A stretch of 63,455 nucleotides of DNA, the filler included, from Sphacelaria rigidula (Eukaryota), in assembly GCA_964200075.2 (NCBI GenBank). It is 7 parts of 7 records of this genome, joined end to end, with 100 filler letters (N's around TTAATTAATTAA, not from the genome) between each part and the next. Parts side by side here need not be neighbours in the genome. Positions count along the whole stretch, not along the records: positions 9,081 to 18,060 come from CAXNAA020009595.1; 6 more parts are not named here. One strand, written 5' to 3'. Under the pieces are notes generated by a model. It saw nothing but the letters and a program-made list of their open reading frames with translations, made no database searches and had not been told where the DNA came from. The position numbers and the translations under genes are program-made. Position 1 is the first letter of the stretch. Each line of letters opens with the position of its first letter. Positions 1-63,455 of the stretch are shown here, piece by piece.

Positions 1-319
1 GGGCGGAAGTTCTGGGAAACATGGGGTCGAATCCTGCCAAACTTTGGTTTTTTTTTTTCGTTCCGTCGTTGAGGTCATATACAATGCAGTACGTTTTTGT
101 TCGTTTTTTTTCTTCCTTATTCATTGAGCGGCAGTGCTGTGCGTCACCAGGTTGGCCTACAGTTCACAGCGATATGCTCAAGTCGGGTTGGGCTGCTGTG
201 GTAAACTTGATCAGTTCTGGCGTGAAAAGTGAATGCGGGATTTCCTGCTGGCCCAACTCGTAGTCACCCAGAGGTTTGAAAACTATGCGACACCTGAGCT
301 CCCCGCGATGCCATGTGTA

Positions 320-560
320 AATTGTTCACGCGTTGGACAGTTGATGAGTTGCCTAAATAAATAGTCGAGAAGGACTCTCAGATAAGTTGTCCAAGAACCA
401 CACCCTGGACAAGAGATTCTATTGTAAAAAAATGTACTGCGTACAGTATGGAATCTATCGTCTATTGCAATAGGCGCAATGGTCGATACTGTACGCAGGT
501 ACACGTTTTGACTGTGTATTCTACTATCCAGGGTGTGCCAAGCGCACAGAATACGTGACA
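320..560 (+). repeat. Dispersed repeat family; other copies at ~8085-8470 and ~62750-62960
   Basis: Shared tgtactgc(g/a)tacagtat.gactatc.cgtct...tgcaat block, with internal inverted symmetry. Confidence 0.6.
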
Positions 561-879
561 GCAGGGCCTGAGAAGCCGGAGCGCTCTCCTTCCGTGGCTC
601 CGCGTCTCCGGCGTCTAGCGCTTTTTTTTTCAATTCGTTTATTTTTATTTGTCACACTTTGAGTCCTTCTTCCTCGGGACGAATTCGTGGTCTCAAGGGA
701 TCAACCCATCTCTCCCCGGTCCTGTAGGGAGAAAATATGGAAAAGGGGTAAAGGCGCTGGCCCATGTGGTGTCTAATGTTTGGATTTGTTGAGGTTATGG
801 TTGCTTCACTTGTCTCCAGCCATGTCACGTGCTCTGCTGGCAATCGTTTACTCTCCTGTGCTGAGTTGAAGGCCTTCAG

Positions 880-1205
880 TTCCTTGGAGGCTAGTTTACC
901 GGCGTTGGGCTAGAAATGTCCATTCTTGACACAGTTTTACAAGTATCGCCACCGCTATGAACCCTAAACCCAACTAAACGCATACCGAGAACCCTCGGGT
1001 AAGGGCGGCAGAAACATTCCGTAGGCAAAGTGCGGCCTTCGTAGACCCGAAACCGGCGCCTATGGCGCCGAATTTAACGAAAACGCGTTCTGCACACGCG
1101 AGGAGCACACTAGGCTATTAGCCCTACTGAAATTCTGATGCTCGTTGTACACACTCAAATCAAGTAACGCGTCAACCACGGTAATTAGTAGCCCGACGAC
1201 GGTTC
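880..1205 (+). repeat. ~320-bp dispersed repeat with short terminal inverted repeats; diverged second copy at ~2595-2920
   Basis: The two copies align along their whole length. Ends gcgttgggcta(c/g)aaat ... att(a/t)gt(a/c)gccc(a/g)acg are inverted, and there is an internal aaccctaaac motif. Confidence 0.75.
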
Positions 1206-1759
1206 CGCTCTACTGGTCGCTTAGGGCACGCGATATCTGTTGCCCACACGTTGGGGCGGTCTGTGCCGTCCTTCCCTGTCAGGAGGTGGTGAGTTCAAAG
1301 GGTTTTTACTAGGAATTGCCGACAAGGAGGCGTGTTGGATCTCCGGTGTGATGAATGAATAAGTTGTTTCGGCTTGCGAGTTCTGTACTGCGGAGGTGCA
1401 CGTTGAATGGCATACTCCCTCGTTGGGCGACGGGGAGAGTCGCAATCGGGACGCTTGATCGTCGCTGTGATCGCCACTGCACTTGCCGCGAAAAAGCGTG
1501 CAGCGTTTCCTCCAACCGCTGTAGCATGAGAACTCTCTCCTCTCCCGTCGCAGACGAGGAGTAGGTCCAAGATGAGAGTGGCAAACACTCCCATCATCTG
1601 TGTAGGCGTTCACCGCGTAGCGTTGACTTGGTCCACTCCTCTTCCGTTTGTATTCGCCGTCTGCGAGTCTCCCATCGACCATGCCCCTGCCTTGCCCAGG
1701 GCGGGCGCCGCCCAAGGTGAACGCAAACCGTTCGTTTGTTTCACTACGGCCCTGTAGCC

Positions 1760-2400
1760 CCATCGCGCGGAGGTTCGTGACATACTGCTCGCTGCAATCG
1801 CAGGATGGTATCGTGTCCGTTACCGTCTCGCCTTGCCAGCCGAAAAGTCTCGGGAACATCCGACGCGGCGGCGGAACCCGGGCAGCCAGACGCGGCACCC
1901 CTGTTCAAGAAACTGAAGGCCATCGAGTGTGAAGGTCACGCTCAGCGGTGACACGATCGTCTCCGATGTGATGTTGTATTGGCTTTACTCTTTGCGTGGT
2001 GAATTTGCTTGAGGAGTGCTTGAATCATGCGTTCACGTGCTCTCCCAAGCAATCTTCCAGGCCGAGGATGAAGCGATACAAAGGCCACATCGAAGGCGAT
2101 CGTGTCACCGCTAAGTATGATCTTCATGCTCGAGGGCCTTCGGTTTCTTGACCCCAGGCGTACGGTGTCCGGGTGCCCGGTTCACCCCCCCCCCCCTTGC
2201 TCCGTCTCGAAAGGGATGCGTGGTCAATGGTCAAACGACTAAGGCAAGCAACAAATGGGACCGCCCCCCCCCCCCCCCTCCGACGGCCAGCGGGTGTTCA
2301 CGAGAGGTTTCGGCTGGCAAGGCGAGATAAGAGTGGACACATTGCTATCCCGACATTGCAGCGAGCAATATGTCACCGACCTTCTGGCGGTGGGGCTACA
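1760..2400. repeat. Inverted pair of diverged repeats (1760-1925 minus versus 2130-2400 plus); the second is interrupted by a LINE 3' tail
   Basis: Shared ttcggctggcaaggcgaga...ttgcagcgagca.tatgtcac block in opposite orientations. Confidence 0.7.
2185..2279 (+). mobile_element. Very short LINE family A 3' tail flanked by C-runs on both sides
   Basis: ctccgtctcgaaagggatgcgtggtcaatggtcaaacgactaaggcaagcaacaaatg matches the LINE 3' end; C-runs lie before and after it. Confidence 0.85.
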
Positions 2401-3124
2401 GTGCGTCGTGGTGCAACTGACAGTTCGCTGTTACCTTGGGTGGCTCCGAGTGCGAGCTCCGCCCGCGAAGCCCACGTACCTGCCCTGGGCAAGGCAGGAC
2501 CGTGGCGCACGAGGAATTCGTAGGCGGCGAATACAAAGAAGAATAAGTGGATGGATCCTGTCCGAGGTTCGCTCGTACGGCCGGCTTGTCCACTTCGTGG
2601 AGGCTAGTCAAGCGGCGTTGGGCTACAAATGTCCATCATGGTTGACACATCTTACAAGTATCACTACCCCTAGAACCTTAACCCTAAACTAACTCATACC
2701 GAGAACCCTCAGGCAAGGGCGGTAGATAGCATTCCCCAGACAAAGTACGGCCTTTGTAGACCCCAAATCGGCGCCTGTGGCGCCGATTTTAACGGAGGGG
2801 CGTTCTGCGCACGCGAGGAGCACACGGGGCTGTTAGCCCTGCTGAATATCCGATCCTCGTTGTAAACACTCAAATCAAGTAATGTGTTAACCATGGTAAT
2901 TTGTCGCCCAACGCTAGTCAACTCTGCGGAGTTCGTGTAAGGCTTACTCGTTTGTCTTCCCGGTGATTGTCGAAGAGGAAAGTCGCGTACTGGATAGAGA
3001 CGCCGCCTGCTTTTCCTCGGTGTTTTCTAGCAAGTACTGCAGTGGTCATCGTAGCAGTCAAGCGCGCTAATGGTGATTCTTCCGGTCCCCCAACTTATCG
3101 TTCTACTTATTTCGTGTTGATATA

Positions 3125-3290
3125 ACACCTCCACCAATGGGTTCTCGACACTAATGAAGCCTGTGCATGGCTGGCTTCATTTTGACTGTGCCAAGGTACC
3201 TCTTTGTGTATTGATCTTGCAACACCTCTACCGATGGGTTCTCGACACTGATGAAGCCTGCGCATGGCTGGCGTCAATTTGAGTGTGCCA
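3125..3290 (+). repeat. Tandem duplication, ~98-bp unit
   Basis: acacct..acc.atgggttctcgacact.atgaagcctg.gcatggctggc occurs twice; partial third copy near 3405. Confidence 0.8.
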
Positions 3291-3947
3291 ATTTATCACC
3301 TTAGTGCTTTGATTTTTGTTTGGCGTTGCCCCCCACGTCCTCTGTCATATTTTAAATTCATGAAACGCCTTCACCATGAAACGTCTCCACCATATCATGA
3401 GAGCCACATGGCTGGCGTCATGCACTGAACCCTTTGACCTCGAAGTAGTTGATTCGAGTATCTTTTTATGGCAACGTACCACGCTTTGTATTGGTCTTTG
3501 TATGCGGTTTCTCCGACAACCGAGATCTTGAACTATTCGCGAAGAAACGGTCAGGTAGCCAGCCCTCCAAGTGTCCTATGTTCAGCTCACTTCCTGTTGA
3601 TGTCATCATGCCAGTACTGACCCCTTGATACCTCCCTGAGAATCACGAGGTGCATGATATGTGGTCATAATCCACGGGTTCTGCTCGCAGAAAGAGAGGA
3701 AGTTGGTATGGTGTAGCGTCGGGTTAACCGCCGCCGAAGGCTCGCGGATACTAATTGTTCCGAAAATAGGTTTGGCACCCGAAACACGATGAAGTATCAT
3801 TTGACCTTTTTGCTGCCAACCATTGATGTCGGCATCATGTATCACACGATGATTAGCCCGCCAGTTGTCGACGTCATCATCAATTTGCCGGCGCCCGTAG
3901 GGTTTTCGCAGCTGAATCCACATCCAGCCGTGCGCGAGAACCCTTTG

Positions 3948-4185
3948 AATCGTGTCACCTATGTGGCACATGAGCGGAGCGGAACGGAATGGGAATGGGA
4001 TGAGATGGGATATGATTAAATCTCGGAAATGGTACCAGTCATTACTGGCAATCATCACCCTTCAAATCGTGTCACCTGTGTGGCACATGAGCGGAGCGGA
4101 ACGGAATGGGAATGGGACGTGATGGGATGGAATGGGATATGATTAGATCTCGGAAATGGTACCAGTTATAACTGGCGATCATCAT
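3948..4185 (+). repeat. Tandem duplication, ~120-bp unit with GGAAT/GGGAT subrepeats
   Basis: aatcgtgtcacct.tgtggcacatgagcggagcggaacggaatgggaatggga...tctcggaaatggtaccagt occurs twice. Confidence 0.85.
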
Positions 4186-5569
4186 TATAATGGTGATGGT
4201 GATCATGGTGACATGAAATTTTTGCACAGTGGTTTCAATTTTTTATTTGCCGTTACCGGCTTTTCCCTTGAAAATTGGCTCAAATCTCACGTATTTTTTT
4301 CGTGAAGCCCTCGTGAAGCCAAATCGCGTATAAACGGGCCTCCGGGGCCCTCCGGCAGGCCCCCCTCTGCCGGGGGAGGGGCTTGGCTCGCGGCTGCGCC
4401 GCTCGATGACCAAACCATTATGCACCATTTAACTGATTGATGGTTAGACAAAGCATTTCCGAGCTCTGGATGTGATGAAATGATATAGAATGGAAGAAAA
4501 TCGAGGAAGACGCTGGAAGGAGGAAGAAAGTAGGAGCATGTTTGTTCAGTAAAAATACACGATATAAGAAGCCACCATAGAATACCAAATTGCAAGTCGT
4601 GCACCGAGGGAAAGTTATATGGGCTGACCCCTTGAGACCACGCACTGAGCCATCTCCAGGAAGGAAACGGGTTGTAGGAGTGAGTCAGAAAAGAGAAGAA
4701 AACAAAAAAAGAACGCAGGCAGTTTCCAAGACATGTTGTTTTGGAACGTGACTGTAATTATCCATCCTAGTTGGATTTGTCCTGAAATGACGCAGCACCG
4801 CACCGTCGGTATATTGATCTACTCAGCCCTGTCCCGGCGGATTCCTGTTTCAGGTGTTCTTAAAATTGAAACCCCATGGCCGGTATATTCAAGTGTCATG
4901 TGTTGTCATGCGTGTTCATGGGACGCTTGCCTCCCGTCCCCCGTCCCCACACCCTCTTCCAATATCCGTCACCTTGCCTTACCTTGCTTACGCTATTTTC
5001 GTCAAGGCGGCGCCCTTCCCCCCCCCCTCCCCCCACCCACGCAAGTCGACCCACGTACATGCTTCCAGTATTATCACACCTCAGTCATGACCGCAGTGGA
5101 AAGTCTAATGTGATGGCAGACCGTATGCCCTAGGACATGGGTGTGCGTGCGTGCAGAGGGTGCCCTATCCAAGCAAAGTATACGTTGGCAGAGCTCAAAT
5201 CGGCGCCGATCTTAGCAACAGCACCTGCTGCTGCCGCTGCTGCGGACGCCGGCAAGCACCGGGGACTGTAAACCCCGATAATATTCGAGTGTCGAAAGTC
5301 ATGGTCTACATCGCCGAACCACATGTGTAGAAAACAGCAATTGTGGACGATGAGTGTGGTTTGTCTTAGATGTCAACGTCCAGGATGAATATGATCATAA
5401 CCCGGACTGAGGGTTGGAGAACGACAGTTTCGGGGTTGACGGTGCCGAGATGACGGGTTTCGGGTTGACGGGTGCCCGGGTAATTGGTAAGCGGGTCCGG
5501 TCAGCTAATATGTTGGTAACATTTTTTGTCTACTGTGGACTCGGGTGCACAAACGCGCGTGTATTATGT

Positions 5570-5921
5570 ATGAATGTGTGTTGTTGTCCCTTCCATTGTG
5601 GACGCCAGTCTACCCCTTTCGGTATATGTGGGCGTACCAGCCGGGGTCACACAGGAGGAAGGTCAACTCAGGAGTTTTTATTTTTTATTTGTTTTAAGTA
5701 CCCCACCTTCCTCCCGAGGTGCTTGCCTTTTTATATCGCGAGAGGGGTCTAGCAGTCCCTTTCCCTCGTCGACTGTTGAGTCGAATTTTGTGTACCCACG
5801 ACATGATAGCTCTCCACTGTTGGGCATTGTGTAGGAAAAATCTCAGATTGCTCCGAGAATTGAGCCCTCGACCCAACCGTCAGAGGGTTTCGAGGTTACT
5901 CACTGAGCCACCGGGGCGACC
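5570..5921 (-). mobile_element. tRNA-derived SINE family 2; other copies at 22682-22950 (+) and 57702-58064 (-, (CA)n tail)
   Basis: Head ggtcgccccggtggctcagt (A box) ... gggctcaattctcgg / gggttagaatctcgg (B box). The ~350-bp body is shared by three copies on three contigs. Confidence 0.75.
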
Positions 5922-5988
5922 GGCTGATGTATGTATGTAGTTATATGATTTTTTAACGGTAACATCATCTGATGATCCCCATCTGCAG

Positions 5989-6057
5989 GCGGCACAGGCT
6001 TTGGCGGACCCTGTCGAGTACCCCAATATGTTCGACGATCTACCCTGGGCATTAAAG
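5989..6057 (+). CDS. COPB2: Coatomer subunit beta' C-terminal region, exon (AAQALADPVEYPNMFDDLPWALK)
   Basis: ctgcag acceptor, AAG|gtg donor, 69 nt, phase 0. Matches the conserved beta'-COP motif AA(E/Q)SLADPxEYxNLF. Confidence 0.85.
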
Positions 6058-6400
6058 GTGACCGATTACTACCGTAGCCTAGTTGCGAAAGTGCATGCTT
6101 GGTTTTTTGTGTGCCTACGCCGTTTTTTTGCTGCGCGTGTTTGATTTATGTTGGGTGTAGGTATGGGCTTACAATTTTGTTTCTTGAATTCTCGAGTTCT
6201 CGAAAAAAAAAATGTTTCGTTCTTCATCGACCTGTGTCTCGGATTAGGAAATATCGCTCGCACGTGTCTGAAACATCTACGCTGCATACACGATGACCTC
6301 ACTGAGAGGAGTCCAGGCCGTTACATCGATCGTTCTTCTAGTTGAATTTATTTTTTCACCCGATTTTTTCATGTTTTTTATTTCTCAATGCGTGCGACAG

Positions 6401-6523
6401 GTGGAGGATATTTTCAGGGCGAACAGTGGCATAGTGATCCCCGCTGCGAAGTGGCCTACAGCCAAGGACGATCTGGAGATGGATCTGATACAGATGATGA
6501 AGGAGGAGGCAGCCAAGGTCACG
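6401..6523 (+). CDS. COPB2: Coatomer beta' next exon (VEDIFRANSGIVIPAAKWPTAKDDLEMDLIQMMKEEAAKVT)
   Basis: Pyrimidine tract plus gacag acceptor, gtgagt donor, 123 nt, phase 0. Continues ...ALK|VE as in plant beta'-COP. Confidence 0.8.
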
Positions 6524-6596
6524 GTGAGTTAATCTCTCGAGTGCCAGCAAATGCCATGAGCTTTCACGGTATTTTTTTATTTACTCCCTCTGAATC

Positions 6597-7069
6597 TGCT
6601 TCTTATAGTAGACAAGAATAACAATCTGGAAAAGTGCCTTTTTCGAGCTTTTACATCGTTTTACCCTCAACAGACAGCTAGGCGGAGTTTGACATCTGGA
6701 ATGACTTGCTCTACTAGTTGAGGCGGTTCCAGGACATCTTCTCGTTTTGCGGTGGCCGCAGTTTTCGTTTTAGCCAGACAATTTTTTTTGTATAAGAACG
6801 GTGGGAAACAGTCAAATCTAGAAAAAATCACAATTTCTCCATGGACATGGCCGTTTTTTACCGTTTTTGGACCAAAATTCTTGTTTGGCTGAAACGAAAA
6901 CTGCGGCCACCGGAAAACGGGAAGATGTCCTGGAGCCGCCTCAACTAGTAGAGCAAGTAATTCCAAGGTGTCAACCTCCGCCTAGCCCTCTTTTGGGGGG
7001 CTTAAAACGGCGTAAAGGCTCCAAAAAGGCACTTTTCCAGATTTTTATTTTTGTCTATTATAAGGAGCG
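6597..7069. mobile_element. Foldback/MITE with ~185-bp inverted arms inside a COPB2 intron
   Basis: 6597-6782 is the reverse complement of ~6881-7069 (e.g. ctactagttgaggcggttccaggacatctt versus aagatgtcctggagccgcctcaactagtag). Confidence 0.85.
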
Positions 7070-8674
7070 ACCTGACTCGAAATTCTCTCGAACGGGGTTT
7101 GTGCTGAGTGAGTAAATGGCCGGTGGGGACATGTGTACATGAACGATAACCGATCTGATTTGTTTGGGTTTCAGAGCACTATTTATTTGCCGCCGTGGCC
7201 TGGTGGTGAGATCGATATAATCCGTTACCGGCTACGGCGGAGTTGAGGGTTCGAATCTGGGCATCACGTTTTTTTTTTTAATATTCAATTTTCATTTTTT
7301 TATATGGAGGAAAACGTATCCGATTCTCGTCGTTCAAGACGTGGGGACTCACGTAAGTGTGGCAATGATGAATTCGGCGTAAGTCGGCGTCGGGCGCGAA
7401 TATACAGCTCCAATCCACCGTACGAGATTGTCAGGCGTTCATCGGAGGAGAGAGATGAGTTGGTTGATTGTTCTCACCACGTACTCATCTCGAGGAAGGG
7501 AAAGGGTTCAAGGGTACTACTCCTGTTCCTTTTTTCATGTATTTACGGAAGTCTGAGACTAGAGCACCTGGAATACATAGCTGTAGACAGCGACGGCTGT
7601 ATCGTACATCAAATGACAGCCGATCATCAAAATTGAGGATGGGACTTTTCAATGAGTATGAGAACACGGGAGATTAAAATCTTCGTATTGACACCAAATC
7701 TTCGGAATACGGTTCCATTTCCATTCCTTCACCTGCTGGTGGCTATAGACAACTACTGCACGCCGTACAAGTTTGAATTTCGATATCCGAAATGTTGGGG
7801 TTGGATCGCCTCAATTCCCCGAAATTGATTCTTCACCTAGGACCCCAACATTTCGGCTATCGAACTCCAAATTTGTGGGGGTGTCGTAGTTGTCATTGGC
7901 TACCAGTAGATGGGGGAATAAGAGTGGAGCATATCTCAAATTTTTGGTGTGGATACTGTACGGAGATTTTATTTTTTCTGGATTCTCATCCTCAATTCCG
8001 ATGATCGACTGTTGGATGGATGATGACAAGTATCGTGTGGGCAGGCTCTCCTCCGTTTTGTGTAAAAACCTGCCCAGCGTTCTTCAGAATTGTTCACGCC
8101 ATGGACAATAAGTGGTCAGTAGTTGCAATTGACAAAGCAGTGTACTGCGTAAAAGTATAGATCTATCGCAGCAATTGTTGTTCTGATGATGGACGCAATG
8201 GGCCAACACTTTGTGCAGTACAGTTTTTACCTATTGCAACTATTGACCTTATATTGTCGTATGTGTGGAATCGTTGAAGAAACAGGAGAGTTGTGCGCAT
8301 ACAGCGCAGGGCGGGATTTTGCCTACTCTGGAAAATGACAAAGTAGAACTTCGACAAAAAAGTGTACTGCATACAGTATCGACTATCACGTCTTTTGCAA
8401 TCGGCAATTGATTCTATACTGTACACAGCACATTTTCCGACAGTGCAATCTGTTGACTCGAGGGTGTAGAATATTTGTTCGATTACGAGTGGGCAAAGGG
8501 AGCCAGTACTAATACTCCGGCCTGTAGTTTCACTGTGTAGGGTTCGAGGGGGTTTTCCAACTAGTCACCACCCTCTTTTGAGTACGCATACCCACCCACT
8601 GTTTTAAATTATTGTGCTGCTTCATTAATCGAATTGCTGCCGTGTTTCGTCCTTCTTTTTTTTTTGGTGCTCAG

Positions 8675-8793
8675 AGTTCTGCGGCATCGGGTCCTACTCC
8701 TCCCGCAAACGGGGTCGCCGCTGCGGCTCTAGATACTTCGGCCGGGATAGACCCAGACTCGTCAATGATTGCCATTCAGGGGACCCCTAACAG
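8675..8793 (+). CDS. Probable further COPB2 exon (low-complexity tail SSAASGPTPPANGVAAAALDTSAGIDPDSSMIAIQGTPN)
   Basis: T-tract plus ctcag acceptor, in phase 0 with the previous exon, AG|gtgc donor. Composition fits a disordered C-terminal tail; no conserved motif. Confidence 0.5.
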
Positions 8794-8980
8794 GTGCTTT
8801 GCTTTTTTTCATGGTGTCCACTTAGGTAATGGTTTGCCGGACGTGTGGCTGGCTCAATTCGTTTGCTGGGTGATGAATTGATGATTGGAGTAATGCCATG
8901 ACAGGAACCCCACGACACCCCTCCCCTCCCCCCCATCCCCCGCACCACCACTAACGGACAGCCCAACACACGGCGACACC

Positions 8981-9080
8981 NNNNNNNNNNNNNNNNNNNN
9001 NNNNNNNNNNNNNNNNNNNNNNNNTTAATTAATTAANNNNNNNNNNNNNNNNNNNNNNNNNNNNNNNNNNNNNNNNNNNN
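8981..9080. other. Artificial contig spacer (N44-TTAATTAATTAA-N44); identical spacers at 18061-18160, 27141-27240, 36221-36320, 45300-45399, 54378-54477
   Basis: Six identical 100-nt spacers carry a six-frame-stop linker. The segments between them are 8980/8980/8980/8980/8979/8978/8978 bp, as expected for length-sorted concatenated contigs. Confidence 0.97.
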
Positions 9081-10129
9081 TGATCCAGTATTGATTCCCC
9101 ATCCTGGGCCGTAAGTATAATCGATTAAAATCCCCCCCCCCCCCACCCTCCGCTATCGTAGCATGACTCTGTGGTGGTGCGCAATGTGTTCGAGTGATTC
9201 GATGAAGGTCTTCGATGGTCTCGATCTGGTGGCCACTGTTTGCACTGCACGTTCCATAGTTTGGTCAAGGCCAAAGATATCGGACGAACGCCGAAGTCCG
9301 AACAGCTACGGATGACCATCGCAAAACATTCATGTTTTGTCTGGCGACCGGTTAGATCAACGCTTCACTAAAACAACCCAGCGCTCACACCACCACTTTC
9401 CGCTTCGCGGCAATGTTGACCAAGGGAGTCAGATATGTCAGGGGGCAGAATCCATCCCTCACATGGAACACCTACACGGGCTCGGCTAGATTCGCCACCA
9501 ATTCGTCGTGCATGCTCCTTTAAACCATGAATCTACTTCAAGCGATGTACACCTGCTCTCCGAAGCGAATCTTGGGCGAACGTATGGCTCCGCCCGCCGC
9601 CAGTAGGTCAGTATAGGCATCGTCGCACACCTAAGCGTCAAGCAGGGCGTGCCGATTGAAGTACAGAACCGGCCTCCACTAGAAAACAATAGGTTCCGTT
9701 TATTTCGAGGCTTGAATGGTCGATTTGAAGGACGTTGCTATAACTTGCCCCTGCTTACAATGTACAGGAACTTTTGTGAGGGGCACAATTGAACCCCTAT
9801 ATATATCGTGCTCCGAATCCTTTTGAAAACCCTCAGCTTGAACTTCTGCATGATGGCTCTACATCTCAACAGCGCTTAGGGTCTATAAGCCTTGTTGCTG
9901 ATGATTGTCGGGGTGATGGTGTCAGTATTGTCACAAACCTTGTACCAAAATGGGTGTCGAGGTTGGTGCTTGTGTCATTCTTGGCAACTGGTGTTGACAC
10001 AGCACGGGTGGCCACTGGGGTGCCTACAACCTCAAATTTGGACGTGACAGACCTTGCACAAGGTCTGCAACGTCCAAATTTGAGGTTGCAGGCACCCCAG
10101 TGGCCACCCGTGAGCCTTCAATCCGGCAT

Positions 10130-11376
10130 CAACCAGAGTGTCGCGGTTGTCGTTGAGATTCTAGGAGTGGTGCTGCCGATGAAACAGTGTGTGGGGTTTC
10201 AGCAAGCTTCGTCGGTGTGCCACGTGGTCGTGATCGTTTGATGGCAGTGTAGGCGGTGGTGTGGGTCTCGTACGCGAACTCCGTGTGCGTTAAGTTCGCG
10301 GAGGCTTGTTGGCAGTTTTCGGATAACAATGTATTGGTCTCGGGATGATCACAGAAACCTGACACGATCTCAATGGTGGAAGGATAGATACAATGCGTCG
10401 ATTGATGTATACAGCGACACGTTGGCGCACATCTACTCCAGTACACCGCGAAACGGTGGGAGCTAACGCGACGTTTTGCATGAATGTCCACGTCTAATGC
10501 GGTGGATAAAGTGTGATCCATCGTACCGTCATCACATATTCATTTGTCTACTATGGGGCAATATCTCACCACGAATAGCGCATTTCCCCGAGCTCCGTGG
10601 CCATTCGCTTGACCGCACCGGCATCTTGTCGGAGCAATTGCAATTCCATTGCTGTCGAGCCCGCAAATGATGTATCCACGGCAAACTTTGTAAGTTCATG
10701 CAGAGAAAACCACGCGTTAAGACGTGGTACCAGAAGAAAACCCGGAGACCTTCTTTCTGGCGTTTACGTATGTTGCCGGGGTTTACAAAGCACACATGGA
10801 TACATGCACTCTTGATAAGAATGAAACGAACCGAACGCAAAGTACCCGTGAGGTTATTGGTTGGCTTACCAAATGCAGAAATATTTCGAATTAAAACTCA
10901 GATAGCTCTTCAGGCGACCAACGTCTCCACGTGTCGAGGCATTTTGATGGTGTGATTAACCAGTGGTATCTGGATAATTGACCAAGTACAACACTTCGAA
11001 GCTCAACTTACCGAAGTTTGATTTCCGCCTCGTATTGAAAATAGCGCAACCATCTCTGCATACCGGAAGTATCTCCGCACCCTTCTAAGACCTTTATGCG
11101 TTAACGGCATAAGTCTCACGCCTTGCGCCAGCCTGGTCGATGCCGACATGACTAATTCTACGATACCTTCCCCCCAAAGCCAGCCCAAAACTGTCACGAA
11201 GACAGTGATCATGCAGCGCATGATATTTGATCTCAGGGTGATGAAGCGCCTCATATGGGCGACATTGGTGAAAGCGATCCCAAGCATGGGGATTCCCAGC
11301 TGCTCGTTGTGCTCGATTTTCGCCATTTGATTCACGTGTAGACTTCGCCTCCCCAAACTAGCCACTTTTGTTTTAT
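10130..11376 (-). pseudogene. Degenerate putative transposase fragments (DUF6729-associated type), downstream part
   Basis: Frameshifted fragments NVAHMRRF, HVLTRGFL and YIICGLDSNGIAIAPTRCRCG resemble my recollection of DxxHxMxR ... HxxxGxLSDP ... YxxxGxDxNGLxxYRCxRG. Motif recall only. Confidence 0.35.
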
Positions 11377-14300
11377 GGGGGGGGGCGTACTTCGTTGTTG
11401 CTTGCCTTAGCCGCTTGACCATTGACCACGCATCCTTTTCGAGACGGAGCACCGCTCCTACTCCTAATAGAGACACCTCCTACATTCTGGCGCTTATTAC
11501 GTTCCTTCCGTAGCTCATTACGTTTCTTCCATACATTACACAAAAACGTTTTACATATCTTATCCCTGTTCTGTTTTGCCATCTGTGGCCATCATCGACC
11601 TCCTAGTAGTATGGCCATCGTTTTCTCGCCACTGTCTAACGCGTCAAACCACGTCATGCCGTCTTCGTTCACGTCCCGCATTTCCCCCCCTAGCACGTTC
11701 CTCCTTGTATAGTTTATATTCTGCCACTATATGACTTCTGCCCTCTATGGCTTTGACACAGGGGCAATTCTGTGCAATCTGCTTCCTCCTCCTCTCGACT
11801 ACTGGTATATATCTTTCTTCTTTCTGGCAGGTCCAGGTCCCCCACCCGAAATCGCAGTTCCAATTTTCTCGCCGTGTCCAATTGGCCATGCAGATATGGT
11901 TTCATCCCGATCCCCTCTCTCAACCCCCCGTATATCTCCAGGTGTTCTTCCTCGTTTACTTTGCGTCTGAGTGCTTGCTTTCCCCTTGCTTCTATCATGT
12001 CTCCTACTCTTGTCTTGTACCCCGCGCCTTCACCTATGGACAGTATTTCATCGTATTTTCCTCCTATCTCCTTCCATACCTTCTCGACTTCTTTTTTTCA
12101 CCTTATTCCAGCCTCCTCTTTCGTAATTTTCTTCCATAGACTACAGCCCTATCAACTACGGCTGGCAATCTCTTTCTCTGCATGTTCTTCAAGCTATATT
12201 GCCATCTCAATTTCATCATGTTTCTGTTTGTTGTAAGTGGGTACATTCCCAACTCTGCTCTCAAAACTGCATTACTCGACGTTTTCGAGCACCCAAGTAT
12301 CTTTCTTCTCAGCTGCTCTAATCTGTACTGTTTCCAACCTCTGCACCAACTTCACGTTCCCCTCCAATACTTCTCCTGCATATTCCAGCTTTGGTACAAT
12401 CACATTCATCAGGATACATCTCTTAACCCTAGTGTCTATGTGCGAATCTCTGAGGATCACGTCCATCCCGTCCCTCTGTGCCCTACCCTTTTCTATTACT
12501 TTTATACATGTTTATTCCCTCGAACAGTTTATTGAGATCTCTACGTCAAGATATGCATATTGGTCTCTGATCAGTAGTTCCTCTTCTTCACACTTCCATT
12601 TGAATTTCACCGGATTTTTCTTATCCTCGTTACATGCGAGTACCGCGTATTTGTTAACGTTCGCTGCCACTTTCCATTTCCTGGTGTATTTTAGCGCCTT
12701 GTCTATATGTTTCTGCAATCCTTCTGCTGTTCCTGATGCCACAAAATCCCCACAAAATCATCTGCGAACATCAATCCTGATACCATATCTTCACCCACCT
12801 TGACTCCTTGCTTTGCTGCTTCTATTGCTATTATGAGGTCACTAATAATTATCTTGCTCAAAGTGGATGATAACGTACATCCTTGTGCAACTCCTTGTAA
12901 GATATCAAAATATTTAGATATTTCCCCGTCTAGTATCATAGCACTTTTGGCACATTCTGTCATCTTCTTCACTATTCTCCACATCTTTCCTCTGATCCCA
13001 GTTTCCCACAACTTTTTCGACAGCCCATTCCTCCATTCGAAGTCGAAAGCTTTTAGTGCGTCCAGAAAGAAACAGTACGTTGTCAGGCCGGCGTCTTTCC
13101 TACCTTAAATGATCTTCCTTGGGGTGTACTCATGGTCTACGCAAGTACAGTTTAGTATAAAACCTTCTTGCCCCTCGCTGATTTTCTGTCCCGTCTCTAG
13201 CATCGTTCCTACTCTATCGTTCAGAATCTTACAGAATGTTCTCCATACCGTGCTCAGTAGCGTTATCCCTCTGAAATTTCCTCGGTCAGCCTTGTCTAAA
13301 AAGTTGACAACTACTCCTTCTCACCACCACCTCTTGGGTGTGCACTCGTTTCCCAGACCCAGTTATACAGCATAATCATCATGGTAATCATTGCATTTTC
13401 CCCTTATTTTAGAAATTCGTTCACTATTTCGTCTGCCCGTAGTGTGACTATCCCCTTTTCTATATCTCCTACCTGGCTTTCGATGATCGATCCCATCTAT
13501 CCCTACCCACATTTGTTTTATCTCGTTATCGAAAAGTCTTCATTTGTTTTATTCACTACATCCTCCCATCCTCCCTTTTTTTCTTCTGTTCCATCTTCTT
13601 TACTTTCTTTCGAGCTATAGTATATTCCTCCCATTCCACCGTAGTTTTACTCGATATCCATCTCGCGTGGGCCTCTCTCCTCACCTTCATAGCCTCTTTT
13701 GCTTCCTCACTCCACCATTTTACTGCTCTATTGCATACGATGGCTTTCTTCCCGATGACTTTACTCGCTGTGTTCTTGACCAACTGCTCCCACCCTTCTG
13801 TCATCTCCGCTGCTACCCAATCCCTTTCCATTTCGGTATCAACTGTACCTACGTGTTCCAACGGCTCGGAAACATTCGCTGTATTTTTGTCAATCTCTTC
13901 TTGGAACTTTTGCTGTTTTTCTTGCATTTCTGGTGCATCGATTTTCCATCTGTACAATATTCTACCCCGCCTATTTCTTTTAGCTCTCGTCTGTTGACTA
14001 TCTGCCCACATTAGGCAATGATCTGTAGTTCCCACGTCCTCCGCGCATATATGTACTCCTATTTATTTACTATTTCCATGCTTCCACACTACGAGTATAT
14101 AGTCAAGAACAGAGCGTCTCTCTCGCCTTTGCATTTTCTAGTCCACCTCCACTGCGCCTCTGGATTGTGTGCTCTATCGTTCAGCGTCTTAAACTCGTTA
14201 TTCTCAAGGAACTTGAGCATTTCTCCCCCATTCGTGTTCTTCTTATCTTCCTCGTATCGCCCAATGATACCATCCGGTTGACCTGCTCTTCCCACCTTTG

Positions 14301-15320
14301 CATTAAAATCTCCAACTAGCATTACTTCTCCTTACCTTTTCCACTTATGTACGTCTGCTGTTATCTCTCCAAACCTCCTTTGTATACCGTCCACCCTACT
14401 CTTCGATTCTAGGGCATATAGATGTTCCCTGCGGAAAAGTCCTTCTTCCCCCGCTCTCCTGCTACCCTTATCCATATGCTCTCGGCGAATTTCGTGTCTT
14501 CTATCACTTCTATACTGTCGCCAAGATATTCCTTGACTAAGAATCCTACTCCCCCCGCTCCCCTGCTCTTGGGGTTCTGTCCCTTCCGTCTTTCCCTTAT
14601 CCATGCGTACTCGTCAATTTTCATCCTATTTCCGTCCCCTCTTGCTCCCATGACTCCTGGATTCCCACTATGTCTAGGTCGCGTTTACATACTTGTTGGG
14701 CTATCTCTTTTCTTGTGCGCTTGTCTGTGGCAAATCCACACACGTTCCACAGTGCTATTCTCAACTTTCTTTCCTGATCATTATTCACTTCCCCTTTGTC
14801 TACTGCCGTCTCTCCGTCGTTTTAATTCCTATCTTCCCTTGCTTGCTTTTTCTTCCCGTTTCCGGTTCGGTCTTTGCCTATTTGCTTCTTGCCGCTATTT
14901 CTCCTCCCCTTCCCTTTCCCGGCACGTGCTTGTTCCTGCCTCTCTTTCCCTCCCTTCACCCGTGGACTATGCCCTAGGTTTGTTGTTCCATTAGCTATGC
15001 ATACTCTCCATCCTACCCTTCGAACCCATGCCGACGCCCTACCTGTTTTTTTCCTTTCGCACTCCTTGCTCACGCTCTATTTTAGCGTGACTCGGGAGTG
15101 TTCTCCTTCCCTTTCTGTTGTTTATATTGCCGAACAGGATAGTCCAACTTGATTGCACTTCCTTTTCAACTCTGTTCTTGTCATATCTATCCGGACTCCC
15201 AATACCAGCAATACTAATACTTTTCTCGTGCACTCTTTACTTCTCCATCCGAGCTTCCTTACCGTCTCTCTCACTTTCTTTTGAGAGTATCTCCAGCTTA
15301 TTCGTTTTCAGTACTGTGGT
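11377..15320 (-). mobile_element. Near full-length degenerate non-LTR retrotransposon (LINE family A): purine-rich ORF1-like region, APE endonuclease, RT, C-terminal Cys/His motif, poly(C) 3' end
   Basis: Minus-strand fragments LVGDFNAKVG and TDHCLMWAD (APE), QGVAQGCTLSSTL and GLMFADDFVG (RT), CPCVKAIEGRSHIVAE (C-terminal). Many frameshifts; 5' boundary approximate. Confidence 0.92.
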
Positions 15321-15329
15321 GGGATGTAG

Positions 15330-16140
15330 TTCAGTTACTTGAACATCCCAATCGTAGTACTCGTTGGAGGTCTGGTACCTTTCAGCCCTTTTGCTAGCTC
15401 ACCGGCACTGAATAATGCTTCTCCAACATGGGCTCGTAGCCCGAAGCCAAGTTCAACATATTTAACACAAATACCCCACGTTTGTGCCAGGCGATCTTCA
15501 TGGTCAACCATCCAGGCGTCCCACGATCGTATCTTCTATTTTTTTGCCTCGCTGCTGTACTGGTCATTCTAGGGAGGTCATTTTCACCGTGTAAGGCTCA
15601 AGGACGGCTTGCATGACACAAAATCTTACTCATATCGGGACGTCCCGTACATCGCTTCTTCTCACTCCATGTACGATTCACCATGGATCGCTGCGCCACT
15701 GATGCCTCCGAGTAGACCTTTGCTGCCGAAAGCTTGGCCAAAGATTCCCCCACACTTGGTACCAGCTTCTATCCTTCAAAATCTCAAGAAGTCTACGAAA
15801 CGCTTGGTGCTCCTTCTCGTAGGTCATGTGGTCGCTCATTGGTAAGGTGTTTGTTTGATGAGTGCAGTATGTCTTGACGTTCATGTCATGCACTATCCAC
15901 CCTTTTCCTTCATGAGACGCATTTTGCACCCTATGCCACTTAGGGGGTGGGGGAGGTGGGGGGGTGGCTACCGTAGAATGTCTCGCAATACCTTCAAGAC
16001 TTCCGCGGACGCACAAGCCTTCTTTCAAAGTCTTGCCGAAGAAGCCAGTTCGGGAATGTTTTCCGCTGGATGCAGAGTGTGGTGGGCACTTGATGTGCGT
16101 TGCGCGCGTGCGGAACAAAAAGGCCAGGCACACGAGAAAG
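15330..16140 (-). pseudogene. Possible upstream part of the same degenerate transposase, separated by the LINE insertion
   Basis: Fragments HIKCPP, GWIVHDMNV and DHEDRLAQTWGICVKY lie on the same strand immediately upstream of the LINE. Weak similarity. Confidence 0.25.
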
Positions 16141-19100
16141 CCAGAGAAACATTGACGACGGCATTGTGAATACTAGAGGAGGGCTACGTTCTCCCCCCCA
16201 TCTTCAGAGCCACCAATCGTTCTGCGACATGAAAGCGGGAGAGAGGCGGGGATATGTAGTTCAAGTAGACGCTTACGAAGTGCATCGTTACATGTCCGAA
16301 ACATGGCAGACGCACCGGTACACGATGATTCAAGGATACAGATTGTGGGCAAAACACATGGTCACGGTGATAGTGTAGCACTGCAGTGTTGTCGAGATTG
16401 TTTCTTTTTTTTTCTATTTAGGATTGCGAATCAAGTAAGCACAAGGCTTTAAAAGCCCTGGAAGCACCTTGTTCATCTATAGCTCGCAAAATGATCGGCC
16501 AGATGACCCAGCTTCCCGCAGCGAAATCATATATCGATGTGGGGAAGTGTCACCCTCAGTTCCTGAGTGCGTAGGACTGGAAGCTATACCCGACACAGCG
16601 ACGACAGTGCGCCCAGACATCACAGCTGATGCGGCATTCCTCACGACATCAGCTACGGGATGGTTCTGTGGTGTCACCAGAGCGTCGGCAACTACGGAAT
16701 GAGTACGTTGGGAGAAGGGAGAAGGGGACAGGGAACAGGGGGCGGGGGGCGAGGGCGACAGAGATGCTGCTACAGAGTGCTTACTACTACACGCAGGTAC
16801 AGGGTGGTGCGTCCGTGATGCCAGTACCAATACGGTGCAATACCATGCGTGTGCAATACCTGCGAGAACGTTAATTAGTAAGATTAAAAAGCGAGGGGCT
16901 CTGTTTCCAATAATGTGAACGGACTGTGCACAACTCTAGCTATTGCTTCCGTAGTCCTCTCCCCCCCAGGAGACAGGGGGTAGCCATGAGGATGTAACGC
17001 AACGTTACTGCGTTTGATGCTGAGGTAGGCCATAGAGTGCGGGCAGAGAAAATGATGTGAAAATCATCCCTACGTACACCCGGTTTCTATTCGTTTAATG
17101 CAGCTCGGCATCGCACCGTTTAGCCGAAGAGGAAACATCAGATGCGGCGGACACCGTTTCCTGGTCGATAATTTTCCCACTCAGGCCACCTCTTCTATAC
17201 CATACAGCATGTGGCTGTTCGATCGAGCCTGGAGGGTCAGGGTGCTTGAGTCTACTCCCTGTTGAAGATCCATGCACGACCTGGCGACCTTGAGCTCTCC
17301 CCGGTAAGTAAGCCCCAAGATGTGGAACATCTTGCTGTAGTTGCAGCAAACAACGTACTATCTGAATGCTCGGCTATCTCACATATATTGTAGTCGTTTA
17401 GGCGAGATATACCCGCCCCGGCTATTTCGCCCTCTTGTATCTTGTACCGTGACTCAATCCATGGAAAGGTAGGGGGTTTCTGTAAAGCGCATGTTCAGCT
17501 CTTATTTATTTTCCGAGCACCGGGGCCTCAGCTGAAGATAATGTGAAAGCGTTTTGAAGCAGGGCAGTCGGCGGCTGCAAGCTTTTTGAATGAAATCACA
17601 CTGATTTGGAAAAAATGCTTGGGGTGCCCGTGCATCGGAATCAAGATGCAAGATACCCAGGCCCCCAGAGTTGATACTCAGTAGTTTGGGAGCGGATGTG
17701 CTCATCGTGGTTGGGAGCGGGCGGGGGGAAAGATCAATTTTCATCCCCTGATTTCCTGAAGGTGTACGTTGTTTTCACGAGCAGAGAGTAATCCTCGATA
17801 CACGGGCTTTTCCTTTCTCGAATAAGTTTGTTTTAGTTTCAAGAGAACTGGCGTACACTAGGGGCTCGTCCACACGAAGTGGCCCGACGGAAGTTGTTGG
17901 TCTACGGTGTGGAAGTCGAAGATGCATGCGATTTGGTCACTTTTTATTTTCCTCAAATTTTGAACCTCTCCCCTTCCTCGGGATGAGTCCGTGGTCTCAA
18001 GGGATCAACCCATCTCTCCCCCCGTACGCGCCTTGCATTTTGGTCTCGCGGATTGTGTCANNNNNNNNNNNNNNNNNNNNNNNNNNNNNNNNNNNNNNNN
18101 NNNNTTAATTAATTAANNNNNNNNNNNNNNNNNNNNNNNNNNNNNNNNNNNNNNNNNNNNCATGCCCTTTGACGGAACTGACGGCTAGAAATACCCCGAA
18201 ATAGTTTTAGGGAGGTCGGGAGGGATGAGGTCGTTCATATGAAAGTCATTTGTCATGACTTTAGGTCAGGGAAAGCACTGCTTTTAAGTTGAACCTCATT
18301 GTTTTGTTCAATCCCATTTTTGAGAATCCGTTGCTTGTTCGTGAAATCGAGAGTTCTGCGTTGATTAAGAGTGGATTTGATCATTCGCTCTAGCTTTACC
18401 AGTTGTTCATTCTGTGTGGACTTTTCTTCGCCCGTAACACTGGCGTGTGCTTACAGCTACACGTCGAAATTCTACTTAGAGATATCGAGGGCTTCAGTGG
18501 CAAGCTACTACAGGAAGCGCATCGGGTCTCGTGGAGGAGCATTTCGGAACTGAAACTATTGATTTATTAATTGACCGCTTCTCACTCTCAATCGTATCCT
18601 CTGCTACTCTCAATCTCACATAAACATTGTCACATATCGATGTATGGGTATATTGTAGCAATACATCCTTCAAAAACGTCGGCGGAGTCGTGGGGAGGTA
18701 GGGGTACCCTTTTGGGGCTAAACAAACTGCATGAGGTATTTTTACGTTGTGAAAAAAAAAAAAACGGCACATATTATTTGTTCACACTTTGTGACAATTG
18801 CCTTCAAGAGAATCGCTTTGCGTGTAGACACAACTTCGTCCTCAATGTACTCGTGCGAGTGCGCGAGAGTCTGTATCTAACTCCAGTACGCCGACCCAGA
18901 AAATGTTTGTGTACCCCTACCGTACCACGACTGCACGAAAATTTTGAAATTGATGCATTAGAAAATGCGGATATACCGATAAATGAAAAAAAGTCGGGGC
19001 GAAAAATACAGATGTGGTAACAAAGAATCGGGGGAAAATAATCAATTTTGTCGATTTATCGGGCTTTTCTTACCCGACGTGTCGACTCGCGCAAGTTATT

Positions 19101-19219
19101 TGGTGGTAACTTGCAATATGTTCGACGACGAATTTTTTTATTTTCCCAACCCCTTGATCAACTTCCCAACCCCTTGATCAACTTTCCCATGATGTAGTCA
19201 CTTGTGGTTAGGGTGTGAT

Positions 19220-19760
19220 CAACACACATGCTTATGAGTGCTTTCTTTGCCCGTGCCCGCTAACATGTGAGTAGTAGAGGATGACTCGATGCCACCACGT
19301 CTCTGTCTCATACGATACTCTGACCAAATCGCTCTTCCATGGCGCGCTATGATGCGCGCTATCTCACATGTCGATATCAGGTGATAGTTGCATCTATATT
19401 TCCGTGAAATCCAAGCCGTGACCATTTTTCAGATCCTGTACGACTCCTGGATTCAACAGTTGTTCCGAATAACGAACTGTACAGGCGATGCACCCGAACA
19501 AAGGTTGAAACCCTCCCTCGTGGCAACCATATTTCGTGTCTACTTCGTCGACCCGACAACGTCCGGCGGACTCACAGCAGTTTCTTCAAAATCGGGAAAA
19601 TTGACCAAATCGGTGCTTTTGATTGCATGCACGTGATGAAGAAGGTTTTTTTAAAGTCCCTAACTTGGCCTGCCGTAATCGGATTGGAGAACGAGATACT
19701 TAATATTGTTCGCACGGGCAAGGGCTCCAACGTTTCCTCGAGTGCGTTGACTGAATAGTC
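19220..19760 (-). mobile_element. Old Gypsy integrase C-terminal/chromodomain-like remnant; similar remnant at ~16950-17750 (-)
   Basis: YHL...EYRMRQRRGGIESSSTTH resembles the HxxVRGRGGxxxxYxTHW motif I recall from stramenopile Gypsy elements. Heavily decayed. Confidence 0.3.
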
Positions 19761-19769
19761 CATCGTTAA

Positions 19770-19889
19770 CCCTTTTGGAACCTACTGACGATTCTTGTTT
19801 TCGAGAATATCGGCATCATTTTGATTTGAAAATGACTGAAAATGATGCCGATTCTCGAAAATAAAAATCGTCAATGGGTTCCAAAAGGG
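19770..19889. mobile_element. piggyBac-type MITE (near-palindromic)
   Basis: TTAA|CCCTTTTGGAACC...GGTTCCAAAAGGG|TTAA; arms pair over ~55 bp. Confidence 0.88.
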
Positions 19890-21059
19890 TTAAGGTAGAA
19901 ACTGCAGGACACAAGGGTGCATGGTCCAAAATCTATATGAAGCCCACGATCTAGACTTCACTAAAATGTTGTTATATAAGAAATAATGATACTTCGATAC
20001 GAAGTTTCTCCGTTTATATTCAATATATCGGTATGTGATATTCGGTCGATTCGAGTGCCTGATACGCTTCTCGAAGCACTCCTTATGTATGCATATGTAT
20101 GACCGGCCAAAACCACCGATGATACCTCACGCGTCGAGCATCATTTGCTTTCTCTATGCGTCCACTTGTAGGTTACCGGGCAAATATGTTCCGTAACTTC
20201 AAGACGATAATAGCGTGCCTTTTTATTTCGCCATGCTTTTGAGCCTTCCCCCGCCCCACCTCCTCGGGAAAAATCTGTAGTCTCAAGCTGTCGACCCATC
20301 TCTCCCCCGGGACCACTGCCTGCCTGACGTTTTCTCATCGAAGACTGAATTGATTTACACCCCCGACCCCGTCGACCCTCGACAGGTTTTGTCAACTGAA
20401 TGATGACCATTGTACCAAACGAAAAAATAAAGGGTTTCGGAAAATGTTATGTCGGCGTTACATTTGTCAGCGTGTATGGCTTATGGATTATGACACTTTC
20501 AAAGATTTGTTTTCTTGTCACACAGAACATGCGAAGTTCGAAGTCTTGATACAAATATTGCGAGTTACCGGGTGTGTCGAATACATGAGATACCCCTTCC
20601 GACAAAGATTACGCTGACAAAAAAAACGCATTCACGAAATTCTCTCGGGTGGAGATTGCACTTGGTATAGCCGAACGGTGGGTCTTTTATGCCCTGTACA
20701 GAATGCGGACCATCACTCAGTTTGGGACCACCGCGTTTCAAGCGTACGCGATCTGTTACAACGTATCAGGGCGCACACCATCGACTGCAGGGAGACAGAA
20801 CACTCAACAACACCCTCTAGTAGCGACGGCTGCTCTCTCGATCGAGCTTCTACTGTCCTTTCCTCACTGTGTACCGATTACCTGGCCATCAGGATCTGTG
20901 TAATGGGAAAGAAAACATACTATCGAGATGTTTCGACTAGCGTAACCTTTCTCGGAAGGGTGCAGTACCCTATTTTCCGGACAAAACCAAGTCAGGAAAA
21001 CCTCTCACGCGGGGAGAGAGTGGGGTCTTATTTACCGCTACCTACGGTACTTGACGTAC

Positions 21060-21234
21060 CGATCTTCGCTCGGATGCTGTGGTCCAAATGCGCCGCGAAT
21101 CTGTCCGCCCTGCACTGCAAAACCCGTAGAGGAGTCTTGGCCACTATCGACGCCGGCTGCACCCCTCCGAGCAGGGCTGGAATGTCGCCCACCAAAGCTT
21201 TTTCGGTGAGCGACCCTAGGTGGCATATGTCTAC
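21060..21234 (-). CDS. Exon of a cyclic-nucleotide-binding (cNMP) domain protein
   Basis: ttgcag acceptor, G|gtacgt donor. VDICHLGSLTEKALVGDIPALLGGVQPASIVAKTPLRVLQCRADRF fits the cNMP G(D/E)xxLL...ASIVA.T...L pattern. Other exons not identified. Confidence 0.6.
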
Positions 21235-21300
21235 CTGCAATCCGTACACCGACCCGACGATAGTCATCCAGCGAGGACGGGGAAGGAGAGGGAGCGGGTC

Positions 21301-21930
21301 GGGGGGGGGCGTATTCAGTTGTTGCTGGCCTTAGTCGTTTGACCATCGACCACGTATCTCTTTCGAGTCGGAGGGGTCGAGGGGGGGGGGGGGGGGGGGG
21401 GCGTGTACTCGTGATCTTGCATGCCTTNNNNNNNNNNTGTTTGGTTTGAATTTCTTGTGGCGCGGCTTGTGCGGTGGTGGCGTTGGGGCCCGGTGGGTGA
21501 GGGGGGGGTGGGGGGGGGGCGTGTACTCGTGATCTTGCATGCCTTAGTCATATGACCATTGAACTCGCATTCCTACAACGCCGGGACGGAGCACGCCGGG
21601 TTTTCGCCGGACCAGACTCGCAATAAATCACGAAGCGCGAAGCGCCGAGATGCGTTTGGCGAGTCGCATGAAGGGTGAGCTGCATCCTGCTAAGATTGTT
21701 CGGCCCGAAGCGTACTGGTTGTATTCCGCGCATATGAATGGCAGCCTCGAATGAGTTGCTTCATTTTCTGATAGCGCTACTTTCAGAGACAGCCACGGGT
21801 TCCACACTTCCTCATGGGCGTCTTACAATTTGAACACAATGCATTAATAGCATGATCATCTCCTTTGCGCGGAATCGAGGTTCTCCCACGCCGCACGATA
21901 TAATCTAGCTCGACCACCATCACGGTGACC
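21301..21930 (-). mobile_element. Cluster of LINE tails: family A tail (21301-21380) stacked on family B tails (21381-21426, 21500-21930), each ending in poly(C)
   Basis: G-runs on the plus strand are followed by cgtattca / cgtgtactcgtga. The family B body matches 43770-44140 and 54478-54690. Confidence 0.8.
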
Positions 21931-22963
21931 GCAAAAAACCGCAAACGACCAACACAACGGTATCCTGGTTGACTAGCTTGCGCAGTGAGTGACGGGTTTC
22001 ATAGCGTCATTGCCAACCGACGCCAACCCCGGCGTGCTCCATCCCTACAAAGCCGGGACGGAGCACTTCGGGTTTTCGCCGGAACAAGCTGAGGGGGGAG
22101 GGGGGGGGAATGAAATATCAAACCATAAGATTTCGAACATATTTGAAGTATAGGCACAAAATCAGTAGTTATATGTGCTCCGAAATGAGTGGGATTTAGG
22201 TATCTACGTGTGACAAAATCTACCTTGAGATGGAGGCGGTAAGTACTCAGACGGGCTCGTGATCTTCAACACGTAGAGTATCTCCACCTATCCTTTCGGC
22301 CAGCTGCTTAATCTATAGAAGGTCGAGTACATAGTACCGAAGCAGAAGCGCGTACAACGGGGGTTCCACCGCAGCGTGGTCTTCACACGTGCGGGTTCTC
22401 GCACAGTACGGTCAAATGCACTCGTCACATGTCTGACCCGCAATACTAGTACCAAGTAATTGCGAAACACCAGTGTAGTGGGGGGTCCCAGCGTAGTGCA
22501 GTCGTCCCGCGCTGGCGACACACCGCGCCATGTTCGGACTCCCGCTGTAGCCCACGAAAGTTTATGAAATTATGCACACAGGGTTCTCGAGTCAAACTCT
22601 CGGTACTATGTATGCCCGGAGACCAGATCTGACCCCCTGGATGATGACTTAATGCAAATAACAGCGTACTCGACGCAAGTCGGTCGGCCCGGTGGCTCAG
22701 TTGGCAACCTCGTACCCTTCGGACGGTTGGTTCGTGGGTTAGAATCTCGGTGAAGTCGCACGATCTGGGACTTTTGCTCACACCACGCCCAACGGCGGAG
22801 AATGACCATGTCGTATGTCGTGGGTACACAAAATCCGACTTCATCGTCGACGAGGGAAGAACACCACTGGATCCCTCTCGCGATGAAAATCAAGGCTAGC
22901 ACAGAGGAACATGGAGTGCTAAAACAAAAGAAAGAACAAAAAAACTCATGCTAAATTGGCGAC

Positions 22964-23642
22964 GGGGGGGGTGGGGGAAAGTACTCATTCGTTGCTTGCC
23001 TTGGTCGTTCGACCATTGACCACGCATCTCTTTCGAGACGGAGCACCGTTCCTACTCCTAATAGAGACACCTCCAACATTCCGGCGCTCATTACGTATCT
23101 TTCATACGTTACACAAAACCCTTTTACATATCTTATCCCCGTCCTGTTACGCCGTCTCTGGCTACCATCTATCTCCTAATGTAACCATCATTTTCTCCCT
23201 GCTGTCTAATGCATCAAACGATTTCATGCCACCTTCGTCCGCGTCCCGCATTTTCCCCTCTAGCACGTCCCGTTCCTCCTTGTAAAGTCCACATTCTGCC
23301 ACTATATGACTTCTTCTCGCTATTGCTTTACCACAGGGGCAATTATGTGCATCTACTTCCTCCTCCTCACGACGACTGGCGTATCTCTTTCTTCTTTCTG
23401 GCAGATCCAGGTCCCCCACCCGAAATTGCAATTTCATATTTTTCGCAGCGTCCATTGGGCCATGCAAATATGCTTTCATCTCTATCCCCTCTCTCAACTC
23501 CCCGTATATCTCCAAGTGTTCTTCCTCGTCTACTTTGCGTCTGGGCGCTCCTTTCCCCCTCATTTCTACATATATATTACTTTTGTCTTGTACCCCGCGC
23601 CTTCGCCTACGGACCGTATTTCGTCTTGGTTTCCTCCTATCT
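22964..23642 (-). mobile_element. 5'-truncated LINE family A copy
   Basis: Colinear with 11377-12070; encodes HNCPCGKAIARRSHIVAEC; ends TGAGTACTTTCCCCCACCCCCCC. Confidence 0.9.
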
Positions 23643-26066
23643 AAAGGCTGAATTACGTGCTCGGCGCAATGGTCTATGTTTGAAAGGGGTTATGGGACCT
23701 CCGTTGATGTATTAATAACCCAGTAGAAAAGTGTATACTATACTCTCCATGTAAAATGTAAAATCCCCATGTGTGCACTAACACACACCGCAAAACACAC
23801 TCTGCTCGCACACTGCACACTGAACACACACTTAATGAAGTGGGGTAGTCATTTCTGGGGAAAACACTCATACAAACATGACATGTCATAATCCCATCTC
23901 TTCGCCACGCAAGAATGCATGTCCCCGTCAGATACCTACTGCAACCGCTACATCGGGTATACCTAAAATAACAGAACTGTATATCTTATCCGTATTTCCT
24001 CTGTACGTCATGATCCAATCTCAATATCAATATCCCTTGCATCCAGGCAGGTGAACTGTTATAATCCTTGAGCGTCAGTATACTCGATAAGCCTCCCTGC
24101 TTTCGGCTCTAGGACTGATGGTTTATCCTGAATTCATGGTGTCTCATTCTGAAAACGGCAAAATATTTCATGTTCTTTCGAACATGAATCCAACACTATA
24201 TTGCCAAAAACTGAAAAAGAAAACCCGATCCCGTCAGGTTAAAACCTTTTCAGCCACGCACAGACGTCGCAAACTCGTCTACTTTAGCAATCGAAAGCTC
24301 CAATCCTGAATATTATCAGTTCTTCGTAACCTATCCATGCTCCATTTCAACAATTATTGGCGTCAGTCAGCACAAAACAAAAAAGATATGTGTATATCGA
24401 TCTCAATCACTACCGGTTCCCAAATCTTCGAACAACCAAAAATCACAGAAGATTGTACAGTGGACACCGTTTTCATACCCCCAGTTACCATGATGACATT
24501 CGAGAGACTCACTCGATCTTCCAATACTCGAATATGTCAAAGACGCACTATTCTCAGAGTAACAAGATGCTGTTGTCTACGTGAAATTCGATTCAACATA
24601 CCTTCTACAACACGGTCTACATCAGACAAGTGTCTACAGTCAACATGTTCAGTGGCCGAGATATTATTCCACTGAACAATAACATGACTTCTCGAAATAG
24701 TATGCAAAATAGACACTGCAGAATGAAAACTTGCAGTAGTGGTGTGTGTACCACTTCCCCTCGACTTCGAGAACAAAGTTCAAATTCAAATCGAATCAAT
24801 TCAAGTTCAAATCGCTAAAACTAGAGGTATGCTCAAATACAAAAATGTATAGATTTTCCATCTGTTCCAACATAAGAACACAACACCTGCTTCTGTTTGT
24901 ACCACTCCGTATCCTAGAAAAACAAGACAGAGTCACTTTCAAAACATCATTAGCCTCCCTGATGATGTCGACCATCTATCAACTGCCTAGAATAGTTGAT
25001 ATAACCCATATCAGTGAACACCTGCAAGCTTGGACCCCTTCATATCAGAACACGAAAAACATCTCTTTCGAACCTCGTTCACTTCATAGACCCCAGAGAA
25101 AAATTATGTACCAGTACACTCGTTCATTTCACAACGACTTGTACTGCGTATATTCCATCAGGGAGAAACTCGGAACATAAAACCGAACTCTGTAGGCACT
25201 AAACATAATGTAGCCAAAATTGGCGGTTGATCAGTCCACTTCATTTCGAATTACTGATCTTTGATGCAAATTTTGCTCGCCATCCGGCCCGATAAATTCC
25301 CAAAATCGTCAAACTCATCGTCCCACTCTTGGAATATTTTCCCTTCCACAAAACAATCAATCCCTGTACACCAAAGTCCAAGTGCATGCAAATAAGTCAA
25401 ATTAGGAGTTACTCTGCATAAGCAGGACTATCACCCCAAATATATCAGGACGGATACTACTCCTTGAATAAGCGCCACACCCTGGGGAGAGCATGACATA
25501 AATTGCTCCGTATAAAAACGCCCCCCCCCCCGATTCAATATTACACATTGATTTGCAGGGAGTATTGCTTCCAGGTATTACATGAAAACATAACATCGGT
25601 AGCCCCAGAGTCAATCCTCGTGAGTATCCTGGTGCAAAGTCAGTCCCGCATGTTGAACGGCGGGTGGATAGTCAATTGTTTAGTGATACCCAAGACTAAA
25701 CAACGTTCTCGTCTCGGGAGTATACACAAGTTGAATCCACGTCATGTTCTTTCCGCAATTGAAAATGCCCAACGCAAAATCCAGAGCCGACGAATCATTT
25801 TGTCGAAAATATTCTAGCGCGGATCGCAAAATATCAAACTCCCTCTCGAAATCCATAACCGACGAATCAAATTGTCCAAAATAATCCGCCGTGGATCACC
25901 CCATCACAACATGATTTCCCCTTCTTTTTATATTACCCGAAAAGAGAATTATGGTATCGGATAGTCAAATCCCCCCCCATTAGTTTCTTTCTCGACTATC
26001 TCCTTCCATAATTTCTCCCCTTCTTTATCCCACCTTACTCCAGCCCGCTCTTTCGTACGTTTCTTC

Positions 26067-27140
26067 CACAGGCACCGTAGGTAAGGTAGGTACCCGGTAC
26101 CGGTATTTGGGACATCTCATACCCTACCGATACCGGTCCAATCCGGTATTTTCAAATGCCATACCTACGATACCTGCGATACCACGATATTTCGAGATTT
26201 CAAGACCTACCGTACCCGCCCAATCCAGTATTTTCAAATGTCATACTTACGATACCTACGATACCACGGTATGGGATACGCCGGTAAGTACCGGGGGTAT
26301 ACCCGGTATTTACCGAACGCGATACACTACCCACGATGCAGCAGCCGGTGCCAACTCACGCTGAGGGCAGAAGCTGTCGGAGCACGCACGTCTTGTTTTC
26401 ACAAGTAATACCCAGTTCCCCCCTAAGTTGCGTGTTTGGATCAATTCGAATGAATCATTCCCATGTCCTCTGATGGTTTTGGTGTGTGGGTGTAAATAGT
26501 AGATCACCACTCGAAAGCATACATCGTTCCATGTCGAAGACGAGCATTATACGCAATAAGATCCCACGTGTAAACAAGTAGAAAAATAACGAAAATGAGG
26601 AAACACGAAAAAACGAGGGGTCTCAGAGGGCATACAATATACACAACAGTGTGCCAAAATATCAATGAAATAACCTTCTATATTTATTTATATACTACCG
26701 TAAATACTGCGCAATTGTCGGGTGCTCTGTACGAAAAAATACAACAACTACACATAGAGGGGCAAACGCTACTCTTGTGTACTACTGCACTGAAACGCTT
26801 CGCGCTGCCGTATGACAGTTTTGAATTTGGTATACAGGGTGAGGCAGGTACCTGGCACCGGTATTTGGTACATCTCATACCCTACCGATACCGGTTCAAT
26901 CCGGTGTTTTCAACTGTCATACCTACGATACCACGGTATTTCGAGATTTCAAGACCTACCGTACCCGCCCAATCCGGTATTTTCAAATGTCATACCTACG
27001 ATACCTACGATACCAGGGTATTTCAAGATTTCAAGACTTGCCGTACCCGCCAAATCCGGTATTTTCAAATGTCATACCTACGATACCTACGCATACCACG
27101 GTATGGGATACCCCGGTAAGTACCGGGGGTACGCTTGGTA
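26067..27140. mobile_element. CACAGG-terminated non-autonomous DNA element with minisatellite subterminal arrays (cut by contig end)
   Basis: Starts CACAGGCACCGTAGGTAAGGTA like 41451. Contains ~75-bp units built from atacctacg 9-mers. The internal segment 26790-26850 matches 41993-42055. Confidence 0.8.
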
Positions 27141-28119
27141 NNNNNNNNNNNNNNNNNNNNNNNNNNNNNNNNNNNNNNNNNNNNTTAATTAATTAANNNN
27201 NNNNNNNNNNNNNNNNNNNNNNNNNNNNNNNNNNNNNNNNGTAGAAATCATGCATCACGAAGAAAAACCCAACGCATCGGGAATCGAACCCCCGTTCTCT
27301 CCACCCTAATGGCGACAGTCGGACCATTACGGCGTGGTTATACTGTTTTAGTTTCTACGGTCACTATTCCGTGTGTTTAGATCAAATGAGCGCGCACCTG
27401 GACTCTGCACATGCATGAGAAAAGAAAACGTGTTAAGCCTTGAACATGCACAAACTCAAATGCGCGCTCTTTTTTTCAACGCTTTTCCCTACCAATAACA
27501 GGAAACATCGGCAGCATGCGCCGAGGTTGAATTTTTGGGCACCAACATATATATATATATATGTGTGTGTCACCAACCGAGAAAAAAAACCACTAAGCTT
27601 GCAACAATTAGAATGTCCAGGCTAATGGATGAAGGGGAAAATAAATCCAACAATCGTCAAACATGAAGAAAAGGCAAAGCGATAGTATCATCTCGTCTTA
27701 CTCCGAAGGACAGCTGTTTTCTACTGTCATCTCTGCAACTTTGCATTGATCGTGACCTTATGTCTACTCCGCCACGCCACCCGTATGTTGCCGTTGGTAA
27801 ACCGTGTGTATGTTGCCGTTGGTAAACACCCCCGCTAACTCATATCACCAAACCCACGAGACACCAGTGGTTACTCTGTCGCCTCCTACCTTACGAATAG
27901 ATACTGCATCCATTTGCACACCGTGCAACCGCTCTACAGTTCTTCTCGCGAGTGCAACTTGTGAACACTGCGGAAACGCCAAACACACAGAAGCGAGTGG
28001 GCTACCGCGGTTTCGTCGCCGACGCACGGGGGATCCGGAGGGGCGGCCTCGGGTTAGAATCGCCCATGTTCCATCCGACTCCGTGGCACCCGTGAAGAAA
28101 TACCAGGTTCTTGACCGAT

Positions 28120-29068
28120 TCGGCACCTGTTGCGGTTCTTGGTGACGATGTTGCCGGCGGCCGAGAACACACGCTCCGGGCTCCCCGACGAGGTGGGGAC
28201 GGCGGCGGTAGATGCAGGCCATCTTGTAGAGGACAGGGCAGACCAGCCGTTTGTCGAACAACCAGTCCAGCACCGTCTGCAAAGAGACCTCCACATCAAC
28301 GACCTCGTTCTGCAGGTAACGCTCCAACACGTACCCCACTGCTCTCTTAGGCTCGGCCAGGATCGCCTCGGCCGATTGGGGGGGGAGATCTGGGGTTTCC
28401 TTTTCGTCGGTCACGGCGGACACGGACAGCAGCTTCGTGAAGAGGAGCGTAGTCTTGCTGACGGGCTGCTTCTTACGGAGGTCCGTGCGGGCGGGTGAGG
28501 CAGCGGGCTGGTCGGCGCCGGCCGCGGGATCCTCGCTCCTCCCGCTGTCCCTCTCATCGGCCATGGTGGCGACCATGGCGTCAACCGTGAGCTTGTGGTA
28601 CCTATTTCTCTCGCTCACGTCGCACAATGTCAGCTTCTTGACGCGAGGGTCGTAGACAGCGGCAATCATCGAACATTTGGTGGGAGGGTAGAAGCGGTCC
28701 TCGACGTCGCCAAACATCTCGTCCGCTGCGTTTCTGATGTGCTGCGGAAGATTAATGTCGCAAGCCTCCCTCTCGCAGAAGGCGTGGAGGTTCGACGCGA
28801 ACATTGGCGTAATGCTGTTGGTGATGAAGCTATCACCCTGCATGATGCTGGTTGCCTCGCAGAAGAGCCCGAGGAGCTCAACGACAGTGCGCGTGTTTGA
28901 CCAATCCGCGTCGTTGTTGAAAATATTGAGCTTTCCCTCCGTGGGAAGGGTGTCGCAGAGCTGCTGGGTGCAGAATTCGTATTCATTGAAGACGCGCGCT
29001 TGCTCGTAGTTGGAGTTCCAGCGAGTTGCACAGTGGGTGGGGATCTTCTTCAGGGGCTTTGATTCCGC
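28120..29068 (-). pseudogene. hAT transposase, 3' exon with C-terminal dimerization domain and one frameshift
   Basis: tttcag acceptor, then AESKPLKKIPTHCATRWNSNY ... AAVYDPRVK ... LYKMACIY / VPTSSGSPERVFSAAGNIVTKNRNR. Frameshift at ~28205; upstream part replaced by Copia sequence. Confidence 0.88.
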
Positions 29069-29129
29069 CTGAAACTGTCAAAAGCCCAGGAGCGGGAACA
29101 CAAGACAGCGCCATCACGGAAGGTCAAAC

Positions 29130-30575
29130 GATGTAAGGGACCGTAAGATGCGACGAAACATGGATACCAGCAGCGTGCACACACCTCTTATCTTCCATCC
29201 CCAAGCGCTCGCATCATGCACAAAAATACTTTAGGCGGTGTGAATGTAAACCGTTGGAATGCTTGCAGTAAATGGAGACCGAAAAGCTTGTTTGTAGTTC
29301 AGGTGGTACGCTTGCTCACTTACGAGACACACCGCAACAAGCTGGAGGAGAAGGCCTGGGAAGGACAACTCGCGGGTTATGGCAGTTAGAGTAAGACATA
29401 CCGTATTTACAAGTCAGCAACTAGGCAGGTTTTGGAATCGAGGAAGGTGACGTTTATTGAGAGACTTCCTGCAACTACTGCTCAGTACAATTATGACGTC
29501 GACGGCGGGGAGCCGGAGTCAACCAAGGACACTAGTCTGGAGAAAACTCTGAACAGTTTCGACAACCCTGAGGATATCGGAATTTTGAACAACTAGGTAG
29601 GAGGCACATCAGCTACAAGAAAGGCCCATCAACCTCGGTCGGCAGGATCTCCAACGTCGATCGAGACAAGCAACCTGAACAGTCGACAATCGAGAACACT
29701 TCGACAACTAGTATACGCATCAGTCAGTACGGATGGGTTGGCGCATGTACTGGAGTCGGTCTTTGCGTATATGACTACGACTACCAATGCAGTCATCCCG
29801 CCAACTGCAGTTCCACTACCGAGTACCTACAAAGAGGCATTCAGGTCGTCTTTTTCTGCGGAATGGGACGAAGCCATGAGACAGGAGCTGCAGAGTTTAC
29901 AGAATCATGAAGTAGCCGATCTCGTTTCAGCAAGCACTATTCCAGCGGACAGCTCTGCCATCAGTACGCGTTGGGTATACAAGGTCAAGCCCAATGGGAA
30001 ATTTAAAGCCAGCTTGGTCGTCCAGGGTTGGGGGCAACAGCATGGTAACGACTGCGGAAGAAAGTACGCACCAGTTTGTCGTATTGGCAGCCAACGACTC
30101 TTACTGGCTGTAGCAGCAGGCAGAAATTTGGACGTCATTCAAATGGATGCGATCACCGCTTCCCTTCAAAGCAACGTCGAAGAAGAAGTGTACACAAAGT
30201 AAGCTCCGGGAGACCGTATGTTATGAAGATCAAGAAGAGTATTTATGGTCTCAGGCAGAGTCCTCGTAACTGGAAGAAGAAGTTCAACGCTGGAGTAGTG
30301 GAGCTGGGGTTTAGACCAACTTACTCCGATCCGTGCCTGTACACATACGGGAGCGGAGATACTTTCGCCATGATGACTCTCTATCTCGATGATTGTCTTC
30401 TCACTGAAGCATCTACAAAGGTACTTACCCATTTACGGGAGCTACTACAGTCGAGGTTCGCCGTGAGCGATCTCGGTCAGGCGAGTTTCGTTTTGGGAAT
30501 GATTGTACATCATGACAAGGAGGAAAGTACGATCAGAATATCACAGGACAGCTACACAGAATCTTTACTGACCAG
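29130..30575 (+). mobile_element. Ty1/Copia pol remnant (integrase end plus RVT_2 reverse transcriptase)
   Basis: WDEAMRQELQSL, RWVYKVK..GKFKASLVVQG, IKKSIYGLRQSPRNW, SDPCLY, LYLDD; contains stops and deletions. Confidence 0.93.
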
Positions 30576-30848
30576 GTCCACCCACTCGTTCCAAGATGTT
30601 GGGGGTCGAGTTTGTACATCCTTGCCTTGCATTCGGAGCTGCTCGAGTTGTGCTTCAGTGCGCCATTTTAGTGTGCCAGTTGCTAGGTCTGAGTACGCGC
30701 CGAGGGCTGTACCGTGGAGTAGTAGCAGTAGATGCTTGATGTACCTATGGTCGATTAAATCTGAACTACACTGGTCGTGTGAGTTAACTTGCACTCTCGA
30801 TTTGTACTCGAACATGATATAGTCGGTATGTCCTCTTCTGCTGGTCCA

Positions 30849-32060
30849 TGTAACGCCAAGTTCGAGCCTGGGTCTGACTGCTCTAGGGTAAATCGCGGTG
30901 TGTGCCCTTCATATATTTTCCGTCTTCTCAAATCTGCGAGTAGCGGGGCGTCTGTACGGGAATTTAACGAATCGTCCCTGTCCAGTTGGATCTCAGCATT
31001 TGGGCACGCGTTACTGTGAGTACTGTGGAGAAATCACGCCGTCACGGTTGAGTTTATTGTGGATTCTGGATAATGACCAGGGGACAAGGGCATCCTGTGG
31101 ATGATGACCCTTGTTGTGTAGCGCAGGCCTGATGATAGGCTACAGGTGTTCACTCTGATAATGATGAGGTGTTGTAAAGGCTGACAACTGAGACCTTGAG
31201 GCCAGTGGAGCTGGGGAGTCCCTCAAAAACATTCAGACGCTGCAGTACTAGCAAACCTGCTGGCGTCACAATATCGATACTAGTGCTAGTGCTGGCGTGC
31301 TAGTAGATGCTATCGTTTGAGACTGCTGAAAACGTTTAGCAGGGAGAGTCTGGACAACTAGTGATCAGCTTCGGGCACAGAGCTTCATGGACGCGTGAGG
31401 AGGCATCAAGCTGAGGTAGCTGAAAAGGCGGCTAGCTCGTGATTGATCCAGACTGGAGACTTGCTGGAGCTGCGTACAGCGGGTGTTTATACGACAGGGC
31501 TGTGTTGAAACGGCGAAGCAAGCAGGTATGAACTGAAGTTCCAGAAGGTTTGAGAAATCTTCGATTTAGGGTCAAGAATGTCGACTATGGAGGTAATTGA
31601 CTGTGCTCACGCTCTGCCATGAACAACGATTGATGTAGGATACAGTGCGGCACAAAAAACATGCATCATGTTGTAATTGCGGAGGATTTGGTAACTAATC
31701 AGATGAATAATGTCGAATGACGTAGGTTACGCGAGTACAGTCACGTGTGCGGTACGAGCAGCTAGATTGCCCCCTCCCTATCGATCAGTTCATCTTGGTT
31801 CATCTTGGTTCTGGGTTCTGGGTGCCAACTGCCTGCCTTGCTCTAGAGGTTAACATAAGTGTACGTGGTTAGTCTGTGAGAGTGATACTGAAGTGAGAGG
31901 GATATTGAGCGTGTATTACTGTGTGACTGAGTTGATTGCACTATGTGAGAGTGAACAGGGTGAAGTGAAGAGATAATACGAACGTTCTGGAACATTGCTA
32001 TTTGCCTGGGCCAAGGTGTTGACTGCTGTTCACCCACTTGATCTGTGTGAACGCTTACCC
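30849..32060 (+). mobile_element. Probable LTR/leader of the Gypsy element
   Basis: Non-coding, starts TGTAAC, and lies directly upstream of gag. No second LTR on the contig to confirm. Confidence 0.35.
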
Positions 32061-32089
32061 CTCATCAGAGGGGTCGATTAGGAGGTACC

Positions 32090-35000
32090 GACAGTAGAGC
32101 CAGCAGAAACGACTGTAACCCCAGTCGTTCTAAGGGAACAGTTGGGGCCGCCCAGTTACGGGAGTTTGTATTCTGAGGGTGCCTCTCGATCGTTTTACAC
32201 GAGATACATGGAATACAAAAGGAGGGTGGAGCATGCGAATGGAGGGGGTGCGGTGAGGCATCAAGTGGTTTCGATGGCGCAATTAGTACCAACACCCTGA
32301 CAACTCGTCTTCGCGAGACGGGTCCGTGAAAAGCATACCATAACACCGCTGCAGTTGGCCGCAGTAATAAAGAAGCACGCAGGGCATGCGGCAGGCGCGG
32401 AGGTAGAGATTACGCAGGCGTCCGCGGCCGTGGCAAAGGCTGTCGCAATGAACCATAAGGGGAGGACCATGCGTGAGAGGGTGGAGCCCATAATGGGTAA
32501 GTTGGAAACGTATTTTGCGGAAAATCCCAACGTAGAGATGATTTACCGTTCGTCCGATGGGAAATTTCGCCCAGGGCCCGCTGCGGTGGTCACCAAAGCG
32601 ATGGTGGAGGGTCTGGCACCGGCGAAATTTAAGCAGGCCGTGCTTGTACAGTTACAGCACGAGACAAATCGGAAGTCGAACCCGTATTTAGTCATGGATA
32701 CCGTGGTGGCTGAGGCTCAGGCATGGCGGCGCGTCGAAGTATTCGGAAAAGCATCCACTTCCTCGCCGCAGTCTTCGAGCTCGCGAAACCGCGGATCAAA
32801 ATCCGCAGGCAGTACCGCATCCAATTTTACTTGCTTTCAGTGTGGCGAGGTCGGTCACATCGCACGGAAGTGCCCGACGCCTTCTGAAGGGGACTCTGGG
32901 CAGACGAGTGCCGCAAGCCCTCGCAATCACAAAAGATGAGGTAGTCGTGGTGGCGGCAGCGGCGTATCCTCCAGCGGCGAAGGTGCACAGTCAAGTTCCC
33001 AGCAGAAGCAGCAGCAGCAGCAGCAGCAGGGGTCCGGTTCTGGGATCGGTTCAGCTGCAGTATCAGCTGCTGCTCCGCAACGGGCGGTGCAGGTGGGACC
33101 GACCTCTCTAGTGTCGGGCTCGGTGCCGGCGCCGCCGGCAGCAGAGCAAGGCGAGACGCCGGCTGCGGAGCCGGCCGGTTTTGAGCTGAAATTTGAATCC
33201 GCTGCTGCGTCGGTCGGGGTACCGCTGCAATTTTGTTCTGCGGGTGGGGCTTCGTACCCGCCGGCGGTGCCGGTGATCCCAGCGGGGGCGTCTCTGCCTG
33301 CGCCGCGCGTGCAGCCGTGGCGCCAAGTGGGGATTACGACCAATCAGTCGGCGGAGCAGGTGCCGGTTGAGGACCAAGACAATTATGTCCTTGCCGAGTT
33401 ATATCTGCCCGATCAACGGGCGCGGGGAACAATTTCGGTCGAAGCGGCGTTGGATTCAGGCGCCCACTTCACGAGCATGTCGGTGCTAATTGTGGAGATG
33501 CTGGAGCGTCTACTCCCCGGTGAGCAAATCCGAATTCCGTTTTCGCTCGGGGCGCGGCAGGACATCACCGCATCGGGGCAACATATAAATGTTACGGAGC
33601 GTACGACTCCCCTACAGTTGGCGTTCCTGGCTACTTGGGGGCCAGCAAAATTACCCCCAATATCGTTTGCGATCAAGCCGGGGACGGATGGTGTCGTTCT
33701 GTTTGTACCGATGCTCCGGGGACTCGGAGTCGATCCGGATGATCGGTTGTTGGAGTCACTAAAAACGCAAATGCCGTCGCCCGGATCGAGTGTAGAGACG
33801 CCTGCTCTTTTGGCCAGTCGCAGAGTGAGCTTGTCGGTTCATGCTCTCCAGGAGGCGGGAGGACAGGTGTCTGAGGAGCGTGATGAGGCGGTGGAATGCT
33901 TGGTGTAGCGCGGCCCCGATATGTTTATGTAGCCTGTAATGCGTGAGAGGACCGCGTGCTTAGAGGACCGCATCGGAATTCGAATATCCCTATGATTGGG
34001 GTTAGGGTTAGGGTTAGGGTTAGGGTCGGGGTTATGGTCAGGGGCGTAGTACCTGCAGGGACTGGTCCAATTGGTTTTGAAAAACGTCGATCCTGAAGTG
34101 TTTCGAACCACGGTGCGGTCCTCTGAGCACGCGGTCCTCTCACGCATTACAGAGCCGGTGGAAGAAGAGTCCGCGCGAATGGCTGTGCTTGAGGAAAGCG
34201 TGATGGATTCGGTGGAAAATGGCCTCGGAGTCTCAAAAGCGGAACACTTACGTGGCATACTGTATAGCCACGTTAACGCGTTTCGTCGTGCGCTGAGGGG
34301 TGATCCCCCTGCGCGCGTGGAACCCATGAGGGTTACACTGAAGCCAGGGGCGGCCGCGGTGAAGGCAAAACCGAGGGAGTATGATCCGGTAAAGTCCAGT
34401 TGGCTAGCCTCTTGCATGGGAGCTTTTGTGGCGTTTGGGTCGGTGTTCACGAATCTACAGGTGGTGTGATCCAGTCCAGCGATCGCGGTGCCGAACAAGG
34501 ACGCTTTCCGTCTTGTTAACGATTACGGAGCCGTCAATGATCAGGTGGAGAAGTCGCTGGGTGTCATACCCAATCAGGAATGCTGCTTCTTATTTTCAAG
34601 GTGTCATGGTAGACCTTTTAGATGGCTTAAAATGCAAGACTTGGGTGGATAATGTCTTTTTCTTCGCGGATACGGAAGACGAACTGTTGGATACGCTTGA
34701 TGCAATCTTGGCTCGCTCAGAGAGTGTTGATCTATTTGCGGCTGCCCACAAGTGTACCTTTTTTGCTAGTGAAGTAGTGTGATGTGGGAAGTATACTCAC
34801 ACAGCCGCGTCTCGCATGACCCGGTCCACTTGCAAGGTTTGTTTGACATGCGGCGTCCAGAAATAGCCGCAAAACTAATGCAATTCCTGCACGCAATGAA
34901 CTGGTTGCGTACCTCGTTGCCACGTATGGCTGAAGTAGTGGCGCCCTTACGCGTTTTTCTAGAGGAACTCATAGTGGGGGCAGTAAGGCGCACGAAGCGG

Positions 35001-35365
35001 GTGGCAACAAATCGTGTTATTCCACCCGCCTCATGGACGGCGGACAGGCTGCAGGCATGGGCGGCAGCGAAGGATCACGTCGCTAACGCCGTGATGCTGT
35101 TCCATCCCCGCCCCGGTTGCCAGGTGCTGATGTTTCTGGATGCATCCGAGTGTCATTGGGGTAGTTTCGTAACGCAGGTGCCTGATGCCGAAATGCAACA
35201 ACGGTTGCCGGTTGAAGACATGACGCATGAACCGCTGGCCTTTCTGAATGGAAATTTCAAGGGTTCACAGATGCGTTGGGCAACCATTGACAAAGAATTT
35301 TTCGCTATCTTGAGCACTTTTCGTCGCCTCGAGCATCTATTGTGGAATGGCGTACACATTCAAGC
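32090..35365 (+). mobile_element. Ty3/Gypsy internal region (gag zinc knuckle, protease, RT, RNase H), degenerate
   Basis: CFQCGEVGHIARKC, ALDSGAHFT, RT fragments (WVDN; central deletion), FLDASECHWG...WATIDKEFFAI. Domain order PR-RT-RH. Confidence 0.92.
33934..34152. mobile_element. 219-bp MITE with 42-bp TIRs, 3-bp TSD (AGC) and internal TTAGGG repeats
   Basis: CTGTAATGCGTGAGAGGACCGCGTGC... / ...GCACGCGGTCCTCTCACGCATTACAG with AGC on both flanks. Removing it rejoins the Gypsy reading MFM(E)PVEEE. Confidence 0.9.
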
Positions 35366-35399
35366 TGCTAGCGTCACAGTACGTAGCATTCCTGGAGAT

Positions 35400-36140
35400 A
35401 ACGCGTTGGGGGCTGTTCCTCCTATCTGCAAGAAGAGGTACGTTGGTGTTCAAGGTCTCGTTACTCAGACCAGCTCGTAGTGTGCTGTTTGCTATACTGC
35501 CACCTCGCTAATCGAACGTCGAACCAGGCGTTACCTCATTACTCAGTCGACTATTAGTGTTACTTTGGGTCACCTGTGCGACCTGGCGGAGCGCGTCTTC
35601 TGAAGGTGGGGTCATTCTCAACGCCGAAAGGGCCCACGCCGGGGGATCAGACCCGTCCTGCGCGTAACTTTTGAGGGTGCTGAGGGCTACCCGCAAGCCT
35701 ACTGTTTTGGCTTCTCCGATGTTGGACGCTGTCGAGTGGAGGGTGTCATCCTCTTGGTCTGACTCGCTGTCTACATCGCTGTCGCCGTTTGTGTCCAGAT
35801 GGTGGAACCTACTCCCTTCGTTGGTATTGTCTGTGCTACCCCCACCCCAGCTCGTACTGTCTCTTTGCTTTTCTTGTGTATCGGGTTGCTGCCTTTGTTT
35901 CTTCCCGCTTTTGCTCGACCTCGACCTTTTTTTCTGCCGCCGAGTGGCCCATGTCTCGGGGGTTAATTGCCCCGTTGCGTCTGCCATGACCGACTCCGCG
36001 GGGTCGGCGTCCGAGGTTTCTTCGACAGTCTTGGCGTGAGCTCTGGCGGGTGCCGGCGTGACCGCTCCTGGCGTAACACTGCTGGAGTTCTTGGTTGGCA
36101 ATTTGACTATAAACTGCTCTTCTGCAAACTTGCACCTCAG
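35400..36140 (-). other. Low-complexity ORF fragment, possibly a retroelement gag/ORF1 remnant
   Basis: ~210 open codons with basic and acidic patches; truncates the Gypsy RNase H. No recognisable domain. Confidence 0.3.
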
Positions 36141-36479
36141 TGGGGGGGGGGGTGTACTCATGATCATGCTTGCCATAGTCATCAGACCAGTGACCTCGCA
36201 TCCCTAAAAAGCCGGGACGGNNNNNNNNNNNNNNNNNNNNNNNNNNNNNNNNNNNNNNNNNNNNTTAATTAATTAANNNNNNNNNNNNNNNNNNNNNNNN
36301 NNNNNNNNNNNNNNNNNNNNTAGGTCAGGGAAAGCACGGCTTTTGAGTTGAACCTCAACTTTTTTTTCAACCCCATTTTCGAAAATCGGCTGTTAAACGT
36401 GGGCCGCGAAGTGGCCTGCAAAGTACTGTTCCGAATGTCTACCGACCCCGTCACCAAACGGCCCAGTAGCCGGCCAATA

Positions 36480-37337
36480 TATAATATTGAGTTGGACCTG
36501 TAGCCAAAAAATGATACCAAGTCATCTGGCAGAGGCTATATAGACCCTAAAATTTGGTATGGACAATGCATAGGGCATAATAAAACAAATTACCAGTGCA
36601 CACAATATTTTTCATGAGTTAAGGGCAATAATCACTTTGATCAATATCATCATTATTATTATTTCCGCACATTAGTCCGGTCTCGCGAACCCGTGGTCAC
36701 AGTATCAGTACAATGCCATTTATTTACTCATTAAAAAACAAAGACAATTGTAACACTATATATATTCGTGAGATTCAGAGGGTAGTTTCAGATTCAGAAT
36801 AAGACCCGAAACGATCGACTTTCCCGTCGATTATGGCATCGCCACATTTCGAGGAGTAATGCGCCCAGCTGATGAAGCGGTGGCTTCAATGAAAGTTGTC
36901 ACCTACACGATCGATTTGACACATCGCTTGATCGCAACGACGTAGTCAGTCCATTGCAACAAAAGATCCCCTCTTTCAGGAAAAATCGATTAGTGCCTGA
37001 AACAGTCTCAGTTCCGAAATGCCCCCCCAGGCGTAAAAGTGCTTCGTGCGGTATCTCACCAACCAGACCACCGAATTCCTCGAATGGGGTACTGTACGGT
37101 AGCTGCATGCGCAGGACGTGTGCTCATCAAGCAGAAAAGGGAGAAAAAAAATTGCCTGTTAGGAACGCTAGAGCATCCACTCTGAATCTGAAACTACGTT
37201 CTGAATCTCACGAATATAGTGTTTCGTGTGCACTGGTAATTTGTCTCATTATGCCCTATGCACTGTCCATACCAAATTTCACGGTCCAACCTCTAACTAT
37301 TGGCCGGCTAATGGGCCTGAAAACTATAAATTCGCTT
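36480..37337. mobile_element. Foldback-type element with long inverted arms and a GGCTGGCCCAGCTCGTA end
   Basis: 36531-36605 and 36752-36800 are reverse complements of 37222-37295 and 37180-37222. Confidence 0.65.
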
Positions 37338-37390
37338 CTCGGCTGGCCCAGCTCGTAATTTTTTTTATTTAACGAGTCTGAGATTGTCAA

Positions 37391-37640
37391 CTACGAGCTG
37401 GGCCATCTTAATAGCGGGTAAAAGTTACTCACACCACAGCTTGCCCAGTTTCCCGAATGAACCCGATGTAAGCATATCACTGTGAAGTGTAGACCAATCT
37501 GGTAACACACGGCACCGCCGCTGAATGAAAGAAAAATTGAAAAAAAAATGTACTGCATAACGTATGACCTTAGCGACGGACGGAAAAAAAAAAAAAACTG
37601 TCGGGATTCGAACTCATGACCTCCATAACTGTCTCCCATC
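37391..37640 (-). repeat. Dispersed repeat homologous to 1-263 (+), with B-box/T-run and a GGCCCAGCTCGTAG end
   Basis: The reverse complement aligns with 22-263 (tcgaatcc..T-run..ccgtcg.t.aggtcata...ggccca.ctcgtag). Confidence 0.7.
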
Positions 37641-38984
37641 ACTTAATAATGCCAATAACTTTTTTTTTTTAATCTTTTTCTTCGCTGCTCATGTGATCTT
37701 CTGCATTTCGGTAATTAAAAGCTGCTGTCAAAATTTCAGCGTCCAACTCCTAATATCGCGCCGTGCGTAGCCTGGGCGAGATTCACACCTACTCTTGGCT
37801 GGCCCAGCCCGTACGAAATTCTCAACATCTGTCGCGCTCTGTAGTACAGACTTACGTTCGCGTCTAGTAGCTCGCATCACCTTGATCGCGATCAATTCTT
37901 TCTCTCGTCATCACTACGAAGACAAGGGTGATATCAATCTAGCATGCCAGAGGCAGCGCTCGAGAGTAAATCAGGCACAGGCAGGTGAATGCTTATCCAT
38001 CGATCGTGAATTACGAAAACGCATCAATGTCTCGGGGATAGGGGGCTACCAATCTACTGGACTGCGAAACAACGCATCACAGCACAACGTCGCGGTCATC
38101 ATGTTTGGGATCCGAATGGTTTCTACATGACATACTCAAGTAGATGACGAGAGGGTTCTTTGTCAATAGTGGGTGGGGAATTAGGGAGGGCATCAACCAT
38201 AACAATGCATACATGTGACGTTCCAAGGCACTGATGTACCCCTGTCGTGTTATCGGTTGACTCTTTGCTTATTGATCTACAATATGATTGCGGTGTCCTC
38301 AGGATGTGCTTTGGTACATGCTCGATCGAGACTGTGTCCTTGGGTTTCATTGCTTCGGTGTTTTCCTTTCTCCCTAAGATTTCTCGCTTTATCTCTACAT
38401 TTCTCTTCCTCCCTCCCTCCTTCCCTCCCTCTCTCTGTGTAGCTTCTTCTCTCCTCTCAGTGTTGCAGTATACAGCAGCAATTCAGTGGCTTAACTTCGG
38501 CAGGTCCCCTGAGAGCTCATGCCCAAATAGGTCGGTCCGAAATAGCTGAGCCGCGATCCACCACCACGATCGTTTTGTTTTGTGTTGTTTTTACCGCATA
38601 TTATGCCAATTTTTTTCGGGCACAGTTTTGAATATGAATTCATGCTGCAGGGGCTGACCTGCGTTATTGCTGTTATTACTATCGTATTCTCATTATTATA
38701 TATTCGCCTTTCCTATTTTTTTAATGGGGTTTCTCTCCTTTTCCTTTCCCGCTAGGTTTTTGATTTATTTTTTTATCTTTAATTTTACTCTGTTTGTTTT
38801 GTCTTATTTTTTCCAGCTTCATTTCTTTTCAGCGAGCGTTTCAATACTATCCACATTGGCCACGTCTATCTTGTGAACCCGGGTGGATCCCTGGGTGATC
38901 TGTTATAATGTGCGTCATCCATACCAATCGAAACAAATCAGATCAATCAATCAATCAACCAAGCAACCAATCAATCAATCAATC

Positions 38985-39480
38985 CAAGGCACTAAACCTT
39001 ACGACCAACGGGTTTAGACAGGATTTTCGAGCGAAAACAGCACTAGTAGAAGTATGTTTGATACAGTACATGGAGGTTCCCCTTCGCTTCGTCGGGTTCA
39101 AGCCAACTTTGATCTATGATGCCGGGCAATACATCGGGGCTGTTCAATCCAAGTTTGATCTAGGGGATCGGGACTCACCATCATGCATAGAACTTCCAAA
39201 CCAAGGGCAATCATGTAACGATGCCAGTATGGCATTATGAGTATATGATGCTAATGAAATCATGTTCCAAGCTGCCATTTACCGTACGCCACCTACGGGT
39301 TGTAAGAGGATTTTGAAGATAATGTGATAATGAAAAGCAAACTTATGTTCGGAGCTGATGTGATAGGGGTCAACCCAGGAGAGAGCTACGTTGGGCCCAC
39401 TCGAAGAAGGATAGATCGATGTTGCCTGGGTTCACGATCGTGTCCCCGCGGCTACAGGCCAAGGCACACGTCGAACGGGA
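38985..39480 (+). pseudogene. Possible KDZ (Kyakuja-Dileera-Zisupton)-type transposase remnant
   Basis: Frameshifted fragments LIYDAGQY ... MPVWH ... FGADVIGVNPGE/RELRWAH, in the order of KDZ YDxxCQ ... xPxFH ... GxGxxDGExxExxW. Recall-based. Confidence 0.3.
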
Positions 39481-41211
39481 AGAGGTATGTTCGTCGTCCC
39501 TTGCAGTATAGACTCTGCAGAGGCACTGGTGTGTTTGAACCCTTTGCCCTTGCCTAGTACGGTTGCATACAGTAGCACCTTTAGCCACGGGAGGGGAGCA
39601 CGAACAAACGTCGCAGACAGCGGATTGAGAGGAGATTGTAGAGACAGATGGGCTTCGATCAAGATACGTCCGGACTTGAGTCTGCTTCGATCCTATACGC
39701 ATTCACGCTTGTGCGTGCAGTTTGTTTGGGGCTGCGTGACATAAAGTCAAAATCTCAAGTCAAATCTCTTTTCAGTACACTTGCACAGACAGGGCCTTCG
39801 TGTGTGCTCTTTTTCCCCTGTACTGGGGGTTACATAAAGGAGCGCCGTGTCTCGGGAGCGGTGCTGTACAGCAGCGCGATCACTGGGCAATGGGGGTGGA
39901 GATGGGGTTATCTAGAGCTTGATTAGGATACGCTACGTGCTGCATAAACCGTTGAACCCCTGTGGGTTGTCAGGTTGTCGCGAGGAAGTTTTGTAGGCTG
40001 CGAAACAATATCAAATCTCGGTCACGATACTAACACAGGAAAGAAGGGTACGAGTATCACCCCGACATGTACAGACAGTGCTTTACTCTACAGGCAGTAT
40101 AATAGCAATCCAGGACTGCACAACAACCCTCTCAGTGCAGGACAGCACCGCGAGATACTTTCGCAGGCACGCAGCACGTTCCAAGAGGTTGCTTCCCCTG
40201 CCATACCGCACACGTTTGCCATCGCATCTGCGTTCCCTCCTACCAGGGTCCAGGTTTTCGAGGCTTGTCGGAATTGATGAGTTCCCCTTCCCCCTCACTC
40301 CCCCACCGTTGCTGATTTCAGTTTGACACTCGCTTTTGACCCAGTTCGAGATATTACTATACTGTATTTTACCTTGGTACCTCACCACTCGCGAAGCGCA
40401 ACAAAACTGTGCTGTTGTACTTAGTACAGATTGTGAAGCAGTACAGTACAGAGGCGCAGTCGTACAAGAGTAACTATACAGTCATTTTCATTAGTTTTTT
40501 AAAACAATGTCACCGTTCGACAGGAAGATTTAAGCCTCCGACTGTGAGCTGTGTTGTGATGCTGGTAGGTGTAACCCCATATCAAGAGGAGTACAGACGG
40601 ACGTGTGAGCTAAGAGAGTACCGTGCTGTGCTGTACGGGTACTGACTTGACCTCGTTAACAGGAGAAATGCGTCCACCGACAAACGGGATAGTTTTGCGC
40701 CAGAGCATGCAAAACCAGCCGCATGCTACTTTGAAGAAAAAAAACAGCCACAAATGTCAAGTCTATTCTTGCGACCTTAACCTACGTGTGTATACGCGCC
40801 ACAGCGCAACAACTTCACACTTCGCCATGCTGCTCGCTGTTGCGATACTGCAGTGTATCGCAGTGCTGTGCTGTTCTGAATCATATTCGTGTGCGTGGGT
40901 GGGTGTTATTCCGGCCGTATCCTGCTCCATCGGGCCTGTCTTGTTCATGCCTTGACGCCGAGAGCCACTGTTGTGCCATACGTCGCGGCCAGGCAGGCTA
41001 GCGTAGACGAAGAAAGAAGGATCAGAGTGAGGAGCGGAGTCCCTCCCCCCCTCTATTGTCGATCGCGAATTGTGTCCCCAAGATTTCGTTTTGCCTTTTT
41101 GGTTGAGGTAGTTGGGCCCTGTCTTAGCACATGGGTTTTCGATTGAAAAAGTGCGGTGGAAAATAACAAATCCTGATCTGACAGGTCGTGATTTCAACCA
41201 TCGTAAATAAC

Positions 41212-41418
41212 CAGGGCTCTCTACGTTTCACGTCACAACTTAACGTCACACGTCACAAAATTCGTTACACGCGGAGCCCTGTGTAAAGTCGAATCAAATT
41301 AAGCGTCGGGCCTGGCGAGTACTACGGTGGGGGATAACGTAGGCCCCTTCCGTCCTACTAGCCTGGCTTAACTTGTGACGTGTAACGAATTTTGTAACGT
41401 GTAACGTGAAGAGCCCTG
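41212..41418. mobile_element. hAT-type MITE with 8-bp TSD, containing a 5S rRNA-like fragment
   Basis: TAAATAAC|CAGGGCTCT...AGAGCCCTG|TAAATAAC, a perfect TSD. Confidence 0.9.
41296..41343 (+). pseudogene. 5S rRNA-derived fragment (internal control region)
   Basis: AAATTAAGCGTCGGGCCTGGCGAGTACTACGGTGGGGGATAACGTAGG resembles 5S AGTTAAGC..GTCGGGCC.GG..AGTACTACGGTGGGGGACCACGTGGG. The 5' half of 5S is absent. Confidence 0.7.
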
Positions 41419-41450
41419 TAAATAACGATAATTACGGTGGTTGAAATTAC

Positions 41451-42296
41451 CACAGGCAACGTAGGTAAGGTAGGTACCCGGTACCGGTATTTGGGACATC
41501 TCATACCCTACCGATACAGGTCCAATCCGGTATTTTCAAAACATACCTACGATACCACGGTATTTCGAGATTTCAGCACCTACCGTACTTGCCAACTCCG
41601 GTATTTTGAAATGTCATACCTACGATACCTGCGATACCACGGTATTTCGAATTTTCAATACCTACCGTACCCGCCAAATCCGGTATTCTCACAACTCATA
41701 CCTACGATACCTACGATACCACGGTATTTCGAGATTTCAATACCTACCGTACTGGTCCAATCCGGTATTTTCATAAGCCATGCCTACGATACCTACAATA
41801 TCTACGATACCAGGGTATTTCGAGATGTCAATACCTACCGTTCCGGCCCAATCTGGTATTTTGAAATGTCATACCTACGATACCTACGCATACCACGGTA
41901 TGGGATACCCTGGTGAATACCGGGGGTACGCTCGGTACAGTACCTTACGTACGATGCCTGTGAAAACTTCGACTGCCCAATTTGCACCCAGATCTGAAAC
42001 GCTTCGCACCGCCAGATGACAGTTTTGAATTCGGTATAGAGGGTAAGGCAGGTACCCGGTAACGGTATTTGGGACATCGCATACCCTACCGATACGGACC
42101 CAATCCGGTATTTTGAAATGTCATACCTACGATACCTACGATACCACGGTATTTGGAAATTTCAATACCTACCGTACCCGCCCAATCCAGTATTGTGAAA
42201 TGTCATATCTACGATACCTACGCATACCACGGTATGGGATACCCTGGTGAATACCGGGGGTAAGCTCGGTACGGTACCTTACCTACGGTGCCTGTG
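41451..42296. mobile_element. P-element-like (CANRG termini, 8-bp TSD) non-autonomous element with minisatellite arrays
   Basis: GAAATTAC|CACAGGCAACGTAGGTAAGGTA...TACCTTACCTACGGTGCCTGTG|GATATTAC; an extra internal right end at 41962. Confidence 0.75.
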
Positions 42297-42605
42297 GATA
42301 TTACGACCTATCAGGTCAGGATTTTTGTTTTCCACCGCACTTTTTCGACCGAAGACTCATGTGCTAAGACAGGCCCTTACACCGGACCATGACGCATGGT
42401 GATCTCATTCACACCAAGCGATGGTGCTATGTCCCGAAGCCTGCCACGACGTCGTGCCCACCAGCTATACGGCTTGCAGTGGGTTCACATGCACGGTCCT
42501 CGTGGGAATCGGCAGCGGCTGTGATAACTAGTGACCCTCTGGTATTTGTTTCTCAGCTGTGTATGTCATGTGTTGTCATGGGTATCTCATTCTAATGAAT
42601 CTCAG

Positions 42606-43373
42606 GAGGAGCGCCGGTTAGCAGAAGAGAAGAAGAAAGAAGGAGAGCGGCAACAGAGGCAGAAGGATGAGGCTGAGGCCGAAGCTAGCGCCAAGAAAGA
42701 CAGAGAGCGAGTCAAAACAAGGGACGATGCGGCGCGACGAGATAAGGTACTGTACTGTACCCTAATTTATTGCTTATTGATTAACTAACTATCGCGCGTC
42801 GAGCCGCTCCGCTACGCATCCAGCCGTGGTCGTGAGATGGATGAACCCAAGGGTAACAAACCGGAAACACTCGCTAAAGTGAGCGTGTGGCTCAGTACTT
42901 CAGGTATATCGCTATACTCTGAGTAAGATTGCAGTCGATATCCCAGGTACCCGATTCGTGAATGTACCCGGACCTGCAATTACCCTGATCATCCGAGGTA
43001 CCATCGGGTACCATACCCTATCCTGACCCTATCCTGACCCCCCCTATGGCATCTTGACACGCAGGCTCACGTGACCAGCGCTAGAACAGCGGCCCAGGCC
43101 GCAAGCAAAGGCAAGAAAAGAGCCGTGGCACCGCCGGTATCAAAGAAGCCGAGCAAGCCGGTGACCTTCAACACTGTCGCCGGACGAGGGCAAAAGAGGA
43201 CTGCGCCAGAATCGCCCGTACCCCTTCCGGCAACGAAGAAGAAGTCCCCCGTGCGAGGTCTTGCCTCCGCCTCGACCGCTCCTGGTGGTGCTGCGCTAGA
43301 GCAGAAGAGCCTAATGGAGAATCTCAAGAGGGGGCCGACGTCCAGGCACAGAAACGCGTTCAAGTTGCCTCAG
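42606..43373 (+). CDS. Short-intron gene fragment encoding a charged coiled-coil plus Lys/Pro-rich basic region (exons ~42606-42746, ~42803-42878, 43065-43373)
   Basis: ctcag|EERRLAEEKKKEGERQQRQK...RRDK|gtactg and cgcag|AHVTSARTAAQAASKGKKR...FKLPQ|gtgcgt. The middle-exon acceptor is weak (gag). Confidence 0.5.
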
Positions 43374-43752
43374 GTGCGTGTTGGCGGTGCTGCGTCAGGA
43401 CGGGAAAAGCAGGTGTTTCAAGGTTGTATCAGAAGAACGAACAGCGCGTCTTGTATGTTGTGGTGCTTGATATAGCCCTTCGGCTGCTGCCTGCTGCTGC
43501 CATGGAGCGTCCATTTTCGTCTGTTTGTGACCTTTTTCGCCCCGGTGGTGTAATGGTCCGACTGTCGCCATTAGGGTGGAGAGAACGGGGGTTCGATCCG
43601 CGAGGCGTTGGGTTTTTTCTTCGTAATGTACGATTGATTTCCACCGTGGAAAGCGTGAGAACTTGAGTAGACAAAGTAGTCGACTGGATTTAGACGACGG
43701 ATTCGTCCCGAGGAAGGGGAGGGGTTGAAAATGTGCAAAAACAAAGCGAAAG

Positions 43753-44715
43753 GGGGGATAGAGGGGGGGGCGTACTCATGATATTGCATGCTGTAGTCCT
43801 GACCGCTGACCTCGCATCATTGCAACGCCGGGACGGAGCACGCTGGGCTTTCGCCGGACCGGGCTCGCAATCAATCACCAAGCGCGAAGCACCGTGGTGT
43901 GTTCGGCGAATCGTATGCGGGGTGACCTCCATCCTGCTGAGATTGCTCGGTCCGAAGCGTACTGATTATCTTGCATACGTATGACAGCCTCGGATGAGTT
44001 GCTTCATTTTCTGGTATCGCCACTTCCAGAGACAGCCACGGGTTGCACTGCCTCAATGATGTCTCGCCATCTGAACACTGCGTGGTACGACCATTCCCAT
44101 TGTGCCGAGTTGAGGTTCTCCCACGCCGCACAACATGATCTACAGTAGTGGGCGGTCCAACTCTTTAGGGGTGTTTGGAGGTTTTCCTCGCGTACTACTT
44201 TTCGATAGAACTCGAAATTACCAGCGTCGGTAGATTTTGGTACAACAAAAATCATCCTCAAGACACAGTGCCCAAGTCAGTCTCAGTTGGTGTTTTAGGG
44301 CGAAACGAGTAAATACCCCGTTCATCAGGAGGGTGTTATTGACCGTGAAGCACAGTTTTTCGACCCTGGTGCACTGAGTAGGCAAAGTTTCAAAAAAAAT
44401 AAACTGTACATATCTCCACAAATATTATCGGGACGGGCTGGATCGACCGAAAATACAGAAGAGTGAGAATCTGGGCTGAATCGTGGCAGGATCCCCAATG
44501 ACCGGTCAGCCCGTAAGTCACTCGATATTGAGTACAGATGATTTTTTCTTCTTTTCATGTGGAGCGGATACAAATATCTTGAGATCCCCGATGTGATAAG
44601 GGGTGGTAAGTGAAGAGAGCCCAAGAAAACCGCCAGTTACGAAAAAATCACAAAATGCCACAAAATAAATAATTCAGACCGCCCACTACTGTAGCTCGAC
44701 TACCATCATGGTTAC
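43753..44715 (-). mobile_element. 5'-truncated LINE family B copy interrupted by a Tc1/mariner MITE; further B copies at 36142-36220 and 54478-54712
   Basis: Aligns to 21520-21930 on both sides of the MITE; ends CATGAGTACGCCCCCCCC. Confidence 0.8.
44143..44691. mobile_element. Tc1/mariner-type MITE
   Basis: TIR CAGTAGTGGGCGGTC...GACCGCCCACTACTG flanked by TA. The empty site atcTAgctcgac is visible in the paralogous LINE copy at ~21905. Confidence 0.9.
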
Positions 44716-47700
44716 CGCTAAGAAATAATGCGAACAAGGAGGACAAGGAATAATAACTGCTCAGAATAACCGAATCCACGGTGTTTTAGGCCTGGTCTTT
44801 TGACCGCGGGTCTGAAAATATCTCTACGCAAATTTTCAAGGGTAGGTCGAGTAGAGTATACTCACTACTCAGTATTTTTGAAAAAGTCATACTTTTAGTG
44901 CTCAAAGTCTGAGTAAATTATTTGAGGTCGTACTCAATCTACTCAATTCTTTTGACCGCGGGTCAAAAAACATATCTACGCAAATTTTGCGCCGTTCCAC
45001 GGTGACAGAGGTGCGCGTAACTTGGATGCAATGCTGAAAGCAAGGCCAGCAGCATGATTTATTTGATTCGTACCGTACGAATCAATTGCACTAAAAGCAG
45101 ATCATTCTCAGATAATCATGATTCGTCTGGTCCTATGATGGTCCCCGTCTCACGCGTTGAGTTCGAGTTTTCTACGGCGAACGTTTCCGTGTTGTTGCCC
45201 TGGATACGCGTGTGGAGTATCTAATGACCATGACTGGGTTCGTGAGGGGGGGGGGACAGTTGGTGTGAGACGACGGTGATGATTTTGGTTGGTTTGGCAN
45301 NNNNNNNNNNNNNNNNNNNNNNNNNNNNNNNNNNNNNNNNNNNTTAATTAATTAANNNNNNNNNNNNNNNNNNNNNNNNNNNNNNNNNNNNNNNNNNNNG
45401 TTTTCTAGTGGCGGTCCCCGCTATATGTACAGTGGCAGTCTGTACATTTGTCCAGGTTTTGGTGGCTTGTTTTACAGCGCCATTGCCACTCAACGCCATC
45501 TCAAGAGTCTAGATGTGAGGGGAAACTATCGTATGGTTCGATCGATTTCTTTTTTTTGTAGCGCCTACTGAATATTTTTTTCGGAAGCTTGATACGAATA
45601 ATCAGGGTTAGAAGGAATAACTATAATCATTGTCCCACTAGACCAATGACTGTCTGTCTTTGCGAGTTTTCGTTACTTTTACGGGGGATTCAGTCACTGG
45701 TTCCCAATAGAATATGTGTCTATGTGCGACACCTCACTACTCCATGCGCGTGCGTGCGCGAGAAGTAACAACTCCGACATGAAGAGGAGACTTGGGTTTG
45801 CTCTGTATCGCAGTTGCAAATCAGTTGATCTGTGACGACGGCCGTCACGAGCAAAGGTCGCACTTCACAGTTGATTGAGTTATTCTTGGAGTGTATTGAA
45901 TGACGCAAAGAGTCACCTTCGCGAAGGGACAGTACGTACGACGTATTGAGGAGGGGATCCAGCCTCTAAATATTCGATTGCTAGGTAGGTGAATTTGCGG
46001 CGTCTGCGCGCCACTAAAATGGGTTTCATCCCGGCAGGTCCGGGTGTTCTCAGTCGATGCTTGGTGCTGCAGTGTTGTGGACGATTTGCCAGTTGGTTGA
46101 TGCTGAGCTGGACCAAGGGAGGGTGCTTGATAGAACAAGTTATTCCCACTTACATCTATGGGTATGGAACGAAGATATCGGGCTATGTGGCGGGGGATTA
46201 TTTTCCGGGGGGGGGGGATTTCAAGTGTACGGATGTGAGTATCTGCTTTCAGTTTAGTGGTTAGATTTTCGTATACCAGCGCGAGGAATTTACGCATGCC
46301 CACGACCTCACTCAGCTATCCTGTTCGACTTGCCTTTTTCTCTTACATGATGCGACGGCTCACACGAGTCGCGGGTGCGTTCAGTATTATATCCTATGTG
46401 GCGGAACGCTTGGTCTTGTATGTACTACGCTGCCCCGCAGCTGTACGTGATACTCTGCAGAGCCAATTGAACATGTCTGCTCTCGAAGTTCTGGAAACTC
46501 TTTTTTTGCTCACTACGAGCTCATCACTGAGATACTGGGCAATCCCGTCTGAGTCCAGATAATATCAACACGCTAGCGTGATTGTCGATAGCCTGGTATG
46601 GATCAGTTTCTCTCATGACTGATGAAAGAAGGACGAAGTAAAATTGTAGACCACGAAGTTTCTCGGGGCAACAACGTCGTTCATGTTCTTCAATGGCCGT
46701 ACAGGTGGTGATTCAGGAGAGTCACGAATAAATCGGCGGGGAAAGATTGCAGATAAAACCGTTGCTAGGGTACAACCATCGGTGGATAAAAGGCACTGCA
46801 ACACTGCTCAGGATGTAGTGGGAGACGAAGGACCGACAAATCGAAGGGCTGTACGGGTGGTACAGGATATTCTGCGTCTGACCTTGGGTTAGGCCACATT
46901 CCCACCTCACACATGGACTATGGTGCAAGTAAACCACGCTCGGGTTGGAATATCTAGAATGTGAGCAACCAGGGGAAGGAGCGCAAGCTACGATCGAGAC
47001 CGTTTCTACGCTCGAGACCGTTTCAGACATGTACGTCTCAAGTGCGTTATGTGGTGCTGTAGGAGGTGTAAGGTACCACTCGGCAGTTGATGTGTGATAT
47101 ACTCGCATGTTGTCCGAGCCTGCTAGCGGCGGTCCGTTAGATATGGTGCAACAGCATGACAGCAGAGTACTTGAGAACAAACATATGGGTTTAACTGAAA
47201 TAATATATTTATGATCCTAATATTATTTTAAGAGAGAAAATTTAGCGCATGCTGGTATGTATGATTCAGTCAAGCTTTTTCGAGGCATCTCCCTCCTCAA
47301 GTGCACCCTCACGGTGAGGGTGCCTTGTGTGCTTCGAGAGTAAGCCGGCAACTGTGCATGCACGCAAAGGCTGAGTAACGGGTTTCGCCGAATTTTACAT
47401 CGGATAAGACGACTAGGGACCTGATCCAGCGATCCCAATCTCCGTCTGTCGCCTAGGATACGTTGATCAATAATAATTACACGAACATTACGGGTGCCAT
47501 TTTCGATGTTGCGGAGAATTTTCACCGCCCAACGTATGATCCAGGATCTCATCCTGACGAGTTCCATGTAATGTTTGAAAGGTCAAGCAGTTTGCTCGGA
47601 GCCAGAACCAAAGGTGGCGATCTGCTTCACAAGCTTTTGCCCTGCCTCCTTCTCCTACCACTGATGTGCGAGGTACACTTCACGTGGAGCAATACTTCAC

Positions 47701-47970
47701 GGCAGATCGCTCGTCAGGCGGTGGGGGGTGGCCATTGTAGTGTAGTTCAATGAAATGCGCGGGGGAGGGCAGGATGAGACACAACCGTGCGCTCTCGGGA
47801 GTTAGCGGTCAGACTTCGCCTGGTTTGATGTGGATCATAAGCCGTTGGAATCGGCAGAGATTTGCGTAGTTCAGGTAAATACGGCAACCGCTACGATGTC
47901 CAACCTCGAGGAGCCGAACGTAGGGAGGAGGGTTCTGATGGAAAACACTATTTCAGGTATACAGTACGAG

Positions 47971-48177
47971 TAGAGAGTTTCGGAAAACGATTTGTTTTTG
48001 TCACGTCAGAGTGCAAATATCTCAGGATCAGAGTGTAACAAAAATTTAGATCTCCCTCCGTAAAATGTGGTATCCCCTGAACGTTTTTTTTATGAGTTTT
48101 TTTTCTATTCTTCACCCTGATCCTGAGATATTTATACTCTGAAGTGACAAAAACAAAGCGTTTTCCGAAACTCTCTA
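47971..48177. mobile_element. MITE with ~70-bp inverted arms (TAG termini, hAT-like); related diverged ends at ~20430-20647
   Basis: TAGAGAGTTTCGGAAAAC...GTTTTCCGAAACTCTCTA; TSD unclear. Confidence 0.8.
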
Positions 48178-50956
48178 CTAATGAGTTCGATCATTTGGTT
48201 CCTGGGTGTACTCAGCGCCCGTGTACTGTAACGAGACAAACAACAAGCAGCCCAACGCGGAAGCCACGCTGGCCCGAAATATCAATGAAGGCAGATTGAG
48301 TTGGGGTTCATGTCCCAAGTGGTTAGCGCACATGGCTCCAGCAGGTGCGTACATAGGCTTCATGTGAACCTGGAGGAAGACCCGGTGCCTGTTGAGGGTT
48401 GAATTTTAGATAATGAAGTAACGGCTAGTATGAGACACTTCATCATAAAATATGATTGTCTATATCTATCAGAAAAGTGATATTGCCCTCTAGTCGTCGT
48501 GGGAGATGATCGGCCGGGGTTTGACGGCTACTCGGGAAGAGATTTGGCTGCAGGGGGGTGAGAGATCGGGAAGGTCTATGTTCCCCAGGTGGGGACTGGC
48601 AGGGAGTCGCTGGGGTTTCGGATACTGCGGCTGAGTTACGTTTGGTAGAATCACACAAGTTATTCCCGACAGCCTGAATATCATGCTCCTTTCCTTCCTT
48701 GGTATACTCGGCTGGAGTATCGCCGCTTGGAAAAAAATCCATTTAGTCTCAAAACACGCACTGAACCACCTGGTTGCCTACGCGTGCAGTCTTGAGTTTC
48801 GGACCGAGAACGTGGCTATGAAGCGATGTTGGCGAGCTGAGCATGGCCGGCGATGGAGCTCGACCCTTGCTGCACCGTCAGTCGGCTGATGTGACTTGTC
48901 TTCCTCAAGTGACCTCCTTCTTCCGTCCTTCTGCCAGTGAATGGGATAGAAATTTGTCTCTTTTACGCTACTGCTGCTTTCTGTTTTCCAGGTAACGACC
49001 AAGGTGTTGAGCGGGTTTGTTTGCCGACGGACATACCGTTTCAATTGAGCCTTGTTTATGTGACGTGGGGACGGGGAAGGAGTACGATGCGTTTTTTCTT
49101 TTCAGGCTAGAAATCATCTTTGTATTTTACAAAGACTCCGAGTTTCGGCAAGGTAGCCACAACAGCAGAAGGTCGTTATCTATGGTTGAGTGTGGACATA
49201 TCGATTTCGAGCGTGTGATGAAGGTGTCTCTAAGGGTTCTTAATATCGGGTTCCATTTTTTATTATCGGGTTCCATTATTCATACCCGTCATCCATTTCG
49301 ATCCATTTTTATTTATATTTCATTCAAATTTCATCGTGAGATGGGTAAAAGAGAATGAAAATGCATGAAAAATCAAGTCCGTTCATGAGGGCCGTCTGAG
49401 TGTGATCGCGTTGAACTTGCACAAGATGGACAGCGTCTTTCGTGTCCACCGATCGGGTCTCCTCTGCCAATTTTTTTTTCCGTGCCGAGATCAGCGAGAG
49501 ATGTCGATGACACAGCGATTTATAGAGCCGCGGAATGGGTGATGTTGGCTACTCTAGGTTACTGTAAGGTCCCACGGTTATGCGCCGGACAACAATCCAC
49601 GCAGGCGTTTGTAGGCACCAATTGCGGTACGCACAACGGGAGGAGTAAGTACAATGTGTGAGATTCGGTCGAGGATTTGGAATTTGTTGTTGGATACCTG
49701 CATACTTTGTGTTCAAGACGTTGTGCATGAGAGTGCGTGTCACTCCGCGCCAATTTCTCGTTGATCTTGGTCGACGGTATGGAAGTGCTCAGTTGTTCTA
49801 GTCGATCGCGAGGTATGATTTCTGACATTGACTAAAATGTGTGGTATCGTCGCAGCGGATGTCCCTGAATTGGACCATTTTGTAGGAGGTGGATAAAAGT
49901 GTTTATCGTCGGCAACAGTTTGCAAGTGCGGTACAATACTCGTGCAACCCTCTGAGTGTCAGGTATCCGATGAGGGGACGGCCGGCGCCCGGTAGTGTAT
50001 ACTATGCGTTTGTCGGTTGCGCTGTTGTGTAGCAATGCGATTTTCGTCGACTGAATAAACATCAGAGCGTTCTCGAGCGTTTGATGATGAAAAAAGCATT
50101 TCGTGGGATTGTGAGATTGTCTTACCGCACGTACATTAGTCAGCGTGACTGACTGCTGCTTTGGTTCACCTGGGTACAGTGTTGGATCTCAAGTATGGTG
50201 ACAAAACCTAGGAGTTGACGCTTAAGACTGCAAGTGTTATTTTTTGTCGTTTTCTCATGTTGAGTCGTTTTCCACAACTTGGAGACGTGTCCTAAGTTTT
50301 CTTTGTGGCGAGAGCTGTAAGATTGTAAGGTACCATGGGTCGGTGGTGCTTTGCTGAACATTGAATATCATCAGCATTTTGTGTCACCACCTGAGGTGTG
50401 GCAACTTTAGTAAAATTGGATCTTACTTCGCGCCGAGCTACGGTGCGCTCGAGTGAGATGCCGCGACGGGGTTTAGCTGAGGTGTCTCATTATTTGGGGC
50501 GTAAACTTGCCCAGGCCACATTCTGGTTACGTCACGTTTTGATATCTTTGTTGCGCATCGGACGTGACTGGTGAAGAGTTTACTAGTACGACCAGTCTTA
50601 ACCTTCTTCAGTACTGAGTGGTGTAGTGTTCGCAATAGTGCCTGGAGGTACCCGCCCCATCACTGTCCGAGTCAGGGAGCGTGTTCGTTATGGAATCCCA
50701 AAAATTGGAGACGGCCTCTAGGGTAAGGTGTAAGGTACACATGTATCTCGACTAGTGTACTTGGCTACTCGAGGTATGTCGATGACATCGCCGGTGAGGT
50801 TTTGGACAGCAATTTCCCGGGTGATCGGACATCAGGGTGAGGTGACCTTACCCCCTCGCTGCTCCCTCACCTCCGCTAGTTTTGTTTTCATCTCTTGAGC
50901 AGCAAGCACGAGGCCGTCGAGTAAGAAAAGTCTTGAACCCACTTCTACTTAGGCCC

Positions 50957-51310
50957 ATTATTATCGACGCTGAAAATTCGAATGTCACTGAAACGTTCGG
51001 ACTGGCAAGGTACCTCATGACTCTCGAATGCTTGCGAGCACCTCGGCATACACACAGGGCAGATCTCCGAGGTACTTGCGGAGTGGCAGTCCGATTTTTT
51101 TTCACTTCTCGAAAAATAAAGCTTCGGAGAAAAAATAAAGCTGCATCCTTTTCGGAAAAGTCAGAACGCAGAGTCCGAAACGTCGGACTTATCGACAAAT
51201 AAAGCTTCGGAGAAAAGATCAAGCCGCTTCCTCTCCGGAAGAGTCTGAACGCAGAGTCCGAAAAGTCTGGAAAACTCTGATATCTCCGAAAAAACAGCGT
51301 CGACAATAAT
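50957..51310. mobile_element. Small TIR element with an internal tandem duplication
   Basis: ATTATTATCGACGCTG / CAGCGTCGACAATAAT; aaataaagcttcggagaaaa...gaacgcagagtccgaaa occurs twice. Confidence 0.65.
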
Positions 51311-51683
51311 GCGGCTTATTGCGGCTTGTTCACTGAGGTACTGAGCGATTCTGTCAGAGTCCAGATTATATCCACCGAGGTTGCATCTAATAACAATCAC
51401 ACTGTACAAGGTGGCGATTGTCGCTCTTTGTCGGCCACGTCGCGCCCAGTCTACCACGAGCCCTGGGCATCATACATATACCGCACTACCTCACTGCCCT
51501 GGGTGGCTACGGTGTCAAAGCATGTCAGCTTACGCAGAAGAAAAATTAAAATGAAGAAAGACGCGATAATTCGCAAAATGGCGCTCTTAATCATGGGCAA
51601 GTCAGTGGAGGAACAAGTAACAAACCACGGCTGGACACCCAGAAATAGGCCCACAGGACGAAAAGGAGCAGGCGGCCTCTCAC

Positions 51684-54226
51684 CACTGAATAAGAGCTAA
51701 GCTTTCGTCTCCGTCCTCAAACGCATCCGCCTCCTCTCCCCCCTTCGTCTCTCCCCTGTTCCTAGGTGCCCCTCCGCTAGTCGCCGCTCTTTGAAACAGT
51801 CCTCGCCTGCTTTGGCGCATCCTCAGTAGCCGACGTTCGACCGGCCCCTTTGCTCGTGCCAATTGTCCCAGCTGTCGCACCCGCACAGGGTCAGAATCGT
51901 TTGCCCCATACCGCCCTTCGCTTCTGTGTCTGATTGTGGCGGAAACAGGCTCGAGTCACGCAAACGACTTCTACTGTGGCACTTGGGCATTTCGTATCCT
52001 ACACACGGTGGCCAAAGAATTTCCAAATTGTTACTGGTCCGTTCAAGGGTTGACTTATGCCGCGTCCCGGTGGTGTAATGGTCCAACTGTCGCCATTAGG
52101 AGGGAGAGAACGAGGGTTCGATTCCCGATGTGTTGGATTTTTTCTTCGCAATGTCTGGTCTCCACCGTGGAAAACATGAACACGTGAGTAAACAAAACCG
52201 TCGACTGAGTTTGTTTGACGTGAGAGTTGACGCGGTGCGGGAGTGCTGACCCGATTCGCGAGACCAAAATACAAGGCGTGTACCTGGGGAGAGATGGGTT
52301 AATCTTTTGAGACAACGAACTCGTCCCGAGGAGGGGGGGGGGGGGTTCAAAGTGCGACAGATAAACAAAATAATAAAAGTTATAAACTCATGACTATCAG
52401 ATGCGTTTCCACCTTTTTCCTTCTTACGGAAGAACACCCGAAGACATGTGGTGGTCACCCCGTATCGCTGTCGTATGTTTCTATGTGGTCCTCGTGATTT
52501 TCGACTCCGGTCACGTTAGACTACAGGTGTTGGTATACCCATCGCTCGTTCCGACATTTACTCCCAGAGAGGACGCTCGACAATGTCAAAACGAGGGCAA
52601 GAAAATCACGCTAGCGTCGGTGTGCACGGGGATACGTGCGACTGGCATCTTCTCGTCTGTATCGCATCTGCCTAGCTGTTGTTGAACCAATTTATCGAAC
52701 CGGCTCTTATTCAGTGAGAGACGCGTTCGTCCCAGAAAGTCTCATTTTGTCGATCTAAGGCGGGGTGGGATTTTACCTCGCTGGAGCGTTGTCCATCACT
52801 CCAACACCAAGCTGCATCACTGCCTGGACAAAATCGGATCTAAGAATAGATCCGGATTGCTCTGGATCGTATCGACGGAAAACGCTCTCCACATCCACGC
52901 CTTGTCTACTCTGCACAGACGGACAGCGCGCACGTAATAACGAGTTAAGTGTTACAGTTGGTCGACCTCGCGGGACCACAATAATTCGCACATGGATGCG
53001 ACGGCAGGTGTGGTAGATTACTGCTCCGTGAGACCACAGCTCAACGGTATTATCTTTCACTTTCCAAATGCAACGAAGGTCAGGGCTTAATTTGAGCAGA
53101 TGAGGTTCAACTCTCGGCGGTGTACAGAGCTTGTTCCTCCGCTATTCGTCTTGCTCCAGGACGTGCCATGACCGCCCCTACTAATGCTACTAGGGGCCGG
53201 CGGAGACTGGGGGCTTCGTTGCCACTACACTGCGACTCTATACTCTGCGTTCAATGAAAACATGAAAATCGGTCTCGAATCGATGGAGAAGGGAGCAAGT
53301 GTAGGATTCAAGCACAGCAAGGTTAAGCCCAAGCTCGACTGACTACCATGGCACCTGTTTGGCGACGATTCTCCGCAGTCGCTTCTCCGCTGCTTTAGTG
53401 TCAGGATCTAAGGAGAACTCGTACGATTCCTCCGCTTCCTCGTGCCCTCCACCACCGTGTTCATGTTCGTCGAGGATGTCTCTTTCTGCCGTGCATTGAA
53501 TTTACAAGCCACAGAAAAGCAGGGAAAACAGTGGAGGTGAAGACGATGATGATAACGCGGAGACATCGCAAAAGTTGTTCAACTCCTACGTAGCTGGAAA
53601 AAAATGAACACAACGGACATCTGAGCAATCGAATCCGCGGGCGGTCCCTGGTGCTGTTCCCCTTCATGTTCCGGGATCCGCGCAAAATAGGCTACTCTCA
53701 TTTTTGAATCCTGAATTGCCTACGCGTGCACATTACACCCAGTGAAATCTCGTCTATGAAACTGCAGCCTTGTCTTGACAAGTCTGTAACTTCTCGAGAT
53801 CGCCTTCTTAGACACATTTCAGACCATTCCACATGAGTGCAGCCTCTTCCTGATGTGGCCCATTGCTCCGCTTCATACCAATTTTGGAAAATTTTAATCC
53901 GCTTGAAACATGTATTCCGCTTTCAATCGGCGGAAACATATATATACTTGGAGGGATAAACGAGGAGGAATTTGGGGAAAATTCAACATCAGCTGATAGG
54001 GGGGCACAATGATGCTCTATATGGAATACTTACTTGCCGCTGGCGTCGGCCTCTGCCGCATGAGCCTGATGAACGACACCAAGTCCACTCCGCCACTGGA
54101 GGGACCATTGCTCTCGTTTCCAGTACGTTCAGCTTTTTCCTCCCCTTGTGAGTGCAACTGTCCTCCCCGAGGACGGCTGTCTGCGTCGAGAGCGTCGAGA
54201 GCGTCGAGTACGTCGTCGCGGGTCGC
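51684..54226 (-). CDS. EF-hand-containing protein, four internal exons (54226-54034, 53485-53355, 52910-52777, 51929-51684); possibly nephrocystin-4-like
   Basis: All four exons have cag acceptors and gt donors, with compatible phases (1, 0, 2) and one open frame. EF-hand VFRRYDPEQSGSILRSDFVQAV; ends ERRLLRMRQSR...SLALIQW. Confidence 0.8.
52064..52352 (+). mobile_element. tRNA-derived SINE family 1 (tRNA-Pro-like head); copies at 43539-43735 (+), 27241-27332 (-), 17935-18060 (-), 54300-54377 (-), 640-725 (-), 20225-20400 (-)
   Basis: ccggtggtgtaatggtcc (A box) ... ggttcgat(t/c)c (B box). The 43571 copy has ttagggtggagag, resembling the tRNA-Pro(AGG) anticodon arm. Shared 3' body gagagatgggt...gtcccgagga.gggg. 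Confidence 0.75.
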
Positions 54227-56552
54227 CTGTGCAAGCGATGGGTTCGAAAATGAAGGTGAGGGTATGAGTGAGCGACACGAATCGATCGATCTGCACGTCT
54301 TTTTTTTTCCCGCACACTTTGAACTCCTCCCCTTCCTCGGGATGAGCCCGTGGTCTCAAGGGATCAACCCATCTCTCNNNNNNNNNNNNNNNNNNNNNNN
54401 NNNNNNNNNNNNNNNNNNNNNTTAATTAATTAANNNNNNNNNNNNNNNNNNNNNNNNNNNNNNNNNNNNNNNNNNNNCAGGTTCGCACTCAATCACCAAG
54501 CGCAAAGCGCCGTGGTGTGTTCGGCGAGTCGCATGAAGGGTGAGCTGCATCCTGATCGTACGATCGTTCGGCCCAAACCGTCTCGATCATCTTGCAATTG
54601 GATGACAGCCTACGATTAGTTGCTTCATTCCCTGGTATCGCCACTTCTAGAAACAGCCACGGCTAATCCACTGCCTCATGGGTGTCTCCGGAGGGAGGGG
54701 GGTGGGGGGGGGCTTCGTGTCCAAAAATCTTCTCCCCGCAGCCCCCTGGGTCTATGTGATGATCGAACGATGAAATAGCTTACTCGTGCTTAGTAGCCGT
54801 CCGCGTCACCACAGGCAGAAACATGACGGTCGCGGTTCACGCTTTGCCAGAAGACATAGCGTACACCCGTCTGGCCAGTCTGTCGGATACGCTATGCAAG
54901 ACAGCCAGATCCAATCGCCGCAATGTCTGGGGAGTTGGTTGTCGGGAAAAAACAATGATGATCTCTCGTATGTATGATATGGCCTACTTGCCCAGGATAT
55001 TTTTGTTGAAGTAGGATGGACTGATGCGGCAAAACATATGCCGTGATGTCTGTACTCGAATACGCACGACATTGCGGTGACTCTTGTAGCATTTCATTTC
55101 TTGGACATTATGGTACAAAGATGATCACACTTTTACTACTGTTGTACGGTAACTTTCACTCGCTGTTATTTTTTCGAAACATGTTGTAAACTTCACATTT
55201 ACAAGGTCTTTGAACGAGAACGGTTGGTGACTGTGAGACATCATCCGTCATTTCCGGCATCCCCAAATTCTTGAGGCAAAGTTGAATAACGTGCGTACAG
55301 CACGAACCGGGCTGCAAAACAGACGCCACAGGATATAATAGCCTGGTCTACCATGGTCACACAACGTCAAATCAGGATTACAACGCGTGTGTTCGAAACT
55401 CGATTAATGCCGTGCGCATTTTGTACCACTCGCCTTCAACGTGAAGTTGGGACATATGCATGAACGCGTAAAACACCTCAACACAGTGATCGCGAAAAAC
55501 CCCGAATATCCATGTCATAGTCAAAAGGTTTTTTTCGCGAGACAGTGCCGGAGAAACGTCTCAGCCCACGGAAAAGGAACGCGCGTTTGCCATGCCAGGT
55601 GCGGTGCATAATCGAGAGGAAGCGCAGAGACGAAGTAAGTGGAAGCAGCCACAAAAACAGGCACGAGAAAGTTCACTCACGTCAGGTCACTCGGAGAAAC
55701 ACTTTTGGCTGTTGGGTGAGTTAACAACAGCGACGGTGCAGTTGGTTTGAAGTTACCAAAACAGATCGGTGTGGAAACCCAAGACACATCCGAGGGAAGG
55801 GTGTATCAAAATAAACCGTCGGGAGTTCCTGATGATTCGCTGAAATACATAAATATATCCTGACTCCGAATATCAGTTGGTCATAGCCATCTATGTAGGT
55901 CACGAAGGCGGACACAGCAGCCCTAAGACATTTGCTTTCTAAGTGAGTGATCCTGAAGTATTATAGTATGTTATGTTATCTGGCCTCGCAGAAAGTTGCA
56001 CCGACATTCTTCGTGACCGCCTCAATCGATGCAAGAACCCTAAGCAAGATCACAGAACACAACAGACAGTGCAATAGAATCCCCGCCCTCCAAAGTATCA
56101 CGGTCAACAATCACCACTCAATTATACCGCGCCGGTGGAACCTCCGACCGCAGCAGTGACGAATGCAATGAGGAAATCAGACGGGGGAAAGAAGGTGATG
56201 GTGCGTGAGCTACGATATGATGTCAGGAAAGCGAATATACGCCGTGTGCTTCTTCCGTGTGCCTATTATACATCGCGAAAAAAAGGGGCAGTGTGCGACA
56301 AGTACTTATTTTTTATACTTATTTTTTAGACCCATTTTTACGGCAACGAATCTCGATTTGTACAAATATGAGAATTTCAGTGAAAAAATCGGGGGAGATG
56401 CGGGAGTGTCCCAATTTCAGCAGAAAGGTGGTGGAGCAAAAGTCCACGTCCAGAGAATCGGAGAATTGATCTGGTTTGCTCAGAGCTAATTTAGGCGAAA
56501 AGCATTGCCCAAAATGGGTCTTATTCTCAATTTCATTTCTTGATTGACTCAA

Positions 56553-56772
56553 CCCTTAGACCGCGAGGTTAGTCCTCTGTTGAATCAGCATCAATTTCAA
56601 GTGAAAAAAAGTATGCGTGATCCAGAAAGACTAGTCTCGCGGTCTAAGGGTTAAACAATAAGATGTACTTTAACCCTTGGACCGCGATGGTAGTCTTCTG
56701 TTGAATCGGCATCAATTTCAAGTGAAAAAAAAGTATGCATGGTCCTGAAAGACTAATCTCGCGGTCTGAGGG
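56553..56772. mobile_element. Two adjacent ~100-bp piggyBac-type MITEs (56553-56650, 56674-56772); related copies at ~62500-62690
   Basis: T(C/T)AA|CCCTT(A/G)GACCGCGA...TCGCGGTCT(A/G)AGGG|TTAA. Confidence 0.85.
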
Positions 56773-57698
56773 TTAAGTGCATCTTCCCGTGTATTGAACT
56801 TGTTGTATCCATTCATGTATCAGCTGTGCTTCAACGTACTAGACGGTTTCTAATCAATATTTTCTTGCGTTGAAAATCAGTTCGGACACACTTATGCTCA
56901 TGACACCGTGGAACTCTGGCCTACTCGACACATGCACTACATCCGGCTTCGAGATCGCGAATGTTACCCGACCAAAATGGGATAAAGAGCGTGCTCACGC
57001 GGCACGACGTAAGTTCGTCACTGGCAGCGCATACACCACAGAGACATGTTGACATGTTTACCGTCCAGTGGCAAAGGTGTCAAATATAGTGAGAACAACC
57101 CGCATCAGATGTACAGCTCCAATTTGGTGTTCCCTTGCGGAAGCGTTTGGGCGCCCTGTGTGTGGGGTGGGGTGTCACGAGGTCATTCGACTTCGTAATT
57201 TTGTTCTCGCTACAAAGAGAGCTCGCTGTTTTCGTGTCTGCTTAAAATTGCAAGTGTCCTTTGCTCTGCACACGTCAAGATCAAAACCGGAAACCCCAAC
57301 CGCATTCGACCGGCACCAATGAGAAGACACCGCACGTGACAAACATCGTAAACCGTTGCCCATGTCGATGTGCACGTCGCATGGGCGCATATTCGCATTC
57401 ATCTTGCATGCTTCTGTGCAGCGAAGACTCTGGACAGTCTGCGCGAACGACATACCTAAAACTTCGGCAGTTCGTTTTGTTCGCTAAGCACTCCCATGAT
57501 GACGGACCACGAGGTGTCTCAGGTCACTCGTTTTGACGGGCGAAGCGTCATGGCGCGTGGGCTCCGATACATAGCTACAGATGCAAATCAGACAGCTAAT
57601 TTAGCCGTTATAATTCACCTCTAATCTTGAATCAAGTAAATAATATGATCTAACTTGCAACGTTTGGGAAAAATGGAGTTGGCAGGCACCATAAGCAC

Positions 57699-57701
<3 letters not shown>

Positions 57702-57730
<29 letters not shown>
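57702..57730. repeat. (GT)n microsatellite (SINE tail); others are (AATC)n 38935-38985, (GTT)n 61058-61082, (TAAT)n 62224-62246
   Basis: Directly visible in the sequence. Confidence 0.95.
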
Positions 57731-58422
57731 CGTCCTCCCATGTATTCTGGAGCCAGTCTATATATCTCCGTTCAAGTGGGCGCATCGGTCGCGGTCACCC
57801 AGGATGAAGGTCAAACTCTTTGTTATTTTCTTCGTATTGTTCCGAGTACTTTACCCTCCTGCGATGCTTGCCTTGCTTTCTATCGCGAGGGTACAGCGGT
57901 CCCTTTTCCTCGTTGACCGTGCACTCGGTTTTTGCGTACCCACGTCATGGTCGCTATCGATTGTTGGGCATGATGTGAGACAAAATCGCAGATCGTGCGA
58001 CTTCACTTAGATTCCAACACGCGTCCCAACCGCCAGAAGGCTTCGAGGATATCAACTGAGCCACAGCTCTCAAAAGAGCGGGTACAAGATGGAATATGAA
58101 TATTTCGCAAAAATAGATCCAGCGAGCTCACCAGCAAACTTCCGTCATCATACACATGAATGAAATGCCCAGCGAGCAGGTGGGTAAGACAACTGGAGTA
58201 CCCTGTTACTCCACATCACGTTACCACGGCCGACCGGAAATAGGATCCAAATTACCCAAATCCCGTGCATACGATGACACCATATATGCGACGATTAGCA
58301 TCTTATCCAACCGTTTGTGGAAATTTCACCCAGCTGCCGCGCCTGCCCGCCCCTGCCCGACGTACCAATTTTATGGAGACTAGTCATTGTGTGCAACGTT
58401 GTCATGAATGATAAGAACAGAC

Positions 58423-60361
58423 CTTCATCATTTGACCGCTTTCGAATTCGCCCAGATCTCCGCCGGACCTGGCGCTGCCGCAGTCCGAGTACTCCGCGGC
58501 GATGTCCGCAAAATCCTCCTGCGTGTCGATCTTGCTCTTCAGATCGAGCAAAATGGAGACTGCCTGGGGCTGTCGAGGGAGGAGGGGGAAGTCATCGACA
58601 GCACCGAGGACACCCATCAAATAACAGGGAAAAAAATATTGTCATCATACTGGAGCGCCGTGTCCATGGTGGATTCATTGGTGGCGGTTATTTCGCATGG
58701 AGATTTGTTGTGTATCAAACAGGGCACCCGACGACGGGCGCTAGCTACCCTAGCGGATGTGTTGAACCGTTGGGTTTTACCCGATAATGATGTACATGAG
58801 GATCTTCGTGCAGGGCGTGGTGCCGAGTGCCAAGAAGAAACGAGAAGATCATTTTTACATCATGGGTTCAATCAGTAACGGAGACCACTGCTACACTCAT
58901 ATGCATAAAACCATGAACCAAAAACTCTCTCCGCAACCACAGGTCTGCCACTACACACAGGCAACGTTATTTGGTAGGCGGGGGAGGGGGGGTTGTACAG
59001 ACTAGTGCAGTGCAGTCAAGACAACAGTGGTGGAGAACCTGCGAACCAAGTGTGCAAGAGATGTCAGGCGAGTACTTCGGTCCGATATATTAAAAACGTC
59101 TTTTTACTATTTTCCATCACGAATCGATCGATTGCCTCGATTGTCAACAAGGCTTCATCTACACACGATGAGGGAATATGTGGTCCATATCCGGACACAT
59201 GAGGACGGGCTCTTGTCTATACCAGATGAACCGGGCCAGTGCACTGTAGGTAAAAAGCATCGGCCGAGAGGGTAAGATTTGTGCGCGCCCCTGATCGGCG
59301 ACACATGATGAACGCCCATGATACGTAGAGAGCTGTGTCGCATGATCTCGCGACGACAACGAAGATGCAGGCAATAAGCCCTGGTAAGGTGACGAAACTC
59401 GCACATGCAGGATCTCTGTCCTTTAGGCTTCGTCTTCAAACGAGCGCGGTTCTCCCCGATGTGGAGCACAACTCAGCCTTGTGGAAGGGTGTACAGGTCT
59501 CTAAAGCCTGGTGGAGTTTTCTGCCTGTAGTGGACCGAAATTTAGGCAATGCGTGTGATAAATGCAGGGGGGCATCTTCCGAAGAAGATTCATTTTTGGG
59601 GGTTTATTGGGTGAATAATCAATCCTAAGAGTGTAGCTTGTTGCTCTGTCACTACAAGTGGTCACATGACACGAACTTGGAGTATCATCATGGATCCAGA
59701 AACACATACACCACCGCTGCCATCTACATCATAGCATCACAATCCAATGCTCGGCGGTGTGCAGCACATCACGAAAAACATGTTAGGACTACTTCGGCTG
59801 GCGTCTTCCGGAACAGCGGCTGGCGGGCAATCTAGCATCAATAATGAAAACATGACTACAGCTGTACGACATGAAATTCTCTCCGCCCGTCTGTCGTCAG
59901 CTGTCGGTTTTGAACGCCGCTTCGTACCCCCAGACATACAGTGACGCATAGCATAAACGTGTGCCGCCTTGACCTGAACTGGATGTAGGAGGGGAATAGT
60001 GCGTTCGTTTCATGTGTGCCCACTGCGATACTGTAAGCCGAAAAGCTGAATAGAAGGGCAACCTCTGAAGCTCATGGTGCTCACACTCATCACGCGACAA
60101 AACACCAAACTACCTGACGGTCTGTTTCCTGCTCGTGTTGCCAACGTCAAAGTCCCATTGAAATCCATACGGTAGATACAGGATCCATGCACCAGCTGGC
60201 ATCGACAAAACCAAGACACATATATACCATAACACATGCACACGCAGTTCCTGTCCTTCGCGTACCTTGGTGCGTTGCTTGATATCCATACCGTCGACGT
60301 CCTTCCACGAGGCCGTGCGGCGGGAGCCCTGATGCTTGACCAAAATATGGGATGCTCGCAT
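58423..60361 (-). CDS. PIN1: Pin1-type parvulin peptidyl-prolyl isomerase, exons 60361-60266 and 58569-58423; final exon not found on the contig
   Basis: MRASHILVKHQGSRRTASWKD...QRTK|PQAVSILL...DFADIAAEYSDCGSARSGGDLGEFESGQMMK. Canonical phase-0 splice sites; Pin1 KH.GSRR phosphate-binding loop and SDC.SA..GGDLG motif. Confidence 0.93.
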
Positions 60362-63300
60362 GATAGGATGTATGGCGTATATACCACCGTTAATCGAGAA
60401 AAAATCAACAGGTGATGGCAGTTGGTTCTGATAGAACTTGGTCAGACACCTCCTATGTTTTGAGAGGGCGATTGATGAACAAGGCGAGGAAGTCTTCGCT
60501 TTCCACGCCCTCTGTTTATATGATTCTCCCTCTTTGCTCCTGCAGAGTTTACGGCTCAGTAGTAGAGGTTGTGGGTGACGGTGTACTGACTGTAGCGTTA
60601 GCTGTGAGGGGGGTGGCGGAGGAGTGGCAAAGAATATTTTGGGGTGAGTTGAGATGTTTTTTTTTCTCTGGTAGCGACCATCCCCTAAAAATCTACTTTT
60701 TGAGAGCGATCCATTGGACACTTACCCTAGTGCAGTGGCATCAATGTCAGGCCAAGTGCTGATGTTTCCTAAAATCAGTGAAATTCTAGAACATGATAGC
60801 ACCCACAACATTAACATTATGATACTAGAATCAATATAGACAAAAGATTGAAACACATAAATGCGATGAAGGCAACCGACTAGGGGGCAAGGTTTTGGGG
60901 ATGAGTGCATACATCGCAGCATCACAGCAGACTTTGATCGCTCTGCCACTCGGGCATATGATTAAGGTTCCACCTCATGAACGAGTGGACCATTGTAATT
61001 ATGCACGTTTTGGACTACGGACATGAACAGTTGGTCGTGTATGTATCAATCTGGTCTGTTGTTGTTGTTGTTGTTGTTGTTGCCAGTGGTTTGAATTTCG
61101 GATATTTGTTTTTTTGCATTCTCAACAAATCTGATTGGCCGCTGCTATCGTCGGTCTTACATGTTCGCGGTGCAGCAATACAGTCAGCAGCACATTGAAC
61201 AACAACACAGCAGCACAGGTCGGTGCAGGATAGTGCATCCAAGACGGCAGCGTTGCCAGGTTTTAATGCAATATGATGTTACGCCAACGAGCAAGCGCGG
61301 CTACGAAGGAGGCTCCACGGCCTCATATAGTACACGGCCAAGACCCAGGCATCCTTCCTTCTGGTGAGATACAGACTACCGCACTGACTGTATCGACCGT
61401 ACTGTCTGTACTGGGATGTACTTTGTACTGTACTGCATTGTACTATACTGTGCTGCACTCTAGTACAAAACACGTACTAGTGACGAAATGTGACAGTAAT
61501 ACCTTTAGGCGATAGATATCCGCCGTCGTGCCTCCTCGCCTTTGAAAATAGAAGTCGACGACGTTATTGCTGGGGGTGTTATCCCCCGTCACTCATCACG
61601 GTTGGCATTATATATGATTTTGTCGCAACAATAAGTGAGCGATGAAACATATATTTATGGTTTCTCATTGTTTCTCCCCATCTCTGCCCCTTCAGCACCG
61701 TGATGGATCTCTGTACTGACAGTACAGTATAGCAAGGTACAGAGCGGTACGCAGCTCGAGTCATGCAGTACATCTCCACCGAAAATACACAGCCGCAGAG
61801 GGTAACCATCGTTAGCGCTTTGGCCGTCAAGGTGGGTCATCTATTTGATCGGCATCATTTTCACCCGAAAAATGAAAAAAAGATCCTCCACCCACCCTTA
61901 CCGCCCGCGTCACGTGTTCAGTTGCTCAGTTGCTATTGTTGTTTTCTCCACATGATAGACCGTTCCGATATCTGCGCGGTACATCCGTACTGGGCATCTG
62001 ATGCGGACGCATTCCGTGGTCACAGGTTACTGTAGCTGAAATAAGGCATGGGCCAATTCATCAATTATGTTAGAGAAATAGTTTTATTTTTGAACAAGGG
62101 AAAGACAATTAATTAATTAGTTAATTGATTGTTGGTTGGATGGATGGATGGTCGGATGTATCTTATGTTGTAGATTTTATTTTTTGGGACAGGGGAAGGC
62201 CAATACTTTAATTAATTGACACTTTAATTAATTAATTAATTAATTACTTGATTTTAAATGATATATTAAACAAAGAAACAAAAATAGACCTTAAAAAAGT
62301 CGTTATCGATTTTACACCCTCGACAATAGAAGAAGTGTACTGCGTAATGTGTCATGATCATAGACCTGTTCCTGTCCACGTTGTTGCCCACTTGAAACCT
62401 GTCTGTAAGATCCCGATGAGCCACCTGCATGGGGGTCGTGAAACCCTTTGGTTCCAATTTTCCGGAATGATAGCTGCCGGAGCATGAGCGTACGTTCAAG
62501 TCATCTGGATTCTTGCTCAATTTTCAAGTGAAGGTGATGCCATGTTCAACAAGGATCTGCCTTGGCGATTATCAAAGGGGTTAACGCTTAGACCCCGAGG
62601 GTAGGTCACGTGCTGAATCGGCATCAATTTTAATTTGAAAAGAGTATGAGTAATCCAGATGGACTACCCGCACCGCCCTCTACGGGTTAAAACTCCGCGG
62701 ATGAACACTCTGGCCTGAGTCTGAATTCAGTTTTATTATGATGCCGGTCCAACTGTTGGACACCCATGGCGGGTGAGATGGTTTACACGCTCAGAGGACA
62801 ACTCTTGCTTGGCAGATTTAATCTGGATTATTTCACACCCTTAACAAGTAAACACACTGCCAAAAATTGTACTGCGTACAGTATTGACTATCGCGTCTAC
62901 TGCAATCGATAATACATGTGATACTACACGCAGTACAATTTTTGGCAATGCAATCTTTTGTCCAGGGTGTGGATTATTTTCGAAATACGAAAATCTGCTG
63001 CGTGTCCTTCCTCCAATCCGCTGATTATTCTGAAGCACAATTCATACTGATAATACTGTGGGTAAGCCGTGTCCGGCGGTTTTATCACAAAAATTCAAAC
63101 ATGCGCCACTTTCGAGGCCACCACAGGGATCGTCACAGGATTCAGGGGCTGGGCAGCTCTATTCAGGCCGTGTCTTGTCAAGGCCAAAAAAAGTAGCGGA
63201 AAAAGGAGCAAGCTCCTACAGCGGCAGGATGATTGATCGCCGTGCGGGTTATAGCCTCTGCCAGACGATCTGGATAAGAGGACTATCCACGAGGGACCCC

Positions 63301-63455
63301 TCCAGTAGCACTGGCCTCGTGCTTGACAAGTCCTTTCTTCTCACTTGTTATTATCGCGGAGTGATCCTCAACATACCACATCAAGAGCTAGACAGCAAGG
63401 GGCCACACAGATGAGGGTCATCAATCCAGGATCCCCTGTCCCCTGCGACTGCTCC

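Follow-up and report, generated by a model that had tools for sequence, protein, structure and literature searches.

A (C)n-tailed LINE, probably of RTE-X type, and its short non-coding partner in an assembly of Sphacelaria rigidula

C-tailed LINEs in Ectocarpus and in the window

The nick consensus of L1 leads to priming on T-rich targets, and the RTE LINEs of animals have very short 3' UTRs. Those L1 3' UTRs that contain internal poly-C tracts are described as still ending in poly-A (PMC5381506). In the stringent type of LINE/SINE pair, such as eel UnaL2 with TGTAA repeats and the I element with TAA repeats, the tails vary in repeat number, which is thought to be due to template slippage (PMC3747384). 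The closest described systems are found in the Ectocarpus transposable element catalogue (Genome Biol 2025;26:320, PMC12477816, Supplementary Material 3), where RTEX-1_Ec32 and RTEX-2_Ec32 are entered as LINEs of the RTE-X clade, the first with 'single EN-RT ORF; (C)n 3'' and a TSD given as 'C-rich', the second with '(C)n termini/TSD'. The same catalogue lists RTEX-N1_Ec32, a non-autonomous element of 607 bp with '60 bp 3' end 83% RTEX-1/RTEX-2' that 'can be present in tandem', and gives (CAA)n tails for RTE-1/2_Ec32 (PMC12477816). Text searches for poly-C tails in the literature returned nothing relevant, the spelling 'poly(C)' being unmatchable.

How do the elements described here compare? 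The window, which is the whole stretch analysed (63,455 nt, seven pieces of about 9 kb joined by runs of N), contains two families of C-tailed elements, A and B, with tails on five different pieces. Judged from their sequences, family A is probably an autonomous LINE of the brown-algal RTE-X type ending in (C)n, and family B a non-coding partner of about 570-600 nt that carries A's last ~66 nt. The first-pass annotation had put the C-tailed LINE forward as possibly undescribed. Because the (C)n tail, the C-rich duplication and the partner sharing the 3' end all stand in the catalogue entries for Ectocarpus (PMC12477816), the kind is already known, and the window is confirmation in further data, not discovery. 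As the catalogue describes them, RTEX-1/2_Ec32 and family A are alike in their single EN-RT ORF, (C)n 3' end, thousands of copies and brown-algal host, and may be alike in C-rich TSDs, but the Ectocarpus consensus sequences are 5.5-5.9 kb long, whereas about 4.5-4.8 kb has been traced for family A. RTEX-N1_Ec32 (and RTEX-N2_Ec32), at about 600 bp, resembles the family-B copy B2, at about 570 nt, in size, in having no ORF, in its tandem or stacked occurrence and in its C-rich duplication, and only its last ~60 bp are LINE-like, at ~83%, compared with 78-85% over 60-75 nt for family B. RTEX-N1_Ec32 and B2 are likened here by description.

What speaks for membership of the RTE-X clade is these common features, family A being compared with RTEX_Ec32 by description only, and the Ectocarpus origin of the nearest named proteins. 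P0004, which is named as Ectocarpus sp., matches P0005 in 353 of 391 aligned columns, with 26 columns being gaps, and the ORF of an intact family-A copy outside the window (L001) is 71% identical to P0005 over 1,333 aa and has the same C-terminus. Because its protein identity to the Ectocarpus-type P0005 is about 71%, family A is either a sister family or one from a different brown alga. A PDB search with the reverse transcriptase found L1 ORF2p (E 6.6e-21) and R2 (E 8.8e-20) and does not discriminate between clades; no clade name occurs among the best 120 of 440 relatives, and the Atlas names are generic only. Family A resembles the RTE clade (RTE-1/2_Ec32 in its catalogue description, and animal RTE) in its single EN-RT ORF, its very short 3' UTR and its tail made of a simple repeat. 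It differs in that this tail is (C)n, not AT-rich or (CAA)n, and in that CCHC-bearing sequence of ~370 aa follows the reverse transcriptase. Since the (C)n RTE-X families are among the most abundant brown-algal repeats, they shape introns and seed C/G homopolymers.

Anatomy of family A and its C-tailed 3' end

The family-A ORF is ~1,330-1,360 aa long and consists of an N-terminal region, an APE endonuclease, a reverse transcriptase and, within the ~370-aa region after the reverse transcriptase, a C-terminal CCHC knuckle. Pfam finds Exo_endo_phos and RVT_1 in P0003, P0005, P0011 and P0012, which bears out the first description of these copies as APE-type LINEs, and the C-terminus ...KASNK is common to P0003, P0005 and P0001. 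The frame had been called ORF2; L001 has one sense ORF, 1146-5147, and no other of at least 60 aa, so it is better read as a single long ORF with no ORF1 ahead. Only about 4.5-4.8 kb of the element is traceable. The degenerate copy A1 covers P0003 aa 1-1360 except for a gap at aa 605-690 and continues for about 660 nt further upstream, so that it reaches about 15922 rather than the 15320 at which it had been taken to end. Besides L001, no second copy was found in the genome that contains it, and its flanks, which come from a short-read contig, may be chimeric. The family-A features of the window are as follows.

2185-2196, plus strand: C12 run at the 5' junction of the short copy A2
2198-2263, plus strand: A2, the 3' module alone, stop decayed to TGG; 95% identical to L001 5087-5165
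2264-2278, plus strand: C15 tail of A2
11377-11385, minus strand: C9 tail of A1 (G9 on the plus strand)
11386-15922, minus strand: A1, degenerate family-A LINE copy, 75-76% identical to intact L001
11386-11451, minus strand: ~66-nt 3' module of A1 (GTGCTCCGTC...GTACG), overlapping the ORF end and common to family B
12535-13350, minus strand: reverse transcriptase remnant of A1 (Pfam RVT_1, E 8e-08, on 12703-13104; tblastn)
14086-14755, minus strand: APE endonuclease remnant of A1, frameshifted (tblastn to P0003 aa ~170-392; Pfam Exo_endo_phos on P0003)
21301-21309, minus strand: C9 tail of A3
21310-21380, minus strand: A3, the 3' module alone, stacked directly behind the B1 tail
22964-22977, minus strand: tail of A4, C5-A-C8
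22978-23642, minus strand: A4, 5'-truncated family A with TGA kept (P0003 aa 1158-1360)
25996-26071, minus strand: small internal family-A fragment (L001 4425-4497)

We examined 13 independent 3' ends, of which eight lie in the window, one belongs to L001 and four to metagenome contigs, with tail lengths read on the sense strand. In all 13, a (T/C)GAGTAC-like motif is followed by a C-run of 8-21, and the sequence beyond the run is unlike in every case. Seven of the eight window ends carry the motif as GAAGTACG, TGAATACG, TGAGTAC(TTT), CGAGTACACG (twice), TGAGTACA or TGAGTACG; the eighth, A2, has the decayed form TGGGACCG. The five copies outside the window have tails of C13, C8, C11, C10 and C2-T-C7, the 3' end of L001 reading TGA-GTACG-C13 with unrelated sequence after it. 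All nine family-A ends terminate in (C)n, and in seven of the nine the TGA stop is retained 5 nt ahead of the run, the exceptions being CGA in the copy at 11377 and TGG in the copy at 2198. The 3' UTR of family A is thus 5 nt long, as near to absent as the first-pass annotation had it, and the ends show no polyadenylation-like signal.

The same annotation had taken the C-run for the true 3' terminus, of variable length, on five different pieces, and had named conserved sequence or poly(A) past the run, or a fixed run length, as what would speak against this. The eight window ends lie at C-runs on five pieces, the run length varies, and in none of the 13 is the tail followed by conserved sequence or an A-run. 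Mapped onto L001, the contigs from four sequencing runs of three studies (X1, X2, X3 and X6, of which X6 is tentatively taken for RNA, although no run is recorded as such) agree with this: those whose ends diverge inside or after the C-run number from hundreds to about 1,500 per sequencing run. Behind L001 5164/5165 there are 286+668 (X1), 1478 (X2), 392+1396 (X3) and 115 (X6) such contigs, whose loose ends continue with further C's and then with sequence that has no consensus (agreement 0.35-0.41) and no A-run. Across the copies and these contigs, tail length ranges from 8 to over 30.

Family B and the common 3' module

The first-pass annotation spoke of two related LINE families, linked by a peptide. 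Family B fits the description of a non-autonomous partner better: it has no APE and no RT, and in B2, in B4 and in the copy at 54478 each of the three sense frames is interrupted by stops. The peptide frame quoted for it has an in-frame stop just upstream in all three B copies that cover it, and its likeness to family A is at the nucleotide level only, 78-85% identity over 60-75 nt by BLAST, confined to the last ~66-75 nt. An alignment of 14 ends limits the homology between A and B to the part from GTGCTCCGTC to the tail. As a coding LINE, family B was tried with a 70-aa stop-free query, which retrieved only P0135, a 171-aa ORF reading through the element; this reading was rejected. From its sequence, family B looks like a non-autonomous partner of ~570 nt rather than a LINE, and the window contains one probably complete copy only (B2). 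Its features are listed below.

21381-21401, minus strand: C21 tail of B1
21402-21427, minus strand: final 26 nt of B1, which breaks off at an assembly gap of 10 N
21501-21519, minus strand: tail of B2, C10-A-C8
21520-22092, minus strand: B2, a non-coding copy of about 570 nt, probably complete as a non-autonomous element
22093-22108, minus strand: run at the 5' junction of B2, C9-T-C6; C6-8 + TCA recurs after the tail
36142-36152, minus strand: C11 tail of B3
36153-36220, minus strand: 3' end of B3, cut by the piece end
43763-43770, minus strand: C8 tail of B4
43771-44142, minus strand: B4, 5'-truncated or diverged upstream
54478-54688, minus strand: family-B copy, its 3' part lost at the piece edge
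54697-54712, minus strand: C9-A-C6 run, 8 nt upstream of the 5' end of copy 54478-54688

Within the 3' kilobase, conservation is highest in the last ~95 nt, with a mean pairwise identity of 0.95, compared with 0.73-0.89 upstream, the figure of 0.95 being partly inflated because four of the seven sequences were chosen by an exact 17-mer inside the module. The terminal module of ~66 nt, sharply delimited at its 5' end, occurs in strongly amplified and stacked form; a long C-run comes immediately ahead of L001 5087 in 315 contigs of X1. Metagenome stretches that match the 17-mer mostly lack an element end (107 of 111), and viral contigs gave two matches to the 17-mer and none to a 23-mer of the element's end. 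Two hairpins proposed for the module are paired in 95% of cells, but no pair shows a change in both of its bases, and their score is equalled by 169 of 500 shuffles. The folding energies of seven 3' ends do not improve on those of shuffles (z -1.22 to +1.37), and an Rfam search of L001 4800-5259, with E up to 10, gave only three chance-level matches, all with E > 6.

This arrangement is reminiscent of the stringent LINE/SINE pairs, in which, as described, the partner has the LINE's 3' end and the repeat tail varies in number. Unlike in those pairs, the repeat unit of families A and B is a single C, and the family-A module extends over the end of the coding sequence, whereas theirs lies in a 3' UTR. 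The conserved 3' stem-loop expected of such pairs would have its counterpart in the two proposed hairpins, in which compensatory changes are not seen. Recognition of the 3' end in family A appears stringent, in contrast to the relaxed recognition of L1. A speculative and rather doubtful extension would be that the last ~66 nt and the C tail suffice by themselves as a minimal substrate for retrotransposition, with an RNA 5' end at the equivalent of L001 5087. Such an RNA end might arise by processing or by an internal start, 5 nt upstream of a GNRA-capped hairpin, and the LINE enzyme would copy the short RNA repeatedly onto targets primed by G-runs, giving amplified, stacked mini-units. If true, the brown-algal RTE-X enzyme would be a compact, homopolymer-C-directed TPRT system with a cis element overlapping its own stop codon.

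Junctions, stacking and the priming of reverse transcription

C-runs had also been noticed at the 5' junctions of several truncated copies, and we find them at 2185-2196, 21381-21401, 22093-22108 and 54697-54712. A run lies at most 20 nt upstream in five of the seven readable 5' junctions, at a distance of 20 nt in A1 and 8 nt in the copy at 54478; at the other two, A4 and B4, no C-run is nearby. B2 has a C-rich duplication, C6-8+TCA being repeated. The candidate duplication of A1 is equalled in score by 48 of 2,000 shuffles, A4 and B4 have none, and L001 has no convincing TSD. These junctions are consistent with the priming of the C tail on a G-rich nicked target that was suggested at first pass, without proving it, and we hold the whole mechanism to be slightly the better side of an even chance. 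The enzyme would recognise the conserved 3' module of ~66-95 nt in the RNA and nick the DNA at a C-run/G-run, and the freed 3' end of the G-run would pair with the terminal C-run, which we infer to belong to the RNA, and prime cDNA synthesis. It is proposed that tail length varies because the priming position in the run varies and the enzyme slips, and that copies stack because each new tail is a good target. Family B would presumably be moved in trans by family A's enzyme.

The proposed geometry mirrors that of L1: in both, the homopolymer tail abuts a duplication whose first base is that of the tail, and a further run of this base is found upstream of the 5' junction. Unlike L1, the family-A tail is C and not A, there is no polyadenylation signal, and the clade is different (the RTE group). 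A poly(C)-tailed LINE is a natural counter-example to poly(A)/T-rich priming in L1, and could show how pairing between tail and target sets insertion sites.

Could the elements have no tail of their own, and insert strictly into (C)n microsatellites, so that the flanking C-runs are a split and duplicated target? The short copies A2, A3 and B2, with their C-runs to either side, would fit, as would the catalogue entry '(C)n termini/TSD' for RTEX-2_Ec32 (PMC12477816) and the existence, as described, of the (TG)n-specific Togen families among non-LTR elements (PMC4640811). We nevertheless consider this unlikely, since the run directly follows GTAC(N) in 13 of 13 3' ends but is near only five of seven 5' junctions, with none near A4 and B4, and since the spacings of 20 nt in A1 and 8 nt at 54478 fit a duplication starting with C, not embedding in a run.

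Stacking itself, noticed at first pass, is clear at 21301-21401, where the family-A unit A3 lies behind the B1 tail. A satellite origin of the stacked ~66 nt + Cn units, through unequal crossing-over or replication slippage instead of repeated retrotransposition, is quite improbable, even though in many contigs, with examples from all three DNA-type runs, the tail at 5159-5165 passes directly into 5085-5089 of a following unit, and the published partner element 'can be present in tandem' (PMC12477816). The junction positions and C-run lengths at these joints vary widely, a solitary unit exists in unrelated DNA (A2, 2185-2278), and the family-A unit behind a family-B tail at 21301-21401 could not be produced by duplication of one unit.

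The variable length of the tail, from 8 to over 30, the 5-nt 3' UTR and the lack of a polyadenylation-like signal would also suit an RNA without any C-run. The reverse transcriptase or another activity would then extend the nicked DNA end with untemplated G's, which are read as C's on the sense strand, before the RNA is copied from ...GUACG. This leaves the C-runs at 5' junctions and the stacking on earlier tails unaccounted for, and we regard it as very improbable.

Among the other C/G runs of at least 8 in the window, nine of 20 are unlinked to the elements (0, self or local matches, or an unrelated nearby inverted repeat), and the DNA upstream of these nine has no repeats elsewhere in the window. 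Two-colour chemistry is known to produce spurious homopolymer G runs in reads, but the probability that the G/C runs are an artefact of sequencing or assembly is negligible: they are internal to pieces, with unique flanks on both sides and at one fixed element position, and their recurrence in independent assemblies (the window, L001, four metagenome contigs and contigs of four runs from three studies) refutes it.

The C-run as a 3′ terminus

Do the C-runs that follow these repeats represent true 3′ ends? Two repeat groups carry them, the poly(C)-tailed family A and a second group, family B, whose copies were delimited by alignment:

11386-15922, minus strand: family A, copy A1
2198-2263: family A, copy A2
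21310-21380: family A, copy A3
22978-23642: family A, copy A4
21402-21427: family B, copy B1
21520-22092: family B, copy B2
36153-36220: family B, copy B3
43771-44142: family B, copy B4
54478-54688: family B, further copy

The eight 3′ ends in the window carry C9, C15, C9, C5-A-C8, C21, C10-A-C8, C11 and C8. Five copies outside it, on contig L001 and four metagenome contigs (an element end being present in 4 of the 111 metagenome stretches matching a 17-mer), carry C13, C8, C11, C10 and C2-T-C7, and the DNA after the run is unlike at 13/13 ends. Contigs of four sequencing runs from three studies were compared with L001 at a likeness of at least 85%. Loose contig ends behind L001 position 5164/5165 (286 + 668 in run X1, 1478 in X2, 392 + 1396 in X3, 115 in X6) continue into further C's and then show no consensus (agreement 0.35-0.41). 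Because neither poly(A) nor conserved sequence follows the run, at the 13 ends or in the loose contig ends on L001, the first-pass annotation's reading of it as the element terminus stands, and the near-absent 3′ UTR it described is borne out by a TGA stop 5 nt upstream of the run in seven of nine family-A ends. Read artefacts are rejected as the source, the runs being internal, at a fixed element position and recurrent in independent assemblies. The poly(C) tail is real and, judged by the contig ends of the four runs, genome-wide.

A LINE and its probable short partner

The window consists of seven pieces of about 9 kb with N-runs between them, and the finding lies on the second. The plus strand of 11377-15320 is strongly C- and T-rich; the coding sense is the minus strand, where stop-to-stop frames hold a large protein in broken pieces. 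The piece at 12703-13104 matches Pfam RVT_1 (E 8e-08), and the other ten pieces tested gave no Pfam match at E 0.01. A protein search with the reverse transcriptase piece returned 19 relatives, for which Ectocarpus sp. was the only informative source name. P0003 (1360 aa) and P0005 (1328 aa, matching a named Ectocarpus protein), both full-length relatives, contain Exo_endo_phos and RVT_1 (Pfam); each has a CCHC motif close to its C-terminus and terminates in ...VVNGQMTKASNK. By tblastn, A1 spans P0003 aa 1-1360 (window 15262 down to 11397), frameshifted and with aa 605-690 missing, and A4 (22988-23596) spans aa 1158-1360; family A is on this homology identified as a LINE. An intact copy lies on L001, a 5259-nt contig found in a scan of prokaryote genome contigs; despite its bacterial bin, the DNA is evidently from an alga. 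It has a single sense ORF (1146-5147), 71% identical to P0005 over the whole length and with the same C-terminus, lacks ORF1, and ends in TGA, GTACG, C13 and then unrelated DNA. Opposite this ORF runs a 426-aa antisense open frame (L001 3530-4810, minus strand), probably a by-product of codon bias. Window 15922 down to 11377 aligns to L001 at 75-76% identity, the homology starting at ATGCG near 15922, so the boundary first set at 15320 was too short by about 600 nt. We do not call A1 full-length, because L001 1-352 is likewise highly repeated in the sequencing runs and the complete element may be longer than the extent traced.

Family B had been described as a second LINE, a view that the alignments do not sustain. 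Its copies align to each other over about 400 nt, and homology with family A is limited to the stretch from GTGCTCCGTC through the tail (78-85% identity over 60-75 nt). Stops occur in all three sense frames, some common to several copies, and the peptide frame originally quoted has a stop just upstream in all three copies covering it. LINE proteins searched against the window by tblastn matched no B region; a 70-aa B stretch used as protein query matched only a read-through ORF, weak evidence with only three candidates. Copy B2, about 570 nt and bounded by a C-run and its own tail, is probably a complete non-autonomous element. Its 5′ head (22040-22086), which follows directly on the 5′ C-run, matches a 47-nt segment of the element's 3′ region (21568-21614) at 89% identity.

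A literature search on poly-C tails of LINEs found nothing pertinent, and one L1 paper, as excerpted, places poly-C tracts internally only. RTEX is a Repbase clade with recognised standing within the RTE group. The Ectocarpus transposable-element catalogue (PMC12477816; Genome Biol 2025;26:320) counts seven LINE/RTE-X families with 16,418 copies; tails and C-rich targets are not discussed in the excerpted main text, and Supplementary Material 3 describes (C)n tails and C-rich target site duplications (TSDs) for RTEX families.

RTEX entries in PMC12477816, Supplementary Material 3 (all with TSD "C-rich")
RTEX-1_Ec32: 5867 / 5511 bp; "single EN-RT ORF; (C)n 3'"
RTEX-2_Ec32: 5582 bp; "(C)n termini/TSD"
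RTEX-N1_Ec32: 607 / 604 bp; non-autonomous; "60 bp 3' end 83% RTEX-1_Ec32/RTEX-2_Ec32"; "can be present in tandem"
RTEX-N2_Ec32: 188 bp; similar 3′ tail

By these published descriptions the RTEX_Ec32 entries resemble families A and B in their features, the C-rich duplication being a candidate one in the window, and A and B probably belong with them, by features rather than phylogeny. The "weak homology to 5' of RTEX-2" recorded for RTEX-N1 may relate to the B2 head repeat. Since a description with this tail exists in these entries, the novelty that the first-pass annotation had left open falls away: a poly(C)-tailed LINE with its partner is already known in kind. We found no description of the priming mechanism or of the sharp-ended, massively stacked 66-nt module.

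The terminal unit, stacking and priming

A unit of about 66 nt plus C tail (L001 5085-5165) stands alone in very many contigs, often in head-to-tail stacks, and in the window as A2 and A3 (2198-2278; 21301-21380). Its 5′ end is sharp (5085-5089) and coincides with the start of the module common to A and B. In most cases a long C-run comes before it, lying immediately 5′ of position 5087 in 315 X1 contigs; in many X1-X3 contigs the tail (5159-5165) is joined directly back to 5085-5089. Summed contig depth, which is not copy number, is several times higher in the last two L001 bins than in most others. Within the 3′ kilobase, conservation peaks over the final ~95 nt (0.95 vs 0.73-0.89), in a profile partly biased by the 17-mer selection of sequences. 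Such uniform truncation could reflect an RNA 5′ end, a strong stop or protein protection. Beginning 5 nt downstream of the sharp end, the sequence could form a 6-bp hairpin capped by a GAAA loop, and two small hairpins fit the sequences (95% paired vs 22-49% when slid) with no compensatory changes found in them; 3′ ends folded no better than shuffles, and an Rfam search over the unit gave no match.

Upstream C-runs occur at five of seven readable 5′ ends: adjoining A2 and B2, as the B1 tail at A3, 8 nt off the copy at 54478 and 20 nt off A1; the ends of A4 and B4 have none nearby. The C6-8+TCA of the B2 5′ junction recurs past its tail, and AAGTGGC(A)TAG recurs around A1, although 48 of 2,000 shuffles score equally well. 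A nicked strand ending in G's would pair with the C-run of the RNA and start target-primed reverse transcription, and the junction geometry is consistent with that prediction; the C-tail priming proposed at first pass is plausible. The L1 nick-site consensus is the mirror case of this geometry. A 10-N assembly gap (21428-21437) lies within the tail stack formed by the B2 tail, B1 and A3, between the first two of these, where the assembler evidently broke at homopolymer-flanked repeats.

Other window features and distant relatives

Fifteen C or G runs of at least 9 occur in 63 kb, against well under one expected by a rough base-composition estimate, and nine belong to families A/B. The remaining six, of 10-13 (5018-5027, 9132-9144, 25521-25531, 45246-45255, 46207-46217, 52333-52345), adjoin no repeat seen within the window; they may be tails that have lost their element, targets for insertion, or belong to other families. 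A single ARAGORN prediction, tRNA-Cys(GCA) at 26822-26914, is with 93 nt long for a tRNA, so it may be interrupted by an intron or be spurious.

A relative only 36% identical in protein (L003 3085-3300, from an archaeal bin) ends in ...RCVVNGRDAMAAHS-stop; what comes next is a ~31-nt tandem repeat in about five copies rather than a run of C's. At the corresponding position it has 16/16 nt (GATGCGTGGTCAATGG) in common with the element of the brown alga, and a C-terminal C(V/E)V(N/Y)G motif is also retained in the related proteins P0011 and P0012; the ORF end may serve in addition as an ancient cis element. L001, L003, L004 and P0007 represent eukaryotic LINE-bearing contigs, one of them 162 kb, in bacterial- or archaeal-labelled bins, and are host or algal DNA contaminating public metagenome-assembled genomes.
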